Shown: positions 1-64,000 of the stretch, piece by piece
Layout: every line of letters begins with the position of its first letter
Numbering within the stretch: the first letter of the stretch is position 1
IMG/VR virus record: IMGVR_UViG_3300009709_000020
Span: 1 to 64,000 of that record
Length of the DNA: 64,000 bases
From: a virus
Reading direction: 5' to 3' (one strand)
Program-made: the position numbers and the translations under genes
The notes under the pieces: model-generated
Databases searched by the model: none
Told to the model about the DNA's origin: nothing
What the model saw: the letters and a program-made list of their open reading frames with translations, nothing else

Positions 1-94
1 ATTCACGTGCTGGCCCATCTTCTCGGTGTAGTCCTCCTGCTTCATTATAAAATTCAATGGTACCACTTGGTAGAATTTTTTTAATAGATGCCAT
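1..94 (-). CDS. 5' part of a GPA-repeat (MORN-like) family protein, runs off the window
   Basis: Manual translation MASIKKILPSGTIEFYNEAGGLHREDGPARE; AAGGAG SD at 102-107; LHREDGPA motif shared with paralogs at 20.3-25.0 kb. Confidence 0.8.
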   Translation of the reverse strand, partial: MASIKKILPSGTIEFYNEAGGLHREDGPARE

Positions 95-116
95 GCCATA
101 TCTCCTTGATCACTTT

Positions 117-145
117 CTTTTATTAAAAATTTAATGGCATGTCAA
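117..145 (-). promoter_or_regulatory. Early sigma70-type promoter TTGACA-N17-TAAAAG
   Basis: -35 at 140-145, -10 at 117-122; 19 nt around the -35 (133-151) identical to 22663-22681. Confidence 0.7.
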
Positions 146-158
146 CCAAAACGTACAG

Positions 159-584
159 TTATTTTTTTAGGGTTTCAATAACCTTAAGCTTTTCCAATAA
201 TTCATCATATTTGTCATATGCGAGCGCTGCTAATTCTGGGTATTTTTTCTCAAGCACATAGTCTCTTTTATCTTGTCGATAATTCACAGTGTTATGTGTG
301 TGTTGGTGTAAATCTTTTCGGTTAAAATCAACAAATTTTACTTTTTCTTCGGTTGGATTGGGATGATAAATTTTAGTTTCACTCTTAATATGAACCATTC
401 TCCCATCACCGTCACAAGTAATACAATGAACAAATTCAACTGTTTCATCATCGTCCCGGTAATTATAAGAACTCACTTTCTTTTCGTATCCAGTACCATT
501 GCACCTAGTGCAAAGAACAATTGAGGTTTGTTTCGTGAAATTACCTTGAAGTCTATTAACAGGAGAGTGGTTTTTTATGGTCAT
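159..584 (-). CDS. Hypothetical protein with DnaJ-type zinc finger
   Basis: CTRCNGTG and CITCDGDG motifs; ATG at 584 overlaps the upstream stop (track start at 596 is TTG). Confidence 0.7.
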   Translation of the reverse strand: MTIKNHSPVNRLQGNFTKQTSIVLCTRCNGTGYEKKVSSYNYRDDDETVEFVHCITCDGDGRMVHIKSETKIYHPNPTEEKVKFVDFNRKDLHQHTHNTVNYRQDKRDYVLEKKYPELAALAYDKYDELLEKLKVIETLKK

Positions 585-1369
585 GCAAATTTCCAATTAT
601 ATGATACTAAAAATTCATCAGAATCTTTTTGTTTTGTTGAAAATGATCCACTAACAACAATGTCTTGTTTTGTTGCAGTCGATAAAAAGAAATCATGAAA
701 CGGATCGGTTCGTATTAATTCTAATCTAACATAATTTTCATCCTGATCAATGAACCAAAATTCATTTTTTGTTTTTGATGCTTTAAACGGTGAAGGAATT
801 ACTTGAATGAAATTCAACACCTTGTTTGCATCGGTACTAATACGGATTCTTTTATTTTCAATCATTTTTCGAACAGTAACATCATATTCATAAAAATACG
901 GAAGCCTATATATTAATTTGATTGTTTGTTCTGAAACAGTTAGCTCATTATTATCATTTGGGATATTACAACTTAAGTAATCTAGAATAACCTGATGTGT
1001 CGGTGCAATTTTATTGCCTGATAATACATTTCCCACCGACCGTCGCATATAATAGTTTCTAATAGCAGACGCTACTTCTAAATCTTCAGGTATAATCAAA
1101 TTAAGAATTTCGCCTGCATGAGGACCGCAAGATAATTGATAATTTGCAAAATGCACTGACGTTTTTGATGATATTTCAGTTTCAATTAGCCGTTTCAATG
1201 TTATTGATAATACCAAAATATCAGCTTTTAATATATACCTTGTGGGTCCGTAGAGATATCCCCTTGATCCAATGGAAGAAACTGAAAAATCACTATCATA
1301 TAGATTGGATGTATGTTTTTCTTTTGGTGCTTCCCTTACCGGGAATATTGTATCGTCTTCCTTAAACAT
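581..1369 (-). CDS. Hypothetical phage protein
   Basis: 262-aa ORF, tightly packed in operon. Confidence 0.7.
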   Translation of the reverse strand: MFKEDDTIFPVREAPKEKHTSNLYDSDFSVSSIGSRGYLYGPTRYILKADILVLSITLKRLIETEISSKTSVHFANYQLSCGPHAGEILNLIIPEDLEVASAIRNYYMRRSVGNVLSGNKIAPTHQVILDYLSCNIPNDNNELTVSEQTIKLIYRLPYFYEYDVTVRKMIENKRIRISTDANKVLNFIQVIPSPFKASKTKNEFWFIDQDENYVRLELIRTDPFHDFFLSTATKQDIVVSGSFSTKQKDSDEFLVSYNWKFA

Positions 1370-1378
1370 CGTAACCTC

Positions 1379-1831
1379 TTATATTGATGCATCGTCCAGA
1401 CCGGCAACCCTAAGCCGGACGATATTTGAAATCTGAAAGCCTTTACTTTCAAGACCCTTTGATACCCCTAACCATCTATTGCGCAATAAAGACACTTCAT
1501 TTATCAACATTTCATAATCAATTACCTCTTGCTCGCCATCGACATATTTTTCGACATCACGCGATGATAATTGCCTGGGATAATTCTCTAAATATTGTTT
1601 AAAATGTTTTCTTCTAATTTTTCGCAATTGAATGTTTAGAAATTCTAATACTGCTTCAATTTCCTGAATTTGATAAAATCTAAATTCTGTAGAACCCGGA
1701 AGTGCAGCAAGTTGTTTTTCGAGATTACCATGAATCTTTACTTCCTTGCGTGCATCATCCAATTCTTTTTCATAATATGTTATAAAATCTGGAAGAACAC
1801 TTATATCCTGTGTAATTCGGCTATACCACAT
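1379..1831 (-). CDS. uvsY: Recombination mediator UvsY-like protein
   Basis: 150 aa, helical, LSSRDVEKYVDGE and KGLESKGFQISNIVRLRVAG motifs; near uvsX. Confidence 0.8.
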   Translation of the reverse strand: MWYSRITQDISVLPDFITYYEKELDDARKEVKIHGNLEKQLAALPGSTEFRFYQIQEIEAVLEFLNIQLRKIRRKHFKQYLENYPRQLSSRDVEKYVDGEQEVIDYEMLINEVSLLRNRWLGVSKGLESKGFQISNIVRLRVAGLDDASI

Positions 1832-2097
1832 TAATAATCGTCATCATCTTTGTCATACCCGAAATCAAAATCTTCGAGATCCTCATCATGTGTTTCTTCT
1901 TCTGAATCCAAGTAGTAACTAATCTTCTTTTTAATTTCTCTATCAGTTCTAAACTGTTGATTAATATCTTCTGGATCGAATGCTTCATCGACCAAATAAC
2001 TTACCAAATTTTCTGCTGCCTCATCGACATCACCAATTTCAATGCTGGGTTTTAGTACTTTCCAAATTTCATTAATAAGTTGTAGATTATTGCTCAT
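1831..2097 (-). CDS. Acidic hypothetical protein
   Basis: 88-aa ORF, GAGG SD, coupled to uvsY. Confidence 0.7.
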   Translation of the reverse strand: MSNNLQLINEIWKVLKPSIEIGDVDEAAENLVSYLVDEAFDPEDINQQFRTDREIKKKISYYLDSEEETHDEDLEDFDFGYDKDDDDY

Positions 2098-2143
2098 ATT
2101 ACCTCTTTGTTCTTATTTTGTTCTTTTACTACAAGATTGTGAT

Positions 2144-2180
2144 GTTGTCACATATTTCGGTAACTAAAATATGTGACAAC
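2144..2180. terminator. Intergenic 14-bp perfect hairpin (terminator or processing site) after uvsX
   Basis: GTTGTCACATATTT / AAATATGTGACAAC. Confidence 0.5.
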
Positions 2181-2187
2181 TGATAAA

Positions 2188-3285
2188 TTAATTTACGGTG
2201 TCTTCATCTTGAACCGAAAAACTTTCCTCATCAATCTCAATCGATACTTCGGGTTGAATTTCTGGCTTTTCATTCCACTCCCGCATGATTGTATCAAGAC
2301 AACCATCGTCATTTTTATCCCATGCTTTGCGGAACTTTTTAATCGAGGTGTTAGTTACAGGTGAATCATATCGCAGACTGTTTCCATCCTTAACCAGAAT
2401 TCCTTTCTTTTCACATAGATCAACCATACCAGAATAAAGACTCATTCCGGTAGAATATGGAATTTGAACTTCAATATCCTCAAATGGTTTATTGTATCTG
2501 GTTTTCATGATCTTACATTTTGCACGAATACCGTGAACTTGTGCGGTCTTATTGCCATCTTCATCTGTTTTTAATTTTAGCTTTTGCATTGCAATCAAAA
2601 TAGATGATGCATATACGAAGCCGGCGCCGCCACTTACCTTAGGATCAGGGTCAAACATATCCTGAGAAGCATATGTGTGATTTGTTGCTACTAACCCAAT
2701 ACCAAGATCACCGAACATGTTCACGCAATTTCTAATTAGTGCGGCGAGTGCTCTGGGTTTTCTACCCATATCACCCTTTAGATCACCTGCATCAAATTGG
2801 TTAACATCTGTCGGTGTAAGTAACATACCAAGACTATCGACAACAAAAAGGACCTTTGGTCTTTCTTCTTCTGAGAGTGTCCTGTATTCCTTGACGAAAT
2901 CACTAATGGTTTTTGCAACATCATCAATCATCGCCATGTTTAGTTTCAATAGTTTATCTTCTGCTGTGTCTACACCGAGAGCATGCAGCCATTTTTCATC
3001 CAAAGCATTTTCCGAATCAATTAGAACTACGAAAATGCCTTGATCCTGTGCGTTCTTTACTATATTACCGGATGCAATATATGATTTGCCTGCTCCGGAA
3101 TCGCCTGCGAACACACTCACTTTGCCCAGTGGAATTCCTTTATGAAAATCACCAGAAACCAGATAATTTAGTGCAAAATTACCAGTTGAAATCCAATCTG
3201 TTGGATCATTAAATCCGATACTTAACCCCGGGATAGATTTGGTTAGGGCTTTACGGAATTTGCTTAAGTCGAATGGTTTACCCAT
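2188..3285 (-). CDS. uvsX: RecA-like recombinase UvsX
   Basis: Walker A GDSGAGKS, IDSENA, VVDSLG, DMGRKPR, NHTY motifs. Confidence 0.95.
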   Translation of the reverse strand: MGKPFDLSKFRKALTKSIPGLSIGFNDPTDWISTGNFALNYLVSGDFHKGIPLGKVSVFAGDSGAGKSYIASGNIVKNAQDQGIFVVLIDSENALDEKWLHALGVDTAEDKLLKLNMAMIDDVAKTISDFVKEYRTLSEEERPKVLFVVDSLGMLLTPTDVNQFDAGDLKGDMGRKPRALAALIRNCVNMFGDLGIGLVATNHTYASQDMFDPDPKVSGGAGFVYASSILIAMQKLKLKTDEDGNKTAQVHGIRAKCKIMKTRYNKPFEDIEVQIPYSTGMSLYSGMVDLCEKKGILVKDGNSLRYDSPVTNTSIKKFRKAWDKNDDGCLDTIMREWNEKPEIQPEVSIEIDEESFSVQDEDTVN

Positions 3286-3301
3286 TATTCTTCCTTTTCT
3301 G

Positions 3302-3333
3302 AAAAGAGGAGTAGAGGGGAATCCCCTCTACTC
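3302..3333 (-). terminator. Intrinsic terminator-like hairpin after gp32
   Basis: GAGTAGAGGGG/CCCCTCTACTC 11-bp stem followed on minus by CTCTTTTC. Confidence 0.65.
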
Positions 3334-3347
3334 TTAAATTTTAAAAA

Positions 3348-4379
3348 TTATTTACCTTGACGTTGGCGAATCATCGCAAGAATGTCATTAGTCTTTTTTT
3401 CACTTGAGCCTTCTGCTGCAGGAACATCAGACGTTACATTGGTCTCTTGTTGTGCCACTGCTTCTACAAAATTTGTAGTTGATTTGGTATTATTTGTTGG
3501 CGTGAATGGAATTGCAGGAAGATCATCAGTTGACTTACCTGACATAGATACCAGTGTTTTTTGAGAATTTTTTTGATCGCCGGGCTTTTCCATTCCATAT
3601 GGGCGGAAATAGTTACCAAAACGTTCTAGGTCATATGCATCACCATCAACAGATGCTTCAAACATTTCAGCAATGATCTTAACTTCTGCTTCAGTTGGTT
3701 CTTTAGGAAGAAATTCAGACAGAGTGAACAGTCCGTGTTCTGCAATTGCTTCTAGTTCTGCTTCAGTCAAAGGACTTTCTTTGCGAGCCCAAGTGGATGT
3801 AGAATAATCTGCATATCCGCCCTTGGTTGTTTTCTTGATATTAAAGTCTAGTCCGCGGATATAATCAGTTGGCAGTTCATCCAATTCAGGATCCATCAGT
3901 GATGCCTTAATTAGTGTTTGAATAGATGGACTAATTACAAATCTGCGAATAGGATTCGCAGGAGATACATCATTACCAATTGGATTTGCTCTTACGAAAC
4001 CTTGATAGATATATGAACGCTTCTTCCAATAAGTAGACGCAGTATCTTTCAGACTTGCATCATTGTACCACGGGCGAACTTCAGTGAGTACTGGACATTG
4101 CTTTTGATACATTTCCATGCATGGAACTTGCACAATAACTTGTCCGCGATGATCTGGATTATTTTTTACACCATTGAATGGTAGTTTAATGATTTGACGT
4201 TCTGTCCAGAAAAAAGGATTATTTGGATCATTATCTGGAAGGTAACGAACGGTTGCTGTTGTGCCATCATCCATATTCCAATGGGGATAGATTGGGCTTT
4301 CTTGTGGTGATGTGCCGCGATCTTGATTCTTGTTTTCTTGTGCTGCGATGCGACGGCGGATTTCTTCTAGGTTTGCCAT
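3348..4379 (-). CDS. gp32: Single-stranded DNA binding protein, T4 gp32-like
   Basis: ATVRYLPD, CPVL, YWKKRSY, GLDFNIKK, GGYADYSTS motifs; position next to uvsX. Confidence 0.9.
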   Translation of the reverse strand: MANLEEIRRRIAAQENKNQDRGTSPQESPIYPHWNMDDGTTATVRYLPDNDPNNPFFWTERQIIKLPFNGVKNNPDHRGQVIVQVPCMEMYQKQCPVLTEVRPWYNDASLKDTASTYWKKRSYIYQGFVRANPIGNDVSPANPIRRFVISPSIQTLIKASLMDPELDELPTDYIRGLDFNIKKTTKGGYADYSTSTWARKESPLTEAELEAIAEHGLFTLSEFLPKEPTEAEVKIIAEMFEASVDGDAYDLERFGNYFRPYGMEKPGDQKNSQKTLVSMSGKSTDDLPAIPFTPTNNTKSTTNFVEAVAQQETNVTSDVPAAEGSSEKKTNDILAMIRQRQGK

Positions 4380-4537
4380 TTTATTTTTCTCCTGTTAAAT
4401 GTGCCTGTGTTGTGCCTAAGTTTATTTTTGTTAGTTTGTTGTGACACTTTTTGTAATATAGTTATAATCACATTAAATGTCACTAATATTTAGTACCAAT
4501 TTAAAATTTTATTACGCAAAAACGTCAATTTGGATAA

Positions 4538-5938
4538 TTATTTTTTGCTGTGTGATGACAAAGCAGATTCGTATAATCCGCCATATTGGAAATCATGGAA
4601 AGGAATTATTTTTCTAAAATCCTTAGTTTTTACAATTACACATTCATAATCTGGGTCAGCATAAACATCATACCCGTAATGGTCTAGTTTATTTTGAATA
4701 AAATGAAGATCACCGTCTACCACGGATCTATGATCCATGTCCAAATCATAATCATGTGCTTTAGTTTCTGCATAAATGAATACAAAATCTCTAATTAATG
4801 CCAAAATCTCCTGTGGAATATCTTGGTTAGATTGTTGTATTTCAGTTACTTGTTGTTTCTTGTTAGAAAAAGTGTCTTTTTGCGTTTTTTTATAGTCAGT
4901 CATTTGTTTATTTTTGTATGTATTTGCCTGTTCCACATTTTCATCTATTGTTTTATCTGCCCATGTTTCCAATTCTGAAACTTCTTTCAGTTTTGGTTTT
5001 CTGTGGAATTTTGACATGATTGGTAATGCTTCTTTAATTCTTGGATCAAGTGAAATGATGCTAAAATGTTCTTCTGAAATTTCTTCTATGTCTTCGATCA
5101 ATTCAGGTTGCCAAGATTCAAAATATGAATTATAACCACGTGTAGTTGATATTTTTTTCAATGTTTCTTTTAAGGAAGAATAAAATTCCATGCCCTCATT
5201 AATCAATTCTTCTGCATTTTCAAAAACTTTGTTTTTTACTGCTCTGTTGAAACCTGACATTTTGTCATAATCTTCTACAAGTGATTTAATATGATTCCAA
5301 CGCTGATCATTCGGTACTCCGCCTTCAGCAATATGCCGTGCATAAATTTTTGCCACTCCGGGGCGAGTAGTAGGGGCAAGAAAACGTTCACCATCTTGAT
5401 TTTCTAAGAAAATTTTAGAAACGTGACGGAATCGTTGATCAGTTTCTTGCATGTTTTTGGAATGCTGTATTAAAACCTTGACGTTAGGAACCGAATCAGT
5501 GTAACTAGCTTTTTTATTTACTGGATGATATGCCTCATGCAATTTGGCTTTTTCCTTAAAATAGTCGCGCTGTTTCATGTCATCGTCTAACCTATCCCGA
5601 TTATACAAATCAAAACTAAGTTGTCTGCGTTGTGCCCATTTTTTTAGATATTTAAGAAATCCTGTCCATGTATCATCATAATCTAATCCCGGAGTAGGAA
5701 AATTTGGACTATCATATTGTTTGTTGTCAAAATACACAGACAATATTTTTGCATCGTCAATTGTTACCCAGGCATTCCCGTAATCCTCACCATCTTTATC
5801 AAATGTAAACTGAAATACCTCTGCATTTTGTGCAGCAGGAACTCTTTGATTTTTTGTATCCAATGGGATCGGTTTGTATCTTCTAACTTTCAGAAGATCA
5901 TATATTTCTTTTTTAAAATTTTCGCTATCTAATGCCAT
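4538..5938 (-). CDS. Hypothetical protein, possibly virion-associated
   Basis: 466-aa ORF in a late-promoter operon; many hydrophobic-x-E sites. Confidence 0.6.
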   Translation of the reverse strand: MALDSENFKKEIYDLLKVRRYKPIPLDTKNQRVPAAQNAEVFQFTFDKDGEDYGNAWVTIDDAKILSVYFDNKQYDSPNFPTPGLDYDDTWTGFLKYLKKWAQRRQLSFDLYNRDRLDDDMKQRDYFKEKAKLHEAYHPVNKKASYTDSVPNVKVLIQHSKNMQETDQRFRHVSKIFLENQDGERFLAPTTRPGVAKIYARHIAEGGVPNDQRWNHIKSLVEDYDKMSGFNRAVKNKVFENAEELINEGMEFYSSLKETLKKISTTRGYNSYFESWQPELIEDIEEISEEHFSIISLDPRIKEALPIMSKFHRKPKLKEVSELETWADKTIDENVEQANTYKNKQMTDYKKTQKDTFSNKKQQVTEIQQSNQDIPQEILALIRDFVFIYAETKAHDYDLDMDHRSVVDGDLHFIQNKLDHYGYDVYADPDYECVIVKTKDFRKIIPFHDFQYGGLYESALSSHSKK

Positions 5939-5947
5939 TATTGTCTC

Positions 5948-6973
5948 TTAAATTATTGCTGCTACATATCCACTATTTTGTGGATTTATAAAATTAGTAT
6001 TTGTAAATGAAACTGCACCGGTCATTTGTTGAAGTTGTTGCAATTGAGTTGTCAAATCATTTATTGTCGTTGTTAATTGTAAAACTAATCCATCAACATA
6101 TGATTTGTTCGTGACATCTGTTGGGTTAGCAGGAAGAGCAGAATTTATTATCCTGTTGTTGGACAGATTTATATTTCCACCGGAAATGATATCAGATTTA
6201 GTAGTAAGCGTTCCGGTTGAGCCAATATTTAACAATTGGATATTTCCGACACCAGAATTATAAAATGAAATGCTAGAATTTGCGTTTGCACTGATTCTAG
6301 CAGTCTGGTTCGAATAGTCTATTAACAAATTAGGACTATCTGACCCAGTATATGATCCTGAAAATATTGCACCATTGGTAGAAATTGTTGTATTTGCTGA
6401 CACTACATTTGAAGTGACGTTTACTAAATTTGCAAGGGAAGCAGATATATTTGTAACAGAAAGAGTTTTTGATACCAAATTAAATTGTAATGATGTATCT
6501 CCTGCGAATGCTCCATTAACATTGAATTGGACTTGTGAATTTGATCCGCCAGGAATTCCATTGCTTCCTGTTCCTGCTTGTGCCCACGTCACATTTCCTT
6601 GGCCATCAGTCTGTAAGAAATATCCATTCGTGCCGCCAGAAATTTTTAATTTACTGGCATCTGATATATAAATCGTGTTACCTAATTGAATGTTATCAAC
6701 ATTTACTTTTGTATTAGGAACATCAAAAGTAAAAGATGGATCTGACCCAAAATTTCCGCCATAATTAAATTGAATGACTGAGTTAGATCCGGAAATCTTT
6801 GGAACTGCTGTGCCATTGGCATAATAATATGCTTTTGCATATACTGCATTCGCAGATACATTTGCATTTAAATTATTTAAATTGGTTACTATATTGCCGG
6901 AAGCATCTACTACAGGAACCTCTATTAAACCAGTAGAAAATCCACCCAAACTATTAAAATAAGTAGCTGTCAT
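5948..6973 (-). CDS. Fiber-like virion structural protein
   Basis: Two GSNSxxQFNxxGxFxxD repeats, GYFLQTDGQGNVTW, neck-like PTDVTNKSYVD motif, C-terminal coiled coil; TAAATA upstream. Confidence 0.65.
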   Translation of the reverse strand: MTATYFNSLGGFSTGLIEVPVVDASGNIVTNLNNLNANVSANAVYAKAYYYANGTAVPKISGSNSVIQFNYGGNFGSDPSFTFDVPNTKVNVDNIQLGNTIYISDASKLKISGGTNGYFLQTDGQGNVTWAQAGTGSNGIPGGSNSQVQFNVNGAFAGDTSLQFNLVSKTLSVTNISASLANLVNVTSNVVSANTTISTNGAIFSGSYTGSDSPNLLIDYSNQTARISANANSSISFYNSGVGNIQLLNIGSTGTLTTKSDIISGGNINLSNNRIINSALPANPTDVTNKSYVDGLVLQLTTTINDLTTQLQQLQQMTGAVSFTNTNFINPQNSGYVAAII

Positions 6974-6997
6974 TAAATATACCTTTTGATATATTTA

Positions 6998-7309
6998 TCA
7001 ACTTCTAGAATCTTCATCCTCACTATCGTCATCAAAATCAATTTCGATTTCTAACTGACAATCCTCATCCATGGCACTTGCCATAACCGTATCAAGCAAT
7101 TCTTCTACTGTCCATCCGGAGTCAGTTAGAATTCCAATGGATTCTTGAAATAATGTATAAACAGATGCCACAAAATCAAAATTTTGTATTTTTCCTTCTT
7201 TTTCATAAAGATCATTTAATGTATTATGCGCTTCTTCCATGCATACATCCAGATCAAAATAGTGAACTGTTCCGTCTGGTAAAATTTCGATTACTTCATT
7301 GTCTTTCAT
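6998..7309 (-). CDS. Acidic hypothetical protein
   Basis: 103-aa ORF, GAGGA SD, TAAATA at 7347-7352. Confidence 0.7.
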   Translation of the reverse strand: MKDNEVIEILPDGTVHYFDLDVCMEEAHNTLNDLYEKEGKIQNFDFVASVYTLFQESIGILTDSGWTVEELLDTVMASAMDEDCQLEIEIDFDDDSEDEDSRS

Positions 7310-7379
7310 TGTTCTTTCCTCGATATGCTTTTAACGGCATCATAATTATTTAGTATATAGCCTGGATATATTTTTTGTT

Positions 7380-9113
7380 TTACTTTGGGTAATTTAATTG
7401 CATTTCGAAATTAATATTTCCGCAATCATGAATTCTATCATACCCGGCAACTTGCATATTCTCCCATCCGGATAACTCTTCACTAAACCCAAGATCAATC
7501 AACATGTATGGCATGTGATTATACCTATTTGATCTAAATTTATAATTTTCTACATACCAACAGTTGGGTTCACTTATTGAAATTTCTTTGAATCCTAACG
7601 TCCTGTATAAATTCCCATCACTCCAACGTCGATCGGCAGAAGTTACTATTCTGTTTGGTTGGACTTTTCTGATAAAATGCTGCAATAATTTTCCAGCACC
7701 TCCTACTATTCGATCACCATTTGTTGCATATCTAATCAATTCATGCGTTGGGTTATCTGATGTAGATTTTTTATTATACCCTGATCTTTCTAATGAAAAC
7801 GTCATTACTGCAACTAACTTGTCCTTGTCATACAGACCTAATTTAGTCGATGCTTCAGCATATCCTTGAAGATGGAATGTTTCTAAAAATATCTTTGCAT
7901 CTTCTCTTGATATATCATGCACTAAAAGGTTTTTTGCATATAACGGGATACTCTGGTTTTTATTGAACATATGTTTTAAACGAGAGTGTACTATATCTTG
8001 CTGATAAAGCCATTCATCTGAAAAAATAGTAACTAATTGATATCCCAATTCTTTCATTTTATTATGTTTTGTAATATGATATGACCGCTTTTTTCCAGAT
8101 GATAATTCACTATGCCAATATAACCCGCAATATTCTATTGCGAGTTTTTCTTCCGGGAATACCATGTCTATTTCAAACGGATTGATTAATCTCTTGTCAG
8201 ATTGATATCCTATGACGCCCAAAGATGTTACAAAATCATACACCTTTTGTTCTTCTTTACTAACCCAGCTAGGAATTCTAGGATTACATTTATAACAATT
8301 TATTCCCGCTGAATGAATAAAAGATTTTGGAATTATTTCATCACATGTATTGCATTTGAAAATGTATTCATGTGCATCTTTTTGTCTAATTCCGTAATAA
8401 TTTTCAAATGGTGTCAATAACGTAAATCCATATTCTCTTTCGACAAATGAACTAAATCTATCATAGCCCATGCGCAAATGTTCGCCGTGTGTACTTCGTT
8501 TTCTTAATGCAACTGCTGATTTCTCTCTATTTTCTGGTAACACCAATACGTTATCTACTCCATACCTATTTCGAACTGTATCTATAATTTGTTCATTAAC
8601 TCCTGGTATATGCCTAGCATTGGTAACTTCTGTGCCATACCTTTCCCGTAATGTTTCGATTATGTTTTGTGTGATACCTTTCGACTTTTCCAAATCATTG
8701 TATAATTCTTTATGCTTTTGTTTCGCATACACTGTTTGTCCGGTATTAGATACTCCGTACACAGCAAGATTAGTCTGTTCTCGTTTTTTATTTTCTTCAT
8801 CAATTTCTTGACGTGTCCGGGAAGCTTTTTTTTCTGAAACCTTTTTACTAACTGATGCATTTGCACATTGACAAACACCTGCTTTTCCACAAAATCTATA
8901 ACCCATTTTGATATCACCAAATTTCAATTCATTGCCGTTGTGGCACAAATTTGATTTTTGCGTAATAGCTGAATAAATTTTTTCAGGAAAAATCTTGTCA
9001 TCTGCAACTGATGAATTTCGAATAACCCAATTATACAGTTCCGAATTATTTTTAATAATTTTTGCATAATGTTTTGGTTTTTCAGATATTAGTTTTTCAA
9101 TCAATTCTTTCAT
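7380..9113 (-). CDS. Hef-like free-standing endonuclease (PD-(D/E)XK/Vsr-like) with C-terminal GNAT/Mom-like domain
   Basis: T-x(3-4)-YG repeats, CxxC pairs, EIDMVFPEEKLAIEYCGLYWH, then HLQG, ELIRYA, GGAGKLL, ADRRWSDGNLYRTLGF, DCG. Confidence 0.7.
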   Translation of the reverse strand: MKELIEKLISEKPKHYAKIIKNNSELYNWVIRNSSVADDKIFPEKIYSAITQKSNLCHNGNELKFGDIKMGYRFCGKAGVCQCANASVSKKVSEKKASRTRQEIDEENKKREQTNLAVYGVSNTGQTVYAKQKHKELYNDLEKSKGITQNIIETLRERYGTEVTNARHIPGVNEQIIDTVRNRYGVDNVLVLPENREKSAVALRKRSTHGEHLRMGYDRFSSFVEREYGFTLLTPFENYYGIRQKDAHEYIFKCNTCDEIIPKSFIHSAGINCYKCNPRIPSWVSKEEQKVYDFVTSLGVIGYQSDKRLINPFEIDMVFPEEKLAIEYCGLYWHSELSSGKKRSYHITKHNKMKELGYQLVTIFSDEWLYQQDIVHSRLKHMFNKNQSIPLYAKNLLVHDISREDAKIFLETFHLQGYAEASTKLGLYDKDKLVAVMTFSLERSGYNKKSTSDNPTHELIRYATNGDRIVGGAGKLLQHFIRKVQPNRIVTSADRRWSDGNLYRTLGFKEISISEPNCWYVENYKFRSNRYNHMPYMLIDLGFSEELSGWENMQVAGYDRIHDCGNINFEMQLNYPK

Positions 9114-9162
9114 ATTTTTATTTTATCATTTTTTATTTTTGATTTCAATATAGGATATTAAC

Positions 9163-9199
9163 CAAAAAAGAAGAGAGAAGATTTCTCTTCTCTCTTCTT
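9163..9199 (-). terminator. Intrinsic terminator after major capsid gene
   Basis: 14-bp stem (9168-9181/9186-9199), GAAA loop on minus, then U-tract. Confidence 0.8.
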
Positions 9200-9230
9200 G
9201 GTTGACTTTCGTGTCTTTTTCCAGTAAAAC

Positions 9231-10427
9231 TTATTGGAAAGATAGATTTGAAATGCTAATTGAAGCAAGATAGTCTGCGCTGTTTCCGAATGAAGAAGCG
9301 CTGTTAGTTAGTTCTACGTAACCATAACGTGTCATGAAGTTAACTACTGGTTCGAATGTGCTAGGATCCAAGACCACGCCTGAAGACATCAGGGGAATGT
9401 ATGGACAATAGAAAGCAGCAGCATCAGTTTCTGAAGAACCCTTGTAACCAACTAGTACAGGAGTAGCATCATTGGCGTAGCTGTTTACGAATACGCGCAT
9501 TGCACCGTTTAGAGTACCAACAAACTTGGTGTTAGTTGGAGCTTCAAAAGTACCTTCAGTTGTACGAGCAAAAGCTGAAGTTGTAGCAGATTGCAGAACA
9601 GTTAGAGCAGCAGAAGAAACAACCGCCCAGTTACCAGCACCACGACGAGTACGTTGGGCGATCAAGTTAGCTGCGCGGTTGATTAGAACTGCTAGGGCAG
9701 CATGTTCATCACCAACGTAAGTAGCAGTACCTGAAACAGTAGCTTGGTTGTAAGCAAATTCGGTTGAAGCTAGAGTTGACAATGAAAGTAGAATTTCTTG
9801 GTCAATTTCAGCAGTGATTTCTTGTGCAAGTGCTGCCATGATTTCTGCTTCAACGTCAATGCCGTGTTGTGATTGAGCATCTTGAGCAGCTTCAAAAGTC
9901 CAACGAGCTTGTAGCTTACGTGACTTGGCTTCTACGGCTTGACGTAGAATTTGCACGGACATTTGCTTACCACCATTGCCTTCTAGAGCAGCAGTGCTTG
10001 CACCACTGTAATAGTTGGCAGTTGTGTCGCCTGAAGCTGCACGAGAGTAAGCTTGGGCGATCTTGAATGGGCTTAGAGCTTCTTCGCCTGCAGTTACTGA
10101 TGTGGCAGCAGCAGAGTTGTCGGTTAGTGAGTTAGCATAACGAACACGTAGAGTATGAATTTGACCTACGGGACCAGTCATTGGCTGAACACCTACTAGT
10201 TCGTTGGCAATAACAGTAGGCATAACACGACGAATAACGGGTAGAATTACGCGGTTTAGTGTAGCAATGTTGCCAGCGGTAGTAGTACCGGCTGAACTTT
10301 CAGCAAGTAGTTGTTTACGGGTGTTTTCTAGAATGACGCCCATGTTTGTTTTCTTTGTTCCGGTTAGACCTTCTAGCAGGGCGTCTTTAGCTTCCGGCCA
10401 ACGATTTTCTAGTAATACTTTAGACAT
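9231..10427 (-). CDS. gp23: Major capsid protein, T4 gp23-like
   Basis: VGVQPMTGPVG, AKSRKLQARWT, EIDQEI, FYCPYIPL, FMTRYG. Confidence 0.97.
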   Translation of the reverse strand: MSKVLLENRWPEAKDALLEGLTGTKKTNMGVILENTRKQLLAESSAGTTTAGNIATLNRVILPVIRRVMPTVIANELVGVQPMTGPVGQIHTLRVRYANSLTDNSAAATSVTAGEEALSPFKIAQAYSRAASGDTTANYYSGASTAALEGNGGKQMSVQILRQAVEAKSRKLQARWTFEAAQDAQSQHGIDVEAEIMAALAQEITAEIDQEILLSLSTLASTEFAYNQATVSGTATYVGDEHAALAVLINRAANLIAQRTRRGAGNWAVVSSAALTVLQSATTSAFARTTEGTFEAPTNTKFVGTLNGAMRVFVNSYANDATPVLVGYKGSSETDAAAFYCPYIPLMSSGVVLDPSTFEPVVNFMTRYGYVELTNSASSFGNSADYLASISISNLSFQ

Positions 10428-10451
10428 TTAATATTCTCCTAATTATGTCTT

Positions 10452-11537
10452 TTAGAGCCCTGCCAGTCGCTTAATATCGATGACATTATCATCCATTTCA
10501 TCGATGATAGGCTTAGTGGCAGTTTTATCTCCAGTAACTTCTCTTGTTTCGGCAATCATTTTTTTCTTTTGAGAACCATTATTGAGAACTGCTGGCAGAT
10601 ATTTGTCGAAAGCAGCCTTTAACTTTCCAGTTTGGGTGCTTTCAAGTAGAGTTTTCATTACTTCGGCTTTTTCTTTGTTCAACGGAGCTAGAAGTACTTC
10701 TAGTTCTTTATTTCGAACAGTTGATTCCTTAATAATTCTTACTTCACGTTCTTTTGATTCAAGTAATCGTTTTGCATTTGCCAATTCTTGTTTTGATTCG
10801 GCTAATTGACGATCCTTGACATTTAATGTTTTAACCAATTTACGAGTTTCAGCTTTTTCATTTACAAAACTAGTAGAAAATTCACTTGCATATGCTTCGT
10901 AAATTTTTCTTCCGAATTCGCTTTTTCTCGAAAGGGCAATATCTTCTTTAAGTTGTGAAATCTCTCTAGTAAGATGATTTGATACAGCTTTTGCAACTTT
11001 CTTGGCATTTTCAGCAACAAATTGTTTTTTCAATTTTTCAATTTCATTGCGGCCTTCAGCAACTAGTTTAACCTTTGCTTCCACTACTGCATTTCTATCA
11101 GAAGAGAATTCTTTGATTTCATTTGCAAGAGCTTTAACAATAAACTTGTTTAGTTTTTCTTGGTTTTCTAATTGTAGTTGACGATCTTTTCTTACTTCTC
11201 TAATTTCTTCAGCTAGTTTAGTAATCATAAAATCGTTAAATTTAGTTGCATTTTCTCTGAGTTTTACTTGTGCGTTAACTCGATCTTCGTGGATCTTTTG
11301 ACGATCTGCATGAAATTCTCTGATTTCATTTTCCAGATTATCAGACATCATTTTATCTAGAGCTTCGACCATCACAAAACGATCATGTTCATATTTGTCA
11401 GCAAATTCAGCGCGCATTTCAGAGCGGACTTGTTCTTTAGCCTCATTAAGTTGTGATTCCCAAGCTTCATTAATTTGAAGTTTGATATTTTCGTTAATAA
11501 GACCGCTTTCAAATAGTGGATTAAGTGCATCTAGCAT
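10452..11537 (-). CDS. gp22: Prohead core scaffold protein, gp22-like
   Basis: Long charged coiled coil between protease and capsid genes. Confidence 0.8.
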   Translation of the reverse strand: MLDALNPLFESGLINENIKLQINEAWESQLNEAKEQVRSEMRAEFADKYEHDRFVMVEALDKMMSDNLENEIREFHADRQKIHEDRVNAQVKLRENATKFNDFMITKLAEEIREVRKDRQLQLENQEKLNKFIVKALANEIKEFSSDRNAVVEAKVKLVAEGRNEIEKLKKQFVAENAKKVAKAVSNHLTREISQLKEDIALSRKSEFGRKIYEAYASEFSTSFVNEKAETRKLVKTLNVKDRQLAESKQELANAKRLLESKEREVRIIKESTVRNKELEVLLAPLNKEKAEVMKTLLESTQTGKLKAAFDKYLPAVLNNGSQKKKMIAETREVTGDKTATKPIIDEMDDNVIDIKRLAGL

Positions 11538-11548
11538 TTGTTAATTCC

Positions 11549-12187
11549 TTATAACTTAAGGTCTTTGATGAAGCGTAATACTTCTTCACCGACATATTTT
11601 TGGAACGCTACATTACTTTGTGCATCTTGTGCCATTTCAATCAGCTTGTGCCCATGTTTCATGTTTAACAATGATTCATAGAGTGGGGCTGGGCGGGCAT
11701 CTGGTGCGCTCGGTTGTGCAACGATATCTACGGTAATAATTTCAAAATCACTGACTCTACCGGAGTAATCATCAACGTTACCACTTCCTCTAGAAGAAAC
11801 TCCTAGATTTACTCCAGTTTCTATCATCGCTTTCGCAATATCTCCCATTGGAGTAGGAAGAATTCTTAATTTCCCGATTCCATTAGTACCATCCATCCAC
11901 ATTTTTTTAATATCATGTGTAACTCGATCTAAATTAATTTTTAAATCTGCGGGATGATCTAATTCTCCTAGAATAGGAATATTATTTGAAATTTGTTCAT
12001 TAAGGGTATTGACTGCTTTTCTAATTTCGTGCAGAGGATAAACTCTTCCGTTATGATTTTTTAAATCAGCTTGAATAAAAATACCTTCTAAATATAGATT
12101 CTTTACTTTATTTCCAAATGGATCGGTGTCATCTTCTAATAGACAACGGGTAGATGCACCTGGGTTAAAGTATTCTTGCAGAATCAT
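11549..12187 (-). CDS. gp21: Prohead protease, gp21-like
   Basis: EGIFIQAD.KNHNGRVYP, GELDHP, GVSSRGSG, DIVAQPSAPDA. Confidence 0.95.
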   Translation of the reverse strand: MILQEYFNPGASTRCLLEDDTDPFGNKVKNLYLEGIFIQADLKNHNGRVYPLHEIRKAVNTLNEQISNNIPILGELDHPADLKINLDRVTHDIKKMWMDGTNGIGKLRILPTPMGDIAKAMIETGVNLGVSSRGSGNVDDYSGRVSDFEIITVDIVAQPSAPDARPAPLYESLLNMKHGHKLIEMAQDAQSNVAFQKYVGEEVLRFIKDLKL

Positions 12188-12333
12188 ATTGTTTCCTTAA
12201 TGTGTAATTATTTATGAAGTAGTCAGGTTTGATCGTGTTTAAGAGTCATTTTTTAGCTTTTTGGTTGATTGGGAGATTTTACTCTCCCAATCTATTTTCT
12301 TAGAGCCAAGCCATTAACTCTTTGGATCTAAAA

Positions 12334-13212
12334 TTATTTGCGTTTTGGTGCCACTTTCTTTGAAGTCACTGTTGGATTACGCAATCTACGTGATTCTGCA
12401 ATGGGGCTCTTGGTGTTTTGACCATCGTCACCGTGCTTTGGCTTAGGAGCAGCACTTAGGTCTTGTGATTTTTTACCTGGAGCATTCTTGAATTGTCCTG
12501 CACCCTTGAGGTCTTTTGTGCTTGGAGCTGTACGACCTTTTTCATCAGTTGAACCGAAATTTACTGGCTTTGAGCCCATTCCTGCTTTACCTGAATTTGC
12601 TGCGACTGGGCTTTTCTTTTGCACGCCGTCATCACCGTGTGTTACCGATACTTTTTGTAATTGCACAGCTTCTGCTAATTCTTCCGAATCCTCTTCTGAT
12701 TCTTCTTCGAAATCGCCGTCATCATCTGAAAATTCTTCTTCTGAATGATCTTCAAAATCACCTTCATCGTCTGATCCAAAGTCATCGCCATCATCATCTT
12801 CGGCATTGCCGCCCATGATTTCTTCAAATTCTCTCATCAGTTGGTCTAGTTTGTCTTCGATGCGAATTACTGAATCTTCTAGTTCTTCTTCGCCTACTTC
12901 TTCATCACCGAAATCATTGTCTAAATCGTATTCTGCATCGGTATCAAAATCATCACCGAAATGATCTTCATCACCGAATTCTTCTTCTGAATCTTCGTAT
13001 TCGTCACCTTCGTCGCCTTCATAACCTGATTCTTCGGCGTCGATTTCATCAATGAGATCGCCTACTTGGCCGCCCATTTCTTCTTCTGCCATGATAGATT
13101 CAAAAATACCACGGGATTTTTCAATAACGATTTCGTGGAAAAGTGCATTTGCAGCAGCGTGATCTTCATTGATCACTAAATTCATAAGTTTTTCGTATTT
13201 CTTAATGTCCAT
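12334..13212 (-). CDS. Highly acidic prohead core-like protein
   Basis: D/E-rich low complexity, duplicated HGDDGxxxKSP(V/I)A motif, LAE/IAE sites, located between portal and protease. Confidence 0.65.
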   Translation of the reverse strand: MDIKKYEKLMNLVINEDHAAANALFHEIVIEKSRGIFESIMAEEEMGGQVGDLIDEIDAEESGYEGDEGDEYEDSEEEFGDEDHFGDDFDTDAEYDLDNDFGDEEVGEEELEDSVIRIEDKLDQLMREFEEIMGGNAEDDDGDDFGSDDEGDFEDHSEEEFSDDDGDFEEESEEDSEELAEAVQLQKVSVTHGDDGVQKKSPVAANSGKAGMGSKPVNFGSTDEKGRTAPSTKDLKGAGQFKNAPGKKSQDLSAAPKPKHGDDGQNTKSPIAESRRLRNPTVTSKKVAPKRK

Positions 13213-13322
13213 AAAAATTCTCCTAATAAGCTAATGGCTTTGTAGTAATACTTATAACCATCAGGAGAAATTGCTGTTTTAAGGCGTTATTTATTCAATT
13301 TTTAGTAATTAATTGGAGAGAA

Positions 13323-13562
13323 TTAAAATACTCCTGGCGCTGCACCTGCATCGCCTTCAGGTTGTGCACCATATTGAATGCGAACTTTATCCAAATACAA
13401 TTTATTTTCATATGCCCTAACATCCATCATTCGTCTTAATTTACGAATTTGCTGAAGAGTTAATTTGGTTTTTCTGGATGCCTTATACACAGGTTTACTG
13501 TTGTCATCAGACAGGTCCTGTAATCCGGAGATAGCTGGTGCAAAAAGTTCATTTAATAGCAT
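13323..13562 (-). CDS. Small head-module hypothetical protein
   Basis: 79 aa, MLLNELF start, TAAATA 5 nt upstream of ATG. Confidence 0.7.
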   Translation of the reverse strand: MLLNELFAPAISGLQDLSDDNSKPVYKASRKTKLTLQQIRKLRRMMDVRAYENKLYLDKVRIQYGAQPEGDAGAAPGVF

Positions 13563-13570
13563 AAATCTAT

Positions 13571-13936
13571 TTAATACCCATTTTTAAATTTGCACTTATC
13601 AAGTATTTCGTTTGTGACATATTTGCACGGAATAACTAATTTATTTTCACTTGCTGCCTTGGCGAGCCTATGTAATCCATCCAATACTACTAATTGACTT
13701 CTATTGTCTTCTACCAACCATGTCACTAGTATAGGAATGGTAGTATCGGCATTTTCAATACGGGTAGTTTCATTATATGGATCATCGAATTCGAATATCC
13801 ACACAAGTTGGTCTACCGGCACTTCATTATCTTCTATTTTGTCTACCAACCTAAACAATTTATTCAGGTTATATTTTTTACCATTGTGCGTAAAAATAGA
13901 TTCAGGTTCTTCTTGGTATACTTCGAATATTTTCAT
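13571..13936 (-). CDS. ParB/Srx-like N-terminal domain protein
   Basis: PILV...VVLDGLHRLAKA; likely true start MKIFEV at 13936, just after the portal stop (track start 14005 overlaps portal). Confidence 0.75.
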   Translation of the reverse strand: MKIFEVYQEEPESIFTHNGKKYNLNKLFRLVDKIEDNEVPVDQLVWIFEFDDPYNETTRIENADTTIPILVTWLVEDNRSQLVVLDGLHRLAKAASENKLVIPCKYVTNEILDKCKFKNGY

Positions 13937-13937
13937 G

Positions 13938-15710
13938 TTATATCTGCATCGGGCTTCCTGCAGCGCCTGCGGCGCCGACATCTCCTCCGGCATCAGGGGA
14001 TCCAACCGGACCTGCTATTTCAGGGGCCGCTTCTGTATCAGCAGACATATCTTCAATTTCCCCTGCTGTATCCATATCAGATGCGAAATCGCCCGAAGAA
14101 ATACCAATATTTCTTAAATCAGAGCCTTGCGGATCAGCAGTAACCTTATCTTTATTTTCTTCTTCCCACAGTTTTTCATTGCGTTTAATTTCTTCTTCTG
14201 ACATACCCATAAATCTTTCGAGTGCAAAACGCTTTGAAATATAAGGCAGTGCTTCCATAGTAGTAAATGTTCCTACTCTGCTTGAATCAAGTTCAGCTTG
14301 TCTGTATGAGGCAAAATTCTGAGGAGGATTGAAAGTAAGGTTAAACATATTGGTGTCAATGTTGAATCCTCTCCAGCGTAAGAATAGTTTAAATTCTTGA
14401 TCAAATGTCCTACCAACATAGTTTTGCAATCTAGTGCAGTATTGGTTGAACCGGAATTCCTGAATCATTGCAGTTCCCATTCTACCATCTGACATATTTA
14501 CCTGACTATCTTCTGGTCCAGTGGGAAGATAGGAAGAAGGGACCATTAAACCTCTAGCAAGTTTATTGTCAAAATACAATAGATCGTTTACTTCTCCTAA
14601 ATTACTACCGCCTGCCAACATCTCTACTGTTGAACCCCTGCCGTCCGCACTCACAGGGAAATAATAATCTTCGTTAGTTGATAAACTATTGTATGTTGCA
14701 TCAACAGGAGATCCTTGGCCTCCATTGTACGAAGGCATTCTTCTTTGGTGAACTTCGTTTTTTATTCGTTCGATGTATGACATTGCCATATGACTAGGCA
14801 TGTTACCGACATCAATTTTAAATACTCTTCGTTCAGGTGCTCTTGCAATGCGATAAATTAAAATAGCATCTTCTAACAATGACTTTTGTTTATATGTAAT
14901 AAACAATGGATCCAAAACAGAAACACCAAATGGCCAATAATTATCAAGTCCTTCAGTAAGTGATACGTGTACCACGTGTTTAGCATCAATTGCTGCTTCA
15001 CTTTGTCCAATAGTAAATCTTGAACCGGATGAACTATATGATGCTGAAGGGGCGGTATACATTGTATTTGTTCCGCCTCCAGTGCCTCCCATACCAGTAG
15101 CAGGATTAGTTGCTAAATCAGTCGTTGTTTTTTGTGCAGCAGATAGATTTTGTAAATTGATATTGATATCTTTGATTACGTACTGTTCTGGTTTCTTGCC
15201 TTCTGATTCATTGACAATTACTTTTATAACTTTAACCATGTCAATCCAAAACAATTTAAATGTTTCTGGATCACGAATGAATACCTGATCACCATATACC
15301 AATGTATTTCTAAAAATTTTAAATATTCTGGATTCAAATTCGTTTAATTTACACCATTGTTGCAATTGTTTTACTAATAATTCTACTTCATGTGGTGTAG
15401 GATCATCTTTAAATTCAAATTGAAATGGTGTCATATTATGTTCATTGCGTTGCGTAGAAAATTCAGATATGATATCAAGACAAGATGAAATACTTGGATC
15501 CATTTTCATGACATCCCATTGATTATATCTATCTGCTCTATTAGGATGGCCGACGTATACCTCTGGTAATCGTGCCATATAATTTCTGTATCCAAAATCA
15601 TTGGTATTATAATTATTTTCCGAATTATTCCATGCACCTGAATTGGAATTGAACCCTGATATAGGACTGGATGTGCCTGATCTATTTAAAAATTTTCTAG
15701 AATGAACCAT
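13938..15710 (-). CDS. gp20: Portal protein, gp20-like
   Basis: LLEDAILIYRIARAPERRVFKIDVGNMP, EDYYFP, GGSNLGEVNDLLYF. Confidence 0.97.
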   Translation of the reverse strand: MVHSRKFLNRSGTSSPISGFNSNSGAWNNSENNYNTNDFGYRNYMARLPEVYVGHPNRADRYNQWDVMKMDPSISSCLDIISEFSTQRNEHNMTPFQFEFKDDPTPHEVELLVKQLQQWCKLNEFESRIFKIFRNTLVYGDQVFIRDPETFKLFWIDMVKVIKVIVNESEGKKPEQYVIKDININLQNLSAAQKTTTDLATNPATGMGGTGGGTNTMYTAPSASYSSSGSRFTIGQSEAAIDAKHVVHVSLTEGLDNYWPFGVSVLDPLFITYKQKSLLEDAILIYRIARAPERRVFKIDVGNMPSHMAMSYIERIKNEVHQRRMPSYNGGQGSPVDATYNSLSTNEDYYFPVSADGRGSTVEMLAGGSNLGEVNDLLYFDNKLARGLMVPSSYLPTGPEDSQVNMSDGRMGTAMIQEFRFNQYCTRLQNYVGRTFDQEFKLFLRWRGFNIDTNMFNLTFNPPQNFASYRQAELDSSRVGTFTTMEALPYISKRFALERFMGMSEEEIKRNEKLWEEENKDKVTADPQGSDLRNIGISSGDFASDMDTAGEIEDMSADTEAAPEIAGPVGSPDAGGDVGAAGAAGSPMQI

Positions 15711-15721
15711 ATAACTACTTA

Positions 15722-18700
15722 TCAGTTAACTTTTCTTGCAATTTTTTTAGTATGATCATTGCCTGCACTTAACAAATCAATTACCTGATCTAATTTATAT
15801 TCGAGTGTACGATTATTAGTATGTCCTACATCTACCAATGCCTTTAATAATTTATCATTGTCTGTGCCAGTCGAGGAAGACGAATTATATGTTTGTTCAG
15901 GAGTTTTTGCTAATTTCATCAACATTGAATTTTGCACTAACGGTGCAACTATTTCAGTGCCGTGCAATTCTACTGGATAACCCGACTTTGGTCCAGTAAA
16001 TACACCGCCTTTTGCTGCTTTAAGTTCGAAATGTGGCAAATCATTTTTTACTGTTTGGAATAATCCATGCTTATTTAGGATGTCTATTGCACGAGAATCG
16101 CCTGCGATACCCTGTGCAATATCCACTGCAGTTCCTGCTTCATGATGACTTGTGCCTGGCCGGGCTGCCGGAAATCTTGATCGTCCACTAATATAATCAT
16201 TGTATAATTGCGTTTGTTTTTGAAATGTTCTCCAGCCGCTATTTAATGTGAGTTTTTTACCAGTAGCACTGTAATAATCTTGGGCGGCACCCAATAGGGC
16301 TGATTTAACTGCAGGATTTAGATTGTCAAAATTTGATTGTTGTCCGGATTCTCCTCCGAAATTTATAAATTTTGATACATCGGTCATGTTATTAAACGCA
16401 TTAGTGGTTGAATTTACTGCTCCAATCAATCCACCTGATGTGCCATTCGCCATACCGGCATTTTTTCTAATATAATTTACATAATCGTTTACCTGTTGTT
16501 GTGACACAACACTAGATTTTCCTTCAGCATTGCCGGTGAACCAGGTCTTTGCAACTGCATCTATATTTCCGCCGGATGCCTTGAGAATATCAGAAACTCT
16601 TGCATTTGCTACTTGGTCCTGGATCGATGCAGGAGCATTTGCAGCATGTTTATATTGTGTTCCTATTCCATATTTCTTTGTCAATGATTGCCAGGTAGAA
16701 TCAGTGAATTGATATGCTCCGGATGCCGAACTTGTTTTGTTGTTTATTGTGTAATCGCCGCCGGATTCATGTTGTCTTATTGCTGCTAGTATGGAATCTG
16801 TACTGGCATTGCCGGTACTGGATGTATTTTGTGGATTTGATCTATCTCCTCCCAAAGCAGTATTTAATTCTTGAATAAGTCCAGTGAATACCAACAGATT
16901 TTTGTTTGCCTTATCGACAGTCAATACATATTCATTTAAATTTTTATTATGTAATTTGTTACTATCTTCCTGATCATCTGCTATTTCTTTTTGACGTTGT
17001 GAAGTTGATTGAATTTGCCGATTTAATCTATCTTGATCCTGATTATTTTTTGCCTGCTTTGATGCACCAAATGCTTGCAATTGTTTTGTGTGTTCCAATA
17101 ACATTTGAGACTGCGTTGTCTGCTGTTTTGCCCTTGCAACAGGTGAAGAACCACTTGATCCTCCCCACAGGCCGCCCCAATTATCATATGCACCATATGC
17201 TCCACCCAAGATTCCGCCTGCAATGCCGCCAGCTGTTGTACCCAATATCGGAACAACTGATCCAATCGCGGCGCCCATTCCGGCGCCTTCAAGTGCATGT
17301 GAACCCAAGGATCCCCATGCACCTGCTTGTTGGTGACCATGAGCTTTGGCATAGTCAGATGCATAATCCCCTGCGACTCCTGCCAATCCAATGCCAGCGC
17401 CTGCACCTACTTTTATTAATTTTCCTGCAATACTTGTCGCTCCTGCAAGAGTCATTCCTGAACCAATTCCTCCTGCGCCTAAGCCCAACATTCTTGCGCC
17501 ACCAGCAACAGATGATACCGTAGAAATCGCAGACAATCCAAATAATGCAATAGCAGCAGCTTCGGCAGCATGTGTCAATTTGTCAGTAGATTTTGCAGTG
17601 CCCTCAAACATATCTGCCATATGAGTTGCAAAATAATCCAATCCATCGGTTACCTTAGGCAACACGTTAGATTGCAAAAATGTCTCATATGTTGCTTGCA
17701 ATCTCTTCTCTGCATTTACAATATCCGCAGTAGCTTGACCCAAAGGATCATTTGTTCCGGTTGAATTTGCTCTTGCGTTGAAAGCAGAATTTTCCGCTTT
17801 CTTCCTATCTTCATACGACATACCAGACAATTTATTTGCTTGCAATACAGCATCTGAATAAAGACCCAGACTGTTTAGCGTACCTTCATCTAGAAAATCG
17901 GTAGTTCTTCCTAATCCCGAAGCCATTCTACCCACAGAGTTGGTATATCCTTGAATAGTGTTAGATGCTAAATCAGCGCCTGATGCGCCATTTTGCAATT
18001 GTTTTCTAACATTGAATATTCCTGGCATACTAATGGCAAGACCGCTGGTGTATTCATCTGGAACGCCCTCTCTTGCCGCCCTTGCCGCTCTTAATCCAAA
18101 ATCAACACCAAACATTCCAGTAACTTGATCCATATAAAGTTTACGTTGTTTTTCTTGTTCTTGGAGATTATTTGCTTCGCTTGTATTTCCAGATCGGCGT
18201 AATTGGTTAATATGTTCTCTGGCTCTTGCTTCTGCCAATTGTTCTTGAATTTGTAGTTTTACAGTTTCTTGTTCTTTTTGGATTTGGTCTGCTTGTTTTC
18301 CGGTTAATCCAGTGAGCTTGATCAAACTTTCCGCATACGCAAGCGATTCTTTTTGTAGCGTTTTTACACTTTTACTTTGCAATTCCATCGAATTGCCACT
18401 GACCGATTGCATTTCGATATATTTTGCTTGCATATCAGTTAATTCTTCTGATTTTAAACCTAATTTACTAAACTTTGCGCGCGTTTCATCCGAAACTGCT
18501 GCCATTTTCATGAATTTTGTGGCGCCGTCACCAGCAGATGCACCCATTGTAATCAAATTTGTTCCTAGGCCAGCAGTAATCCTGGATAATTTTTCCATAT
18601 TTTGAAAATTGTATCCAGCGGCCTTTCCTAGTTCAGTAAGTTGTGTAGTTGTTATTGGCAACGCGCCTGCTGTTTTCGCCAAACCATCTCTAAAATCAAT

Positions 18701-19159
18701 GATGTTATCTGCTAGGCCCATCGCATCATTAGCAAGTTTGCTCATTACCTGGGCTGTTGCACCAATGGCAGCACCGAGCATACCATGATCTTTTGTCAAA
18801 TCTGATACAGTATCTGCTAGTTTATTAACAGCGCCCCCGTATTTGCTCATACCATTTTGTGCAGACATCATCGCTGATCCAAATGAACCAACTGTGCTTA
18901 CTAGACCATCTAATGCGCCGCCCAGACGTTGCATTTGTTGCATTGCTTGTTGTTGTTGAGATGTTGCTTTTGCCTGTGCTTCGGTTAATTTATTGGTACC
19001 TGTAGTGGCATTGGCAGTGGCCCGCGCATTATCTGATTGCGCCCTAGTTTGATTCTGTGTTGAATTGACAGAATTCGTCATATTGGAACTTACTTTAGAT
19101 AAAGTATCTGATAAATTCTTAAAATGTTCTTCTAATTCTCTTGCGACATCCGGATCCAT
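15722..19159 (-). CDS. Tape-measure-like protein with lytic transglycosylase-like and M15 peptidase domains
   Basis: Long A/Q/G-rich helical region, glycine zipper, ESGG..SASGAYQF, SGWRT..SHHEAGTAVDI..PHF, C-terminal GGVFTGPKSGYPVELHGTE. Confidence 0.8.
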   Translation of the reverse strand: MDPDVARELEEHFKNLSDTLSKVSSNMTNSVNSTQNQTRAQSDNARATANATTGTNKLTEAQAKATSQQQQAMQQMQRLGGALDGLVSTVGSFGSAMMSAQNGMSKYGGAVNKLADTVSDLTKDHGMLGAAIGATAQVMSKLANDAMGLADNIIDFRDGLAKTAGALPITTTQLTELGKAAGYNFQNMEKLSRITAGLGTNLITMGASAGDGATKFMKMAAVSDETRAKFSKLGLKSEELTDMQAKYIEMQSVSGNSMELQSKSVKTLQKESLAYAESLIKLTGLTGKQADQIQKEQETVKLQIQEQLAEARAREHINQLRRSGNTSEANNLQEQEKQRKLYMDQVTGMFGVDFGLRAARAAREGVPDEYTSGLAISMPGIFNVRKQLQNGASGADLASNTIQGYTNSVGRMASGLGRTTDFLDEGTLNSLGLYSDAVLQANKLSGMSYEDRKKAENSAFNARANSTGTNDPLGQATADIVNAEKRLQATYETFLQSNVLPKVTDGLDYFATHMADMFEGTAKSTDKLTHAAEAAAIALFGLSAISTVSSVAGGARMLGLGAGGIGSGMTLAGATSIAGKLIKVGAGAGIGLAGVAGDYASDYAKAHGHQQAGAWGSLGSHALEGAGMGAAIGSVVPILGTTAGGIAGGILGGAYGAYDNWGGLWGGSSGSSPVARAKQQTTQSQMLLEHTKQLQAFGASKQAKNNQDQDRLNRQIQSTSQRQKEIADDQEDSNKLHNKNLNEYVLTVDKANKNLLVFTGLIQELNTALGGDRSNPQNTSSTGNASTDSILAAIRQHESGGDYTINNKTSSASGAYQFTDSTWQSLTKKYGIGTQYKHAANAPASIQDQVANARVSDILKASGGNIDAVAKTWFTGNAEGKSSVVSQQQVNDYVNYIRKNAGMANGTSGGLIGAVNSTTNAFNNMTDVSKFINFGGESGQQSNFDNLNPAVKSALLGAAQDYYSATGKKLTLNSGWRTFQKQTQLYNDYISGRSRFPAARPGTSHHEAGTAVDIAQGIAGDSRAIDILNKHGLFQTVKNDLPHFELKAAKGGVFTGPKSGYPVELHGTEIVAPLVQNSMLMKLAKTPEQTYNSSSSTGTDNDKLLKALVDVGHTNNRTLEYKLDQVIDLLSAGNDHTKKIARKVN

Positions 19160-19196
19160 AGTATTCCCAAAACAAATATAGGCATTTTAAAACGCC

Positions 19197-19216
19197 TTAA
19201 ATATATGTATATTTAA
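19197..19216. promoter_or_regulatory. Dyad of late promoters serving divergent genes
   Basis: TTAAATATA-TG-TATATTTAA; TAAATA on plus at 19198-19203 and on minus at 19210-19215. Confidence 0.6.
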
Positions 19217-19229
19217 TAATGAGGAATTA

Positions 19230-20114
19230 ATGGAAAATAACCCACTACGTCAATACTTTCGCAGACCAGCAGTTTATTTAAAACTGCCTTCAGGTGGTAA
19301 AGAATACCAATCATCAGTTCTTGTTCTCCCTGATTCAGGAGAATTTCCTGTATATCCGATGACGGCAATTGATGAAATTACTGCACGAACCCCTGATGCA
19401 TTGTTTAATGGTGTCGCCGTAGTTGATCTAATCAAGAGTTGTGTGCCAGATATCAAAGATCCATGGGGAATTAATTCAAATGATTTGGATTCAATTCTTA
19501 TTGCAATTCGAGCGGCTTCCGGCAGCGATGCATTCGAATTAGAATCAGAATGCAGAGAATGCAAGGAAAAAACCTCATACAACATTAATCTTGCCGGCAT
19601 TTTAAGCACGTTAAGGCCTGCAGATTATTCACAAGAACTTGCAATCCGTGATCTGAAAATCAAATTTAAACCACTGACCTACAAAGAAATGAATGAAGGT
19701 GCATTAGGTCAGTTTGATATTCAAAAAACAATGTCTGCATTGTTGTCTGCTCCTATACAACAAAACTATAGTTTTGACCCTAATAATCCACAGCCCGCAC
19801 AAGATGATCCTGAACTAGTTAAGCAACGTGAAAAACTAATTCATGATGCATTGGAAAAAACAACTCATTTAACTATGGAATTGCTTGCAAACACAGTTGA
19901 CTACATTAAAACTCCACAAGCATTAGTATCAGAAAATGAATTCATTCTTGATTTTCTAAAAAATTGTGATAGAGAAACATATAATGCGATCAGAGAATAT
20001 AACGCCAAACTAAAAAGCGAAACTGATCTAAAACCACTGGATGTAAAATGTCCACATTGCAATCATGAATACCAACAAAGCTTTACATTGAACCCAACGG
20101 ATTTTTTCGGGTAA
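19230..20114 (+). CDS. gp26-like baseplate hub/tail assembly protein
   Basis: LKLPSGG, PMTAIDE, DLDSILIAIR.AS, two CxxC motifs, ends DFFG. Confidence 0.75.
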   Translation: MENNPLRQYFRRPAVYLKLPSGGKEYQSSVLVLPDSGEFPVYPMTAIDEITARTPDALFNGVAVVDLIKSCVPDIKDPWGINSNDLDSILIAIRAASGSDAFELESECRECKEKTSYNINLAGILSTLRPADYSQELAIRDLKIKFKPLTYKEMNEGALGQFDIQKTMSALLSAPIQQNYSFDPNNPQPAQDDPELVKQREKLIHDALEKTTHLTMELLANTVDYIKTPQALVSENEFILDFLKNCDRETYNAIREYNAKLKSETDLKPLDVKCPHCNHEYQQSFTLNPTDFFG

Positions 20115-20335
20115 GACTTCTTATTTCGTCTCACGATGAAATTAAGAAGTTAATTGACGATTATGAAAATGAAGTAGAAGGCATTAAAAAAAATGCTATG
20201 ACCATGGCAAGATACATGCGAGGCTCAATGAGTTATAATGATGTGCTGAACATGAGTGCCAAAGAACGCGCAAGCATTAATGAAGTATTCGAGGAAATAG
20301 TAGAATTGCACAAAAAAGGGATCGATATTCTTTAA
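20108..20335 (+). CDS. gp51-like C-terminal module in the -1 frame, probably reached by ribosomal frameshift
   Basis: 75 open codons RVRLLISSHDEIKKLIDDYENE...MSYNDVLNMSAKER...DIL*; no ATG/GTG/TTG until 20198; slippery T TTT TTC at 20102-20108. Confidence 0.7.
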   Translation, partial: RVRLLISSHDEIKKLIDDYENEVEGIKKNAMTMARYMRGSMSYNDVLNMSAKERASINEVFEEIVELHKKGIDIL

Positions 20336-20345
20336 TCGATCCCTT
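20316..20345. terminator. Hairpin between convergent genes
   Basis: AAGGGATCGAT / ATCGATCCCTT. Confidence 0.65.
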
Positions 20346-20697
20346 AATTAAATCGTAACTTGTATTCCATTTGAATTTTTTCATCATGGAATTTTACACT
20401 ATGCTTAAATTCAATATCTTCGTATTTTATGATCAAGCAATGAAGATGTTTAACGCAGAAATTAAATTCTGCTATGTCATCGAATCTACGACCAAATAGG
20501 TAATAGATTTTTCTGCCATCTGCTGCAATAATGGCAGGACCATTTGGATTATGGCGAAATCCGTCAACAAACCAAGATTGTCTTCCATTTTCTAATACCA
20601 ACGCAGGCCCATCGAGGTTGTGTAATTGATTTTTATCATTTCGAAACTGTTTTTCAACAGGGGCCATCACTTCGAATACTTCTAATTTAGGTGCCAT
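20344..20697 (-). CDS. GPA-repeat (MORN-like) family protein
   Basis: LHNLDGPA and RHNPNGPA repeats; C-terminal EYKLRF. Confidence 0.8.
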   Translation of the reverse strand: MAPKLEVFEVMAPVEKQFRNDKNQLHNLDGPALVLENGRQSWFVDGFRHNPNGPAIIAADGRKIYYLFGRRFDDIAEFNFCVKHLHCLIIKYEDIEFKHSVKFHDEKIQMEYKLRFN

Positions 20698-20705
20698 ACA
20701 AAGCC

Positions 20706-21044
20706 TTATAAAAATCGTAAATTATATTCTGCTTGAATTTTAGGATCAGTGAAATACCAGATTGGATTTCCAAAATTAACATCATAATCAATACAATAAT
20801 CTAAATGGTTGACGATGAATGCATATTCCTCTTGTTTGCGAACAGTGCAATTGTTCAAATAATAAATTTCGCGCCCCATGTGAATCGTCGCAGGGCCATT
20901 CTCTCTGTGTCGTTTTCCGTGCATAAACCAATGTTCTCCGTACGGAGTTATTACAGCCGGCAAATCATCATGAGAATGTAGATTTCCATCCTCATCTAAC
21001 AAATGGTAATATCCATTACACTTATCTATATACCGATGATCCAT
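20706..21044 (-). CDS. GPA-repeat (MORN-like) family protein
   Basis: LHSHDDLPA and RHRENGPA repeats; C-terminal EYNLRF; TTGACA-N17-TATATA ending 6 nt before ATG. Confidence 0.8.
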   Translation of the reverse strand: MDHRYIDKCNGYYHLLDEDGNLHSHDDLPAVITPYGEHWFMHGKRHRENGPATIHMGREIYYLNNCTVRKQEEYAFIVNHLDYCIDYDVNFGNPIWYFTDPKIQAEYNLRFL

Positions 21045-21084
21045 AATTTCTATATACGATAATCATGAAAATATGTCAACAAGA

Positions 21085-22136
21085 AATCCGGATATAACTC
21101 CGTCCTACGTAAAGAAGAATAATATGAATTTCAACAATGAATCGAACAGGTCTAACGACCACGTTCAAAAACACTAATTTTTCGCTCGTTTCACATCGCT
21201 CAAATTATATTGTTTTTTTATTGTTTTGTAAGTTATGAATTTTAATTACTTAATTCCGGTTTCTTTTAAGCGGAGCTAATGCGTAGCGTTCTTCTGCATG
21301 ATTCCGAGGAGTGCCATGGTAGTGCTTGTCACAGCACTACCAAAAACTTTTAAAGGAAACATTCCTTGTCGGCTCTATGCTATGAGTTCACCGTCAACAT
21401 AGCTAATTTGTGCTTGTTGACGACACCGGTCTCGTTGTAAGCTATGACGTGGTTAGTAGTGGAAAAGAGGTTAAGTCAGGCTTCACGATCTCCGCATATC
21501 TATTTTTTCGTTCCGCAGTGCTGTTTAACTGCCGGTGCACAGAGACCCCTTAACATTTTCCGAGACGCATGTTCTGCCCTTCACTCATAGACTACGGGCA
21601 GACTCATTGAGGGATCGCAATACCAGGATCCGAGAGCCCTCTCGGTGTTCCTAGGCGTCACTATCAACAGAACCGCCCACGATCGACACTTTAACAATCA
21701 TTTAACATCTCATCATAAGTGATTGCAATCAATATAAAATCAACAGATAGTATATCTCGATATGTGGTTTATGAATTCTAAAATTCGTGTTAATAGGTAA
21801 TGAATATAAGATGTATACCCCTATTAAAACGATAATAGAATTAATTTCTCCTTTACTATTTCTACCCAATCCGAAATTTATTTTTATAAAAAATATTTTT
21901 TTAATTTTGGAATGGGTAAATTTAACAAAGGGTCCGATAGCTTGTTTACAGGTTTATCATACGTGGATATCCTGTAAACCGCCTAGCTTCCCTAGAATCT
22001 GATCGCATTCATCAGTGGTGCAATCTCAAAGGGGGTCGAGGAACCACGACCAAACACCGATAGCATTCAATAAAGTGGGCTACAATGCACCCTTATTACA
22101 ATATTGACTGTAAAAGAGAAAAGAAATTTCCCCTAA
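21085..22136 (-). ncRNA. Large structured non-coding element, copy 1 (unknown family)
   Basis: No credible ORF; ordered blocks shared with 59003-60295; compensatory stem changes; TTGCAT-N17-TATAAT at 22171-22143; boundaries approximate and strand inferred from the promoter. Confidence 0.75.
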
Positions 22137-22142
22137 GACGTA

Positions 22143-22171
22143 ATTATATTTAATATAGGAAAATAATGCAA
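22143..22171 (-). promoter_or_regulatory. sigma70-type promoter (with overlapping TAAATA) heading non-coding copy 1
   Basis: -35 TTGCAT 22166-22171, 17-nt spacer, -10 TATAAT 22143-22148. Confidence 0.65.
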
Positions 22172-22207
22172 TAAAATTTTGTAATAATATTGCGCAGGAA
22201 TTTAGCC

Positions 22208-22239
22208 AAAAAAATAACCCAGAAAATTTCTGGGTTATT
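22208..22239 (-). terminator. Intrinsic terminator insulating the non-coding element
   Basis: AATAACCCAGAA/TTCTGGGTTATT stem with U-tract on minus. Confidence 0.75.
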
Positions 22240-22311
22240 ATAGTTGTTTGAAGCTATAAAACTATTTAGCAGATAATGTGTTGTACTTTAAACATATCTA
22301 ACCTCCTTTAA

Positions 22312-22611
22312 TTACATAATATCATTAAATTCGTCAGCAGACATCCGCAGATAGTCCAGTTCAGTATAACCTAGACGATCAATGCCATCGCCGCCGCCGA
22401 CATAGTTACCATCAGAATCGAATGCGGAATATCCATAGCTGTCGAAACCTTCTGAATCATAATCCGCAAAGTGCTTGCGTTCATTATATTCTCCGGAAGT
22501 TTCACGATTGTAATCTTCAGGGATTTCCTTGTCTGCATTGTACCTAAACTCGGACCAATCACGAGCAGCGAGAGCGCGGGTGATAGATGGGCTATACTTA
22601 CCTCGACTCAT
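22312..22611 (-). CDS. Hypothetical early protein with DxxG(F/Y) repeats
   Basis: YDSEGFDSYGY, FDSDGNY, IDRLGY; AAGGA SD; promoter TTGACA-N17-TAGAAA at 22675-22647. Confidence 0.75.
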   Translation of the reverse strand: MSRGKYSPSITRALAARDWSEFRYNADKEIPEDYNRETSGEYNERKHFADYDSEGFDSYGYSAFDSDGNYVGGGDGIDRLGYTELDYLRMSADEFNDIM

Positions 22612-22686
22612 TATTTAATTCCTTTCGATCTCGTCTTGTTGATCTTTTTCTACTCGGAATTAAATGGCATGTCAACCAAAAAAATA

Positions 22687-23763
22687 TTATTTTTTCTTTT
22701 TGCAATTATCAAAATGATAACGAATCATGTTTCCGCCACCGCCAGTAAAATCGCAATGAGGACATGTTCTTACTATTTTTTTCTTGCCTTTGTGACCTAA
22801 ACCAATTTTTGCTGCATGATCAGCAGTTTTTGGTTTACCTTTTGTTGCTTTGCTGATGTTGTCTTTCCAGGTTTGTATTTCGTTTTCATCCATTTTATAA
22901 AAACACGGTTTTCCGTACATCCCATTTTCTTCACCGCGTTTTATTCTTCTTTCATCTGTTTTCCATTTTTCTTTTTGTTCAACGGTGTGAGTTTTTCCAT
23001 AAAAACTTGCATTTTCTCCTCTTGGGGGAGGATTATTTTCAATTGCTAATCGTTGATTTTCTCTGATTTCTTTTGCACGTTCTTCCCCAAAAGATTCTTC
23101 TAATGTTTTACCTTTAAAAGGAGATTCCATTCCATAAAAAGGATTATTTTCTCCTGCTAAATTATTTTTTATAAATTCAGTTCTTTGGTCTTCTGTCATG
23201 CACCGATATAGATAATGATTTTTACCTCGATAATAATTATCGAGATAATCTTGGTGTTCTTCTTCGGTTAATAAATGTTTCCAATATGGTCCCGTTTCAT
23301 AACGTTTTTTTAACGTGTCGCTACGTTTCATTCTATTTTCTTCTGACATTTCATCCGGAACAATAAATTTTACTCCAGGTATACATTTATTGTAAAATTT
23401 TTTTTCGCCGTTATCAAGTTTTATTCGTAAAACGTCTTCGGATATTTGTCTGTGTACTTCTGCATATGATAATGATGCTTTTGTTTTATGCAAGGATTCA
23501 ATAATGAATTGATAATTTTCTATACCGTGTTGTTTAATCGCATCATTCAGATGGGTCGAAGATCCGGTATATGTTTTCCAATCAGATTCTAATGTTTTTT
23601 TGGACCTATTTTTTTTGCCCGCGACGACTTTCCTGCGCACAAAAAAGAATTGTTTTTTTCCTATATATTCTTTTCCGGTGTGAAGTTCTTTTATTCGATA
23701 AATAAATCCAAACCATTCCTTAATATCAAACTCTGCAAAAAATTCCCAATGACCTAAATCCAT
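22687..23763 (-). CDS. GIY-YIG (Seg-like) endonuclease with NUMOD3-type repeats
   Basis: GFIYRI...EYIGKK, YTGSS, repeated GENxxxYG motifs, C-terminal CPHC..HFDNC. Confidence 0.85.
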   Translation of the reverse strand: MDLGHWEFFAEFDIKEWFGFIYRIKELHTGKEYIGKKQFFFVRRKVVAGKKNRSKKTLESDWKTYTGSSTHLNDAIKQHGIENYQFIIESLHKTKASLSYAEVHRQISEDVLRIKLDNGEKKFYNKCIPGVKFIVPDEMSEENRMKRSDTLKKRYETGPYWKHLLTEEEHQDYLDNYYRGKNHYLYRCMTEDQRTEFIKNNLAGENNPFYGMESPFKGKTLEESFGEERAKEIRENQRLAIENNPPPRGENASFYGKTHTVEQKEKWKTDERRIKRGEENGMYGKPCFYKMDENEIQTWKDNISKATKGKPKTADHAAKIGLGHKGKKKIVRTCPHCDFTGGGGNMIRYHFDNCKKKK

Positions 23764-23764
23764 T

Positions 23765-23803
23765 ATAATCTCCTCATCCTTATTTATCGGATGAGGAGAT
23801 TAT
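23765..23803 (-). promoter_or_regulatory. RBS-sequestering hairpin with late promoter in the loop
   Basis: 15-bp perfect stem ATAATCTCCTCATCC/GGATGAGGAGATTAT; loop GATAAATAA; GAGGAG SD in the 3' arm. Confidence 0.8.
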
Positions 23804-23810
23804 TTAGGCT

Positions 23811-23873
23811 TTAATGATATTTTGCGATGAAACGTTCGTATGCTGAACCTTTATTTTTTGCTGGAGATGGCAT
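23811..23873 (-). pseudogene. 20-codon remnant resembling the N-terminus of an Hjc-type Holliday junction resolvase
   Basis: MPSPAKNKGSAYERFIAKYH*; KGxxxER motif; AAGGA SD and TAAATA upstream. Confidence 0.5.
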
Positions 23874-23912
23874 TCTTTTTCCTTTTAATTATTTAAAAGG
23901 AAAAATCTAGTC

Positions 23913-24158
23913 TTATTTAAATTTTAATGTCCATTCTAGTTCTAGATTTTTATTCTTGAATACTAGTTTAGGTGCTTTGCAGTTTGGATTAGGGAATTCA
24001 AATTTAACTTCTGTATAATGTTTGAAAATGTATGTCCATTCTTCAAGTGAGTCGAATTGATACCCATGAATCCAATATTCTTCTCTCCCACCCAAAGGAA
24101 TTGGAACTAATAATGAATGCAAAAGACCTTTTCCGTCTCTATATGATTCAGTAAGCAT
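23913..24158 (-). CDS. GPA-repeat family protein (degenerate repeat)
   Basis: LHSLLVP..EEYWIHGY; C-terminal EWTLKF. Confidence 0.75.
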   Translation of the reverse strand: MLTESYRDGKGLLHSLLVPIPLGGREEYWIHGYQFDSLEEWTYIFKHYTEVKFEFPNPNCKAPKLVFKNKNLELEWTLKFK

Positions 24159-24511
24159 TATGCGAACCTTAAATTATATTCAGTTTCTAGGTTTTGATCA
24201 AGAATTGTCATTTTTCCAGCCATACTAAAATCTAGATGTTCTATGTGTTTCACACACCATTCCCATTCATTTTTATTTGCAAAAAAAGGATATCCATGAA
24301 TCCAATATTCTTCTGTCCCGTTTTCCCATGTTAGTGCAGGACCCACTAAGGAATGAAACTTGTTATTATCATCTTTCATACTAGTATGATCTGTGTTCAG
24401 CACCGTACGTGCCATATTTTCTAAAATATTTTTTCCTTGTTTGGAAATACTTTTCGTAACCATTCTATCATACAGCGGCAATTTCTTTGGCATATACGAA
24501 ACCTTCATCAT
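24158..24511 (-). CDS. GPA-repeat family protein (start uncertain, possibly 24463)
   Basis: FHSLVGPA..EEYWIHGY; C-terminal EYNLRF. Confidence 0.7.
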   Translation of the reverse strand: MMKVSYMPKKLPLYDRMVTKSISKQGKNILENMARTVLNTDHTSMKDDNNKFHSLVGPALTWENGTEEYWIHGYPFFANKNEWEWCVKHIEHLDFSMAGKMTILDQNLETEYNLRFA

Positions 24512-24653
24512 TCACAGTTTTATCAACTGGTACAATATCATATGCTTCATAAATTGCAATATCTAAATCTCTTCCAGATAATTCAAAAAATGGATCGACT
24601 TTCTGTGCCATTTCAGCAAAATCTATCCTGCTCAACGTGAAATATACAAACAT
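24468..24653 (-). CDS. Small hypothetical protein
   Basis: 61 aa, AAGGAG SD. Confidence 0.6.
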   Translation of the reverse strand: MFVYFTLSRIDFAEMAQKVDPFFELSGRDLDIAIYEAYDIVPVDKTVNDEGFVYAKEIAAV

Positions 24654-24703
24654 GATGGAACTCCTTACGCATAGTTGAATATCACTTAATAGTAACTATT
24701 CGG

Positions 24704-25033
24704 TTAACCGAATCTAAGCATAAATTCTAATTCTGCGTTTGAATCAAGCCATAGCAATGTTGGTCTACCGAAACCCAATTGTTGAGGTCCAACAATGTCA
24801 AAAATTCGTAGTTTATCATTTTTGATTTGCTCCAAACAATATACCCATTGTTCTTCATTTGCAAATCGATAGCCGCGTAAATAAAATTTTTCTCTTCCGT
24901 CTTTTCTGATAATAGCAGGACCATCTTCTCGGTGGAATTTGTCATCGACTTTCCAAATTAAGTTTCCATCCAAAGTCTTTTTTCCTGATACGGTATATCG
25001 AGGATGTCTCGGATTATCAATAGCAATATCCAT
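24704..25033 (-). CDS. GPA-repeat family protein
   Basis: FHREDGPA..EKFYLRGY; C-terminal EFMLRF. Confidence 0.8.
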   Translation of the reverse strand: MDIAIDNPRHPRYTVSGKKTLDGNLIWKVDDKFHREDGPAIIRKDGREKFYLRGYRFANEEQWVYCLEQIKNDKLRIFDIVGPQQLGFGRPTLLWLDSNAELEFMLRFG

Positions 25034-25100
25034 GGTTAAACCCTTTCGTCAAAAATCAGAAAGGGTTTAACACCTTGAGCAAATTTAGTCAAGACTAAAT

Positions 25101-27182
25101 TTAATTTTTTTCTTCTTCCATTTGATATGATGTAAATCCACTTGATTTGATCACTTTCAGCACAGATGAAACTCGACTGGTTAGTTCATCTTTGTGACTA
25201 ATCAACCAAATAGATTTGTTGCGATTTCTGTTCATTTCTTTGAGAACCTTCAGAGAATTTTCAACACTTGCACCATCAGTACCATTATCCAATAATTCAT
25301 CAACGCACATTAAGTTGATCGGATAATACAAACTTTCCCAGACATCTCTAAATGCCCAAGACAAAGAGAGAATTACTCGTCCCATTTCACCTCGACTGAA
25401 GTTCCAATAATCCATTTCTCTGCCCAGTTCAGTGATTTCAACAGTCAAATCATTCTTAAATTCTACCTCATGAGGAAGTCCCATTTGTTCCAAATAATAT
25501 GACAAACGCGAATTCAAATATGTCAGGTTTTGTTCAATGATTTTTTTCCGAATAAATGAATCTTTATTAGTTAATAAATCATGTAAAAATTTTAAATGAT
25601 CACCGTGCTTAACAAGTTTATTAATGTTTTCAAAATCAATCACTTGGATTGCTTTTTCTTCCATATCAACAATTTGTTCACCGTATGGATCAATTTCTTT
25701 CGTCATTTTATCAATTTGTGAAATAATTGTGTTTAGCGTTGATCGATGTTCGATTGCTTCACTTTCAGTTGAATAATGTGTCACTGGTTTATTCATTGGT
25801 TCACGAACACTACCTAATTCAGCCATTTGATGCTCAAATGGATTAGTTTCTTTTTGTAAATTGGATAAACTATGCTGTAATTTGGTCAGTTTTTCTTTAT
25901 GCGCCAAAGCTTCTATCTCAGTTTTGTAATATGGTTCTGGCATTTCATTTAGTACAAAAAGACTTTGTGTATTTTTTGCCAATTCAGAAATAGTGAGTGC
26001 TAAATCAGCTTGTGTGTGTTCATATGTTTTTTGTTTTGCTTCTAATACAGATTGTTGAGTTTCATCATGGAATTCTTGTCCACATGCATAACATTTATGA
26101 TCATGTAATGTAGCGATTTCTATTGCCAATTTTTCTAATAGTTGGGTATCTCTATTTCTTGTTTTTTCTAAACGTGCAATATTTTGTTGAATCAAGTCTA
26201 ATTCTTTTTTCTTTGCTTGGTAATTTGCAATCGATTTATGATTTTCAAGCTCCTGTTGAATATCTACTTCAGTAAGAGACTTAATTATTTTTTCAAGTTT
26301 AGAAATCTCATTTGAATTGTTTTCTGCCCACGATGTGTGGGATCCAAAAACTCCCAAATAAGTATTATACCTAGCTAAATCATTTTCATACACTTTCAAC
26401 GAGGCATGGTTTAACAACTCTTGCTCAATATCCACTGCATTTAATTCTTCATAGAATGAAGTCAATTTCTGTAAATCTTCGTTGTGTTTATTTTGCCAAA
26501 GCTTCTGTCTTCTTTTCAATGCGTCAATTTGTTCTTTGACCCTTTTGTTGGATTCTTCAGTCGCCTTAATTCTAAATTCTTCTTGTTGCAAAGAATCTTT
26601 ATTGGTGCGCATTTGTTCTTTTACTAGTTCCGCTTTTTCTGAAAGCATGGTGATACCTAGAAGTTGTTCGATGATAAGACGTTGATCATTTGATCCTAAT
26701 GCAAGAAACGGTGTTGTGTAGGTGTTTAAAATAACAAGATGTTTGAACATTTCGTGTGACATACCGACAATGGATTCAATCATAGATTGAGTCTGCTTGT
26801 TTTCTCCTTGTGCAGCATCTTCTTTTGTTTCTTGTAGCGCATTGTTTACATAAAAACGTAGAAGGTTTGGCTTACGCCCTCGTTCAATTTTATAATCAAT
26901 GCCTTTAACAGAAAATTCAAGACTAACCAACATATTTTTTCCATTGGTTCGGTTAATCAGATTATCTTTTCTGATATTATTGATTGGTGAACCATACAAA
27001 GCATAAGAAATTGCTTGTAAGCCCGTTGTTTTTCCTGTACCATTTCTTACTTGTGAATCCACAATGTCTGTATTTTCACCTAGAATTAAGGTGAGTGCCT
27101 CATTATTGAGGTTGATTGTTTGTGAATTTTGGCCCACGGAAAGGAAGTTTTTAATAATTACATTTTTGATGATTAATGACAT
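25101..27182 (-). CDS. gp46: Recombination endonuclease ATPase subunit, gp46/Rad50-like
   Basis: NFLS, NGTGKTT, zinc hook CYACG, FSRGE, LMCVDE, ISH. Confidence 0.95.
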   Translation of the reverse strand: MSLIIKNVIIKNFLSVGQNSQTINLNNEALTLILGENTDIVDSQVRNGTGKTTGLQAISYALYGSPINNIRKDNLINRTNGKNMLVSLEFSVKGIDYKIERGRKPNLLRFYVNNALQETKEDAAQGENKQTQSMIESIVGMSHEMFKHLVILNTYTTPFLALGSNDQRLIIEQLLGITMLSEKAELVKEQMRTNKDSLQQEEFRIKATEESNKRVKEQIDALKRRQKLWQNKHNEDLQKLTSFYEELNAVDIEQELLNHASLKVYENDLARYNTYLGVFGSHTSWAENNSNEISKLEKIIKSLTEVDIQQELENHKSIANYQAKKKELDLIQQNIARLEKTRNRDTQLLEKLAIEIATLHDHKCYACGQEFHDETQQSVLEAKQKTYEHTQADLALTISELAKNTQSLFVLNEMPEPYYKTEIEALAHKEKLTKLQHSLSNLQKETNPFEHQMAELGSVREPMNKPVTHYSTESEAIEHRSTLNTIISQIDKMTKEIDPYGEQIVDMEEKAIQVIDFENINKLVKHGDHLKFLHDLLTNKDSFIRKKIIEQNLTYLNSRLSYYLEQMGLPHEVEFKNDLTVEITELGREMDYWNFSRGEMGRVILSLSWAFRDVWESLYYPINLMCVDELLDNGTDGASVENSLKVLKEMNRNRNKSIWLISHKDELTSRVSSVLKVIKSSGFTSYQMEEEKN

Positions 27183-27183
27183 A

Positions 27184-28203
27184 TTATAGTTTTCTGTAAA
27201 TCTCTAATAGTAGCTTCGGATCAAAAAAATCACTTTCGATTTTTGTTAATTGCTCAGTGATGATTTTGTCCGGATTATCGAAACTGAATTTTTGATCTTC
27301 TGGAATATCTTGGTCTAGACCATTAGTTTTAGTAGGAATCAACGACATTTCTCTAAGACCATATTGAGGAATTAATTCTTCCCTGATGAAATTCGCTTCT
27401 TCATATGAAATAGCAATATCCAAATGGATTTTTACACTAGATTTTTTCAATAATAACCCTGCAGGGTTATCAAGAACCTGGCTCAGTTTATAATTTCTAA
27501 ATAATGGTTGTCCTGGCCATGCATGAAATTCAGGTTCATGTCCCCATTCCAGAATCATCATTCCTCGTTGGTCGTCTCCTGCATCTGCATAATTGTGCGG
27601 GAATGCGTTGCCTATGTACCAGATGTTTTTTCTTGCTTGGCGTTTGTGGAAATGTCCGCTGAATACGGTTCCTGTATTTGAGAAATCGTCATCTCCTATT
27701 TCTCCGTGTCCAGGCATCAATACCTGTGCATTCATGTAAAAATTTGGAAGTTCAAAATGTCCGAAAGTATAAGTTGATTTAATTTTTCGAACTTTTTTGA
27801 GTTCTTCACCGATCAACCATGGACAAATAGTGACATCATCAATGGTGATGATGTCATTTACAATTTGTACGTTTTTTAAATAATCGCCCCAAGCAAGTGA
27901 GTGAATTTCTCTGCTTTCACGATAAAATTGATCGTGATTACCAGTAATCATGAATACCTGACTGAAATTTTTATTCAGTATATCCAAACATTTCATGGAA
28001 TAATTTAATGTTTGGATACTTATACTTGATCGGTGATTATGCCAGTCACCACAAATAATGGCTATATCACAATCTTCTTCTTTTGCTTTTTTACAAAACC
28101 ATTCTATAAATTCAACACAATCCTCATTGTGTGTTATACTGTTTGACTTTAATCCCAAATGTAAATCTGTCGCTACAGCAGCTTTTCTAAATAATTTGCT
28201 CAT
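27184..28203 (-). CDS. gp47: Recombination endonuclease nuclease subunit, gp47/Mre11-like
   Basis: TDLHLG, GDWH, GNHD, GHFE, SGHFH metallophosphoesterase motifs. Confidence 0.95.
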   Translation of the reverse strand: MSKLFRKAAVATDLHLGLKSNSITHNEDCVEFIEWFCKKAKEEDCDIAIICGDWHNHRSSISIQTLNYSMKCLDILNKNFSQVFMITGNHDQFYRESREIHSLAWGDYLKNVQIVNDIITIDDVTICPWLIGEELKKVRKIKSTYTFGHFELPNFYMNAQVLMPGHGEIGDDDFSNTGTVFSGHFHKRQARKNIWYIGNAFPHNYADAGDDQRGMMILEWGHEPEFHAWPGQPLFRNYKLSQVLDNPAGLLLKKSSVKIHLDIAISYEEANFIREELIPQYGLREMSLIPTKTNGLDQDIPEDQKFSFDNPDKIITEQLTKIESDFFDPKLLLEIYRKL

Positions 28204-28256
28204 AATTTAATTCTAACAGATTGTAATTTTATTACAACAGACTTGGTCAAAATGAA

Positions 28257-29120
28257 TTATTCGAATTCCTTAAGCTGCCGTGTCATAGATGGCTTGAAAC
28301 CCTGTGTTTCCAACAGATCATCACGAATGTTTTGGTTGCGTTTTTCATCATTTAAAATTTTAACAAACACGTGGTTTACTGTTGCAGTAAAAAAAGCAAA
28401 TGGATTGTTTGATCGTGCTTCATTGAAGCGAAGTCCAACATAAGTCAGTTGCAAAATAGCACTTGCTACCATTTCCTCCCGATATGTATACCCCCGCCAA
28501 TTATATTTCATTGAATATTTTTCACAAAGCATCATGTACATTCTACCTAGTTTATTTGTGGTTCTGCCATGATCTACTGAAAAATATCCATTATCCATTC
28601 CACCTGTCCAATGTGATTTTCCTACGCATACTGGTTTGTTGTCTATTATTTTAAAATGCTGGTACGGAGGAAAATTAACTTTTTCGTGCACCAATTCTTC
28701 TTCATTTTCGGTTATAATGGATTCATCTGTTTCATCATCACCAAAAATAAACAAATCTTTTGCTGATTTTTTTGCAAGAGTCTTTTTGACTGGTTTTGGA
28801 CATAATGGAATATGATCCCATGTCATGACTCTAAAAATTAATTCTTCAGTCGAAATAGATAATGGATCTAGTTTTTCTCCTGTGTTATATGCAATTCTTG
28901 CAGCTTTCGCAGCTTTCGCCTGTTCAATAATTTCAGGATTAAGTATTTCATATGAAGATTTTTCTAATGGATCTTCGGCATTGCCGATAATTAAATCATA
29001 TTGGTGATATTCATCGTCAACATACGATGAGAATGAAGTTTTGCTTTTGTGTATTTCCGCAAGCATATCCCGGTTGTTGAGATAATTTACTTTGCGAGGT
29101 TTTCTAGGTGCGACAGCCAT
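28257..29120 (-). CDS. gp55: Late transcription sigma factor, gp55-like
   Basis: NYLNN, NWRGYTYREEM, FNEARSNNPFAFFT; adjacent to gp47. Confidence 0.85.
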   Translation of the reverse strand: MAVAPRKPRKVNYLNNRDMLAEIHKSKTSFSSYVDDEYHQYDLIIGNAEDPLEKSSYEILNPEIIEQAKAAKAARIAYNTGEKLDPLSISTEELIFRVMTWDHIPLCPKPVKKTLAKKSAKDLFIFGDDETDESIITENEEELVHEKVNFPPYQHFKIIDNKPVCVGKSHWTGGMDNGYFSVDHGRTTNKLGRMYMMLCEKYSMKYNWRGYTYREEMVASAILQLTYVGLRFNEARSNNPFAFFTATVNHVFVKILNDEKRNQNIRDDLLETQGFKPSMTRQLKEFE

Positions 29121-29217
29121 TTAATTATATTATCCTTTTTTATATTATATATGGTTGCGTAATAAATACAACCATTTAATTCAAAACTGCACATTTTTTG
29201 ACCATTAAATATTGTAT

Positions 29218-30099
29218 ATGGCTGACAATATAATCGACACATCCGCAGATCCTGCCCTTGCAAGAGGAATAACACTTGCAGACGGAACATTTCTTCCTGA
29301 CGCAACGGGACCTGACATTGTGGTTACCGCAAATAATACGTCAGCCACTTCAACTACAACTTCTACTGTTTCTAATGCAGATTGGAGAGTAAGACTAGCA
29401 ATTGCATCAGGAGCAAATTATTTATATAAATCCTCTTCACCGGGTATTCTTAAACCACTATTGGCCACGGATGGCGTAATATTCCCTTATACTCCTTCTA
29501 TCAATGTATCCTATTCTGCTTCATATGAACCAGTAACCATTCCACACAGTAACTATAAGGTACAACAATATACTAGCAGTTCAGTAGATAGTATTTCAAT
29601 TACCGGAGAATTTACTGCGCAGGATGTTTTTGAAGCGCAATATGTATTAGCAGTTATTCATTTTTTTCAAAGTGCAACCAAAATGTTTTATGGTCAAGAT
29701 GTAAGTCCTAAACCCGGAACTCCTCCAGCAGTATGTTTTCTATACGGATTAGGGGCATATCAGTTTGCGGGACACCCACTCGGAGTAAGTTCATTCACTT
29801 ATTCATTGCCCAATGACGTAGATTATATTCCAATTCCTGCGTCAACTGTTACATCTGCAACTCCTACTTTATCTACTCCTTCTCAACGAAGATTAGCGGG
29901 GGCAATTAATCAAGGTGGAACGTCAACTGGTGTAACATTTGCAACAAATTCTGCTGTTGGTGCAACATGGATTCCGTCAAAAATACAAATTTCTATTGGC
30001 TGTGTACCATTACAAAGTAGAAATCAAATTTCAAATAATTTCAGTTTAGAAAATTATGCAAGTGGAAATACTTCATCTAGCACAGGAGTATTTTGGTAA
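29218..30099 (+). CDS. Baseplate/tail tube initiator-like protein
   Basis: VIFPYTP, ISITGEFTAQ, PPAVCFL; first gene of baseplate operon; TAAATA 6 nt upstream. Confidence 0.55.
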   Translation: MADNIIDTSADPALARGITLADGTFLPDATGPDIVVTANNTSATSTTTSTVSNADWRVRLAIASGANYLYKSSSPGILKPLLATDGVIFPYTPSINVSYSASYEPVTIPHSNYKVQQYTSSSVDSISITGEFTAQDVFEAQYVLAVIHFFQSATKMFYGQDVSPKPGTPPAVCFLYGLGAYQFAGHPLGVSSFTYSLPNDVDYIPIPASTVTSATPTLSTPSQRRLAGAINQGGTSTGVTFATNSAVGATWIPSKIQISIGCVPLQSRNQISNNFSLENYASGNTSSSTGVFW

Positions 30100-30431
30100 T
30101 GACTAATTTAGCAAATTCATCACAAACAACAAACTATACATCTTCGAATCCATATTATACCACAGATATAATAAATTCAAGCTATTTAGGAGTTTTGAAC
30201 TATAGACCAATAACAAAACTAAAAGATGATGTATATTATAAAATAACAGCGACCCATGAATACCGACCTGATCTGTTGGCTTTGGATTTATATGGAAATT
30301 CTGAACTATGGTGGGTATTTGCAGAAAGAAATCCAAATAAATTGGGTGAAAACCCATATATGAACTTTACTGCAGGAACCGAGATTTTCATTCCAACGTT
30401 GACAACGTTGCGTTCAGATTTGGGAATTTAA
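30099..30431 (+). CDS. gp53: Baseplate wedge protein, gp53-like (LysM-like)
   Basis: RPDLLALDLYGNSELWWVF..N..GTEIFIP. Confidence 0.75.
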   Translation: MTNLANSSQTTNYTSSNPYYTTDIINSSYLGVLNYRPITKLKDDVYYKITATHEYRPDLLALDLYGNSELWWVFAERNPNKLGENPYMNFTAGTEIFIPTLTTLRSDLGI

Positions 30432-30432
30432 T

Positions 30433-32529
30433 ATGGATGATGATGCAACTATTAACAATTCAGTGTCATCTACCGTCGCGAATAAACCTGGGATAAGGCC
30501 CAATAATCCGTTAAGCTATTTGTCAAGTTACAATTATCAAATTAGTCTGTATATGATTTCTCCGGACGCATATAATGCATTTGCACAGTCTGGCAAAAAA
30601 AGTATTAGTTCAGTTTCATCTACCGTGGGAGGAGTATATCTTATTGCTCAGTCAGGCGGAAGTAATGTCAAAGATAAGCAAGATAATTTTACATTTGATT
30701 ATGGAATAGATAATTTAAAATTATCTATTATTGGACCTACCTCTTCTGGTTCTGCAGCAGCAGCAATTGACGTACAATTTCAAATTATTGAACCATATGG
30801 TTTCTCTTTCATTGACAATTTAAAAAAAGCATCTGCTCAACTATACGGCAATACACCGACTACAACATCTAGTTCATCTGGCCCGACCAATCCAGGAAGA
30901 GGATTCTTTATTTTGGGAATAAGATTTTATGGTTATGATGCAGCCGGTAATGTGGTGTCAGGCAGTACGATACAACAGGATGGTACTGCACTTGATCCTA
31001 ATTCTAGTGGAACACAACTTTTTGAACGGTATTATGATATTATGTTCAAAAAAATAAAAACCAAACTTGATGGCAAAGCAACGGTGTATTCTATTGAGGC
31101 TGCGACTGTTTCGACACAAACAGCATTTAACACTGAATATGGAACTAATAAAAATCCGATAACAATTACTGCATCTACAGTAGATGATGCGTTGACCCAA
31201 CTTATGGCAGCATATTCAAAAGAATCATCCGTAAATTCTGGAAGTACCTCTGCAAATTCATCGACATATTCCATTGCATATTCAAATACTGCGTCAACTG
31301 ATATTGGTGCAAAATCATTAATATCAATGTCAGATTTAGACAAATATAAATGGACTGGTTCCACAGCAACTTCAACTACAAATTCTAACCCTAGTACCGA
31401 ACTAAAAAATGTATCAGCGTCGAATAGTAAAAGGAAATTGACAATTCCTAGTGGTACACCAATATTAAGTGCAATCTCACTAATAATTTCACAAAGTAGT
31501 TTTGTCGAAGATGCACTTAAAGTAGTATATACATCTGCATTAGAACCTGATACCAGTACCGGAGGATTAAAAAAAGTAACTAATAGTACATCCAATACAT
31601 TGACCTGGTATATCTGTAACCCTTCATTATCAAATGCGAAATGGAATTCGGCAAAAAAATCATGGGTATATGATATCACATATACATTAGGTACCTATAC
31701 CACTCCTGCGTTAGATGCTGCATATGCCAATCCTACTGCTGCATATTATGGTCCGTATAAATCATATGAATATTGGTACACTGGAAAAAATAAAGAAATT
31801 TTGCAATATTCGCAGGAATTGGACAATTTGTATTACATTTCAGTTTTGGGAACGGATTCAGATTATCAGAGTGACGGAAATACAACTGATACACCAAAAG
31901 TAGTCGGTACACGTCCTGATGCCCCAAAACAAGGAAGTGCAGGATTAAGAACAGATGCGTACAACACAGTTGCTACCTCATTGACTGATCCGTCAGGACA
32001 AGCATCAGCAAGTATTCAGATTATGGGAGATCCTGATTATCTAGGAATATTGGATATGAATTCTTCTGTTAGTACTGGATCAGAAACATCGGTTTACAAT
32101 ACATTTTATGGCAATGATGGATATTCAATAAATTATCTTGCAGGTCAAACATTTATTGAAATTGATTTCAAGGAAGCAGTGGATTACGACATGACCGGTA
32201 CCGGGTGTTTAACAATAAATGATTCTATTCAATTCTGGGCTCCGCCTACCAATACTTCATCTAACACCTCATCTAGTTCCTCGGCATTAAGTTACTTGGT
32301 TAATAAAGTTGATTGCGTTTTTCAGAACGGCACTTTTAAACAAACACTTGATTGTAAAATCAATACATTTGCGAACAATTCATCAAATTCATCCTCAACC
32401 TCATCAGGAACTACTACTGGATCTACATTATCGTCCAGTAATACTGGCCTGATGTTGGACGGAAAAACATCTAGCACAGGAACATCTACGTCAAATGATA
32501 CTACCAATATTTCCACAGGAGATGATTGA
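30433..32529 (+). CDS. Baseplate hub-like structural protein
   Basis: 698 aa, IIEPYG, IMGDPDY, FKQTL; lies between gp53-like and gp5-like genes. Confidence 0.55.
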   Translation: MDDDATINNSVSSTVANKPGIRPNNPLSYLSSYNYQISLYMISPDAYNAFAQSGKKSISSVSSTVGGVYLIAQSGGSNVKDKQDNFTFDYGIDNLKLSIIGPTSSGSAAAAIDVQFQIIEPYGFSFIDNLKKASAQLYGNTPTTTSSSSGPTNPGRGFFILGIRFYGYDAAGNVVSGSTIQQDGTALDPNSSGTQLFERYYDIMFKKIKTKLDGKATVYSIEAATVSTQTAFNTEYGTNKNPITITASTVDDALTQLMAAYSKESSVNSGSTSANSSTYSIAYSNTASTDIGAKSLISMSDLDKYKWTGSTATSTTNSNPSTELKNVSASNSKRKLTIPSGTPILSAISLIISQSSFVEDALKVVYTSALEPDTSTGGLKKVTNSTSNTLTWYICNPSLSNAKWNSAKKSWVYDITYTLGTYTTPALDAAYANPTAAYYGPYKSYEYWYTGKNKEILQYSQELDNLYYISVLGTDSDYQSDGNTTDTPKVVGTRPDAPKQGSAGLRTDAYNTVATSLTDPSGQASASIQIMGDPDYLGILDMNSSVSTGSETSVYNTFYGNDGYSINYLAGQTFIEIDFKEAVDYDMTGTGCLTINDSIQFWAPPTNTSSNTSSSSSALSYLVNKVDCVFQNGTFKQTLDCKINTFANNSSNSSSTSSGTTTGSTLSSSNTGLMLDGKTSSTGTSTSNDTTNISTGDD

Positions 32530-35417
32530 TGGATAATGATATCCGTTTTAATAATCCTGATAAATCACATGATCCTGCGGCAGGAGGTGGAAATGTCTAT
32601 AAATATCCTGTCATCGGCATAGTAAAAGATAACATTGATCCAAATTATTCTGGTTCACTGAGAGTTCAAATAGAGGGATCCACAAAACAAGATTCTGCAT
32701 CCACAGATGATGGAAGCTGGATAACAGTACAACGCATGTCAACTTTCTTTGGTGCTACTATTGCATCCAGTAATAGTACAGGAAGTGGATCATTTAAAAC
32801 AAATCCAACCTCATATGGACAATGGCAGGCGCCACCTGATATTGGTACAAAAGTATTATGCATTTTTGTCAACGGTGATCCTACCAGGGGATATTATATG
32901 GGAGCAATTGCCGATGCAGAATCATTGCATATGGTTCCTGCCATTGGAGCTTCATCGAACGTTGTCCCGAATTCGGCAGAAGCATCTGCATATGGTGATG
33001 CTGCTAGACTTCCCGTGACGAATATAAACACAAACGATAGTGCCAGTACAAATAGCAGCGATTTTAACAATCAATCACGTCCTGTTCATAGTTACTCGGC
33101 AGCAATAATGTTTCAACAAGGTATCATCAAGGATCCATTAAGAGGACCAATTTCTTCAAGTGCATCAAGAGAACCTGTTTCTAGAGTAGGATGGGGTGTT
33201 TCTACTCCAGGAAGACCAATATATCAAGGTGGGTATGATGATTCAACATTACCTAACAATTTAAATGCATCCAACAATGATTCTCAACTTCAAGTCATAG
33301 GAAGAAGGGGCGGCCACTCGTTTGTCATGGATGACGGAGATATTGTTGGTCGTGATCAATTAGTTCGAATTCGTACTTCTCTCGGACATCAAATTTTGAT
33401 GAGTGATGATGGACAAACATTATCAATATTGCACTCAAATGGACAAACTTATGTCGAATTAGGCAAAGAAGGAACGGTAGATATCTATTCGACGAATTCA
33501 ATTAATTTACGAACACAAGGTGATTTAAATTTCCATGCTGACCGAGATGTTAATATTCATGCAGCAAATTCATTTAACGTACATGCAAATACATACCAAA
33601 TTGATGCTGACAAAGACATTAAACTAGTATCCACTGGAAATATTTTATTGGGCGCTCAAGGAAAACTGTCTGCTACCACAACCGGTGCAATGAGTTTTAA
33701 ATCTACTGGAGAAGCATCATTTTTTAGTTCTGCAAAAACATTTATTAATGGATCGAAAATAAATTTAAACAGCGGAAATCCTTCTACATCTCCTGAATCA
33801 TTGACCCAAAATTCACTGAACATGCACACTGATACAACATTGGATAATACAAAAGGATTTGTATCGTCACCTGCATCATTGAAATCTGTTACTTCTCGTG
33901 CACCTGCACATTATCCATGGGTTATGGCTGGAAAAGGAGTAAATGTAAATGTATCATTGTCAACTTCATCTAGTGCCGGATCCAACTCTGCATTGTCTAG
34001 CCAAATCAATACCGCTTTAGCAAATACAAATTCTTCTACGGTATCATTGTCAACTTTAGCAACAATTCCTAATGTATCTGGATTGTCATCATCAATTGAT
34101 TCTACTACTACAAAAGGTATTTTGAGCGGTATTTCCAGTTCAACCTCATTGGGTTCCACAGCGAACGTTGCTTCGTTGGGAGCATCTATTGTTTCAACTG
34201 CCGGAGCAGCAGCAGGTACAGCAGTAAATGCGTTATCTAATGTAGCATCAAATACTATTGCTGTTGGAACTTTTTCTCAAACTGCATCACAGCTTGTATC
34301 CGGTGGAATATTAAAACCTGGTAGTAGCACGCTGATAAATGCATTGGTTAATAATGGGGCAAATATACAAACTGCGATTCCGTCATCATTGTTTACCGGG
34401 AAAAATGGAATTACATCAATCACTCAATTGGCAACGAATCAATCCGCACAAATCAATTCAATGCAAGCAGTGTTGCAAAAATCATTAACCAGTTTAAATT
34501 CTTCTGGTTTCTCTACTTCAAATGTATCGTTAACATCTGGTTTGATATCTGCTGCGAGCATGTCAACTCCTTCCACTATTGTCAATGCAATTAATAATCC
34601 TGCAACTTTATTGTCCAAAACAATTATTAGTCAAATTTCAACATCAACTGCAGGTTTGGCATCATTGACAGGCACATCATCATTCATAGGTACATCAGGA
34701 TTGACAAAATCATTAAGTCTTTCTAACGCATCTGTAACAGGAAACATAATTCAATCATCGCTGAATGCAATTACTTCATCACTTCCGTCATTGACTGCAA
34801 ATACCTCACAAAATCTGTTAGCATTATCGTCAGGAACTTCAACCTCTGCATTGGCGGGCGGCATGGCAGCATTTAAATCAGGCGGAATAAATTCATTAAT
34901 ATCAGCAGGTTCTGTATTACATACCTCAGGTATAATAGATCCAAGTACACTATTGTCGAGCGGGATTAATAGTTTAACAGGGGGCATAAATTCTATTGTT
35001 TCAATTGCATCCTCTTCTCTATTTTCTGGTGTATCCGGATCCGGATCTATTTCAAGTGCGGTAAATAATTTGACAAAAACTGCATCTATTGGCCTATCAT
35101 CTTTGCTCGGATCTTCTGGTATAGGTCCTGCAGCAACTAAGACCCCGGTCGCCGCTTCAGGAACAACAGACCGATCTGCTTTATCAAAACAAGTTACCAA
35201 TTTATTGGGCAGTAGTACTATCCCTTCGCCCGATTTATTAAATTCAAGTAGTTCCTCTTCATCGAATTCTATTCTTCCGACGGCTCCTTCCGCTGATATT
35301 GCTGCGTTGACTGCTACATTGAATGCAGCAGTTGCCAATTATTCATCAGGTGACAAAAGAATAATAGAAGCAAAAACAGCATTAAATGCGGCTATTGCAG
35401 CATCACAAAAAATTTAA
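32529..35417 (+). CDS. gp5: Baseplate central spike gp5/VgrG-like protein with long S/T/G-rich tail
   Basis: GIVKDNIDP..G.LRV, PPDIGTKVLC.F.NGD OB-fold, GHSFVMDDG, RTSLGHQILMSD, KINLN. Confidence 0.75.
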   Translation: MDNDIRFNNPDKSHDPAAGGGNVYKYPVIGIVKDNIDPNYSGSLRVQIEGSTKQDSASTDDGSWITVQRMSTFFGATIASSNSTGSGSFKTNPTSYGQWQAPPDIGTKVLCIFVNGDPTRGYYMGAIADAESLHMVPAIGASSNVVPNSAEASAYGDAARLPVTNINTNDSASTNSSDFNNQSRPVHSYSAAIMFQQGIIKDPLRGPISSSASREPVSRVGWGVSTPGRPIYQGGYDDSTLPNNLNASNNDSQLQVIGRRGGHSFVMDDGDIVGRDQLVRIRTSLGHQILMSDDGQTLSILHSNGQTYVELGKEGTVDIYSTNSINLRTQGDLNFHADRDVNIHAANSFNVHANTYQIDADKDIKLVSTGNILLGAQGKLSATTTGAMSFKSTGEASFFSSAKTFINGSKINLNSGNPSTSPESLTQNSLNMHTDTTLDNTKGFVSSPASLKSVTSRAPAHYPWVMAGKGVNVNVSLSTSSSAGSNSALSSQINTALANTNSSTVSLSTLATIPNVSGLSSSIDSTTTKGILSGISSSTSLGSTANVASLGASIVSTAGAAAGTAVNALSNVASNTIAVGTFSQTASQLVSGGILKPGSSTLINALVNNGANIQTAIPSSLFTGKNGITSITQLATNQSAQINSMQAVLQKSLTSLNSSGFSTSNVSLTSGLISAASMSTPSTIVNAINNPATLLSKTIISQISTSTAGLASLTGTSSFIGTSGLTKSLSLSNASVTGNIIQSSLNAITSSLPSLTANTSQNLLALSSGTSTSALAGGMAAFKSGGINSLISAGSVLHTSGIIDPSTLLSSGINSLTGGINSIVSIASSSLFSGVSGSGSISSAVNNLTKTASIGLSSLLGSSGIGPAATKTPVAASGTTDRSALSKQVTNLLGSSTIPSPDLLNSSSSSSSNSILPTAPSADIAALTATLNAAVANYSSGDKRIIEAKTALNAAIAASQKI

Positions 35418-35428
35418 GGATTATATTA

Positions 35429-35851
35429 ATGGCAACCTATATAGGATACAATACGCAGGTACCTGCAACACAAACATCAATGAATTCTATAAACAATAGT
35501 TCGTACAAATCAAATAAAAGTACTCGAATGGTTGACGAACAATTAGTTATCCAAGACTTGATAAATGCATTTAACATACGAAAAGGTTCAATACCTGGAT
35601 TACCTAGTTATGGTTGTGGAATATGGGATGATATTTTTGAGCAAAACACCACTTCATTGCAGGCATCTGTCGAAACCGAGGTTAGAAATATCATAGCGGC
35701 AGACAATAGAATAGTTTTGAATACCGTGTCAACAAATATTGTGACAAATGGAATATTTGTTACCATTGAATTTGCTATTAACAAATTTAACACACCGAGA
35801 ACCATTCAAATTTATTTTGATGGTTTGTCAAATAGCGCTTATGAAGCCTAA
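35429..35851 (+). CDS. gp25: Baseplate wedge subunit gp25-like
   Basis: DLINAFNIRKG..PSYGCGIWD.IFE, DNRI. Confidence 0.85.
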   Translation: MATYIGYNTQVPATQTSMNSINNSSYKSNKSTRMVDEQLVIQDLINAFNIRKGSIPGLPSYGCGIWDDIFEQNTTSLQASVETEVRNIIAADNRIVLNTVSTNIVTNGIFVTIEFAINKFNTPRTIQIYFDGLSNSAYEA

Positions 35852-35887
35852 ATTTTGAACCTATAAATATAATAAACGGAATTTTTA

Positions 35888-38800
35888 ATGGCAGATACTT
35901 CTCGATACAACTCTATATTTGGTACAGCAGATTGGAAAAGCATTTATTCTACTTATAATCAAGTGGATTTCCAAAGCTATACTTTCGAAACTCTTAGGAA
36001 AGGGTTCATTGATTATTTAAAAACCAATTATCCTGAATCATTTAATGATTACGTAGATTCGTCTGAATTAATTGGATTACTAAATGTGGTCGCATTTATG
36101 GGACAAGGTTTAGCATTTCGTTCAGATTTAAATGCCAGAGAAAATTTTATTGACACTGCTGAACGCAGGGATTCAGTTATTAAACTAGCAAACCTAGTTG
36201 GATATACCCCTAAAAGAAACACAACAGCTAGTGGCTTTTTAAAAGTGTCAAGTATTAAAACTTCACAAAATATTACAGACCTAACAGGAAATAATTTAAG
36301 CAATATAACAATTCTTTGGAATGATCCTGCTAATGCAAATTGGCTAGACCAAATGAATACTATCCTCAACAGTGCAATTGTCAATTCTCAGAGAATTGGA
36401 AAACCGGCCAATTCTCAAGATATTTTAGGTGTAATTACTTCTGAATATTCGATACAAATACCACCGACAGCATTACCAATTGTTCCTTTTAATGCAGCAA
36501 TTGACGGACTGTCAACTAAATTCGAATTGGTAAGTGCAACTTCAGTTGATAAACCATATGTGTATGAAATAGCTCCTGCACTCTCAGGAAAATTTAACTT
36601 TCTTTTTAGAAATGATCAACTTGGATATGGTAGTCCAAATACAGGATATTTTTTCTATTTTAAACAAGGTGGGTTGCAATATTCTGATTTTTCTTTTGAT
36701 CAAAAAATTGCAAATCAAATACAAGACATTAATATTCTAGGAATTAATAATGACGATACGTGGTTATATAAATTAAACACCGATGGTTCTAGAACACAAT
36801 GGACACAAGTGGATAACATCTATGCAGAATCATATGTTAATGTAGGAGCAACAGAAAATTCCGCGAATTCAACAAAACAATTATTCTCGGTGCGATCCAG
36901 AAACAATGATCAGGTTTCGTATGTATTTGGCGATGACGTGTTTTCTGAAATACCCTTGGGTAATTTCAGGGCATATGTACGTGCAGGAAATGCATCTACG
37001 TATACCATTCAACCAAGTGAAATGAATGGATTATCAGTAACATTTACATATGTCAGTAATGTCGGTCGTAATGAAACATTGACTATTGGTTTAGAATTAA
37101 CCGAAACTGTTAGTAATGCACAAGCAAGAGAAACACTTGCAGATATTAAATTACGGGCACCAAGTAGATATTATACACAAAACAGAATGGTTAATGGCGA
37201 AGATTATAATAATTTTCCATTCACTATGTATAACAGTATATTGAAATCTAAAGCTGTTAGTAGATCATCGGCAGGCGCGTCAACTAATCTGGATTTATTG
37301 GACCCGACGTTGAAATATGCCAGTAATAGTATTTTTTCTACTGACGGGGGGTTATATCTTGATGAAACCAACGGTACAATTAGTCTAAATATTTCTTCTA
37401 CTAATGATATTATATCATTCTTTTCAAATACTCTCGCTGATATATTATCATTGAACAGAGTAAATCAATATTATGTACAAAATTATCCAAGTTATGCATT
37501 GTCTACCCCTATATATTGGAACAATAGCACGGTTAATTCAGATTCTGTTACCGGATATGTATACTCAACACAAGATATCATAAATTATCCCCAATCTGTA
37601 GGAATTTATACTACTTCGACGTTAAAATATTTGACATCAGGATCAATGTTAAAATTTACCGCTCCCAATGGTTATTATTTTGATACAGACAATAAATTAA
37701 AATTGGGTGTATCTTCATCAGGTAAAAATTACATTTGGGCCACTGTGTTGTCTGTCACGGGGGATGGATCAAATAATGGAAATGGAACATTTGCTAATGG
37801 TACCGGCCCAATAACACTTAACACCAAAATCCCATCAGGTTCAATTCTATCTATTATTATACCTGCATTCAGTAGTTCTATTCCGTCTGATATTATCGCC
37901 GAATGCCAATTACGTTTAGAGTTGAATCAACAATTTACACTTGTGTATGATAATTCTGCACAAATAGGAACAACGAATTGGGATATTAGTACGTTCGATG
38001 ACGAAAATTATATTGTAAAATTCACGAATACAGCAAATGGTGTATATTCTATCCAATACAGATCATTGGTATATTATTTCGGTAGTGCGGGACAAAATAG
38101 ATTTACATACAATAATAAATTGGTGTATGATCCACTAAGTGGAAAAATTTTACAAGATTATGTATCCGTGCTAGGTATTAACACGTCGCCGTCATCTATA
38201 AATTCTATGGGACAAAATATCAACATGAATATTTTGGGACAAACCGTAGAAACAGATGGGTTCGTAAATGATTTTCAAGTCGAGGTATCATCAACTGACA
38301 TCAATAATAACCAAATAATAATGAATCCTAATTTCTTTAATGAAATTACTGGTTATCAAACAGGCCAATCCAATATCGGAATTTATACTTTTTTTGAAAC
38401 TACTACTGATGCTGCCAATCTTACTATGACAGTTTTAATAGATTCATCTATTGTAAATTACCAATATGCTACTTCTGCGTTGATTAATGGTGCAAAATAT
38501 GACTATCCTGTGGGTCAAATATTCTATGCATTCGAGGAAGATACTTTTTATACTACGGTACAAGATACCACGGTAATCTATCCGTCCTATTCAATTTTGG
38601 AACAAACTCAATATTCAATGAAACCCGGCAGACAAGGTCTGGCATTCAAATATAATCATTATTCAAATAATACTAATCGTATCGATCCGGTTATTTCAAA
38701 TATAATTGATTTGTATTTGATTACTGCATCATATCATACATCATATATAACCTGGTTAACAGATACAACAGGGTTGATTTCCAAACCTACTGAACCAACA

Positions 38801-39247
38801 ATGACGGAATTATCACAAAGTTATAGTAACGTGCAAGATTATAAAATGTTAACTGATTCTGTTATTTTAAATAGCGGTTCATTTAAGCCTTTGTTTGGTT
38901 CAAAAGCTGATAGTTCATTGCAGGGAACTATCAAAGTAATCAAAAATTCTTCAACAACTGCAAGTGATAGCGAAATAATTAGTGCCATTCTTTCTGCAAT
39001 GAATGCTTATTTTGATATTTCTAATTGGAATTTCGGTGATACATTCTACTTCTCTGAATTAAGTGCATACTTACATTCCGTTGTTGGACAATATGTGAGT
39101 TCCGTTGTATTGGTGCCCAAAGATACATCCAAACCATTTGGCACATTGTATGAGATCGGAAGTGCTCCGTATGAAATATTTGTTAATGCTGCAACTGCGA
39201 ATGATATAATGATAATTTCATCTTTATCTACTACACAGCTAGGATGA
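35888..39247 (+). CDS. gp6: Baseplate wedge subunit gp6-like
   Basis: FETLR, ENFIDTAERRDSV.KLA..GY.P, FGD, TQNRMVNGEDY. Confidence 0.85.
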   Translation: MADTSRYNSIFGTADWKSIYSTYNQVDFQSYTFETLRKGFIDYLKTNYPESFNDYVDSSELIGLLNVVAFMGQGLAFRSDLNARENFIDTAERRDSVIKLANLVGYTPKRNTTASGFLKVSSIKTSQNITDLTGNNLSNITILWNDPANANWLDQMNTILNSAIVNSQRIGKPANSQDILGVITSEYSIQIPPTALPIVPFNAAIDGLSTKFELVSATSVDKPYVYEIAPALSGKFNFLFRNDQLGYGSPNTGYFFYFKQGGLQYSDFSFDQKIANQIQDINILGINNDDTWLYKLNTDGSRTQWTQVDNIYAESYVNVGATENSANSTKQLFSVRSRNNDQVSYVFGDDVFSEIPLGNFRAYVRAGNASTYTIQPSEMNGLSVTFTYVSNVGRNETLTIGLELTETVSNAQARETLADIKLRAPSRYYTQNRMVNGEDYNNFPFTMYNSILKSKAVSRSSAGASTNLDLLDPTLKYASNSIFSTDGGLYLDETNGTISLNISSTNDIISFFSNTLADILSLNRVNQYYVQNYPSYALSTPIYWNNSTVNSDSVTGYVYSTQDIINYPQSVGIYTTSTLKYLTSGSMLKFTAPNGYYFDTDNKLKLGVSSSGKNYIWATVLSVTGDGSNNGNGTFANGTGPITLNTKIPSGSILSIIIPAFSSSIPSDIIAECQLRLELNQQFTLVYDNSAQIGTTNWDISTFDDENYIVKFTNTANGVYSIQYRSLVYYFGSAGQNRFTYNNKLVYDPLSGKILQDYVSVLGINTSPSSINSMGQNINMNILGQTVETDGFVNDFQVEVSSTDINNNQIIMNPNFFNEITGYQTGQSNIGIYTFFETTTDAANLTMTVLIDSSIVNYQYATSALINGAKYDYPVGQIFYAFEEDTFYTTVQDTTVIYPSYSILEQTQYSMKPGRQGLAFKYNHYSNNTNRIDPVISNIIDLYLITASYHTSYITWLTDTTGLISKPTEPTMTELSQSYSNVQDYKMLTDSVILNSGSFKPLFGSKADSSLQGTIKVIKNSSTTASDSEIISAILSAMNAYFDISNWNFGDTFYFSELSAYLHSVVGQYVSSVVLVPKDTSKPFGTLYEIGSAPYEIFVNAATANDIMIISSLSTTQLG

Positions 39248-39285
39248 TTTGAAAAACCGTAGTTTTTTGCACAATAAATAGTCTT

Positions 39286-42200
39286 ATGGCTACTATTCGT
39301 ACATTATCATTTTTACCAGAAATTTATAGAACAAAGAAAAACGCAGAAATATTGTCAGGAACACTTGATAATATTGTTAGTGAACCAACATATTCTAGAA
39401 TACAGGGATATATTGGAAGTAAATTTGGAAACGGGATTGATGCGTCTGCTTCTTATATACCTGAGGTTAATAAAGAACGCACTGATTACCAATTGACACC
39501 GTCGGTAATCTCACTAGACGATGATACGAAAAATGTATCTGATTTTATTACTTATCCGGGTATGGTTAACGAACTTACCAATAGGGGAAGTATTACTAAC
39601 AACAATGCAAGTTTGTTTGAAGGCAACACTTCTTCTTGGGATTCTTTTACTGATCTAGACAAACTAGTAAATTATCATCAATATTATTGGTTGCCTGATG
39701 GATTGCCATCAGTTGATATTACTGGAAATTCTGCTACATCAGTTTTAAACTACCAAGTAACATCCGATGTATCAACATACAGCATTGAAGAAATTAATGC
39801 AACCTCTACAAATTTTAATCCCAGTATTACACTGGTGAGAGGCAAAACATATACTTTTGCAGTAAATCAAAATTCGCAATTTTGGATTCAAACTGAACCG
39901 GGCCTATTAGGTAAATCCACTTTAAATCCAGCAATTTCAACTAGAGAAATTTACGGTGTTACGAATAATGGATCTGAATCCGGCACCATTACATTTACAG
40001 TTCCCTATGAAAATGCACAAGAAACATTTGAATTTTCTACAAGATATCTTGTAGATATTACGTCAGACAAATTGGCAACAAGTATTATAGGAAATCATTT
40101 GTATGATTTGGTTGACCCAGTAACTGGAAATATTATTCCGGGAGTCAACAATATCGATGGGATAACTGACCTGGACGGAAAAATAATATTTTTCCCTGAT
40201 ACTGAGTTACCATCTTCAGCTGGCAGTCACACCTACACTGATGGTGTTGTTGTTTATCAAATGCCGTATTTTTCCTCAACTGATTTTGGATATTTTTACA
40301 AAATTGTATACGAAGAAGATCCTAATAATACAGGAAATCCAATTCTAACACTACAGCGACTTGAAGCAATTCCCTTCAATGCAAGCATTGTTGCAAAATA
40401 TGGTTTAACAAATATAAATGTTCCTTATTATCAGGTATCTAGTTTGGTATTTGCCAAGGTTCCTAATCTAACCGCAAGACTTACTAAATTGTACTACCAA
40501 GATTCCGAAGTTTCTACTAAAACAGGAATTTTTAATATCGTAGATGATACTGCGTCTGTAATAATTGATATAAATGATATTTTGGGTAAAAAAACTTACA
40601 CATCTCCCAACAATATTGTATTCACTAATGGTCTTAAAATAAAATTTGACAGTTATGTACATCCGTCATCATATGCAAACATCGAATATTATGTTGATGG
40701 GGTGGGATCATCCATTAATTTAATTCCGGTATTGAATCTGGTATGTCCTGAAAGTTTTTCAGAATCTGAATACAACACATTTGATAATTTTCCTTTCGAT
40801 GCTGATACATTTGATGTATCAATGTACATTCCCGTAGAACCAGATTATATTACAATTGCGAGGTCAGCAATTAATGAAAATGCTTGGTCACGCAGCAATA
40901 GGTGGTTTCACACTGATGTAATTTCCGCTGCAGGGACATACAATAATTCGGATTATTTGACAACTTACGCAACGTCCAACGCGAAAGCAAAAAGACCAAT
41001 CGTTGAGTTTTATCCTAATCTAAAAATGTTCAATTCAGGCACAACTTCTGTTCCGTTTGTAGATTTCTATGATTCAACAACCACAGATGCATTTAGCAAT
41101 GTGGCAGGAAAACTTAGTTATTATGCAGACATCGATGCATATGTACCAGTATCAACGATTGCAGGAACTGTCACTTCTCCGGTTAATTCATCTTCATTAG
41201 TTGCAGGACAAGCATACCAAATTTCATCTCTCGGTAACACAAATTGGAATTTAGTAGTAGGCACATCAAATATCATTTATTATGTCGGTGATACAATTGT
41301 ATGCAAAAATGCAGTATCTGGTACTGGTACTGCCACATTTTTAGCAACCTCTACCACAGCAACATTGAATTCAAATAATGCTACTGGTACATTTTCTGCT
41401 GGGATGTTTGTAGCAACAGAAGATGCAACGTTATTGCCAGCTGGTTCATATATATTCTCTGCTACTACTGATGATTCAGGCATTACTACACTTGTAATTC
41501 ATTGGGATGATCCGCAAAATATTTTAGGTGGAAATGCCGCCTTAATCGCAACAAATAATTCAATGGATAATTACCAATTGTTTTCTGGTGCAAGAATAAT
41601 TTTCTCAAATGATGTCGATGAAACTGTACGTAATAATATCTATACTGTTAATATTACGCAAGTAGAAGAAAATGAAGCACCTGTAATTGTATTATCTTTG
41701 GCTGATCAAGGTGAACCTATATTAGGTACACAAACTGTCATCCTACGAGGAGAAAGTTTCAAAGGCAAATCAATTTATTTTGACGGTATTTCTTGGAATC
41801 TTGCCCAACAAAAAATAACAATTAATCAGCCACCGCTATTTGACGTGTTGGATAAAAACGAAAACTCATTATCAGATGCATCAATATATGCAAGTAGTTC
41901 TTTTACAGGGACAAAACTATTCAGCTATTCTATTGGTACTGGAGCACCTGATTCTGTACTAGGATTCCCGATATCATACAGTTCAACTAACAACATAGGT
42001 GATATCGCATTTACAGTTGATTTCAATTCTGATATTTTCAATTATGTAAATGGTGCAAATGTCGTTACTGAAAATATTAATACTGGATATGTGTATCAAT
42101 ATTCTACTCCATCTAGCTTTAATAGATTATTAGGTTGGACTGCTTCTGTTGCGCCTGTTCCACAGTATCAAATTTTTAATTTTGTGTATGATTCGTCAAC

Positions 42201-45200
42201 TCCTGTATTAAAATGTGACATAGAAAAAAGCACAAATACTATTTGGCCATCAATAAAAGTTTTTTATAACAATGCATATGTCAATAATGACAAATATTCG
42301 GTTATAACCGATGCTAATTCAACTGAAGTAACATTGATTACTCCACCCAGTGACGGAACACCAGTTGAAGTACTGCTGTTAAGTGATCAGGTATCTGCTA
42401 ATGGTTATTACGATATTCCAACCAATTTAAATAACAATCCATTGAATAATTCTTTGGAAAAAGTTAATTTAGATGAAATTAGGCTACAATTTAATGACAT
42501 TTTTATTAATAATGGAACAATAACAGGTTCCATTAACGGAGCAAATTCATACCGTGACTCAGGAAATCCAATTGGTTACGGTACAAAACTAATACAAAAT
42601 CAATGCCCTGTTGTCACACCTGGTCTTTTCTTGCGTGATTCTTCGTTGAATCTACAGGAAGCATTGTTGTTTAACAGTAGAGAATATGTAAAATATAAAC
42701 AATTATTGACATTTACTGTTCAAAATTCAAATTATGATGTGACATATTCTCCTGCAGATATATTGGACGATGCAATCGAGCAAATTTCACTAGCAAGGAC
42801 TGAATCAAATTCTTTCTATTGGACTGATATGTTACCGTCAAGAGTCCCTTATATTTCGAAAACGTATACTTTCAGGAACAATACAAATAATGTAGCACTT
42901 TCATTATCGAAAATTTACGATTTTTCTGTTGCAAGTTATGATTCTGTGCTAGTGTACCTAATTCGAGTTGTAAATGGTAAGAAAAATGTAATCCAACTAC
43001 AAAAAAATGTGGACTATACCGTTAGTTCAACAGCCACAAACGTAATAATTACAAAACAACTATTGCAAAATGATATTATCACTGTTAATGAATATAATCA
43101 GACCTATGCATCTTACGTTCCTCATACACCTAGCAAATTAGGTTTGTATCCGCTATTTGTGCCTGAAATCATACTGGATAACAATCTAGTAACACCTACT
43201 TATTTCATCAAAGGACATGATGGTTCATATACGAAATTATATGGATCATATGACGCCAATACCGAATCGTTGAATGACTTTAGAGACATTGCGTTATTTG
43301 AATTTGAAAACAGAATATACAACAATACTAAATTGTCATCAACTGTTCCCGTCATTGATCTAACCGAAATTAAACCCGGTTATTTTAGAGATGTACCGAC
43401 ATTTAGTGATTGGTTGTCAGTATATACCGCTAATTTCATGAATTGGGCCGGACAAAATAGAATTGATTATACCTCTCATTATTTTGACAAAAATAATCCA
43501 TTCACCTTTAATTACCGAAATTCATCAGAAAAACTTACAAACACTGCAAACAACATTGGTAATTGGGCGGGATTGTATCAATATTTCTATGATACATTTA
43601 CCCCACATTTAACACCATGGGAAATGCTAGGATTTTCTATTAAACCATCATGGTGGGATGCACGCTATGGTGCTGCACCATACACCAGCGGTAATACAAT
43701 ATTATGGAATGACTTGCAACTAGGTTTTGTATGGAATGACGGTGATTCCTACACTAAAGAAAAATATGCCAGAGATCGTTTAGCTGAAATAATTCCTGTG
43801 GATGCCGCAGGCAATCTATTGGATCCTATGACAGTTCTAGTAGGAAATTATGATGCCAATATTTTTCAAGCTGATTGGATTATAGGTGATACAGGACCAG
43901 CAGAATTATCATATCGCAGAAGTTCCTCGTATCCATTTGACATTATCAACGCATATTCTTTACTGAAACCCGCCAAGTTCTACAATCTAGCGATAGATTT
44001 GGATGTGTACCAATATAATACAGAATTTGGTCAATGGTTAACAAATGGTAGAAATTCATTGACCCTCTCAGACATCAAAGTATATGGTTCTGGTATTGCT
44101 AAAACAAGTTATTTAAATTGGATAGTAGATTATCAAAAACAGCACGGCATTGATGCTAGTTCTTATATTTCCAATAAGCTATCCAACGTAGATGTTAGAT
44201 TGACTTACCGTTTGGCTGGATTCAGTGATCAAACATTGTTGAATTTTTCATTGGAAAAAGTTTCACCCAATGACAACAATACTGCACTAAAAATTCCAAA
44301 CGAAAACTATAACATTATTTTGTATAATAATCAACCACATGACCAATTAACAATGTCAAGTGTGATCATTCAAAAAACTGGAAATAATTGGGCCGTATAC
44401 GGAAATTCACAGTCAAGTGCATATTTTGTAATTGATTCTCCTGTAATTAATGGAAAAACAATTGCAGTTGAATATGGTTCTGCAACAGTTAAAGTTGCAC
44501 AAGATTATAGCCAAACAAAACAATATATCCCATATGGTACTATTTTTTATAGTACACAGGAAATTGCGCAATTTATTAAATCATATTCATCGTCATTGGA
44601 AACAAAAGGTGTAATTCTAGACCAAACATTCAATGGTTCACCAATTAATTGGGACACGATGATTCAAGAATTTTTATATTGGTCACAAACCGGATGGGAA
44701 TCAGGCAGTGCAATTACGTTAAATCCTGCATCAACCACGTTAAAAATAACCCCTCCGATGGGTATTGTGCAACCATTAACAAATTCTGCTGATAATTTCA
44801 TTTTAAATCAAAATTTATATCCAATCAAATCCAAAGATTTGGATGTATATCGTCAGGACAATAGTTTCACTGTATCTACATTGAATCCCGGTGATTCAAT
44901 GTCATACACTCAATTGGATTATGCGTCACTTGAACACGGAATTGTGTTTGACAATACAACTATGTTCAATGATGTTATTTACGATCTAACAACAGGTCTA
45001 CGTCAATACAGGATAATGTTGTCCGGAAGAAAAACTGCAGAATGGAACGGAACATTAACTACCAATGGATTCTTCCTAAGCCAAGATAATATTGTTGCCT
45101 GGTCAACAGGGACGAAATATTATGCAGGCAATATTGTGACATACAAAAACAAATATTGGGCCGCCCAACAAACTGTCGAGGCTGCGTCAAATTTTGATAC

Positions 45201-48200
45201 TTCGGTATGGAAAATAGTAAAAACTGAATCAATTCGCTATGGCATGTTACCGAATTCAGCAAACAGGGCGTATGAAAGCACACTATTTTATGATGTAGAT
45301 AGATCAAATCTAGCATCAGATAATGACCTATTGTCAATGTCATTGATTGGTTACAGACCTAGGGATTACCTAGCCCTAGCTGATTTAACAACTGCTGCAC
45401 AACTCAATGTATACAAAAATTTTATCAAAAATAAAGGTACTCCCAATTCACTTGAAGTATTCAATACGGTCAATCTTGCCCAAGGAGAACTAAAATACGA
45501 CATACACGAAAATTGGGCAATAAAAACAAGCCAATTCGGTGATAAAAACTCAGGTAAATACATCGAAATGCAATTGGACGAGACACAAATTACTGGAAAT
45601 GCGTCTATTATTTCTGTAACAAATGGTGATGTTCCTGCAGGAACATCACAAATAGTACCAATTAACAAGCTGTATAATTACAATTTCAATGTACTATCAC
45701 CTAATATATTGCCATTAATGGAAAGTCAAGATCAACAAACTGCAGGATATGTTTCATTTGATGATGTAAATGTTTTTTCTTATAACTTTAGTGGATTAGA
45801 TAATGCCACTGATTCTACCGGAAACCTGTTGGATATTAATAATCTATACACGGGCGATTACATTTGGGTTGCAAATTTTAATGGTTCTTGGGGAGTGTAC
45901 TCTACTGTTATCCAAGGAACCATTACATCAATCACTTATGGTTCATCATACAGCACAGTAACTTTTTCTGATCCACATGAATTGTCAGTAAATGACCCAA
46001 TTGCAGTCATTCAAACAACCGATGACATTAATGGTTATTATCAGGTAAATACGGTTGTTGATAGCAAAACAATTACTATTCCTTATGCAAATGCATTAAA
46101 TTCAGGAAAAACAATTGAATTATTGGGATTTGTGCTAAAACTAGAAAACAAAAGATATTCTACTATTTCATCATTACCTGATATAGTTAATGTGTTTGAC
46201 AAAAATGATATTTATTGGATCGATGAAGATTCAAATGGCAGATGGGCTGTATATCAAAAAACGTCAAACAAATATTCTTTGGTGGATACTATTTCTACTT
46301 TAAGTGGCAATAACAAAGCAATTGTTTCTGAAGAATTAGGTATACTTATTACCAATGGAAATAATGTAGATCGTTATTCAATGGTTGGTACTGACTACCT
46401 GTTAACAGAAACCATTAATGGTGGCGCTGGCTTTGGATCATCTATTGCAACCTCAGATAGAACGATTTTCATTGCTAACTCAATTACTCAACAAATTAAT
46501 GTGTATTATAACAATGATACCGTGTTGTCATCAAATTCTGTTCTAATCAATACAATTGATTTAGCGTGCGACAAAATTTGGATTTCCGAAGATGGAAATT
46601 ATTTGTATGCATCTGACACCTCAACCAATTCTATCAATGTTATCAAAAAAATAAATTATGATATTTCTGCTGAATTCATGACTGCCGGAAGAGCATATAT
46701 TATCCAAACTCTCGGAGATTCAGATTGGGTTTCTGTAGGTGCAATTGAAAATTCACCGAATGTGGTTTTTGTTGCCTCAGGTCCAATAACACCGTCGACT
46801 GGCGTTGCCAAAGAAATATCGTATGAATTAGGCTTTACTATTTCAGGAAGTGAAACTGGATTTGGTACTGATTTTGCCTCGTCATCAACTGGTCATACTA
46901 TTGTTGTCGGATCACCTGACAAAATTATTAATTCATTGCAAGGAGTCGGCGGCGCCTACATTTATGTACAGGATGCACAAACCACAAAAACTTCATACCA
47001 AAACAATAACAATCCTGAACAAATCGGAATAGTATTCTCGAACAATGCCGTAATAGCTAATGCTTTTACAACTGTTACAGGTTCAAATATATATTTTAGC
47101 GTGCCTGCAGGATTAAAAATAAATGATCGTGTAGTTTTCGGTGGAGCATATATCGAAAATTATGGTTTCAACACCTCTGCGGTTTATTACGTGCAATCAG
47201 TATCTCCTACATATATCACGGTGAAATCTACAATTTCTTCAAATACTCCTGTGTTATTTGATTCAATAACTGGTATATCAGGTCAATGTTATATTCAAGA
47301 TAACACGGTTGATGTATTTGTTAATGGAACGGTTGTTACCACTGACAATTATTTTATCAAAAATTCAACTCTGACATATATTGGAAATTTTTCGGCAGGC
47401 GATATTATTGCAATTGTGTTCTCAAGCTACACATTGACACAAACCTTGGCTGGTAACAATACAACTAGAATTGATTCTCATTATGGATCATCTGTTACTA
47501 TTGATCGATCAGGAAATGAAATTTTTGTAAGTTCTCCGTATGAAGTTTCTACTTCTTCTGAAGGATCGGTTTATCGATACACAAATACTGCAGGCATTTC
47601 AGGAACTATCCTAGGATCCAATATTTGTAATGTAACGATTTCCGGTACTGTAACTATCAACGGTTATCCAATTGTAATTCCAATTGGTAATTCTGTTGTT
47701 GCTTCATCAGTAATCAATAATTCAAAAATACCAAACATAGTCGCGTCATCCGTTGACGGAAAAGTAATGATTTCTGTAATCAATGATAGTGAAACTATTG
47801 CACTTCAAAAAATTATTATTAATGCACCGGAATCATTGTTAACTCAACTTGGAATTTTGTTGAGAACAAACACACAAGTAATCAGGTCCTCAGATACCTA
47901 TGCAAAAACCGGATTCGGCTATTCATTGGCGATAACGGATAATGAATTATTCGTGTCAAGTATTAATTCTGTTTGTGAATCACAAGTTACTTTTGACACG
48001 GTGTATAAAAATGACCACACCAATACTGTGTTTGATAATCAAACTACGTTGTTCTATGATGTGTCACCTGCAACTGGATTGGTAGAAACTTTCAATCTTA
48101 TTGAGGGTCCTAATTATACAAGACAATACGTATACGGTCAGTCATTGTCAGTGGATGACGATGATATTAATTTTGGAAACAACCTTTCAATTGCCGGCAA

Positions 48201-51200
48201 TAATTTAGTTATTTCATCTGAAAATGCCACGTTTAACGTTAACGTTTTTTACGGAACAGAAGAGAATTGGTCTGTATTGCGACAAGAATCAGTAACGGTT
48301 GATATAAATTCAATCGACGGAATTAACTTGTACAGCAAGACAAATAGCGTTTCATTGGTAAATCTAGATTACATTGATCCGTTGAATGGAAAAATTTTAG
48401 GAGTCGCTAGAGAAAACATTGAATTCATGTCAACTGTTGATCCAGCAAAATATAATTCAGTTTCTTCAGGAATCACTTCAGTATGGGGTGCTGAATTCGT
48501 TGGTATGTGTTGGTTTGATATGTCAAATACAAAATGGATTGATTATAATCAAACAGATATAACATACAATATTAAATATTTCGGTAAGGTATTCCCAGGA
48601 TCAGATCCGGCGGTATATACCTGGATAAATAGTGCATATCCTCCGGCATTGTATTCCGGTACCGGAACAGTATATGATATTTCCAAATATTGCTCAAAGT
48701 CAACCTTAGACAATTCCGGGAATATTATTACTACATATTATTTCTGGGTTAGAAATACAAATACCATTACACAAAATCACACTTTAGCAGATACGGTTAT
48801 TGAAAATTACATTAAGAATCCTGCTGCATCTGGTGTTGCTTATTGTGCACTACTTACACCTTCATCATATGCATTGTATAATGCTGTTCCTTATATCAAT
48901 GGTACAGATACTATCATGCATTTAGGATTTTCTACCGGTTCTGATTTGGAAGGAAACATCCACACTGAGTATAGTTTAATTAGGGAAAATTATGAAGATG
49001 ATTTCTTGTACGGAATTCCTGAAAACACAAATACTAACTTATTGCCAAATCATGATCTATATCCAACGAGTGGAGAAAAAACTCCATATGGATTATATCT
49101 AAAATTACTTGATAGTTTTTCAGGATCCAATACATTTGGTAATCCGGTACCGGATCCATTCTTGCCAATGCCAATACAATCAGGTATTTCAATCCGACCA
49201 AGCCAAAGCATGTTTATGGATAGATTGTCTGCTCTAGAAAATTTTGTTACATACATTAACAATATATTGGCATCATATCCTATAACAGAAACTAGAACAA
49301 ATATAACTCTGTTACAAACAACTGGAACATATTTCAATACGAACGATTATTGGTCATATGAAAATTGGTGGGTAGAAGGTTTTGACAATAATACAAAACC
49401 AACCAGACAAGTTTCTGTATATGCTGATTTAAATATGCTTTCAGTAAATGCAGGAACATTGGTCAAAGTAAACGATAATGGATTTGGTAAATTTGAAATT
49501 TATCAGTATACGGGCGATGCTTGGAATAGAATAGGTTTAGAAAGCGGTACCATTCAACTTTCATCAAATCTATATGACTATATTGATTATAATATTGGGT
49601 TTGATGGAAGTTTCTTTGACACCGATAGTTTTGATTTCTGTCCTTCAGAAGAAACCAGATATGTTATCAGAGGGGTTTTTGAACAACTGTTAGTTGATGA
49701 TTTGTTGTCATATAGAAATCCTGCGTTAATCATGCTTTTTGAATATATCCAAAGTGAAGAACCTGCATACGGAACAAATATTGATTGGTTGAAGAAAACA
49801 TCACTTGTTGATATTTCTCATGACGTCAGGCAATTAACACAACAAAATGTATATAAATCAGATAACGAGACTTTCTTGGAAGGATTCATTAATGAAGTAA
49901 AACCATACAGAGTGCTAATCAAAGACTATTTGTTTACCTATTCAGGAATAGACGAAGCCAATATATATGCTACTGATTTTGATCTGCCTGCATCTATTAT
50001 GGGGTCTGAGTTTGTTACCCCGATGTTGACAGATACACCAAACGCATCAAATGAATTTTTGCCAAGTGACAATATCTGGAATCAAAATATTTACACTGAT
50101 TGGTTCAAATACAAAGGATTGTCATTAGCACAAGAAAACAATTACAGAATTGCTTACCTATCTTCGTATATAGATACCAGCACTAGAGAAATTGAGGTAG
50201 ATAATTCCTACGTATTCCCTGAATCAGGCACAATTACTATCAATGGTGAAATTTTAGGATATTCTGGTGTCAACAGAGCATTAAATTTGTTGACAGGAAT
50301 TATTCGCGGAGTTAATAATACTACTATTTCAACACATTTTCCTGGTGCAGAAATTTTCATGGATATTCCTGAAATTATTATGCTTAACAGTGGCAATAAT
50401 TATGCATCTACTCCAAATGTTACTGCATTTATTGACACTACCATTTATCCTGAACCAGAAATTGAGATGGAACTAGAAGCAATCATGAGTAACGGATCAG
50501 TGATCAGTATCAACGTGCTAAATCCTGGACAAGGATATTTTACTGTTCCTGAAATTATGATTGATCCGTCATATATAATATACTTTGATGATAATTCAAT
50601 TGATACAGCATTGTATACACTGAATTTATATGCACCTAATCTAACGACAGGTGACATAATTCAATTCTCCGGCAACAATTCGAGTGTCCCTGAAAATATT
50701 GTCAATGGCGCATGGTATTATGTAAATGTATTGGAAACCACACCCAATACAATTATTGCATTGTATAAAACATACAGGGATTCAATAAACGATAGAGCAA
50801 GAATAAAAATAGGAATTTCCGGAACAACCAACACTATGGCCCTGAACGCAGGTGCAAGAGCAGTTGCTGTTACTACTCCCAATCCAGTAAGAGACATCAA
50901 AATCAATTTGAAGTTTGATAGAACAACATACAGAAATAGAGTATTAGACTGGAATGAAGGTGTCTATTATGGTTCATATTTTGCCGGAACATTATATGAT
51001 AGCAGCCGCATTTCAAGTTCTTCTTACACATTGCAAAATGTGTATCCAAACATCGATACTATTCTTGCGAGTAATCACGGTGCTACGTTTGAAATAGTAA
51101 ATGTAGAGAATATTGAACAAACTGAATGGTCTACTATCGTCAGAACTGTTACTAGTGTCATCAACAATGTTATCACTATTACACCTCCATCTGTATTACA

Positions 51201-54200
51201 GAATTCGTTTGATAGTACAGTTGGATTTATGGTTAATTCTCCTATTAAATTCGGTTCAAATATTTCAGGATTAATCGAAAACCAAACATATTATGTTAAT
51301 TCCGTATTGAATACATATCAATTTACGGTATCAGACACTGTTTCAGGTAATGTATTATCAATTCCTGACCAAACCGTAAACTCTACTGCTATTCCTGGAA
51401 TAGTAGCTGACCAAGGCAGAATCACGGTCAACTATAAGGGCATTGTGACAATTACTGGTACAGAAAAAACCACAAATAAATTGTTCACTGAATTATCAGT
51501 CGCTGGCACCCAAGGAACAACAAACTTTTACAAGGGCGCACCCATCTTTTTCGTGGAAAACGTGTTTGGTAATATTGTGGAAAATCAAGTATATTATGTA
51601 AACACAATTGTTGATAATGAAACATTTACTGTAAATAAAGTCGATAATTTCATTACTACAGTGGTAACCGCAACAGATGGTTCAAACAATACTATTATAG
51701 TAGGTGATTCGACTGATTTTATCATTAACGATCCAATCATGATTGTAGGTGATCTAGCTGGAACAAATATAGTTTCAGGAAAACTGTACTATATTAACGA
51801 AATAGTTGACATAAATCATGTAAAAATTTCATTGTTAACCAACAATGAACCTGTTGTGCTGAACACAGTAGCAGATGTATTAGCTACTATGGATAATCAA
51901 AAAAATACTGTTCCATTAACAACAACCACAGGATCCATGATTGCTAACATGTCATTACCTGTAAGTCCCGGACAAATTGATGGACAGTTGTTCTCATTTT
52001 ACAAAACTTCCGGATTTAAATCAGGTTTAACATCTAGCACCTATTCAAACTTATTAACTGGTACCATTTCTGCTACAAATGGTTCCACTAATAGAATTTA
52101 TGTAGGAAGCATTGATACTACTACATATTATGAAAATATGCCGATAGAAGTATTTGCCACTGCAAATGGTCTATCAGTCAATACACCGTATTATATTACT
52201 AATATAGGTAAGGTATCATTGACAGTAACGTCAACTAATGGAACCATACTAACATGTAATTCCACCACCGAATTGTATTCAGGAATGAAAATAATCTTCT
52301 CTGGCAATTCATTAGGAACGTTAATTCTAGGTCAAGAATATTATGTGGTCGATGTATTAAGTCCAACAACATTTACGATTACAAACGTAAAAGGTTCTCC
52401 GGCAATCACATTGACTGCATCAACTGGTGCAATGCTTGGTGGAGGCGATAATTATTTCGAGTTGAGTCTATCTCCGGGTGGAAGCAATGTTGCATTAACT
52501 ACCGGTGTCACTTCAATTCAATACACACAATATATTACTTCATATCCGACAATTGATATTTCATACAGATTGGGAGGATATACTGCATTGATTGCCAATT
52601 CTGGATCCGGATTCTCGATCAACAATACCATTGTATTTTCAGGTTCAGCAGTAGGAGGAAGTTCACCTCAAAATGATATTACATTGAAGGTAAACACAGT
52701 AGATACCTTAGGACAAATTACAAGTGTTATTGTCACTGGAACTCCTCCTGCATTATCAGAAAACTTCTACTTAAAAGTTGTTTCTGATACGGAGTTAGAT
52801 ATTTTTTCTGACAAAGAATTAAAATCTTCTGTTCCTGCATCTAATTTGAACTACACTGGATATACCATGACTTCCGTATCCAGATTAACTGCTCCTTATT
52901 CGTTGACATTGGGATCGACCTCAGGCTTTTATGTTGGAGATTCGGTATATATCACTGGCGACAATACCGGAACATTCGTGGCAGGAAAAGAATATTTTGT
53001 GTATTCTATAACCTCTGACACAAACATGATTCTCTCTACCCTTCCCGGAGACAACACAACAATTGTTCCCGTAACAGACAATAATGTTACATTGACCATT
53101 GCAAAACCCGGTGATTTTATATTCCTGTCAGAACCATTCTATTTCACTCAATCAATCGTAAAATACAACAACAGACTATATGAGTGTGTTGTATCAAATC
53201 ATGATACCGAATTTGTGTTAGGCAAATGGAATGAAATTAATGCAAATGATATCAGATTAAATGCTTTGGATAGGACATTTGTTTATTATGATCCTACAGT
53301 AAATATGCCCGGAACTGATTTAACTCAATTGATTGATGGTCTAGTATATCCAAATCCAGTTTATATGGGTAACTATTTTGCACTTGATCAACAATATGAC
53401 GTTGATACTCATGTCGTAGACAATGATCCAAATGCAAGTTATACTATACAAGGAAATGATTTTTCATATAGCTATGGTCCAGAAGAACTTATGCCCGGAA
53501 AAATTCAAGACAACATTTCTGTTATTTCTTCTACATTACCGGGAACTAACTGGGACGTAGTTACATATGGGCATACGGGTTTTGACATCACGAATCTCGA
53601 AATAACTCCTTCAGGATCAACCCAAACTATTTTTAGTTTCAAAAACGAATCACAAACAGTATCCGGAATTACAGTGCAGGAAATTGATGGCACTACTGGA
53701 TTGGCTACAACTATGCCTATAAGTTCATATTCGATAGATTGGGTAAACAAAGAAATTATTTTAGCTACTCCTCTACCATATTATCCAATTATTAACAGGT
53801 TACAGATTGAATTGTTTGAAACTGGCAATGGATATCAATTAGCTAAATCTGACACTGATGATGCACCAATTATTACTAATACTAATACTGGTTTTAATGA
53901 AATCAATCTTGCGTGTAACTATAATGAAGCATTGATTTCAGGCAATGGCGTGCTAAAATATGATAGTACATTAATTACAGAAGCAGTGACAGAAACTGTT
54001 GCAGCGACCAATAGATTAATTTGCACTGATGTTTCATTGTTTACCATCGGCAAAGCCATTACATTTGAGGGAGGATTGTTCGGTGGAATAGTAGCAAATC
54101 AACCTTATTACGTAAAAACTATTAATCCTGCATCAAATACCATTACTATTTCAGATTCATTTGATTCCTCCACTGGTACGGTTGGTCCAGTACTGTCCGT

Positions 54201-56556
54201 AACAGATGATTCGGGATCAATGATTGCAATCATTCAAAATGGAAACGGTCTTGTATGGACAGATCCTTACGTATTGCACAATGGTACTAAATTAGTAGTA
54301 GGCGTAACAGATAAAATCTCTGCTATCAATAACAATGCATTGCAGACAATTTCCACTGAAAATATGGCGGTAGGCAATGAGATAACATTTGACACGTCTG
54401 CATTCGGGGGATTAATTCCTTTCAAGAATTACTACATAATTTCAATTAATAGTGCAACTTCATTTTCAATTTCCGAAACATTGGGTGGACCTACTGTAGT
54501 TTTAACAAATTCTTCAGGTGGTTCAACTTTTATCACAAATGATTATGCATTTGATGTGCAAACAGACGGAACAACTGCGAAAATTATTTTCGCAGAAACA
54601 GGTTTAACACAAGAAAATGATTATATATCATTTACTGTATTCGGTGAATCATTGCCCGATCAATATGGTTATTCTATTCCCGAAATTCAGAATTTTAAAG
54701 GAAATGGTTCAACTACGTACCAATTGACAAATTTCGTTGAATATGAAAACCCTGATCATGCAATAGTAGAGGTAAATGGGTTGAGAGTTATGCCAAATAC
54801 ATTCACAATCAATGGAGAATTGAACAATATTGTGTTTAATTCTGCAAAAACAAATGCAGATGAAATAAATGTTATGTCATTTAATGACACCAATAGGCAA
54901 TATCTAACAACATCAGATGTACTAACAGGAAAGTCAGTGGTTAATATTGTCAATGTTAACACATCTGTTTCAGATTATACTGTGCGTGGATGGGTAACCT
55001 CATCAAATAGTTCAAACAATCAATTAACTGCGGTATCTCCTGGAGGTACTACAGGAATGATTTCAGGACAATCTATTTCTTTCTACGGAACAAGCTTCGG
55101 TGGAGTTAATACAACGGATAAAGTTTATTACGTAGGAACAGTAGTATCTTCTAGTAACTTTACTATTGTCGATAACACCGGAACAGTGGTTACGTTGACC
55201 ACTGCTACTGGTTACATGGATTTTACTGTCGGAGGAATGGAAACCACTAGAATTACAACAGGAGCTCCTCACAATTTTACCACTAATGAGAAAGTAAGAA
55301 TGTATGGTATTGAAGGATCTATAGAACTAAACAATAACATATATTATGCAAGATATATTACGCCTACAGTATTTGATATATATACAGCACCATTTACACA
55401 AACATTGAGTGGTTCAAATTCTCCCGTAACTTCTGCAAGTTCATACACGGGTTCGGGCTATGCATCATCATTGGGACAATACAGAATTATTACAACTGAA
55501 TCCACTTCAATCAATTCTAACTTAATTGTATGTACTTCTGTTGACCGAATGATTCAAGGCAATCCAGTATATTTCTCTGCGGCCGGTTATCAGGATGGTG
55601 ACACAATAGTCTCTGGCATTGTGCAAGGACAAAAATATTATGTTGGTACAATTGATCCAAACGCCTTTGGGTTCAGCATCAGTACAACGCAATTTGGTCC
55701 TGATATTGTATTAACTAATTCAGTTCAGAACATGAATGTTACTTTATGGAATCAGCTAAATCCTGATAGAGTTTGGGTATATTTAAATGGTAAACGTGTT
55801 CCTTCATCAAAAATTACAATTTCTGATGTAAATGAAATTTCTATTAATAATGTTATTATTTCGTCAGACCAAATAATCATTACTAGCATGATTCCTACTG
55901 CTACTCCGCATGAACAAAAATTCATGAATATCATTGATTCGTCCGGTACGCAAACAATTTTTAACATGAATTCTCCATTCAGAACATGGTTGACACATGA
56001 TTTGTCAGCCACTGATACTGAATTATTTGTAAATGATGTAAGTAAGTTAACTGTAACAAAAATTCAAACAAATGTAGTAACTTTTGACACAGATGGCTAT
56101 TATGTGGGATTAAATGCTGATAAGAACAAGATTACATCAATTTCTGTTTTTAACGTGACCAGTCAGCAAACAATAGATACTGAACATTATGTATCACTTA
56201 TTTCAGGTATGTCGCCCGAAATAAGAATTGAACAAGGTGCGTGGATCAAACCCGGAGATACAGTAGAAATTACTATTTTGGAAGGAAATCTAATTTACGT
56301 TGCCGGAGAACAAATAATGTTTTCTGACATAAATGCTGAAACAAATTCAATTTCGGGCTTAGTAAGAGGTGTTAATGGAACCGGAACCGTTCCGATGATT
56401 AATGTGAACGAAACGGTTTATTGTCTTTTGGACGTAAATCAAATGAATGAAAATTACAATAATGTTATTTGGAATTCATATGAGTATAGTGCACTAGGTG
56501 ATCCACTACAGATTAGTAATACGGTTCCTGCGCAATTTCTGAACACCGAATTCTGA
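39286..56556 (+). CDS. Giant 5756-aa virion structural protein (baseplate wedge/appendage)
   Basis: Uninterrupted ORF after gp6; KNKGT and EVKPY wedge-like motifs; repeated YY(V/I) beta domains. Confidence 0.8.
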   Translation: MATIRTLSFLPEIYRTKKNAEILSGTLDNIVSEPTYSRIQGYIGSKFGNGIDASASYIPEVNKERTDYQLTPSVISLDDDTKNVSDFITYPGMVNELTNRGSITNNNASLFEGNTSSWDSFTDLDKLVNYHQYYWLPDGLPSVDITGNSATSVLNYQVTSDVSTYSIEEINATSTNFNPSITLVRGKTYTFAVNQNSQFWIQTEPGLLGKSTLNPAISTREIYGVTNNGSESGTITFTVPYENAQETFEFSTRYLVDITSDKLATSIIGNHLYDLVDPVTGNIIPGVNNIDGITDLDGKIIFFPDTELPSSAGSHTYTDGVVVYQMPYFSSTDFGYFYKIVYEEDPNNTGNPILTLQRLEAIPFNASIVAKYGLTNINVPYYQVSSLVFAKVPNLTARLTKLYYQDSEVSTKTGIFNIVDDTASVIIDINDILGKKTYTSPNNIVFTNGLKIKFDSYVHPSSYANIEYYVDGVGSSINLIPVLNLVCPESFSESEYNTFDNFPFDADTFDVSMYIPVEPDYITIARSAINENAWSRSNRWFHTDVISAAGTYNNSDYLTTYATSNAKAKRPIVEFYPNLKMFNSGTTSVPFVDFYDSTTTDAFSNVAGKLSYYADIDAYVPVSTIAGTVTSPVNSSSLVAGQAYQISSLGNTNWNLVVGTSNIIYYVGDTIVCKNAVSGTGTATFLATSTTATLNSNNATGTFSAGMFVATEDATLLPAGSYIFSATTDDSGITTLVIHWDDPQNILGGNAALIATNNSMDNYQLFSGARIIFSNDVDETVRNNIYTVNITQVEENEAPVIVLSLADQGEPILGTQTVILRGESFKGKSIYFDGISWNLAQQKITINQPPLFDVLDKNENSLSDASIYASSSFTGTKLFSYSIGTGAPDSVLGFPISYSSTNNIGDIAFTVDFNSDIFNYVNGANVVTENINTGYVYQYSTPSSFNRLLGWTASVAPVPQYQIFNFVYDSSTPVLKCDIEKSTNTIWPSIKVFYNNAYVNNDKYSVITDANSTEVTLITPPSDGTPVEVLLLSDQVSANGYYDIPTNLNNNPLNNSLEKVNLDEIRLQFNDIFINNGTITGSINGANSYRDSGNPIGYGTKLIQNQCPVVTPGLFLRDSSLNLQEALLFNSREYVKYKQLLTFTVQNSNYDVTYSPADILDDAIEQISLARTESNSFYWTDMLPSRVPYISKTYTFRNNTNNVALSLSKIYDFSVASYDSVLVYLIRVVNGKKNVIQLQKNVDYTVSSTATNVIITKQLLQNDIITVNEYNQTYASYVPHTPSKLGLYPLFVPEIILDNNLVTPTYFIKGHDGSYTKLYGSYDANTESLNDFRDIALFEFENRIYNNTKLSSTVPVIDLTEIKPGYFRDVPTFSDWLSVYTANFMNWAGQNRIDYTSHYFDKNNPFTFNYRNSSEKLTNTANNIGNWAGLYQYFYDTFTPHLTPWEMLGFSIKPSWWDARYGAAPYTSGNTILWNDLQLGFVWNDGDSYTKEKYARDRLAEIIPVDAAGNLLDPMTVLVGNYDANIFQADWIIGDTGPAELSYRRSSSYPFDIINAYSLLKPAKFYNLAIDLDVYQYNTEFGQWLTNGRNSLTLSDIKVYGSGIAKTSYLNWIVDYQKQHGIDASSYISNKLSNVDVRLTYRLAGFSDQTLLNFSLEKVSPNDNNTALKIPNENYNIILYNNQPHDQLTMSSVIIQKTGNNWAVYGNSQSSAYFVIDSPVINGKTIAVEYGSATVKVAQDYSQTKQYIPYGTIFYSTQEIAQFIKSYSSSLETKGVILDQTFNGSPINWDTMIQEFLYWSQTGWESGSAITLNPASTTLKITPPMGIVQPLTNSADNFILNQNLYPIKSKDLDVYRQDNSFTVSTLNPGDSMSYTQLDYASLEHGIVFDNTTMFNDVIYDLTTGLRQYRIMLSGRKTAEWNGTLTTNGFFLSQDNIVAWSTGTKYYAGNIVTYKNKYWAAQQTVEAASNFDTSVWKIVKTESIRYGMLPNSANRAYESTLFYDVDRSNLASDNDLLSMSLIGYRPRDYLALADLTTAAQLNVYKNFIKNKGTPNSLEVFNTVNLAQGELKYDIHENWAIKTSQFGDKNSGKYIEMQLDETQITGNASIISVTNGDVPAGTSQIVPINKLYNYNFNVLSPNILPLMESQDQQTAGYVSFDDVNVFSYNFSGLDNATDSTGNLLDINNLYTGDYIWVANFNGSWGVYSTVIQGTITSITYGSSYSTVTFSDPHELSVNDPIAVIQTTDDINGYYQVNTVVDSKTITIPYANALNSGKTIELLGFVLKLENKRYSTISSLPDIVNVFDKNDIYWIDEDSNGRWAVYQKTSNKYSLVDTISTLSGNNKAIVSEELGILITNGNNVDRYSMVGTDYLLTETINGGAGFGSSIATSDRTIFIANSITQQINVYYNNDTVLSSNSVLINTIDLACDKIWISEDGNYLYASDTSTNSINVIKKINYDISAEFMTAGRAYIIQTLGDSDWVSVGAIENSPNVVFVASGPITPSTGVAKEISYELGFTISGSETGFGTDFASSSTGHTIVVGSPDKIINSLQGVGGAYIYVQDAQTTKTSYQNNNNPEQIGIVFSNNAVIANAFTTVTGSNIYFSVPAGLKINDRVVFGGAYIENYGFNTSAVYYVQSVSPTYITVKSTISSNTPVLFDSITGISGQCYIQDNTVDVFVNGTVVTTDNYFIKNSTLTYIGNFSAGDIIAIVFSSYTLTQTLAGNNTTRIDSHYGSSVTIDRSGNEIFVSSPYEVSTSSEGSVYRYTNTAGISGTILGSNICNVTISGTVTINGYPIVIPIGNSVVASSVINNSKIPNIVASSVDGKVMISVINDSETIALQKIIINAPESLLTQLGILLRTNTQVIRSSDTYAKTGFGYSLAITDNELFVSSINSVCESQVTFDTVYKNDHTNTVFDNQTTLFYDVSPATGLVETFNLIEGPNYTRQYVYGQSLSVDDDDINFGNNLSIAGNNLVISSENATFNVNVFYGTEENWSVLRQESVTVDINSIDGINLYSKTNSVSLVNLDYIDPLNGKILGVARENIEFMSTVDPAKYNSVSSGITSVWGAEFVGMCWFDMSNTKWIDYNQTDITYNIKYFGKVFPGSDPAVYTWINSAYPPALYSGTGTVYDISKYCSKSTLDNSGNIITTYYFWVRNTNTITQNHTLADTVIENYIKNPAASGVAYCALLTPSSYALYNAVPYINGTDTIMHLGFSTGSDLEGNIHTEYSLIRENYEDDFLYGIPENTNTNLLPNHDLYPTSGEKTPYGLYLKLLDSFSGSNTFGNPVPDPFLPMPIQSGISIRPSQSMFMDRLSALENFVTYINNILASYPITETRTNITLLQTTGTYFNTNDYWSYENWWVEGFDNNTKPTRQVSVYADLNMLSVNAGTLVKVNDNGFGKFEIYQYTGDAWNRIGLESGTIQLSSNLYDYIDYNIGFDGSFFDTDSFDFCPSEETRYVIRGVFEQLLVDDLLSYRNPALIMLFEYIQSEEPAYGTNIDWLKKTSLVDISHDVRQLTQQNVYKSDNETFLEGFINEVKPYRVLIKDYLFTYSGIDEANIYATDFDLPASIMGSEFVTPMLTDTPNASNEFLPSDNIWNQNIYTDWFKYKGLSLAQENNYRIAYLSSYIDTSTREIEVDNSYVFPESGTITINGEILGYSGVNRALNLLTGIIRGVNNTTISTHFPGAEIFMDIPEIIMLNSGNNYASTPNVTAFIDTTIYPEPEIEMELEAIMSNGSVISINVLNPGQGYFTVPEIMIDPSYIIYFDDNSIDTALYTLNLYAPNLTTGDIIQFSGNNSSVPENIVNGAWYYVNVLETTPNTIIALYKTYRDSINDRARIKIGISGTTNTMALNAGARAVAVTTPNPVRDIKINLKFDRTTYRNRVLDWNEGVYYGSYFAGTLYDSSRISSSSYTLQNVYPNIDTILASNHGATFEIVNVENIEQTEWSTIVRTVTSVINNVITITPPSVLQNSFDSTVGFMVNSPIKFGSNISGLIENQTYYVNSVLNTYQFTVSDTVSGNVLSIPDQTVNSTAIPGIVADQGRITVNYKGIVTITGTEKTTNKLFTELSVAGTQGTTNFYKGAPIFFVENVFGNIVENQVYYVNTIVDNETFTVNKVDNFITTVVTATDGSNNTIIVGDSTDFIINDPIMIVGDLAGTNIVSGKLYYINEIVDINHVKISLLTNNEPVVLNTVADVLATMDNQKNTVPLTTTTGSMIANMSLPVSPGQIDGQLFSFYKTSGFKSGLTSSTYSNLLTGTISATNGSTNRIYVGSIDTTTYYENMPIEVFATANGLSVNTPYYITNIGKVSLTVTSTNGTILTCNSTTELYSGMKIIFSGNSLGTLILGQEYYVVDVLSPTTFTITNVKGSPAITLTASTGAMLGGGDNYFELSLSPGGSNVALTTGVTSIQYTQYITSYPTIDISYRLGGYTALIANSGSGFSINNTIVFSGSAVGGSSPQNDITLKVNTVDTLGQITSVIVTGTPPALSENFYLKVVSDTELDIFSDKELKSSVPASNLNYTGYTMTSVSRLTAPYSLTLGSTSGFYVGDSVYITGDNTGTFVAGKEYFVYSITSDTNMILSTLPGDNTTIVPVTDNNVTLTIAKPGDFIFLSEPFYFTQSIVKYNNRLYECVVSNHDTEFVLGKWNEINANDIRLNALDRTFVYYDPTVNMPGTDLTQLIDGLVYPNPVYMGNYFALDQQYDVDTHVVDNDPNASYTIQGNDFSYSYGPEELMPGKIQDNISVISSTLPGTNWDVVTYGHTGFDITNLEITPSGSTQTIFSFKNESQTVSGITVQEIDGTTGLATTMPISSYSIDWVNKEIILATPLPYYPIINRLQIELFETGNGYQLAKSDTDDAPIITNTNTGFNEINLACNYNEALISGNGVLKYDSTLITEAVTETVAATNRLICTDVSLFTIGKAITFEGGLFGGIVANQPYYVKTINPASNTITISDSFDSSTGTVGPVLSVTDDSGSMIAIIQNGNGLVWTDPYVLHNGTKLVVGVTDKISAINNNALQTISTENMAVGNEITFDTSAFGGLIPFKNYYIISINSATSFSISETLGGPTVVLTNSSGGSTFITNDYAFDVQTDGTTAKIIFAETGLTQENDYISFTVFGESLPDQYGYSIPEIQNFKGNGSTTYQLTNFVEYENPDHAIVEVNGLRVMPNTFTINGELNNIVFNSAKTNADEINVMSFNDTNRQYLTTSDVLTGKSVVNIVNVNTSVSDYTVRGWVTSSNSSNNQLTAVSPGGTTGMISGQSISFYGTSFGGVNTTDKVYYVGTVVSSSNFTIVDNTGTVVTLTTATGYMDFTVGGMETTRITTGAPHNFTTNEKVRMYGIEGSIELNNNIYYARYITPTVFDIYTAPFTQTLSGSNSPVTSASSYTGSGYASSLGQYRIITTESTSINSNLIVCTSVDRMIQGNPVYFSAAGYQDGDTIVSGIVQGQKYYVGTIDPNAFGFSISTTQFGPDIVLTNSVQNMNVTLWNQLNPDRVWVYLNGKRVPSSKITISDVNEISINNVIISSDQIIITSMIPTATPHEQKFMNIIDSSGTQTIFNMNSPFRTWLTHDLSATDTELFVNDVSKLTVTKIQTNVVTFDTDGYYVGLNADKNKITSISVFNVTSQQTIDTEHYVSLISGMSPEIRIEQGAWIKPGDTVEITILEGNLIYVAGEQIMFSDINAETNSISGLVRGVNGTGTVPMINVNETVYCLLDVNQMNENYNNVIWNSYEYSALGDPLQISNTVPAQFLNTEF

Positions 56557-56572
56557 TATGATAAATAATCAG

Positions 56573-56683
56573 ATGAATAATGATAAAAAACCTAATGAAA
56601 AGCTTGGTATCACGGTCGATAGTTCTTTAAAAATTATCGATCCTGATACCAAGCAGGTATTACTACACAAAAGGGCTGATTAA
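56573..56683 (+). CDS. 36-aa microprotein paralogous to the N-terminus of the next gene
   Basis: MNNDKKPNEKLGITVDSSLKIIDPDTKQVLLHKRAD*; TAAATA 5 nt upstream; TAATG overlap with next gene. Confidence 0.75.
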   Translation: MNNDKKPNEKLGITVDSSLKIIDPDTKQVLLHKRAD

Positions 56684-57294
56684 TGATCCAAACAAAACAT
56701 ACGGTTGAAGGATTTCTTAAAATTTTCGATCCAAACACGGATGAAATTGTATTGGAAAAAAATAATGCCATTAACTATGAGGCATTGTCTGAAGCAATTG
56801 CATATTCGTTGAGTAATAGAGGATACGGAGAAATATACCAAATGGCATTTGGTAGTGGTGGATCCTCTATTGACCAAACTGGTGTAATTACATATTTGCC
56901 ACCTAACACAACCGGTCAAAATACTACACTATATAACCAAACCTATCAAAAAATTGTGGATGACACGAGTGTTTACAATCTAGATCCTACCCGTAATTAT
57001 ATGACGGTGTTACATACCACAGGGAATTTATACACGGACATTTTAATTCAATGTTTGCTTGATTACGGTGAACCTTCCGGACAGGCAGCATTTGACAATA
57101 GCACCACACTAGATTCATCATACACGTTCGATGAAATCGGTATATTAGCAAATTACGGAACTGATTCTTCTGGTACACAACTATCCAGGTTATTAACGCA
57201 TGTTATTTTCAGTCCGATTCAAAAATCATTAAACAGGCAGCTACAAATCAATTATACGATTAGAATTCATAGCCTAAGTAGCACAGCATCATAA
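56683..57294 (+). CDS. Virion structural protein (baseplate/tail fiber associated)
   Basis: MAFGSGG, FDEIG, LLTHVIFSPIQKSLNR. Confidence 0.6.
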   Translation: MIQTKHTVEGFLKIFDPNTDEIVLEKNNAINYEALSEAIAYSLSNRGYGEIYQMAFGSGGSSIDQTGVITYLPPNTTGQNTTLYNQTYQKIVDDTSVYNLDPTRNYMTVLHTTGNLYTDILIQCLLDYGEPSGQAAFDNSTTLDSSYTFDEIGILANYGTDSSGTQLSRLLTHVIFSPIQKSLNRQLQINYTIRIHSLSSTAS

Positions 57295-57306
57295 TAGGAA
57301 TTTTAA

Positions 57307-58530
57307 ATGGCATATTCAATCGTTAGAAGTGATGGTCGAGTTTTAACAACTATTTCAGACGGTACCATCAACACCACTAGCACCTCTCTAGGCTTACCAG
57401 GAAAAAATTATTCCTCCTGGGGAGCAATATATGACACAAATTTTGTCAAGATTACAGAAAATTTTGCATCAAATACTCCGCCTGCTAATCCATTGCGTGG
57501 ACAACTTTGGTTTAACACTAATAATAATACATTGTGTGTTTGCCCATCTGATGGTCAAGCAAATGCAGCAGCATGGATTTCATTAACTTCAACTTCAAAT
57601 GTAGGAAGCACTACGTTTGGCAATGTAACAGCGATTGGTAATATCTCTGCTAATAATGTAAGTGCAAACAATTCAATGACAGCAAATACTATTTCATCAG
57701 GATATCTATCTGTAACTGCAAATACATCTCTAGCAAATGCAAATATTTCTTCTGCTACAATTGCAAGCATTGTTACTCCTAATATTAGTGCAGGAGGAAA
57801 TACTTCTGCTGGATCATTGACAGGTGTTTGGACTATTAATGGTTCAGTCGGCGGGGCAGGTGCATCATCATTGATACTAAACACTGGCGGCATTTCCATC
57901 AGTAATTCCTCTGGTGCAAATTTGTACGGAATTAAGTGTGACAACTATATGTATGCTAATGGTCAACCAGTACCATTAGGAATTACTTACTCTAATTCAA
58001 ATGTATCTGCATATTTGCCCACATATACCGGTAGAGTAGGTAATGTTACTGCAAATGCCTCCGCGCAATTTTTCGGTAATCTTCTTTCCACTGGTTCAAA
58101 TGTAAACATCGGTACAATAACAGGTAACTGGCAATTATCTGCTGGATCAACATTGCAAACAATTCATGCTGACTTAGCAGAACGTTATGAAGCAGATGAT
58201 GAATATCCAGTAGGCACTGTAGTCAAAGTCGGCGGAAACAACGAAATTACTGCGGCAACTAACAATGACACGGACAGTGTTTTGGGTGTAGTTTCTACTG
58301 GTTATGCATATCTAATGAATGCCGGCGCCGGGGATGACAAAACTCATCCTGCAATTGCTTTGGTAGGTAGAGTTCCTATTAGATGCGTAGGTCCGATATC
58401 GAAGGGTGATCAATTGATTCCTGTCGGTACAGGCTGCGCAAAAACATCGGCCGATGGCACAGGATTTGGTTGGGCCCTAGAAGATAATACGGATTCAGGT
58501 GAAAAATTAGTTATGTCAGTTATAAAATAA
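57307..58530 (+). CDS. Tail fiber-like protein with C-terminal chaperone/autocleavage-like domain
   Basis: ENFASNTPPANPLRGQLWF, N/S/G-rich shaft, ADLAERY...IALVGRVP. Confidence 0.7.
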   Translation: MAYSIVRSDGRVLTTISDGTINTTSTSLGLPGKNYSSWGAIYDTNFVKITENFASNTPPANPLRGQLWFNTNNNTLCVCPSDGQANAAAWISLTSTSNVGSTTFGNVTAIGNISANNVSANNSMTANTISSGYLSVTANTSLANANISSATIASIVTPNISAGGNTSAGSLTGVWTINGSVGGAGASSLILNTGGISISNSSGANLYGIKCDNYMYANGQPVPLGITYSNSNVSAYLPTYTGRVGNVTANASAQFFGNLLSTGSNVNIGTITGNWQLSAGSTLQTIHADLAERYEADDEYPVGTVVKVGGNNEITAATNNDTDSVLGVVSTGYAYLMNAGAGDDKTHPAIALVGRVPIRCVGPISKGDQLIPVGTGCAKTSADGTGFGWALEDNTDSGEKLVMSVIK

Positions 58531-58614
58531 CTAAATATTTGCATAACATCTGAGTTAAAAATTTTCTACAGCCTTTGAAAATTACCTTGACTCGACATAC
58601 CAGAGATGTTAATG

Positions 58615-58648
58615 ATCCTGCATTGCGTTTGTGATGCAGGATTTTTTA
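58615..58648 (+). terminator. Intrinsic terminator ending the tail operon
   Basis: ATCCTGCATTGC/GTGATGCAGGAT stem with two G-U pairs, followed by a T-run. Confidence 0.8.
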
Positions 58649-58661
58649 TTGGAGTAATTAA

Positions 58662-58967
58662 ATGGGTATGTTTAAAATGAGCACAGGTGATAGCTGGAAA
58701 CAAAATCCAACAAACCCTAACCCGAAATCATTTATAATCTTGAAAATGTATTGTTTTTCTGATATGTGGGTAGCTGAAATTAAATATCCGAATTGTACTA
58801 ATTTCGAAGGTATCAAGATTCTTGTTCTACGAGAAGATCCGTCAGGGATGTCTGAAATCGATCCTCATTTTTATGAGCAAGGGCCTATTGTAGCTCGATT
58901 TGAACCCAATGATAATGGTTGGAATCAAGCAATGTGGTTTGCCGAAACATTCTCCAAAAAGGATTGA
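58662..58967 (+). CDS. Hypothetical protein
   Basis: 101 aa, GGAG SD, promoter TTGACT-N17-TAATGA at 58587-58615. Confidence 0.75.
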   Translation: MGMFKMSTGDSWKQNPTNPNPKSFIILKMYCFSDMWVAEIKYPNCTNFEGIKILVLREDPSGMSEIDPHFYEQGPIVARFEPNDNGWNQAMWFAETFSKKD

Positions 58968-59002
58968 ATTGGCATTCAATGTGAAATAATTTTTACAGGC
59001 AT

Positions 59003-60295
59003 TCCGGATATTATATCCTCATGCGTATTATAGAAACTATTATTTCATTATAAACTATCTCTGCTTCATTTCATTTCGCAGAAGATCAAACTTGAGTTAT
59101 TTTTTACTCACTCTCGTTCGTAAAATAACACACAGTTTATATTTTTAATTAGTTTTTCTTTTTATATAGGACTTAATTATATATAGGCCAATAGATACTC
59201 TTGTAGAAGGAGAGCCATGGTAGTGCTTCTTTCAAAGCACTACCAATGGTTAGTTTGCTAAAAGTAAATTTGAAATGTACTTGTAGAAAGTGTCACTCTA
59301 GTCGCAAGTCCCCGATTCAACTATCCATTCCTGATGTTGAAACGATACCGGTCACGTTGTAAATTATTATGGGAAGTAGTGGGTGTTAACCATGACGCAT
59401 GTTCAGATTCGTCTTGCTGCATTTATGAATCTGACTCATTCCGGGATTGCTATACCAGTAGCCAAGAGCCCGGTCGGTATAATACCAGTCTATCTGTCAA
59501 ATTTTATATTGAATGTTCCATATGGCGTTCAAACTCTTTGGCATTACTCTAGCGGGACATATTTTTAAAAATAGTTTCCATAGCATGAAATCTTAGGCGA
59601 CCGTACGTCTTAAGCAGAGAGTCACCCGGGACAGATACCATGGACAATTAATGCCAAATACCCAAACCAAAAATAAATTTTAAAAAAATATTTTATTAAT
59701 GGTTTCGGGTTTTGGCATCACGCCGCACCAAAGATAGTCTTTCATACTCCTACAAGTACTAATGACCTCAGGTTTCTTCATCGATAGCACGTATACCTAA
59801 CATTCTAATATACTTCACTAACAGGCCTTTGTTTTGGTTTACTCAATAACTCATCATGTCATTGAACCTTCAACGTTCTTCTTCCCCCGGGCGTTATCAT
59901 ATCCTTTTAAGACTGAACACACAGATATGTTTACATTATTTTTTCGGGGCGTAATTCTCGTTGCTTGCATTTCTCGGGCTTCCTCCGAGTATTTTTGTTT
60001 GTAAATTGGTAAATATGGTCGTGTGAACATATTTGTGTTAATCCAATCCCAAGCTGTTCTGTTATGATTTTTTAAAGATGTCATCATAAAGAACGAAACC
60101 GACAGACTACTTCACATGGTTGACAGTACAATGAATTAATTCATTGTGCTGGTCTTGTCCCTAGAATCTGATCGCATTCATCAGTGGTGCAATTTCAAAG
60201 GGGATCGAGGTACCTCGATCAAGCGACGATGGCATTTTACCGCAATATGTTCAATATGAACTAGGAATCTGGATAGATGTATTGCGTCAAAATGT
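59003..60295 (-). ncRNA. Large structured non-coding element, copy 2 (unknown family)
   Basis: Paralog of 21085-22136 with the same block order and covarying stems; TTGATT-N17-TATAAT at 60330-60302. Confidence 0.75.
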
Positions 60296-60301
60296 AAATT
60301 A

Positions 60302-60330
60302 ATTATACATAATTAAAATATAAAAATCAA
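60302..60330 (-). promoter_or_regulatory. sigma70-type promoter heading non-coding copy 2
   Basis: -35 TTGATT 60325-60330, 17-nt spacer, -10 TATAAT 60302-60307. Confidence 0.65.
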
Positions 60331-60345
60331 CCATTAAATAAATTC

Positions 60346-61758
60346 ATGAACATAAAAGAAATTGCCAATTTTAAATTGTCAGATGCAGTAAAATTCCACA
60401 AAACCCTAAATCCTAAACTTTGGGAAGATAATCATTTGATTCCTGAGGTTAGAGAAAAATTATTGGTTATTGCAGAAGATTTCTTGGAAGAACTTGGTAT
60501 TCATCCTTTAAAGGTTGAAGATGTTCGCATCTATGGATCAAATACATCATACACTTATACCATTCATAGTGACATAGATTTACACATATTAGTTGATTAT
60601 AATGATTTGCCGGACAACGATGTATATAAAGAGTTGTTCAATGCAAAGAAAACAATTTACAATGAAACGCACAAAGTAAAAATTCGTGGAATTCCAGTAG
60701 AGTTATATGTACAAGATACAAATGAAGAGAATAAATCCATCGGAACATACAGTATATTACATGATCATTGGATCAAATATCCACAGAAACAAGATGTTAC
60801 TATTGATGAGGCATCTGTTAAAGCAAAATATGAAAAATTAGCAGATTATGCTGACCATGTGTTAAAAACCGAAAATCCATATAAGTTAGACACTTTTTTG
60901 AAATTGCTTAAGCGATATAGACAAGCGGGATTAGAAAAAGGGGGAGATTTGGGCCCCGAAAATCTTGTTTTTAAATTACTAAGAGCCAATAATTACATTG
61001 GAAAAATTAGAAAATTAAAACAAAAATTGCACGGACAACAATTATCACTTGAACATATAAATGAGGCATCCGGATATATACCTTCCGAAAAAGAAAAAAA
61101 TGATCCCCGTTTTAAAACTGGGTTGACAGTTGATGTTAAACCAGACTCAATTCAAAAAAATGCAAAAGCATTTGGCTCAAAAGTTTCTCGTCCTGGTATC
61201 CCGCCCCAAGCAAAAACAAACGGAAAAATTTCAGAAAATTTTGAATTTAAGTCATTCCAGATTCACAATGAAGATAACACTGATTCGGACATGGAAAATT
61301 TTCTAAAATTGTTGCAAAACAATAATACTCCTCATAAATTACTAGAGGATGTTATGGATGCAATGGATAAGAAATCTACCCGAATAAATGAACAAAATGA
61401 TCCTTCCGTAACCATTTCTCAACTAGAGCAATTTATCAATTCAAAAAAGATTGATTTGATAATAGGTAATAAATATATTCCGGTCATGCTTGCTCTTTTC
61501 AATGGCATATTAACTGTTTGTGACATACACAAAAATTCCTCTTTAATCACTCCTGCGGAATTTGGTGTACTGACAGAAATAAATGAATATGATGTAAATA
61601 TAGAATTTTCAAGTGGATCGTATCGCTATCCACTTGGGATTTATAAAATTGCAACTGTAACAGGAACAATTTTTGTTGAAACACCTGAAAATTATGAAAA
61701 ATTACGAACAGCCATCGCGTTAAAATTTGATAAAGTTTTGCCTCCCCTAAAAATTTGA
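60346..61758 (+). CDS. Pol-beta superfamily nucleotidyltransferase domain protein with C-terminal extensions
   Basis: GSN..Y.Y...SDIDLHI and PVELYVQD; TAAATA 5 nt upstream. Confidence 0.8.
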   Translation: MNIKEIANFKLSDAVKFHKTLNPKLWEDNHLIPEVREKLLVIAEDFLEELGIHPLKVEDVRIYGSNTSYTYTIHSDIDLHILVDYNDLPDNDVYKELFNAKKTIYNETHKVKIRGIPVELYVQDTNEENKSIGTYSILHDHWIKYPQKQDVTIDEASVKAKYEKLADYADHVLKTENPYKLDTFLKLLKRYRQAGLEKGGDLGPENLVFKLLRANNYIGKIRKLKQKLHGQQLSLEHINEASGYIPSEKEKNDPRFKTGLTVDVKPDSIQKNAKAFGSKVSRPGIPPQAKTNGKISENFEFKSFQIHNEDNTDSDMENFLKLLQNNNTPHKLLEDVMDAMDKKSTRINEQNDPSVTISQLEQFINSKKIDLIIGNKYIPVMLALFNGILTVCDIHKNSSLITPAEFGVLTEINEYDVNIEFSSGSYRYPLGIYKIATVTGTIFVETPENYEKLRTAIALKFDKVLPPLKI

Positions 61759-61804
61759 CATAATACCAAAAATCTATAAAAGAAGTTTTTTAAGGGAGAA
61801 ACCT

Positions 61805-62083
61805 ATGGAAATAACCGGTGCACTCCATGCAGCCGAAATTCAGGCACATAGATATCTAATGTTTTCCAAATTGCCTTATAAAATGCGAAATACCAACACA
61901 AAACTCAATTATTTCATGCGGTTACTTAGAGCAACGCTTGAGGAAATAAGTAAACAGGAAGTTGAAACAAAACGCGATAATCGACAGTTTCAACAAGACA
62001 AGTTGTTGGAAAACATACAACAATTCAAAGATGCATTGGATTTATTCGACAGAGAAATGACAATCGTACAACTCAAAATCTAA
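61805..62083 (+). CDS. Hypothetical protein
   Basis: 92 aa, GGGAG SD, TTGACA-N16-TAAAAG at 61755-61782. Confidence 0.7.
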   Translation: MEITGALHAAEIQAHRYLMFSKLPYKMRNTNTKLNYFMRLLRATLEEISKQEVETKRDNRQFQQDKLLENIQQFKDALDLFDREMTIVQLKI

Positions 62084-62128
62084 AAAAATCTGATTTGAAA
62101 TTTTTTTCAGATTATCCGAAAAAAAAGT

Positions 62129-62157
62129 TTGACACAGGAATCAAATCACTTTAGAAC
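62129..62157 (+). promoter_or_regulatory. Early promoter TTGACA-N17-TAGAAC with upstream A-tract
   Basis: Direct motif match upstream of the AAA gene. Confidence 0.7.
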
Positions 62158-62215
62158 GACTTCACAGACAGCGATGAAGCAGTCTTGTAAAACAATCTTT
62201 AGGAGTTAATAAAAT

Positions 62216-63325
62216 ATGGCACAAGTTTCCGATAATGCACTAACAGTTACCCCAGTACAAGCCCGCAAGGCTATTCTGAAGGCTTTCAAAGTAAAGCGTC
62301 CTATCTTTCTTCGTGGTCCCGCAGGCATCGGCAAGTCTGATATCATGGAAGATATCGCAGTAAATGAACTGAAGGGCGCAATTGTTGATATGCGTCTATC
62401 ACAATGCGATCAAACTGATCTTCGCGGTATTCCTTTCTTCAATAAGGACACTGGTCTGATGGAATGGGCTCCCCCAGTTGAGCTTCCTTCGAAGGAATTT
62501 GCAGCACAATATCCGTATGTTGTTCTGTTTCTTGACGAAATCAACTCTGCTGCCCCTGCTGTACAAGCAGCAGCATATCAGCTAATCCTAAATCGTAAGG
62601 TTGGTACTTATACTCTCCCTGATAACGTTGTTATCGCAGCAGCAGGCAACCTTGATACTGATAAGGGTGTAGTGTACAAGATGCCTCTTCCCCTTGCAAA
62701 TCGATTCCTGCATCTCACCCTTCGCTCGGACTTCCCCAGCTGGCAAGAATGGGCAGTTAATCACAATGTTCATAAGGATGTTGTTGGTTATCTGAGCTTT
62801 GCAAAACAGGATATGCATAATTACAATGCAAATTCTCCTGATCTTGCGTTTGCAACTCCCCGGACTTGGACTTTCGTGAGTGATCTTCTCCATGTAGAAG
62901 ATACGGACAATGAAACTCTGTTTCATCTGATTGCAGGTGCAGTTGGTCAGGGTGTAGCTACCAAGTTCATGGCACATCGCAAGGTTGCAAGCAAGATGCC
63001 GAATCCTTCGGACATTCTGTCAGGAAAGGTCACTGATCTTAAGACCGAAGAAATCTCAGCAATGTATTCACTGACGATTTCACTGTGCTATGAACTGCGT
63101 GACGCAGTTGATAACAACAAGATTGATGCCAAGGAACTCGAAAAGATGGCAGATAATTATCTGGTCTATATGATGAAGAATTTCGAACACGAACTGGTAG
63201 TTATGGGCGCCCGTATCGCACTTAAGACTTATTCACTTCCGATCGAATTCTCAAATCTGCCCAGCTTTGATGAGTTCTTCAAGCGCTTCGGTAAACACAT
63301 TGTTGCAGCATCGGGCGCTCGATAA
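62216..63325 (+). CDS. MoxR-type AAA+ ATPase
   Basis: GPAGIGKS, DLRGIP, LFLDEIN, AAGN, LANRF, ATPRTW. Confidence 0.9.
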   Translation: MAQVSDNALTVTPVQARKAILKAFKVKRPIFLRGPAGIGKSDIMEDIAVNELKGAIVDMRLSQCDQTDLRGIPFFNKDTGLMEWAPPVELPSKEFAAQYPYVVLFLDEINSAAPAVQAAAYQLILNRKVGTYTLPDNVVIAAAGNLDTDKGVVYKMPLPLANRFLHLTLRSDFPSWQEWAVNHNVHKDVVGYLSFAKQDMHNYNANSPDLAFATPRTWTFVSDLLHVEDTDNETLFHLIAGAVGQGVATKFMAHRKVASKMPNPSDILSGKVTDLKTEEISAMYSLTISLCYELRDAVDNNKIDAKELEKMADNYLVYMMKNFEHELVVMGARIALKTYSLPIEFSNLPSFDEFFKRFGKHIVAASGAR

Positions 63326-63360
63326 ATCTAGCAAAATATAAGTTTCGAGTCGGAAACTTG

Positions 63361-63390
63361 AAAAAGCTAATGGGACATAGTCCCATTAGC
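63361..63390 (-). terminator. Terminator between convergent genes
   Basis: GCTAATGGGAC/GTCCCATTAGC with A-tract at 63361-63365. Confidence 0.7.
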
Positions 63391-63457
63391 CATTTATAAA
63401 ATCCGAAATTCAGATAGATAACCGGCTTCTTTGGAAATTTTTTATTGAGGCAAATGG

Positions 63458-64000
63458 TTATGTTTTGGTCCATAACCATTTGCTATTTCCGCAATCATAA
63501 AAGACCAAATATCCTAATTGTTTCATGATTTCAGGTTCAGACATCATTGGATCATGTCCCATTTTCACTAATCTTTTTTTAGTGAATGATGCTCTGTGAT
63601 ACCTAATACCATTTTTCAAATACCAATAACCCACATTATTTTCATGTGTTGTGATTTCCATGAAACCCAATGACTTGTAAAGATTCCCATTGCTCCAACA
63701 TCTATCTGCATATGATACGATTTCTGTTGGGTTTAATTCTGATATAAAATGTTTGAACAATTTACTAGCACCTCCCACCACAGTGCCCGATGAACAATAG
63801 CGTACTAATTCGTATGCATTTTTTGTGAATCGTGATTTTGAAAAACTCATTGTTGCTACCAAATTATTTTCAAAAAATAAACCATATTTGAATTTTGCAT
63901 TTGCATTCCCGTACAAATGATTTTCCTCACAGAACTTTTTGTAAAGCTTCGGCGTAATTTCGGATATTGAGCATTTTCTAGCATATAATTTATTAGAAAC
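63458..64000 (-). CDS. 3' part of a second GNAT/Mom-like domain gene (probable Hef-like endonuclease), runs off the window
   Basis: Frame open to 64000 (VSNKLYARKC...NHLYG), ELVRYC, GGASKLF, YADRCWSNGNLY.SLGF, DCGN; paralog of the 7380-9113 C-terminus. Confidence 0.8.
   Translation of the reverse strand, partial: VSNKLYARKCSISEITPKLYKKFCEENHLYGNANAKFKYGLFFENNLVATMSFSKSRFTKNAYELVRYCSSGTVVGGASKLFKHFISELNPTEIVSYADRCWSNGNLYKSLGFMEITTHENNVGYWYLKNGIRYHRASFTKKRLVKMGHDPMMSEPEIMKQLGYLVFYDCGNSKWLWTKT

Follow-up and report, generated by a model that had tools for sequence, protein, structure and literature searches.

A covarying, clade-conserved element in two gene-free gaps of a phage genome fragment: a candidate for an undescribed large structured RNA

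The element and its genome

Two gene-free gaps in a viral genome fragment carry diverged copies of one element, whose helices are kept by compensatory changes, whose locus is syntenic in related jumbo phages and whose enlarged copies share a promoter pattern at equivalent positions. We interpret both gaps as genes for a single undescribed, highly structured non-coding RNA that acts as a folded molecule, a reading that we hold with no more than moderate confidence. Its transcription from the minus strand early in infection, its autonomous folding and its action as folded RNA are inferred without any expression data.

The stretch of DNA analysed here (the window) is the opening 64 kb of a viral record that totals 102.8 kb and has a CheckV completeness of 30%. 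The sequencing runs listed as containing its DNA were moss metagenomes, with no RNA run among them. Its genes include those for a T4-type portal, baseplate proteins and a Rad50/gp46-like protein, as well as a 5756-aa reading frame. By portal protein, the closest cultured phages (44%–50% identity) were the jumbo phages PA5oct, Atu_ph07 and XaC1 and the Asteriusvirus and Eneladusvirus groups, and the portals of uncultured T4-like jumbo phage relatives, with genomes of roughly 350 kb, were 65%–73% identical. The 5756-aa frame (39286–56556, plus strand), which is a single open reading frame downstream of baseplate genes, contained segments resembling 400–800-aa proteins of a related contig, G001, with 29%–42% identity. 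A multi-copy family of 500–600-aa proteins with a weak REase_MTES_1575 match was found in both phage fragments (window: 7380–9113 and 63458–64966, both minus; G001: 12451–14259, 42013–43548 and 47886–49691), and its members may be mobile nuclease genes.

Two homologous gaps and their parts

The gene-free gaps span 21045–22311 and 58968–60345. Neither contained a stop-to-stop frame of > 92 aa or a tRNA gene, and no tRNA gene was found across the 64-kb window. The original prediction had the two gaps share colinear blocks, and blastn of one gap against the other returned four, all on the same strand: 21989–22067 with 60158–60236 (block A; 70 of 79 positions identical, 88.6%, the count given before), 21307–21462 with 59208–59382, 21601–21646 with 59433–59478 (80%) and 21863–21905 with 59659–59700 (84%). 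All of the compensatory stem changes that had been listed between the copies were present in the sequences, and a 100-nt indel in copy 1 (21461–21561) was indeed a closed hairpin, at a site that varies in length family-wide. The ACCGGT block does not form a loop but belongs to a pair of long-range helices nested in each other. No third copy occurred elsewhere in the 102.8-kb record. A reading frame within the element was considered and rejected as non-coding, given a nucleotide identity of 77% against 43% for the amino acids and the absence of the frame from copy 1; a search with its translation as the query returned no new homologue.

A 23-mer scan of viral contigs identified a third enlarged copy on L003, a fragment of a related phage, which brings new compensatory changes to the same stems. 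Two covariance models were built from the three enlarged copies: R1 covers the 82-nt domain of block A, and R2 a core of 141 positions. The parts of copy 1 and its surroundings are as follows, with blocks A to E being the shared blocks of the original prediction.

22143–22171, minus: sigma-70-type promoter, TTG-N20-TATAAT, placed as in copy 2 and L003 with respect to the 3′ domain
22066–22108, minus: promoter-adjacent hairpin, with a closing stem that differs compensatorily among copy 1, copy 2 and L003
21983–22064, minus: domain R1 (block A), made up of an outer helix and two hairpins, one inner and one variable; R1 model 105.9 bits; covariation
21652–21982, minus: lineage-specific expansion between the core domains, where compact relatives have an R2–R1 spacing of 15–60 nt
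21421–21651, minus: core domain R2 (blocks C and part of D); R2 model 135.6 bits; covariation
21392–21422, minus: hairpin H4 (block D stem); covaries in relatives (alignment columns 459–490)
21318–21341, minus: hairpin H1 (block E), 9 bp; near-invariant family-wide (alignment columns 377–404)
21085–21300, minus: tail, with hairpins at 21176–21206, 21144–21166 and 21089–21102
22213–22239, minus: intrinsic terminator, a 12-bp stem followed by a T run, ending the upstream minus-strand gene 22312–22611
21051–21079, minus: promoter-like site (TTGACA, 17 nt, TATATA), putatively serving the downstream minus-strand gene 20706–21044; consensus match only
19230–20114, plus: gp26-like baseplate hub gene (PF12322 in a relative), left synteny anchor
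20117–20317, plus: conserved 75-aa gene, left synteny anchor
25101–27182, minus: gp46/Rad50-like recombination nuclease subunit gene, right synteny anchor

The promoter-adjacent hairpin, which is the first hairpin of a minus-sense RNA, was present in the three enlarged copies and absent from compact relatives. The expansion of copy 1 includes an AT-rich hairpin (21863–21918, block B), and its R2 domain consists of two hairpin arms inside two nested long-range helices, with 21461–21561 as an enlarged variable hairpin. The loop of the tail hairpin at 21176–21206 was kept across the family. We infer that a minus-sense RNA of copy 1 would start near 22136 and end near 21085, although the 3′ end has not been mapped. 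The terminator at 22213–22239 closes the upstream minus-strand gene and thereby insulates copy 1, as had been proposed. From its consensus match, the site at 21051–21079 suggests that a separate transcription unit may begin after copy 1.

Copy 2 has the following parts, and the start of its RNA is inferred to lie near 60295.

60302–60330, minus: sigma-70-type promoter (TTGATT, 17 nt, TATAAT)
60239–60288, minus: promoter-proximal hairpin
60152–60233, minus: domain R1; R1 model 103.8 bits
59484–60151, minus: lineage-specific expansion of 668 nt, including an AT-rich hairpin at about 59651–59718
59343–59483, minus: core domain R2; R2 model 158.6 bits
59313–59344, minus: hairpin H4
59219–59244, minus: hairpin H1
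59003–59200, minus: tail, with hairpins at 59102–59125 (family-conserved loop), 59060–59082 and 59006–59018

On the opposite strand, a gene for a 470-aa protein with weak matches to polymerase-beta-type nucleotidyltransferases (60346–61758, plus) begins 16 nt past the copy 2 promoter.

Distribution and synteny in related phages

To place the element in a wider context, 80 contigs of related phages were collected through their portal protein (65%–73% identity), and the 50 largest records were searched. R1 matched 12 of these and R2 matched 19, with R2 E-values of 1e-16 to 1e-22, giving 23 of the 50 when combined. A further model, R3, built from 25 matches, added two members (E = 1e-31 and 1e-35), bringing the total to 25 related contigs with scores of 58–124 bits (E = 1e-16 to 1e-35) and the family to approximately 28 copies in 27 viral records. 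Since models made from the copies described above recovered 25 more loci at such E-values, the similarity goes far beyond chance. The original prediction of two diverged copies in this genome stands, but the element is not confined to it: it is clade-wide and normally single-copy.

No match to R3 was obtained in about 20 unrelated large phage records, and the cultured jumbo phages PA5oct, Atu_ph07, XaC1, Vibrio 2.275.O, Phosso, A4 and BF gave no credible match. The one weak hit, of R2 in Atu_ph07 (16.6 bits), was not reproduced by the improved model R3 and is regarded as chance. Exact and degenerate pattern scans of viral contigs returned only L003 or chance matches, two metagenome scans and a scan of one genome collection yielded no further copy, and blastn against GenBank phages matched neither the large nor the compact form. 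In PA5oct (NC_071039.1, 75666–77856), approximately 2 kb between recombination genes and the hub gene contain only tiny hypothetical frames; this space, unmatched by the models, could harbour a non-coding element that is unrelated or has diverged strongly.

In contigs of the probable source run (X1), the summed depth was ca. 49 over domain R1 (window 21971–22072) and ca. 9 in the flanks, an approximately five-fold difference, and loose contig ends matched L003 and one further variant. The depth excess and the variant ends indicate that the moss sample has more copies than the two records described here.

In the compact relatives, the whole non-coding stretch was ca. 520 nt and spanned the gap between two converging stop codons, with about 15–60 nt from the end of R2 to R1. 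Insertions of 330 nt (copy 1) and 668 nt (copy 2) occupied this R2–R1 junction, where two relatives had inserts of 40–60 nt, and copy 1 was additionally 100 nt larger in the hairpin of variable length. Thus, the 1-kb size in the window results from lineage-specific insertions at two peripheral sites. The G+C content of the core was 41%–51%, compared with 35.5% for the genome, and several unpaired blocks were invariant despite portals that are only 65%–73% identical.

With the element taken as plus, the gene order in relatives was gp26-like hub (PF12322), 75-aa gene, element, convergent PDDEXK_15 nuclease gene and gp46, sometimes with an HNH gene between the last two. The element was always at this locus. 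The complete genomes G011 and G053 each had exactly one copy, in the syntenic place. Neither the element nor the hub gene was found in G021 (95% complete), where the portal gene lies 2.5 kb from the contig end, and we infer that the locus falls off the contig. Given that the hub gene, the 75-aa gene and gp46 surround copy 1 in the window, copy 1 is the syntenic and ancestral copy, and copy 2 is an extra paralog; copy 2 and the L003 copy are additional copies in other genomic contexts.

Compared with relatives, several extra genes have invaded the syntenic region here, among which repeat-protein genes and a SegE-like nuclease gene were inserted around copy 1. The small repeat proteins (ca. 100–117 aa; window: 20344–20697 and 20706–21044, both minus; L003: 3217–3534 and 3589–3897) flank copy 1 and the L003 copy and belong to a family with 542 relatives in viral contigs, several per genome. 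Contigs collected through this family contained no new copy of the element. The 75-aa protein (window 20117–20317, plus; relative contig L239, 848–1075, plus) had no Pfam match. Because its gene is always directly upstream of the element, with a stop codon that often abuts the first tail hairpin, it is a candidate partner.

Covariation and folding

The original prediction inferred a large structured non-coding RNA family from two copies, and the enlarged alignments support it by covariation. Among 24 distinct R2 sequences, 95.8% of 696 cells formed standard pairs, and 18 of the 29 pairs changed on both sides (110 cells), a level reached in none of 500 shuffles. When partners were slid by 1–3 columns as a control, pairing fell to 28%–43%. 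In R1, 92% of cells paired, and double changes occurred in 9 of the 19 pairs. Given that the R1 and R2 alignments were fitted to the model, MAFFT and RNAalifold were applied as an independent check. For 21 compact copies, this approach yielded 56 pairs, 26 of them with double changes, including pairs in three hairpins that lay outside the models: H1, H4 and the first one of the tail. The element thus meets the criterion for a conserved structured RNA that compensatory changes keep its helices above the level of controls, and its covariation is stronger than in many accepted families. A caveat concerns the outer long-range helix: with four of its pairs invariant, this helix rests on one covarying pair and on its nesting.

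Wobble pairs made up only ca. 1% of paired cells on either strand, despite the 110 double changes, which were mostly between transition pairs. This scarcity is unusual for RNA. It could reflect strong selection on short AT-rich helices, or else a constraint that acts on the two strands alike and is imposed by an antisense partner or an RNA–DNA hybrid. It would also fit a structure formed by the DNA itself, extruded or single-stranded, such as a recombination or replication site, since ca. 99% of paired cells are Watson–Crick and wobble is rare on both strands; recombination genes are also adjacent. We consider this very unlikely. Helices closing 60–230 nt are hard to form from duplex DNA, the enlarged copies have dedicated promoters, and the few exceptions are asymmetric (8:1), as expected for one strand read as RNA.

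The transcribed strand

The minus strand is the likelier RNA strand, a conclusion that we hold with reasonable but limited confidence. Promoters of the form TTG-N20-TATAAT had been predicted on the minus strand at equivalent places by both copies and were located at 22143–22171 and 60302–60330. The pattern TTG-N20-TAYAAT is rare: across the two strands of the window there are only five matches, where 4.3 would be expected by chance. Two of the five lie beside copies 1 and 2 at equivalent positions and point into the element. L003 shares this arrangement even though no alignment is possible between its flank and that of copy 1.

The exceptional pairs lean the same way. The original prediction cautioned that some G–T pairs fit the plus strand better, which the larger alignments overturned. 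In 28 real pairs of R2, all non-Watson–Crick cells were of the wobble type, with eight A·C and one G·T on plus. As A·C on plus corresponds to G·U on minus, the R2 exceptions favour minus by 8:1; the corresponding cells of the MAFFT alignment favoured minus by 11 to 4. These counts agree with the minus-strand promoters. The fold of the alignment was somewhat better on minus (−172) than on plus (−153).

The same RNA might nevertheless be read from plus, as the 3′ end of, or a product processed from, the late baseplate-hub operon. The element directly follows plus-strand genes in relatives, copy 2 is flanked by plus-strand genes, a few G·T cells are present, and single-sequence fold energies and z-scores were equal on both strands (−3.5 and −3.4). 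We regard plus-strand reading as unlikely: besides the wobble counts of 8:1 and 11:4, the promoters of all three enlarged copies point the opposite way, copy 1 and L003 are flanked by minus-strand genes, and the hairpin loops and tail are pyrimidine-rich on plus. In the most compact relatives, moreover, the T run of the tail hairpin and the core are only ca. 20–25 nt apart, too close for a plus-strand promoter to fit between them. The tail hairpin and T run of relatives were also considered as a plus-strand terminator; the scan did not call one, the loop of 11–13 nt being too long.

The compact relatives had no conserved sigma-70 promoter on either side of the element, and the RNA there would either form the 3′ portion of the convergent nuclease mRNA or arise from that mRNA by processing. 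This arrangement also fits a cis-acting role, which counts against an independently acting RNA. The element might be a structured 3′ UTR at the convergent junction, stabilising or terminating the early recombination-gene transcript and insulating it from the late operon. The PDDEXK stop codon lies 10–25 nt from R1 in compact relatives, with neither a terminator nor a promoter between, and the element fills the entire space between the converging stop codons. Invariant unpaired blocks and nested long-range helices, however, exceed the needs of a terminator or stabiliser. Copies 1, 2 and L003 lie in three unrelated contexts with a promoter each, and a real terminator separates copy 1 from its upstream gene. 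We therefore consider a purely cis-acting role quite improbable; like DNA-level structure and a decayed intron, it is less likely than an RNA acting through its fold.

Comparison with known RNAs and replication origins

No Rfam 15 family matched anywhere in the window at the gathering score. Searches of both gaps at E up to 10 returned only sub-threshold chance matches, and those of ten compact homologous loci at E up to 1 returned nothing relevant. This check, proposed with the original prediction for GOLLD, ROOL, HEARO and introns and here also covering OLE, RNase P, tmRNA and 6S RNA, thus identified no known family. No description of the element was found in the literature.

A degenerate self-splicing intron, or some other mobile RNA element now without its reading frame, was considered in this light. 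T4-like phages carry group I introns, which are likewise large structured RNAs in T4-like genomes, and the element is multi-copy in this lineage. A gene for a SegE-type GIY-YIG homing nuclease (22687–23763, minus; PF19835, E = 1e-33) adjoins copy 1, which fits such an origin. Unlike group I introns, however, the element interrupts no gene and has no reading frame; no Rfam intron model matched the large form at E up to 10, and none matched the compact form. The flanking frames are complete, unrelated genes rather than halves of one gene, and in relatives the element occurs once, always in the same intergenic place. An intron origin is hence hardly credible.

The main rival to an RNA acting through its fold is the pre-primer of a replication origin. 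In this scenario, a folded transcript made by the host polymerase would form a persistent RNA–DNA hybrid at the A/T-rich tail and prime the leading strand, with extra copies as extra origins. ColE1 RNA II, which is about 550 nt long and structure-dependent, and the R-loop origins of T4 operate in this manner, and the T4 origin oriF adjoins uvsY/25/26. The element resembles ColE1 RNA II and T4 oriF and oriG in its proposed host-polymerase transcript and folded core of ca. 520 nt, close to the length of RNA II. It further resembles these R-loop origins in its A/T-rich tail (T-rich on plus, hence A-rich on minus), its oriF-like neighbourhood beside a gp26-like hub and recombination genes, and the possibility of several copies, with one in relatives and several in this lineage. 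Each enlarged copy has its own early-type promoter, and the near-absence of wobble would fit a constraint from an antisense partner or at the DNA level, of the kind seen where RNA I and RNA II overlap.

Unlike those origins, the element has no known initiation site, antisense RNA or RNase H site. Of the hallmarks of a ColE1-type pre-primer, namely a promoter about 0.5 kb ahead of a DNA start, RNA–DNA hybrid formation and RNase H processing, only the promoter and the length were seen. No clear antisense promoter and no iterons were found, and compact relatives lack a dedicated promoter. A consensus scan detected no plus promoter-like site in the 5′ part of copy 2, and in copy 1 a 9-of-12 plus site lies at 21945–21973, just outside R1. 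The scarcity of wobble on both strands would be consistent with an antisense partner without providing evidence of its existence. In G011, the element sits at a local convergent junction ca. 6.5 kb from the major divergent switch, and the minimum of the cumulative GC skew, which tracks gene orientation and is at best a weak guide here, is a broad plateau at 120–150 kb, with the element at 162 kb. T4 R-loop origins are not known to require an elaborate or conserved RNA fold. A pre-primer is thus possible but improbable.

Phage phi29 prohead RNA offers another comparison, as a phage-encoded structured RNA; the present element likewise lies a few kb from a portal gene. No sequence or model similarity was found, the phi29 RNA is 174 nt long and belongs to a different packaging system, and no use of RNA is known for T4-type packaging.

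GOLLD and ROOL are the closest known things in kind. These large ornate RNAs, often borne by phages or prophages, form RNA-only multimeric cages (PMC12286853). Like them, the element is phage-borne and several hundred nt long, combines many covarying helices with unpaired blocks that are invariant, and has neither a known function nor a partner gene that always accompanies it. It differs in matching neither Rfam model (E up to 10 in the gaps), in occupying a fixed, syntenic locus in the T4-like jumbo clade and in its almost complete lack of wobble pairs; moreover, GOLLD and ROOL are often tRNA-associated, whereas the 64-kb window has no tRNA gene.

Proposed role and significance

Under our preferred reading, an undescribed RNA acting as a folded molecule, the family core of ca. 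520 nt would comprise a two-hairpin tail, the near-invariant 9-bp hairpin, a further hairpin, R2 and R1. R2 would form a junction with two hairpin arms closed by two nested long-range helices, and R1 would combine an outer helix with two hairpins, one inner and one variable. In the present lineage, the RNA would have been duplicated and enlarged by peripheral insertions to ca. 1.05 kb (copy 1) and 1.3 kb (copy 2), and a host-type sigma-70 promoter would have been gained separately by each enlarged copy. That the RNA works through its fold is suggested by its fixed locus and single copy, by the unpaired blocks that do not vary and by the nesting of its long-range helices. We infer that it may serve as a protein-binding scaffold, a self-assembling RNA or a catalyst, rather than by base-pairing with a neighbouring gene. 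Against this reading, there is no observation of a transcript, of its ends or of its strand, neither an activity nor a protein partner can be put forward, and the wobble scarcity would equally fit a both-strand or DNA constraint.

A bolder interpretation, which we offer only tentatively and consider doubtful, is that the element represents a new class of large functional RNA indispensable to the clade, whether catalytic, self-assembling or an origin-defining pre-primer, with wobble-free helices reflecting a both-strand or RNA–DNA-hybrid constraint. Large RNAs with intricate folds are known from bacteria and phages in only a few cases, every one of which has revealed unexpected biology. At about 520 nt, the compact forms are small enough to be practical for structure probing and cryo-EM, the window's enlarged and duplicated copies reveal insertion-tolerant sites, and the near-absence of wobble pairs is a puzzle in its own right. 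The fixed place of the element and its invariant unpaired blocks point to a core function in jumbo phage infection that protein annotation has missed.

Follow-up and report, generated by a model that had tools for sequence, protein, structure and literature searches.

The DNA analysed here (the window) makes up the opening 64 kb of a viral record of 102.8 kb whose completeness is put at 30% by CheckV. By its genes the phage of this record is a T4-like jumbo phage: they encode a late sigma factor, SbcD- and SbcC-like nucleases, portal, tape measure, baseplate hub and baseplate wedge proteins, together with a 5,756-codon open reading frame (ORF). The closest cultured phages, as judged from one structural protein, are Sinorhizobium phage Phosso, Agrobacterium phage Atu_ph07 and the RaK2 group (40-52% identity). 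Uncultured relatives are abundant; at least 8,000 proteins match the same structural-protein query, and the best 120 of these at least 8,000 matches are ~75% identical to it.

Positions 58968-60345 form a gap in which no ORF exceeds 92 codons, or 109 codons when any single stop codon is recoded. Two plus-strand genes border it, a 101-aa gene (58662-58967; phrog_13501), which converges on the gap, and the 470-aa gene of a Pol-beta-type nucleotidyltransferase (NTase, 60346-61758; weak match to Pfam NTP_transf_2; phrog_36119). On the minus strand, at 58982-60339, the gap carries a complete further copy, here called copy 2, of a large structured RNA, with all core helices present. An earlier note on this DNA had described copy 2 as antisense to both flanking genes, and this is what the strands show, minus for the RNA and plus for the two genes. 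Copy 1, also enlarged, occupies 21045-22311 (minus strand) at the ancestral site of the family, adjoining the baseplate-hub gene (19230-20114). A third enlarged copy, L009, is found in another IMG/VR record (60.4 kb).

Copy 2 is a complete second copy of the RNA

The copy-2 gap and the copy-1 gap (21045-22311) have four collinear blocks in common, all in the same orientation (59208-59382, 59433-59478, 59659-59700 and 60158-60236 in copy 2). The last of them is 89% identical to copy 1, with 36 consecutive identical nucleotides. Towards the 3' end the homology of the tails is weak (21066-21255 vs 58982-59178, E 0.014) and reaches 58982. Overall, the similarity between the copies extends from the promoter to 15-22 nt short of the next gene, which suggests that the duplicated unit was the promoter plus the RNA.

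We built two covariance models, R1 for the 5' domain, trained on copy 1, copy 2 and L009 only, and R2 for the junction core. A search of the 102.8-kb record with R2 returned exactly two matches, 21384-21649(-) and 59305-59481(-), whose scores (114.3 bits for copy 2) are partly given by construction because both copies are inside the training alignment. R1 provides an independent check, as this model, trained on the enlarged copies alone, recovers the compact relatives described below. One of the 41 pairs of the R2 core is non-standard in copy 1, and likewise one in copy 2. The claim that copy 2 retains every core block is borne out by a complete junction, by 40 of 41 standard pairs and by the four collinear blocks.

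Read 5' to 3' on the minus strand, copy 2 begins with a sigma-70-like promoter, TTGATT-17-TATAAT (60302-60330; 10 of 12 matches), with a predicted RNA start near 60295, and a 5' leader (60221-60295) whose hairpin, CGCAAUA...UAUUGCG, is common to L009. There it reads CGUAAUA...UAUUACG, with both sides changed (by eye, on alignment A11), and the compact relatives are without it. The next segment (60158-60220), on which R1 is based, consists of hairpin P0 (60203-60220), with both-sided changes between the copies, and a conserved 5' domain named block E (60158-60203). It is followed by a 671-nt expansion closed by a stem (59487-60157), which replaces a 20-30-nt hairpin of the relatives (columns 232-260 of alignment A9), and by the junction core (59305-59481), a multi-helix junction closed by ACCG/CGGU plus the next hairpin. 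The 3' strand of a double pseudoknot, located by eye in copy 2, lies at 59304-59313. Hairpin A (59215-59249) has a family-invariant stem, GGUAGUGC / GCACUACC, and carries one of two ACUAC boxes. The 3' tail (58982-59214) contains hairpins at 59102-59125 and 59057-59086 that by eye resemble the tail hairpins of the relatives. A search for a minus-strand terminator of copy 2 found none, and the ORFs within copy 2 (77, 56, 72 and 61 aa) match no PHROG family.

The expansion between 5' domain and junction measures 671 nt in copy 2, ~340 nt in copy 1 and ~300 nt in L009, and the spacer between the last two core blocks is 680 nt in copy 2 vs 343 nt in copy 1. Folding energies of the copy-2 expansion are -173.5 kcal/mol for the minus strand (z -5.6) and -153.6 kcal/mol for the plus strand (z -3.5); compared with shuffled sequence, the minus strand is far more stable and the plus strand stands out less. 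That the two copies differ in their peripheries, as had been stated, holds for size and sequence but not throughout, since both expansions contain one AT-rich long hairpin (21863-21905 in copy 1 and 59659-59700 in copy 2, 84%). Part of the expansion would therefore predate the duplication.

A predicted promoter precedes each enlarged copy

The hexamers of the copy-2 promoter are TTGATT (60330-60325) and TATAAT (60307-60302), 17 nt apart on the minus strand. The -35 had been reported to lie beside a late promoter, and TTGATT is indeed 5 nt from a plus-strand TAAATA (60335-60340), which in turn sits 5 nt ahead of the ATG of the NTase gene (60346); going by the T4 consensus, we take this late-promoter-like motif to be a late promoter. 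As a class, promoter-like sites are not enriched in this AT-rich DNA, with 9 found vs 8.3 expected in shuffled sequence. Support for the copy-2 promoter comes instead from its conservation: the aligned site in L009 reads TTGCAA-17-TACAAT, and in copy 1 TTGCAT-17-TATAAT lies about as far from the 5' domain (both by eye). We infer that copy 2 is a transcription unit with its own predicted, early-type promoter. A strong intrinsic terminator (22239-22213) precedes copy 1 and probably shields it from upstream transcription.

The family has a strand-specific, doubly knotted fold

Compact forms of the RNA have a core of ~355-370 nt followed by a tail with two hairpins. Alignment A9 holds 27 such relatives, 52-93% identical; it omits L108, which equals L107, and L104/G006, without a pattern match and recovered afterwards by R2. 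On the 27 sequences RNAalifold predicts 75 pairs, 46 of them changing on both sides. Pairing cells amount to 97.5%, compared with 82.7% in shuffled alignments, none of 500 of which reaches the observed value, and with 32-45% when the partners are slid.

A scan of all column pairs suggested two additional helices that cross the junction, in which one 12-nt downstream strand pairs with the loop of one junction arm and with an internal loop of another. All-against-all covariation is mostly relatedness noise; only runs of neighbouring pairs were used, and these were then counted separately. By this count 9 of the 12 pseudoknot pairs change on both sides, which none of 500 shuffles matches, and the pseudoknots contain 34 cells with both-side changes vs 9.7 in shuffles. 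Both can be drawn by eye in copy 2, the first as GGGG (59313-59310) with UCCC (59374-59371) and the second as CUUGC (59308-59304) with the loop GCAAG (59417-59413). The second differs in sequence from that of most relatives, which have AAGAUA with UAUCUU, and could not be drawn in copy 1; the first is kept in L009 and copy 1 through yet other sequences.

Helix 1 of the RNAalifold prediction (A9 columns 162-165 with 463-466) was dropped, having no both-sided change, and was replaced by the second pseudoknot plus a local closing helix of the 5' domain. This closing helix changes from CUCC/GGAG to CUCU/AGAG in L114 and L117, as seen by eye in misaligned columns. The stem of hairpin A (helix 10) is close to constant, with 6 of 8 pairs that never vary, and ACUAC stands at two aligned positions in 27 of 27 sequences. 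The idea of twin boxes was set aside, because boxes that never vary are uninformative on covariation. A hairpin of the tail covaries in 7 of 8 pairs and is followed by a few U. The family is thus made up of a 5' domain, a multi-helix junction, two pseudoknots formed by one 12-nt strand, an invariant hairpin and a hairpin tail.

This fold is real and belongs to one strand. In the orientation of the PDDEXK nuclease gene that lies upstream in the relatives (the minus strand of the window), the alignment shows 107 G-U vs 5 A-C cells and a consensus of -81.8 kcal/mol with 75 pairs; on the opposite strand it shows 40 G-U vs 25 A-C cells and -64.5 kcal/mol with 62 pairs. Folding of the whole gap does not tell the strands apart (-332.0 vs -327.2 kcal/mol).

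Relatives carry one compact copy behind a nuclease gene

We examined 80 loci around homologues of a 203-aa protein that is encoded 1.7 kb upstream of copy 2; the locus search itself gave 592 related loci. None of the 80 has element-like DNA within 10 kb, nor the 101-aa gene, the NTase, a 92-aa gene or the ATPase there. As its neighbours are missing from this place in all 80 loci, the neighbourhood of copy 2 is special to this phage. Run on whole records of the relatives, R1 found matches in 9 of 30 and 5 of 48; they lie 34-38 kb from the 203-aa gene, which is the distance of copy 1 in the window, with the single exception of a second, chance-level match in G006 (E 0.45). The site itself is reached by 29 of the 80 records. 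The 15 among them without an R1 match were inspected separately, and in every one the baseplate-hub gene and a converging PDDEXK_15 gene are set ~750 nt apart (1.3 kb in L115), and the anchor motifs of the element are present. In the last of the 29, a complete genome with terminal repeats, the RNA was confirmed by R2. The RNA is present at the nuclease-hub site in all 29 records covering it.

A pattern scan of IMG/VR matched at least 119 stretches, 80 of which were taken as loci (1.1-14 kb long, some from the same records as the set built on the 203-aa protein), and protein matches up to 4 kb from the RNA were counted. Among these 80 of at least 119 stretches, a PDDEXK gene is directly upstream in 67, the remaining 13 having at most 571 nt of upstream flank, and the hub gene is downstream in 74; of the six loci without it, five have less than 450 nt of flank and one a known insertion. 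The compact RNA starts on the strand of the PDDEXK gene, within tens of bases of its stop codon, and no promoter was recognised in the compact relatives at this point. All five near-complete relatives have one copy per genome, vs two in the 102.8-kb record. Relatives thus carry a single compact copy directly behind the nuclease gene. A search with R2 at E up to 1 in Atu_ph07, Phosso, RaK2 and Ecwhy_1, a set of four records with no cultured positive control, returned nothing.

With this position in mind, the RNA could be a cis-acting 3' element of the gp47-gp46-PDDEXK operon, serving as a stabiliser, a processing site or an insulator against early antisense read-in to the late baseplate genes, and copy 2 would do the same job ahead of converging late structural genes. 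In all relatives with enough flank the RNA indeed lies behind PDDEXK, on its strand, and converges on the hub gene; copy 2 likewise converges on plus-strand genes, and the covarying tail hairpin with its few U would suit such an element. However, a 360-nt doubly knotted core with invariant boxes far exceeds the needs of a terminator or stabiliser. Copy 1, moreover, has a terminator between it and the upstream operon as well as its own promoter-like site, and the genes that follow copy 1 and L009 are on the strand of the RNA instead of converging on it. We regard a cis-acting element as unlikely on balance. In the compact relatives, where it starts on the same strand tens of bases behind the PDDEXK stop codon, the RNA may be a 3'-UTR element.

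The same site borders recombination and replication genes as well as late baseplate genes, and T4 oriF lies at a similar gene border. An RNA-primed replication origin can be imagined here, with a persistent hybrid like that of ColE1 RNA II or the T4 oriF transcript; extra copies of the RNA would then be extra origins, and several copies would suit several origins. Yet cumulative GC skew has no turn at either copy, what is conserved is an RNA fold (G-U vs A-C) and not a DNA unwinding element, and no test run here speaks in favour of an origin, which we consider quite improbable.

Each of the three enlarged copies has a neighbourhood unlike those of the other two, and only copy 2 and L009 are displaced from the family site; copy 2 adjoins the 101-aa gene and the NTase gene, not the PDDEXK_15/hub site. 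From the different neighbourhoods of the two copies the earlier note had argued for a trans-acting or mobile module. Mobility as a general property is not upheld: the site is the same in all 29 records that cover it and in 67 of the 80 loci from the pattern scan (of at least 119 stretches), the other 13 having too little flank to judge, and the five near-complete genomes have a single copy each. A self-mobile RNA element, an intron-like or retroelement-like module, would account for the displacement of copy 2 and L009 into unrelated neighbourhoods, and there is a homing-endonuclease gene beside copy 1. On the other hand, the site is fixed in all other records, Rfam offers no intron or other match above chance level at E up to 10, no family of reverse transcriptases or endonucleases has a match within the element, no gene is interrupted and no flanking repeats were seen. 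Self-mobility is in our view very unlikely.

Neither neighbouring enzyme keeps company with the RNA

Homologues of the NTase occur in all five near-complete relatives, 51-56% identical over the N-terminal half. In the three relatives looked at, the gene upstream of the NTase gene is only 14-55 nt away, so there is no RNA-sized gap at that place, and in one of the three the order of the window (NTase, small ORF, ATPase) recurs. Copy 2 seems to occupy the very point at which the gene order departs from that of the relatives. A single-protein locus search with the NTase found no relatives.

Upstream of copy 1 lies a SegE-type GIY-YIG gene (22687-23763). Copy 1 had been placed downstream of this gene, and so it is, but a 99-codon ORF and the terminator intervene. 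The GIY-YIG gene sits where the relatives have PDDEXK_15, and a 22-residue PDDEXK remnant is left at 23808-23873; the gene is a lineage-specific insertion at the usual PDDEXK position.

Both enzymes had been named as candidate partners. The RNA would then be, for example, a tailing substrate or ribonucleoprotein subunit of the NTase, or else a partner RNA of the GIY-YIG nuclease. The copy-2 and NTase promoters are back to back, and copy 1 is ~0.4 kb downstream of the SegE-like gene, as one might expect of partners. We ran the synteny check suggested in the earlier note, and neither enzyme co-occurs consistently with the RNA. The NTase homologues are 74-200 kb from the single RNA copy in five of five relatives, and the same NTase family is found in unrelated phages (cyanophages, Lak phages and Maribacter phages). 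Within the 80 loci (of at least 119 stretches), the NTase gene is near the RNA in none and a SegE-like gene in only two, and in the window the SegE-like gene has replaced PDDEXK. A partnership with either enzyme thus appears largely refuted by synteny, and we hold it to be highly improbable.

The enlarged copies and their assembly

A tree of the junction region groups copy 1, copy 2 and L009 in a single clade (support 95/94) and, within it, places L009 and copy 2 as sisters (99/98); all three have long branches, which makes this join provisional. In sequence, too, L009 is nearer to copy 2 than to copy 1. Provisionally, the three enlarged copies would share a common origin, the way in which the tree joins them being uncertain. 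Searching GenBank phages with both gaps by blastn revealed no similar DNA. Pattern scans for further relatives gave L009 as the only genuine one, six other loci being without extended similarity, and a metagenome scan for more enlarged copies returned the contig of L009 itself and three dissimilar loci, with no further enlarged copy.

A search for sequencing runs containing the stretch gave no RNA run and a single DNA run, a moss metagenome that is the probable source. Its Logan contigs tile 57500-62000 without differences and break only at blocks of 36-44 nt that copy 2 shares with copy 1 and L009. By eye, the loose contig ends at these breaks resemble copy 1 and L009, and since some of them read like L009, DNA of the L009 phage would be in the same sample at similar depth.

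Copy 2 is lineage-specific, and the assembly graph branches at the short blocks it shares with copy 1 and L009, both of which one would see if copy 2 were a decaying duplicate or an assembly artefact. Nevertheless, all but one of the 41 core pairs and both pseudoknots survive, the pseudoknots through altered sequences; L009 has a conserved counterpart of the promoter; and no difference appears in the contigs that tile 57500-62000, where the shared blocks measure only 36-44 nt. We find decay or artefact very improbable. According to the earlier note, lack of transcription would make copy 2 a decayed duplicate; in its sequence, copy 2 does not look decayed.

Comparison with known RNA classes

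At the gathering score, Rfam has no match in the whole window; at E up to 10, the two gaps and five relatives give only chance-level miRNA, sRNA and snoRNA matches, and ARAGORN reports no genes. Group I and group II introns, RNase P, tmRNA and tRNA were considered and rejected, given no Rfam or ARAGORN match and an element that interrupts no gene. The Polynucleobacter-1 motif (RF01718) is described, in the accessible part of its source, as a freshwater-associated structured RNA (PMC2864571). The Rfam scans of the copies gave no RF01718 match, and in 8 related records none exceeded the 37-bit cut-off, with one chance-level match elsewhere. A set of 8,495 structured RNA candidates of 29-151 nt each has been mined from IMG/VR, according to the accessible part of that report (PMC10690425). 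The data source is the same, and single hairpins of the knotted RNA could be among those candidates. The literature that we searched, in its accessible parts, holds no description of this RNA, and the lists of PMC10690425 and PMC2864571 may hold fragments of it.

GOLLD (RF01998) and ROOL (RF03087) form RNA-only multimers by cryo-EM, as stated in the accessible part of the report (10.1101/2024.12.08.627333). Like these, the knotted RNA is large, elaborately folded, phage-borne, as they often are, and without a neighbouring protein partner. It differs from them in fold, with no match at the gathering score or at E up to 10, and in host range, as it belongs to uncultured T4-like jumbo phages. With the compact jumbo-phage family the enlarged RNA has in common the junction core, both pseudoknots, the invariant hairpin and the tail; the differences are the two copies, the 340-680-nt expansion, the predicted sigma-70-like promoter of its own and the location of copy 2 off the nuclease-hub site.

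A free-standing RNA as the preferred reading

We propose that copy 2 (minus strand, ~60295 to ~59000) is an intact paralogue within an uncatalogued family of large non-coding RNAs that belongs to a clade of uncultured T4-like jumbo phages. Most likely copy 2 acts in trans, and we give this reading a probability of roughly 0.6. In trans, the most likely role would be that of an RNA enzyme, or of a scaffold or decoy for a protein encoded elsewhere. Judging from tree and synteny, the RNA of this lineage would have acquired both a sigma-70-type promoter and the 340-680-nt expansion, and promoter and RNA together would have been copied as one unit to at least one new site, beside the NTase gene. 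Since its fold survives away from its usual neighbours, the RNA may function on its own as a folded molecule, transcribed from its own promoter, which is probably an early one. The view that it is not the leader of one gene, and that action in trans is favoured, stands up well: the copy is intact, has its own promoter-like site and is antisense to its neighbours. What is new here, namely duplication, displacement, expansion and an own predicted promoter, speaks for an RNA that stands alone and acts in trans.

It is rare for a large RNA to have a complex conserved fold, and those known to have one are mostly central machines, for example ribosomes, RNase P and self-splicing introns. The present family is kept in every examined member of an abundant environmental clade of giant phages, yet it is uncatalogued. 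The lineage studied here amounts to a natural experiment in which the RNA has been separated from its neighbours, given its own predicted promoter, enlarged and duplicated, with the fold still preserved. Preservation after displacement speaks against a purely local cis role, and also against partnership with either of the enzymes proposed. It further points to the core, the pseudoknots and the invariant hairpin as essential, other parts tolerating hundreds of extra bases, and such a map can guide constructs for structure determination and activity tests.

A bolder version, possible but doubtful in our estimate, would make this jumbo-phage RNA a new class alongside GOLLD and ROOL, free-standing and either catalytic or self-assembling. 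In this lineage it would have been amplified to two copies (three with L009), each bearing a large expansion domain and driven by an early, host-type promoter. If so, copy number and peripheral domains would evolve as in a trans-acting machine, and dosage early in infection would matter. With regard to the third copy, the 102.8-kb and L009 records agree in G+C content (0.355 and 0.359, respectively); among 75 ORFs, they have nothing in common but members of multi-copy families. The final 29 nt of the 102.8-kb record recur without change inside the L009 record; the two records may be pieces of one genome, which would then contain three copies of the RNA.

Genes around the RNA copies

In relatives the compact RNA lies behind a PDDEXK_15 nuclease gene of the gp46 operon. 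Upstream of copy 1, the place of this nuclease gene is taken in the window (22687-23873) by a SegE-type GIY-YIG homing-endonuclease gene and a 99-codon ORF. A PDDEXK_15 remnant persists at 23808-23873; it is N-terminal, comprises 22 residues and contains a stop. Since a SegE-like gene is also found between gp46 and the PDDEXK gene in 2 of 80 relatives among the loci listed, this interval looks like a homing hot spot. At the other end of the RNA, in locus L115 (G015, 754-2076), an insertion of about 600 nt with an opposite-strand ORF separates the RNA tail from the hub gene.

The expansion of copy 2 contains, on the plus strand, a terminator-like hairpin with a T-run (59973-59989), which could stop read-through from the structural genes ahead of the promoter of the nucleotidyltransferase (NTase) gene. 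The NTase-domain protein has 470 aa in the window, versus 304, 687 and 736 aa in relatives (L247-L249; records G005, G006 and G002), and the C-terminal parts appear to have been swapped. The structural gene block includes a single plus-strand ORF of 5,756 codons (39286-56556); in Phosso, a virion protein of similarly giant size is encoded beside a homologue of the 203-aa gene found upstream of copy 2.

Scattered around the RNA copies are members of a multi-copy family of ~100-120 aa proteins, each containing several 'W(Y/F)xxGKRHRxxGPA'-like units; the family had no match in Pfam or PHROG. Four lie in the window (20344-20697, 20706-21044, 24158-24511 and 24704-25033), two more elsewhere in its full record, G000 (89912-90127 and 99788-100111), and the family also adjoins the RNA element of L009, the enlarged copy in record G001. 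G000 and G001 are both present in one moss-metagenome run, with similar depth and equal G+C; a comparison of the two records found no single-copy genes in common, and the final 29 nt of G000 match G001 3890-3918 exactly. The two may be parts of a single genome, in which case that genome would hold three copies of the RNA.

Conserved boxes of the RNA

Two ACUAC boxes are invariant in the 27 relatives aligned (27/27; alignment columns 390 and 535) and are present in copies 1 and 2 as well, those of copy 2 at 59376-59380 and about 59240-59244 on the minus strand. One box forms the 3' strand of the invariant hairpin and the other lies within the junction. In principle the 5' strand of the hairpin, GGUAGUG, could base-pair with either of them, in which case a conformational switch, or one binder with two sites, would be possible. 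One sub-clade has a recurring motif, ACAGAACCC, just upstream of the RNA, where it stands after the PDDEXK stop codon and before the first hairpin (L096, L097, L099, L119 and, twice, L102).
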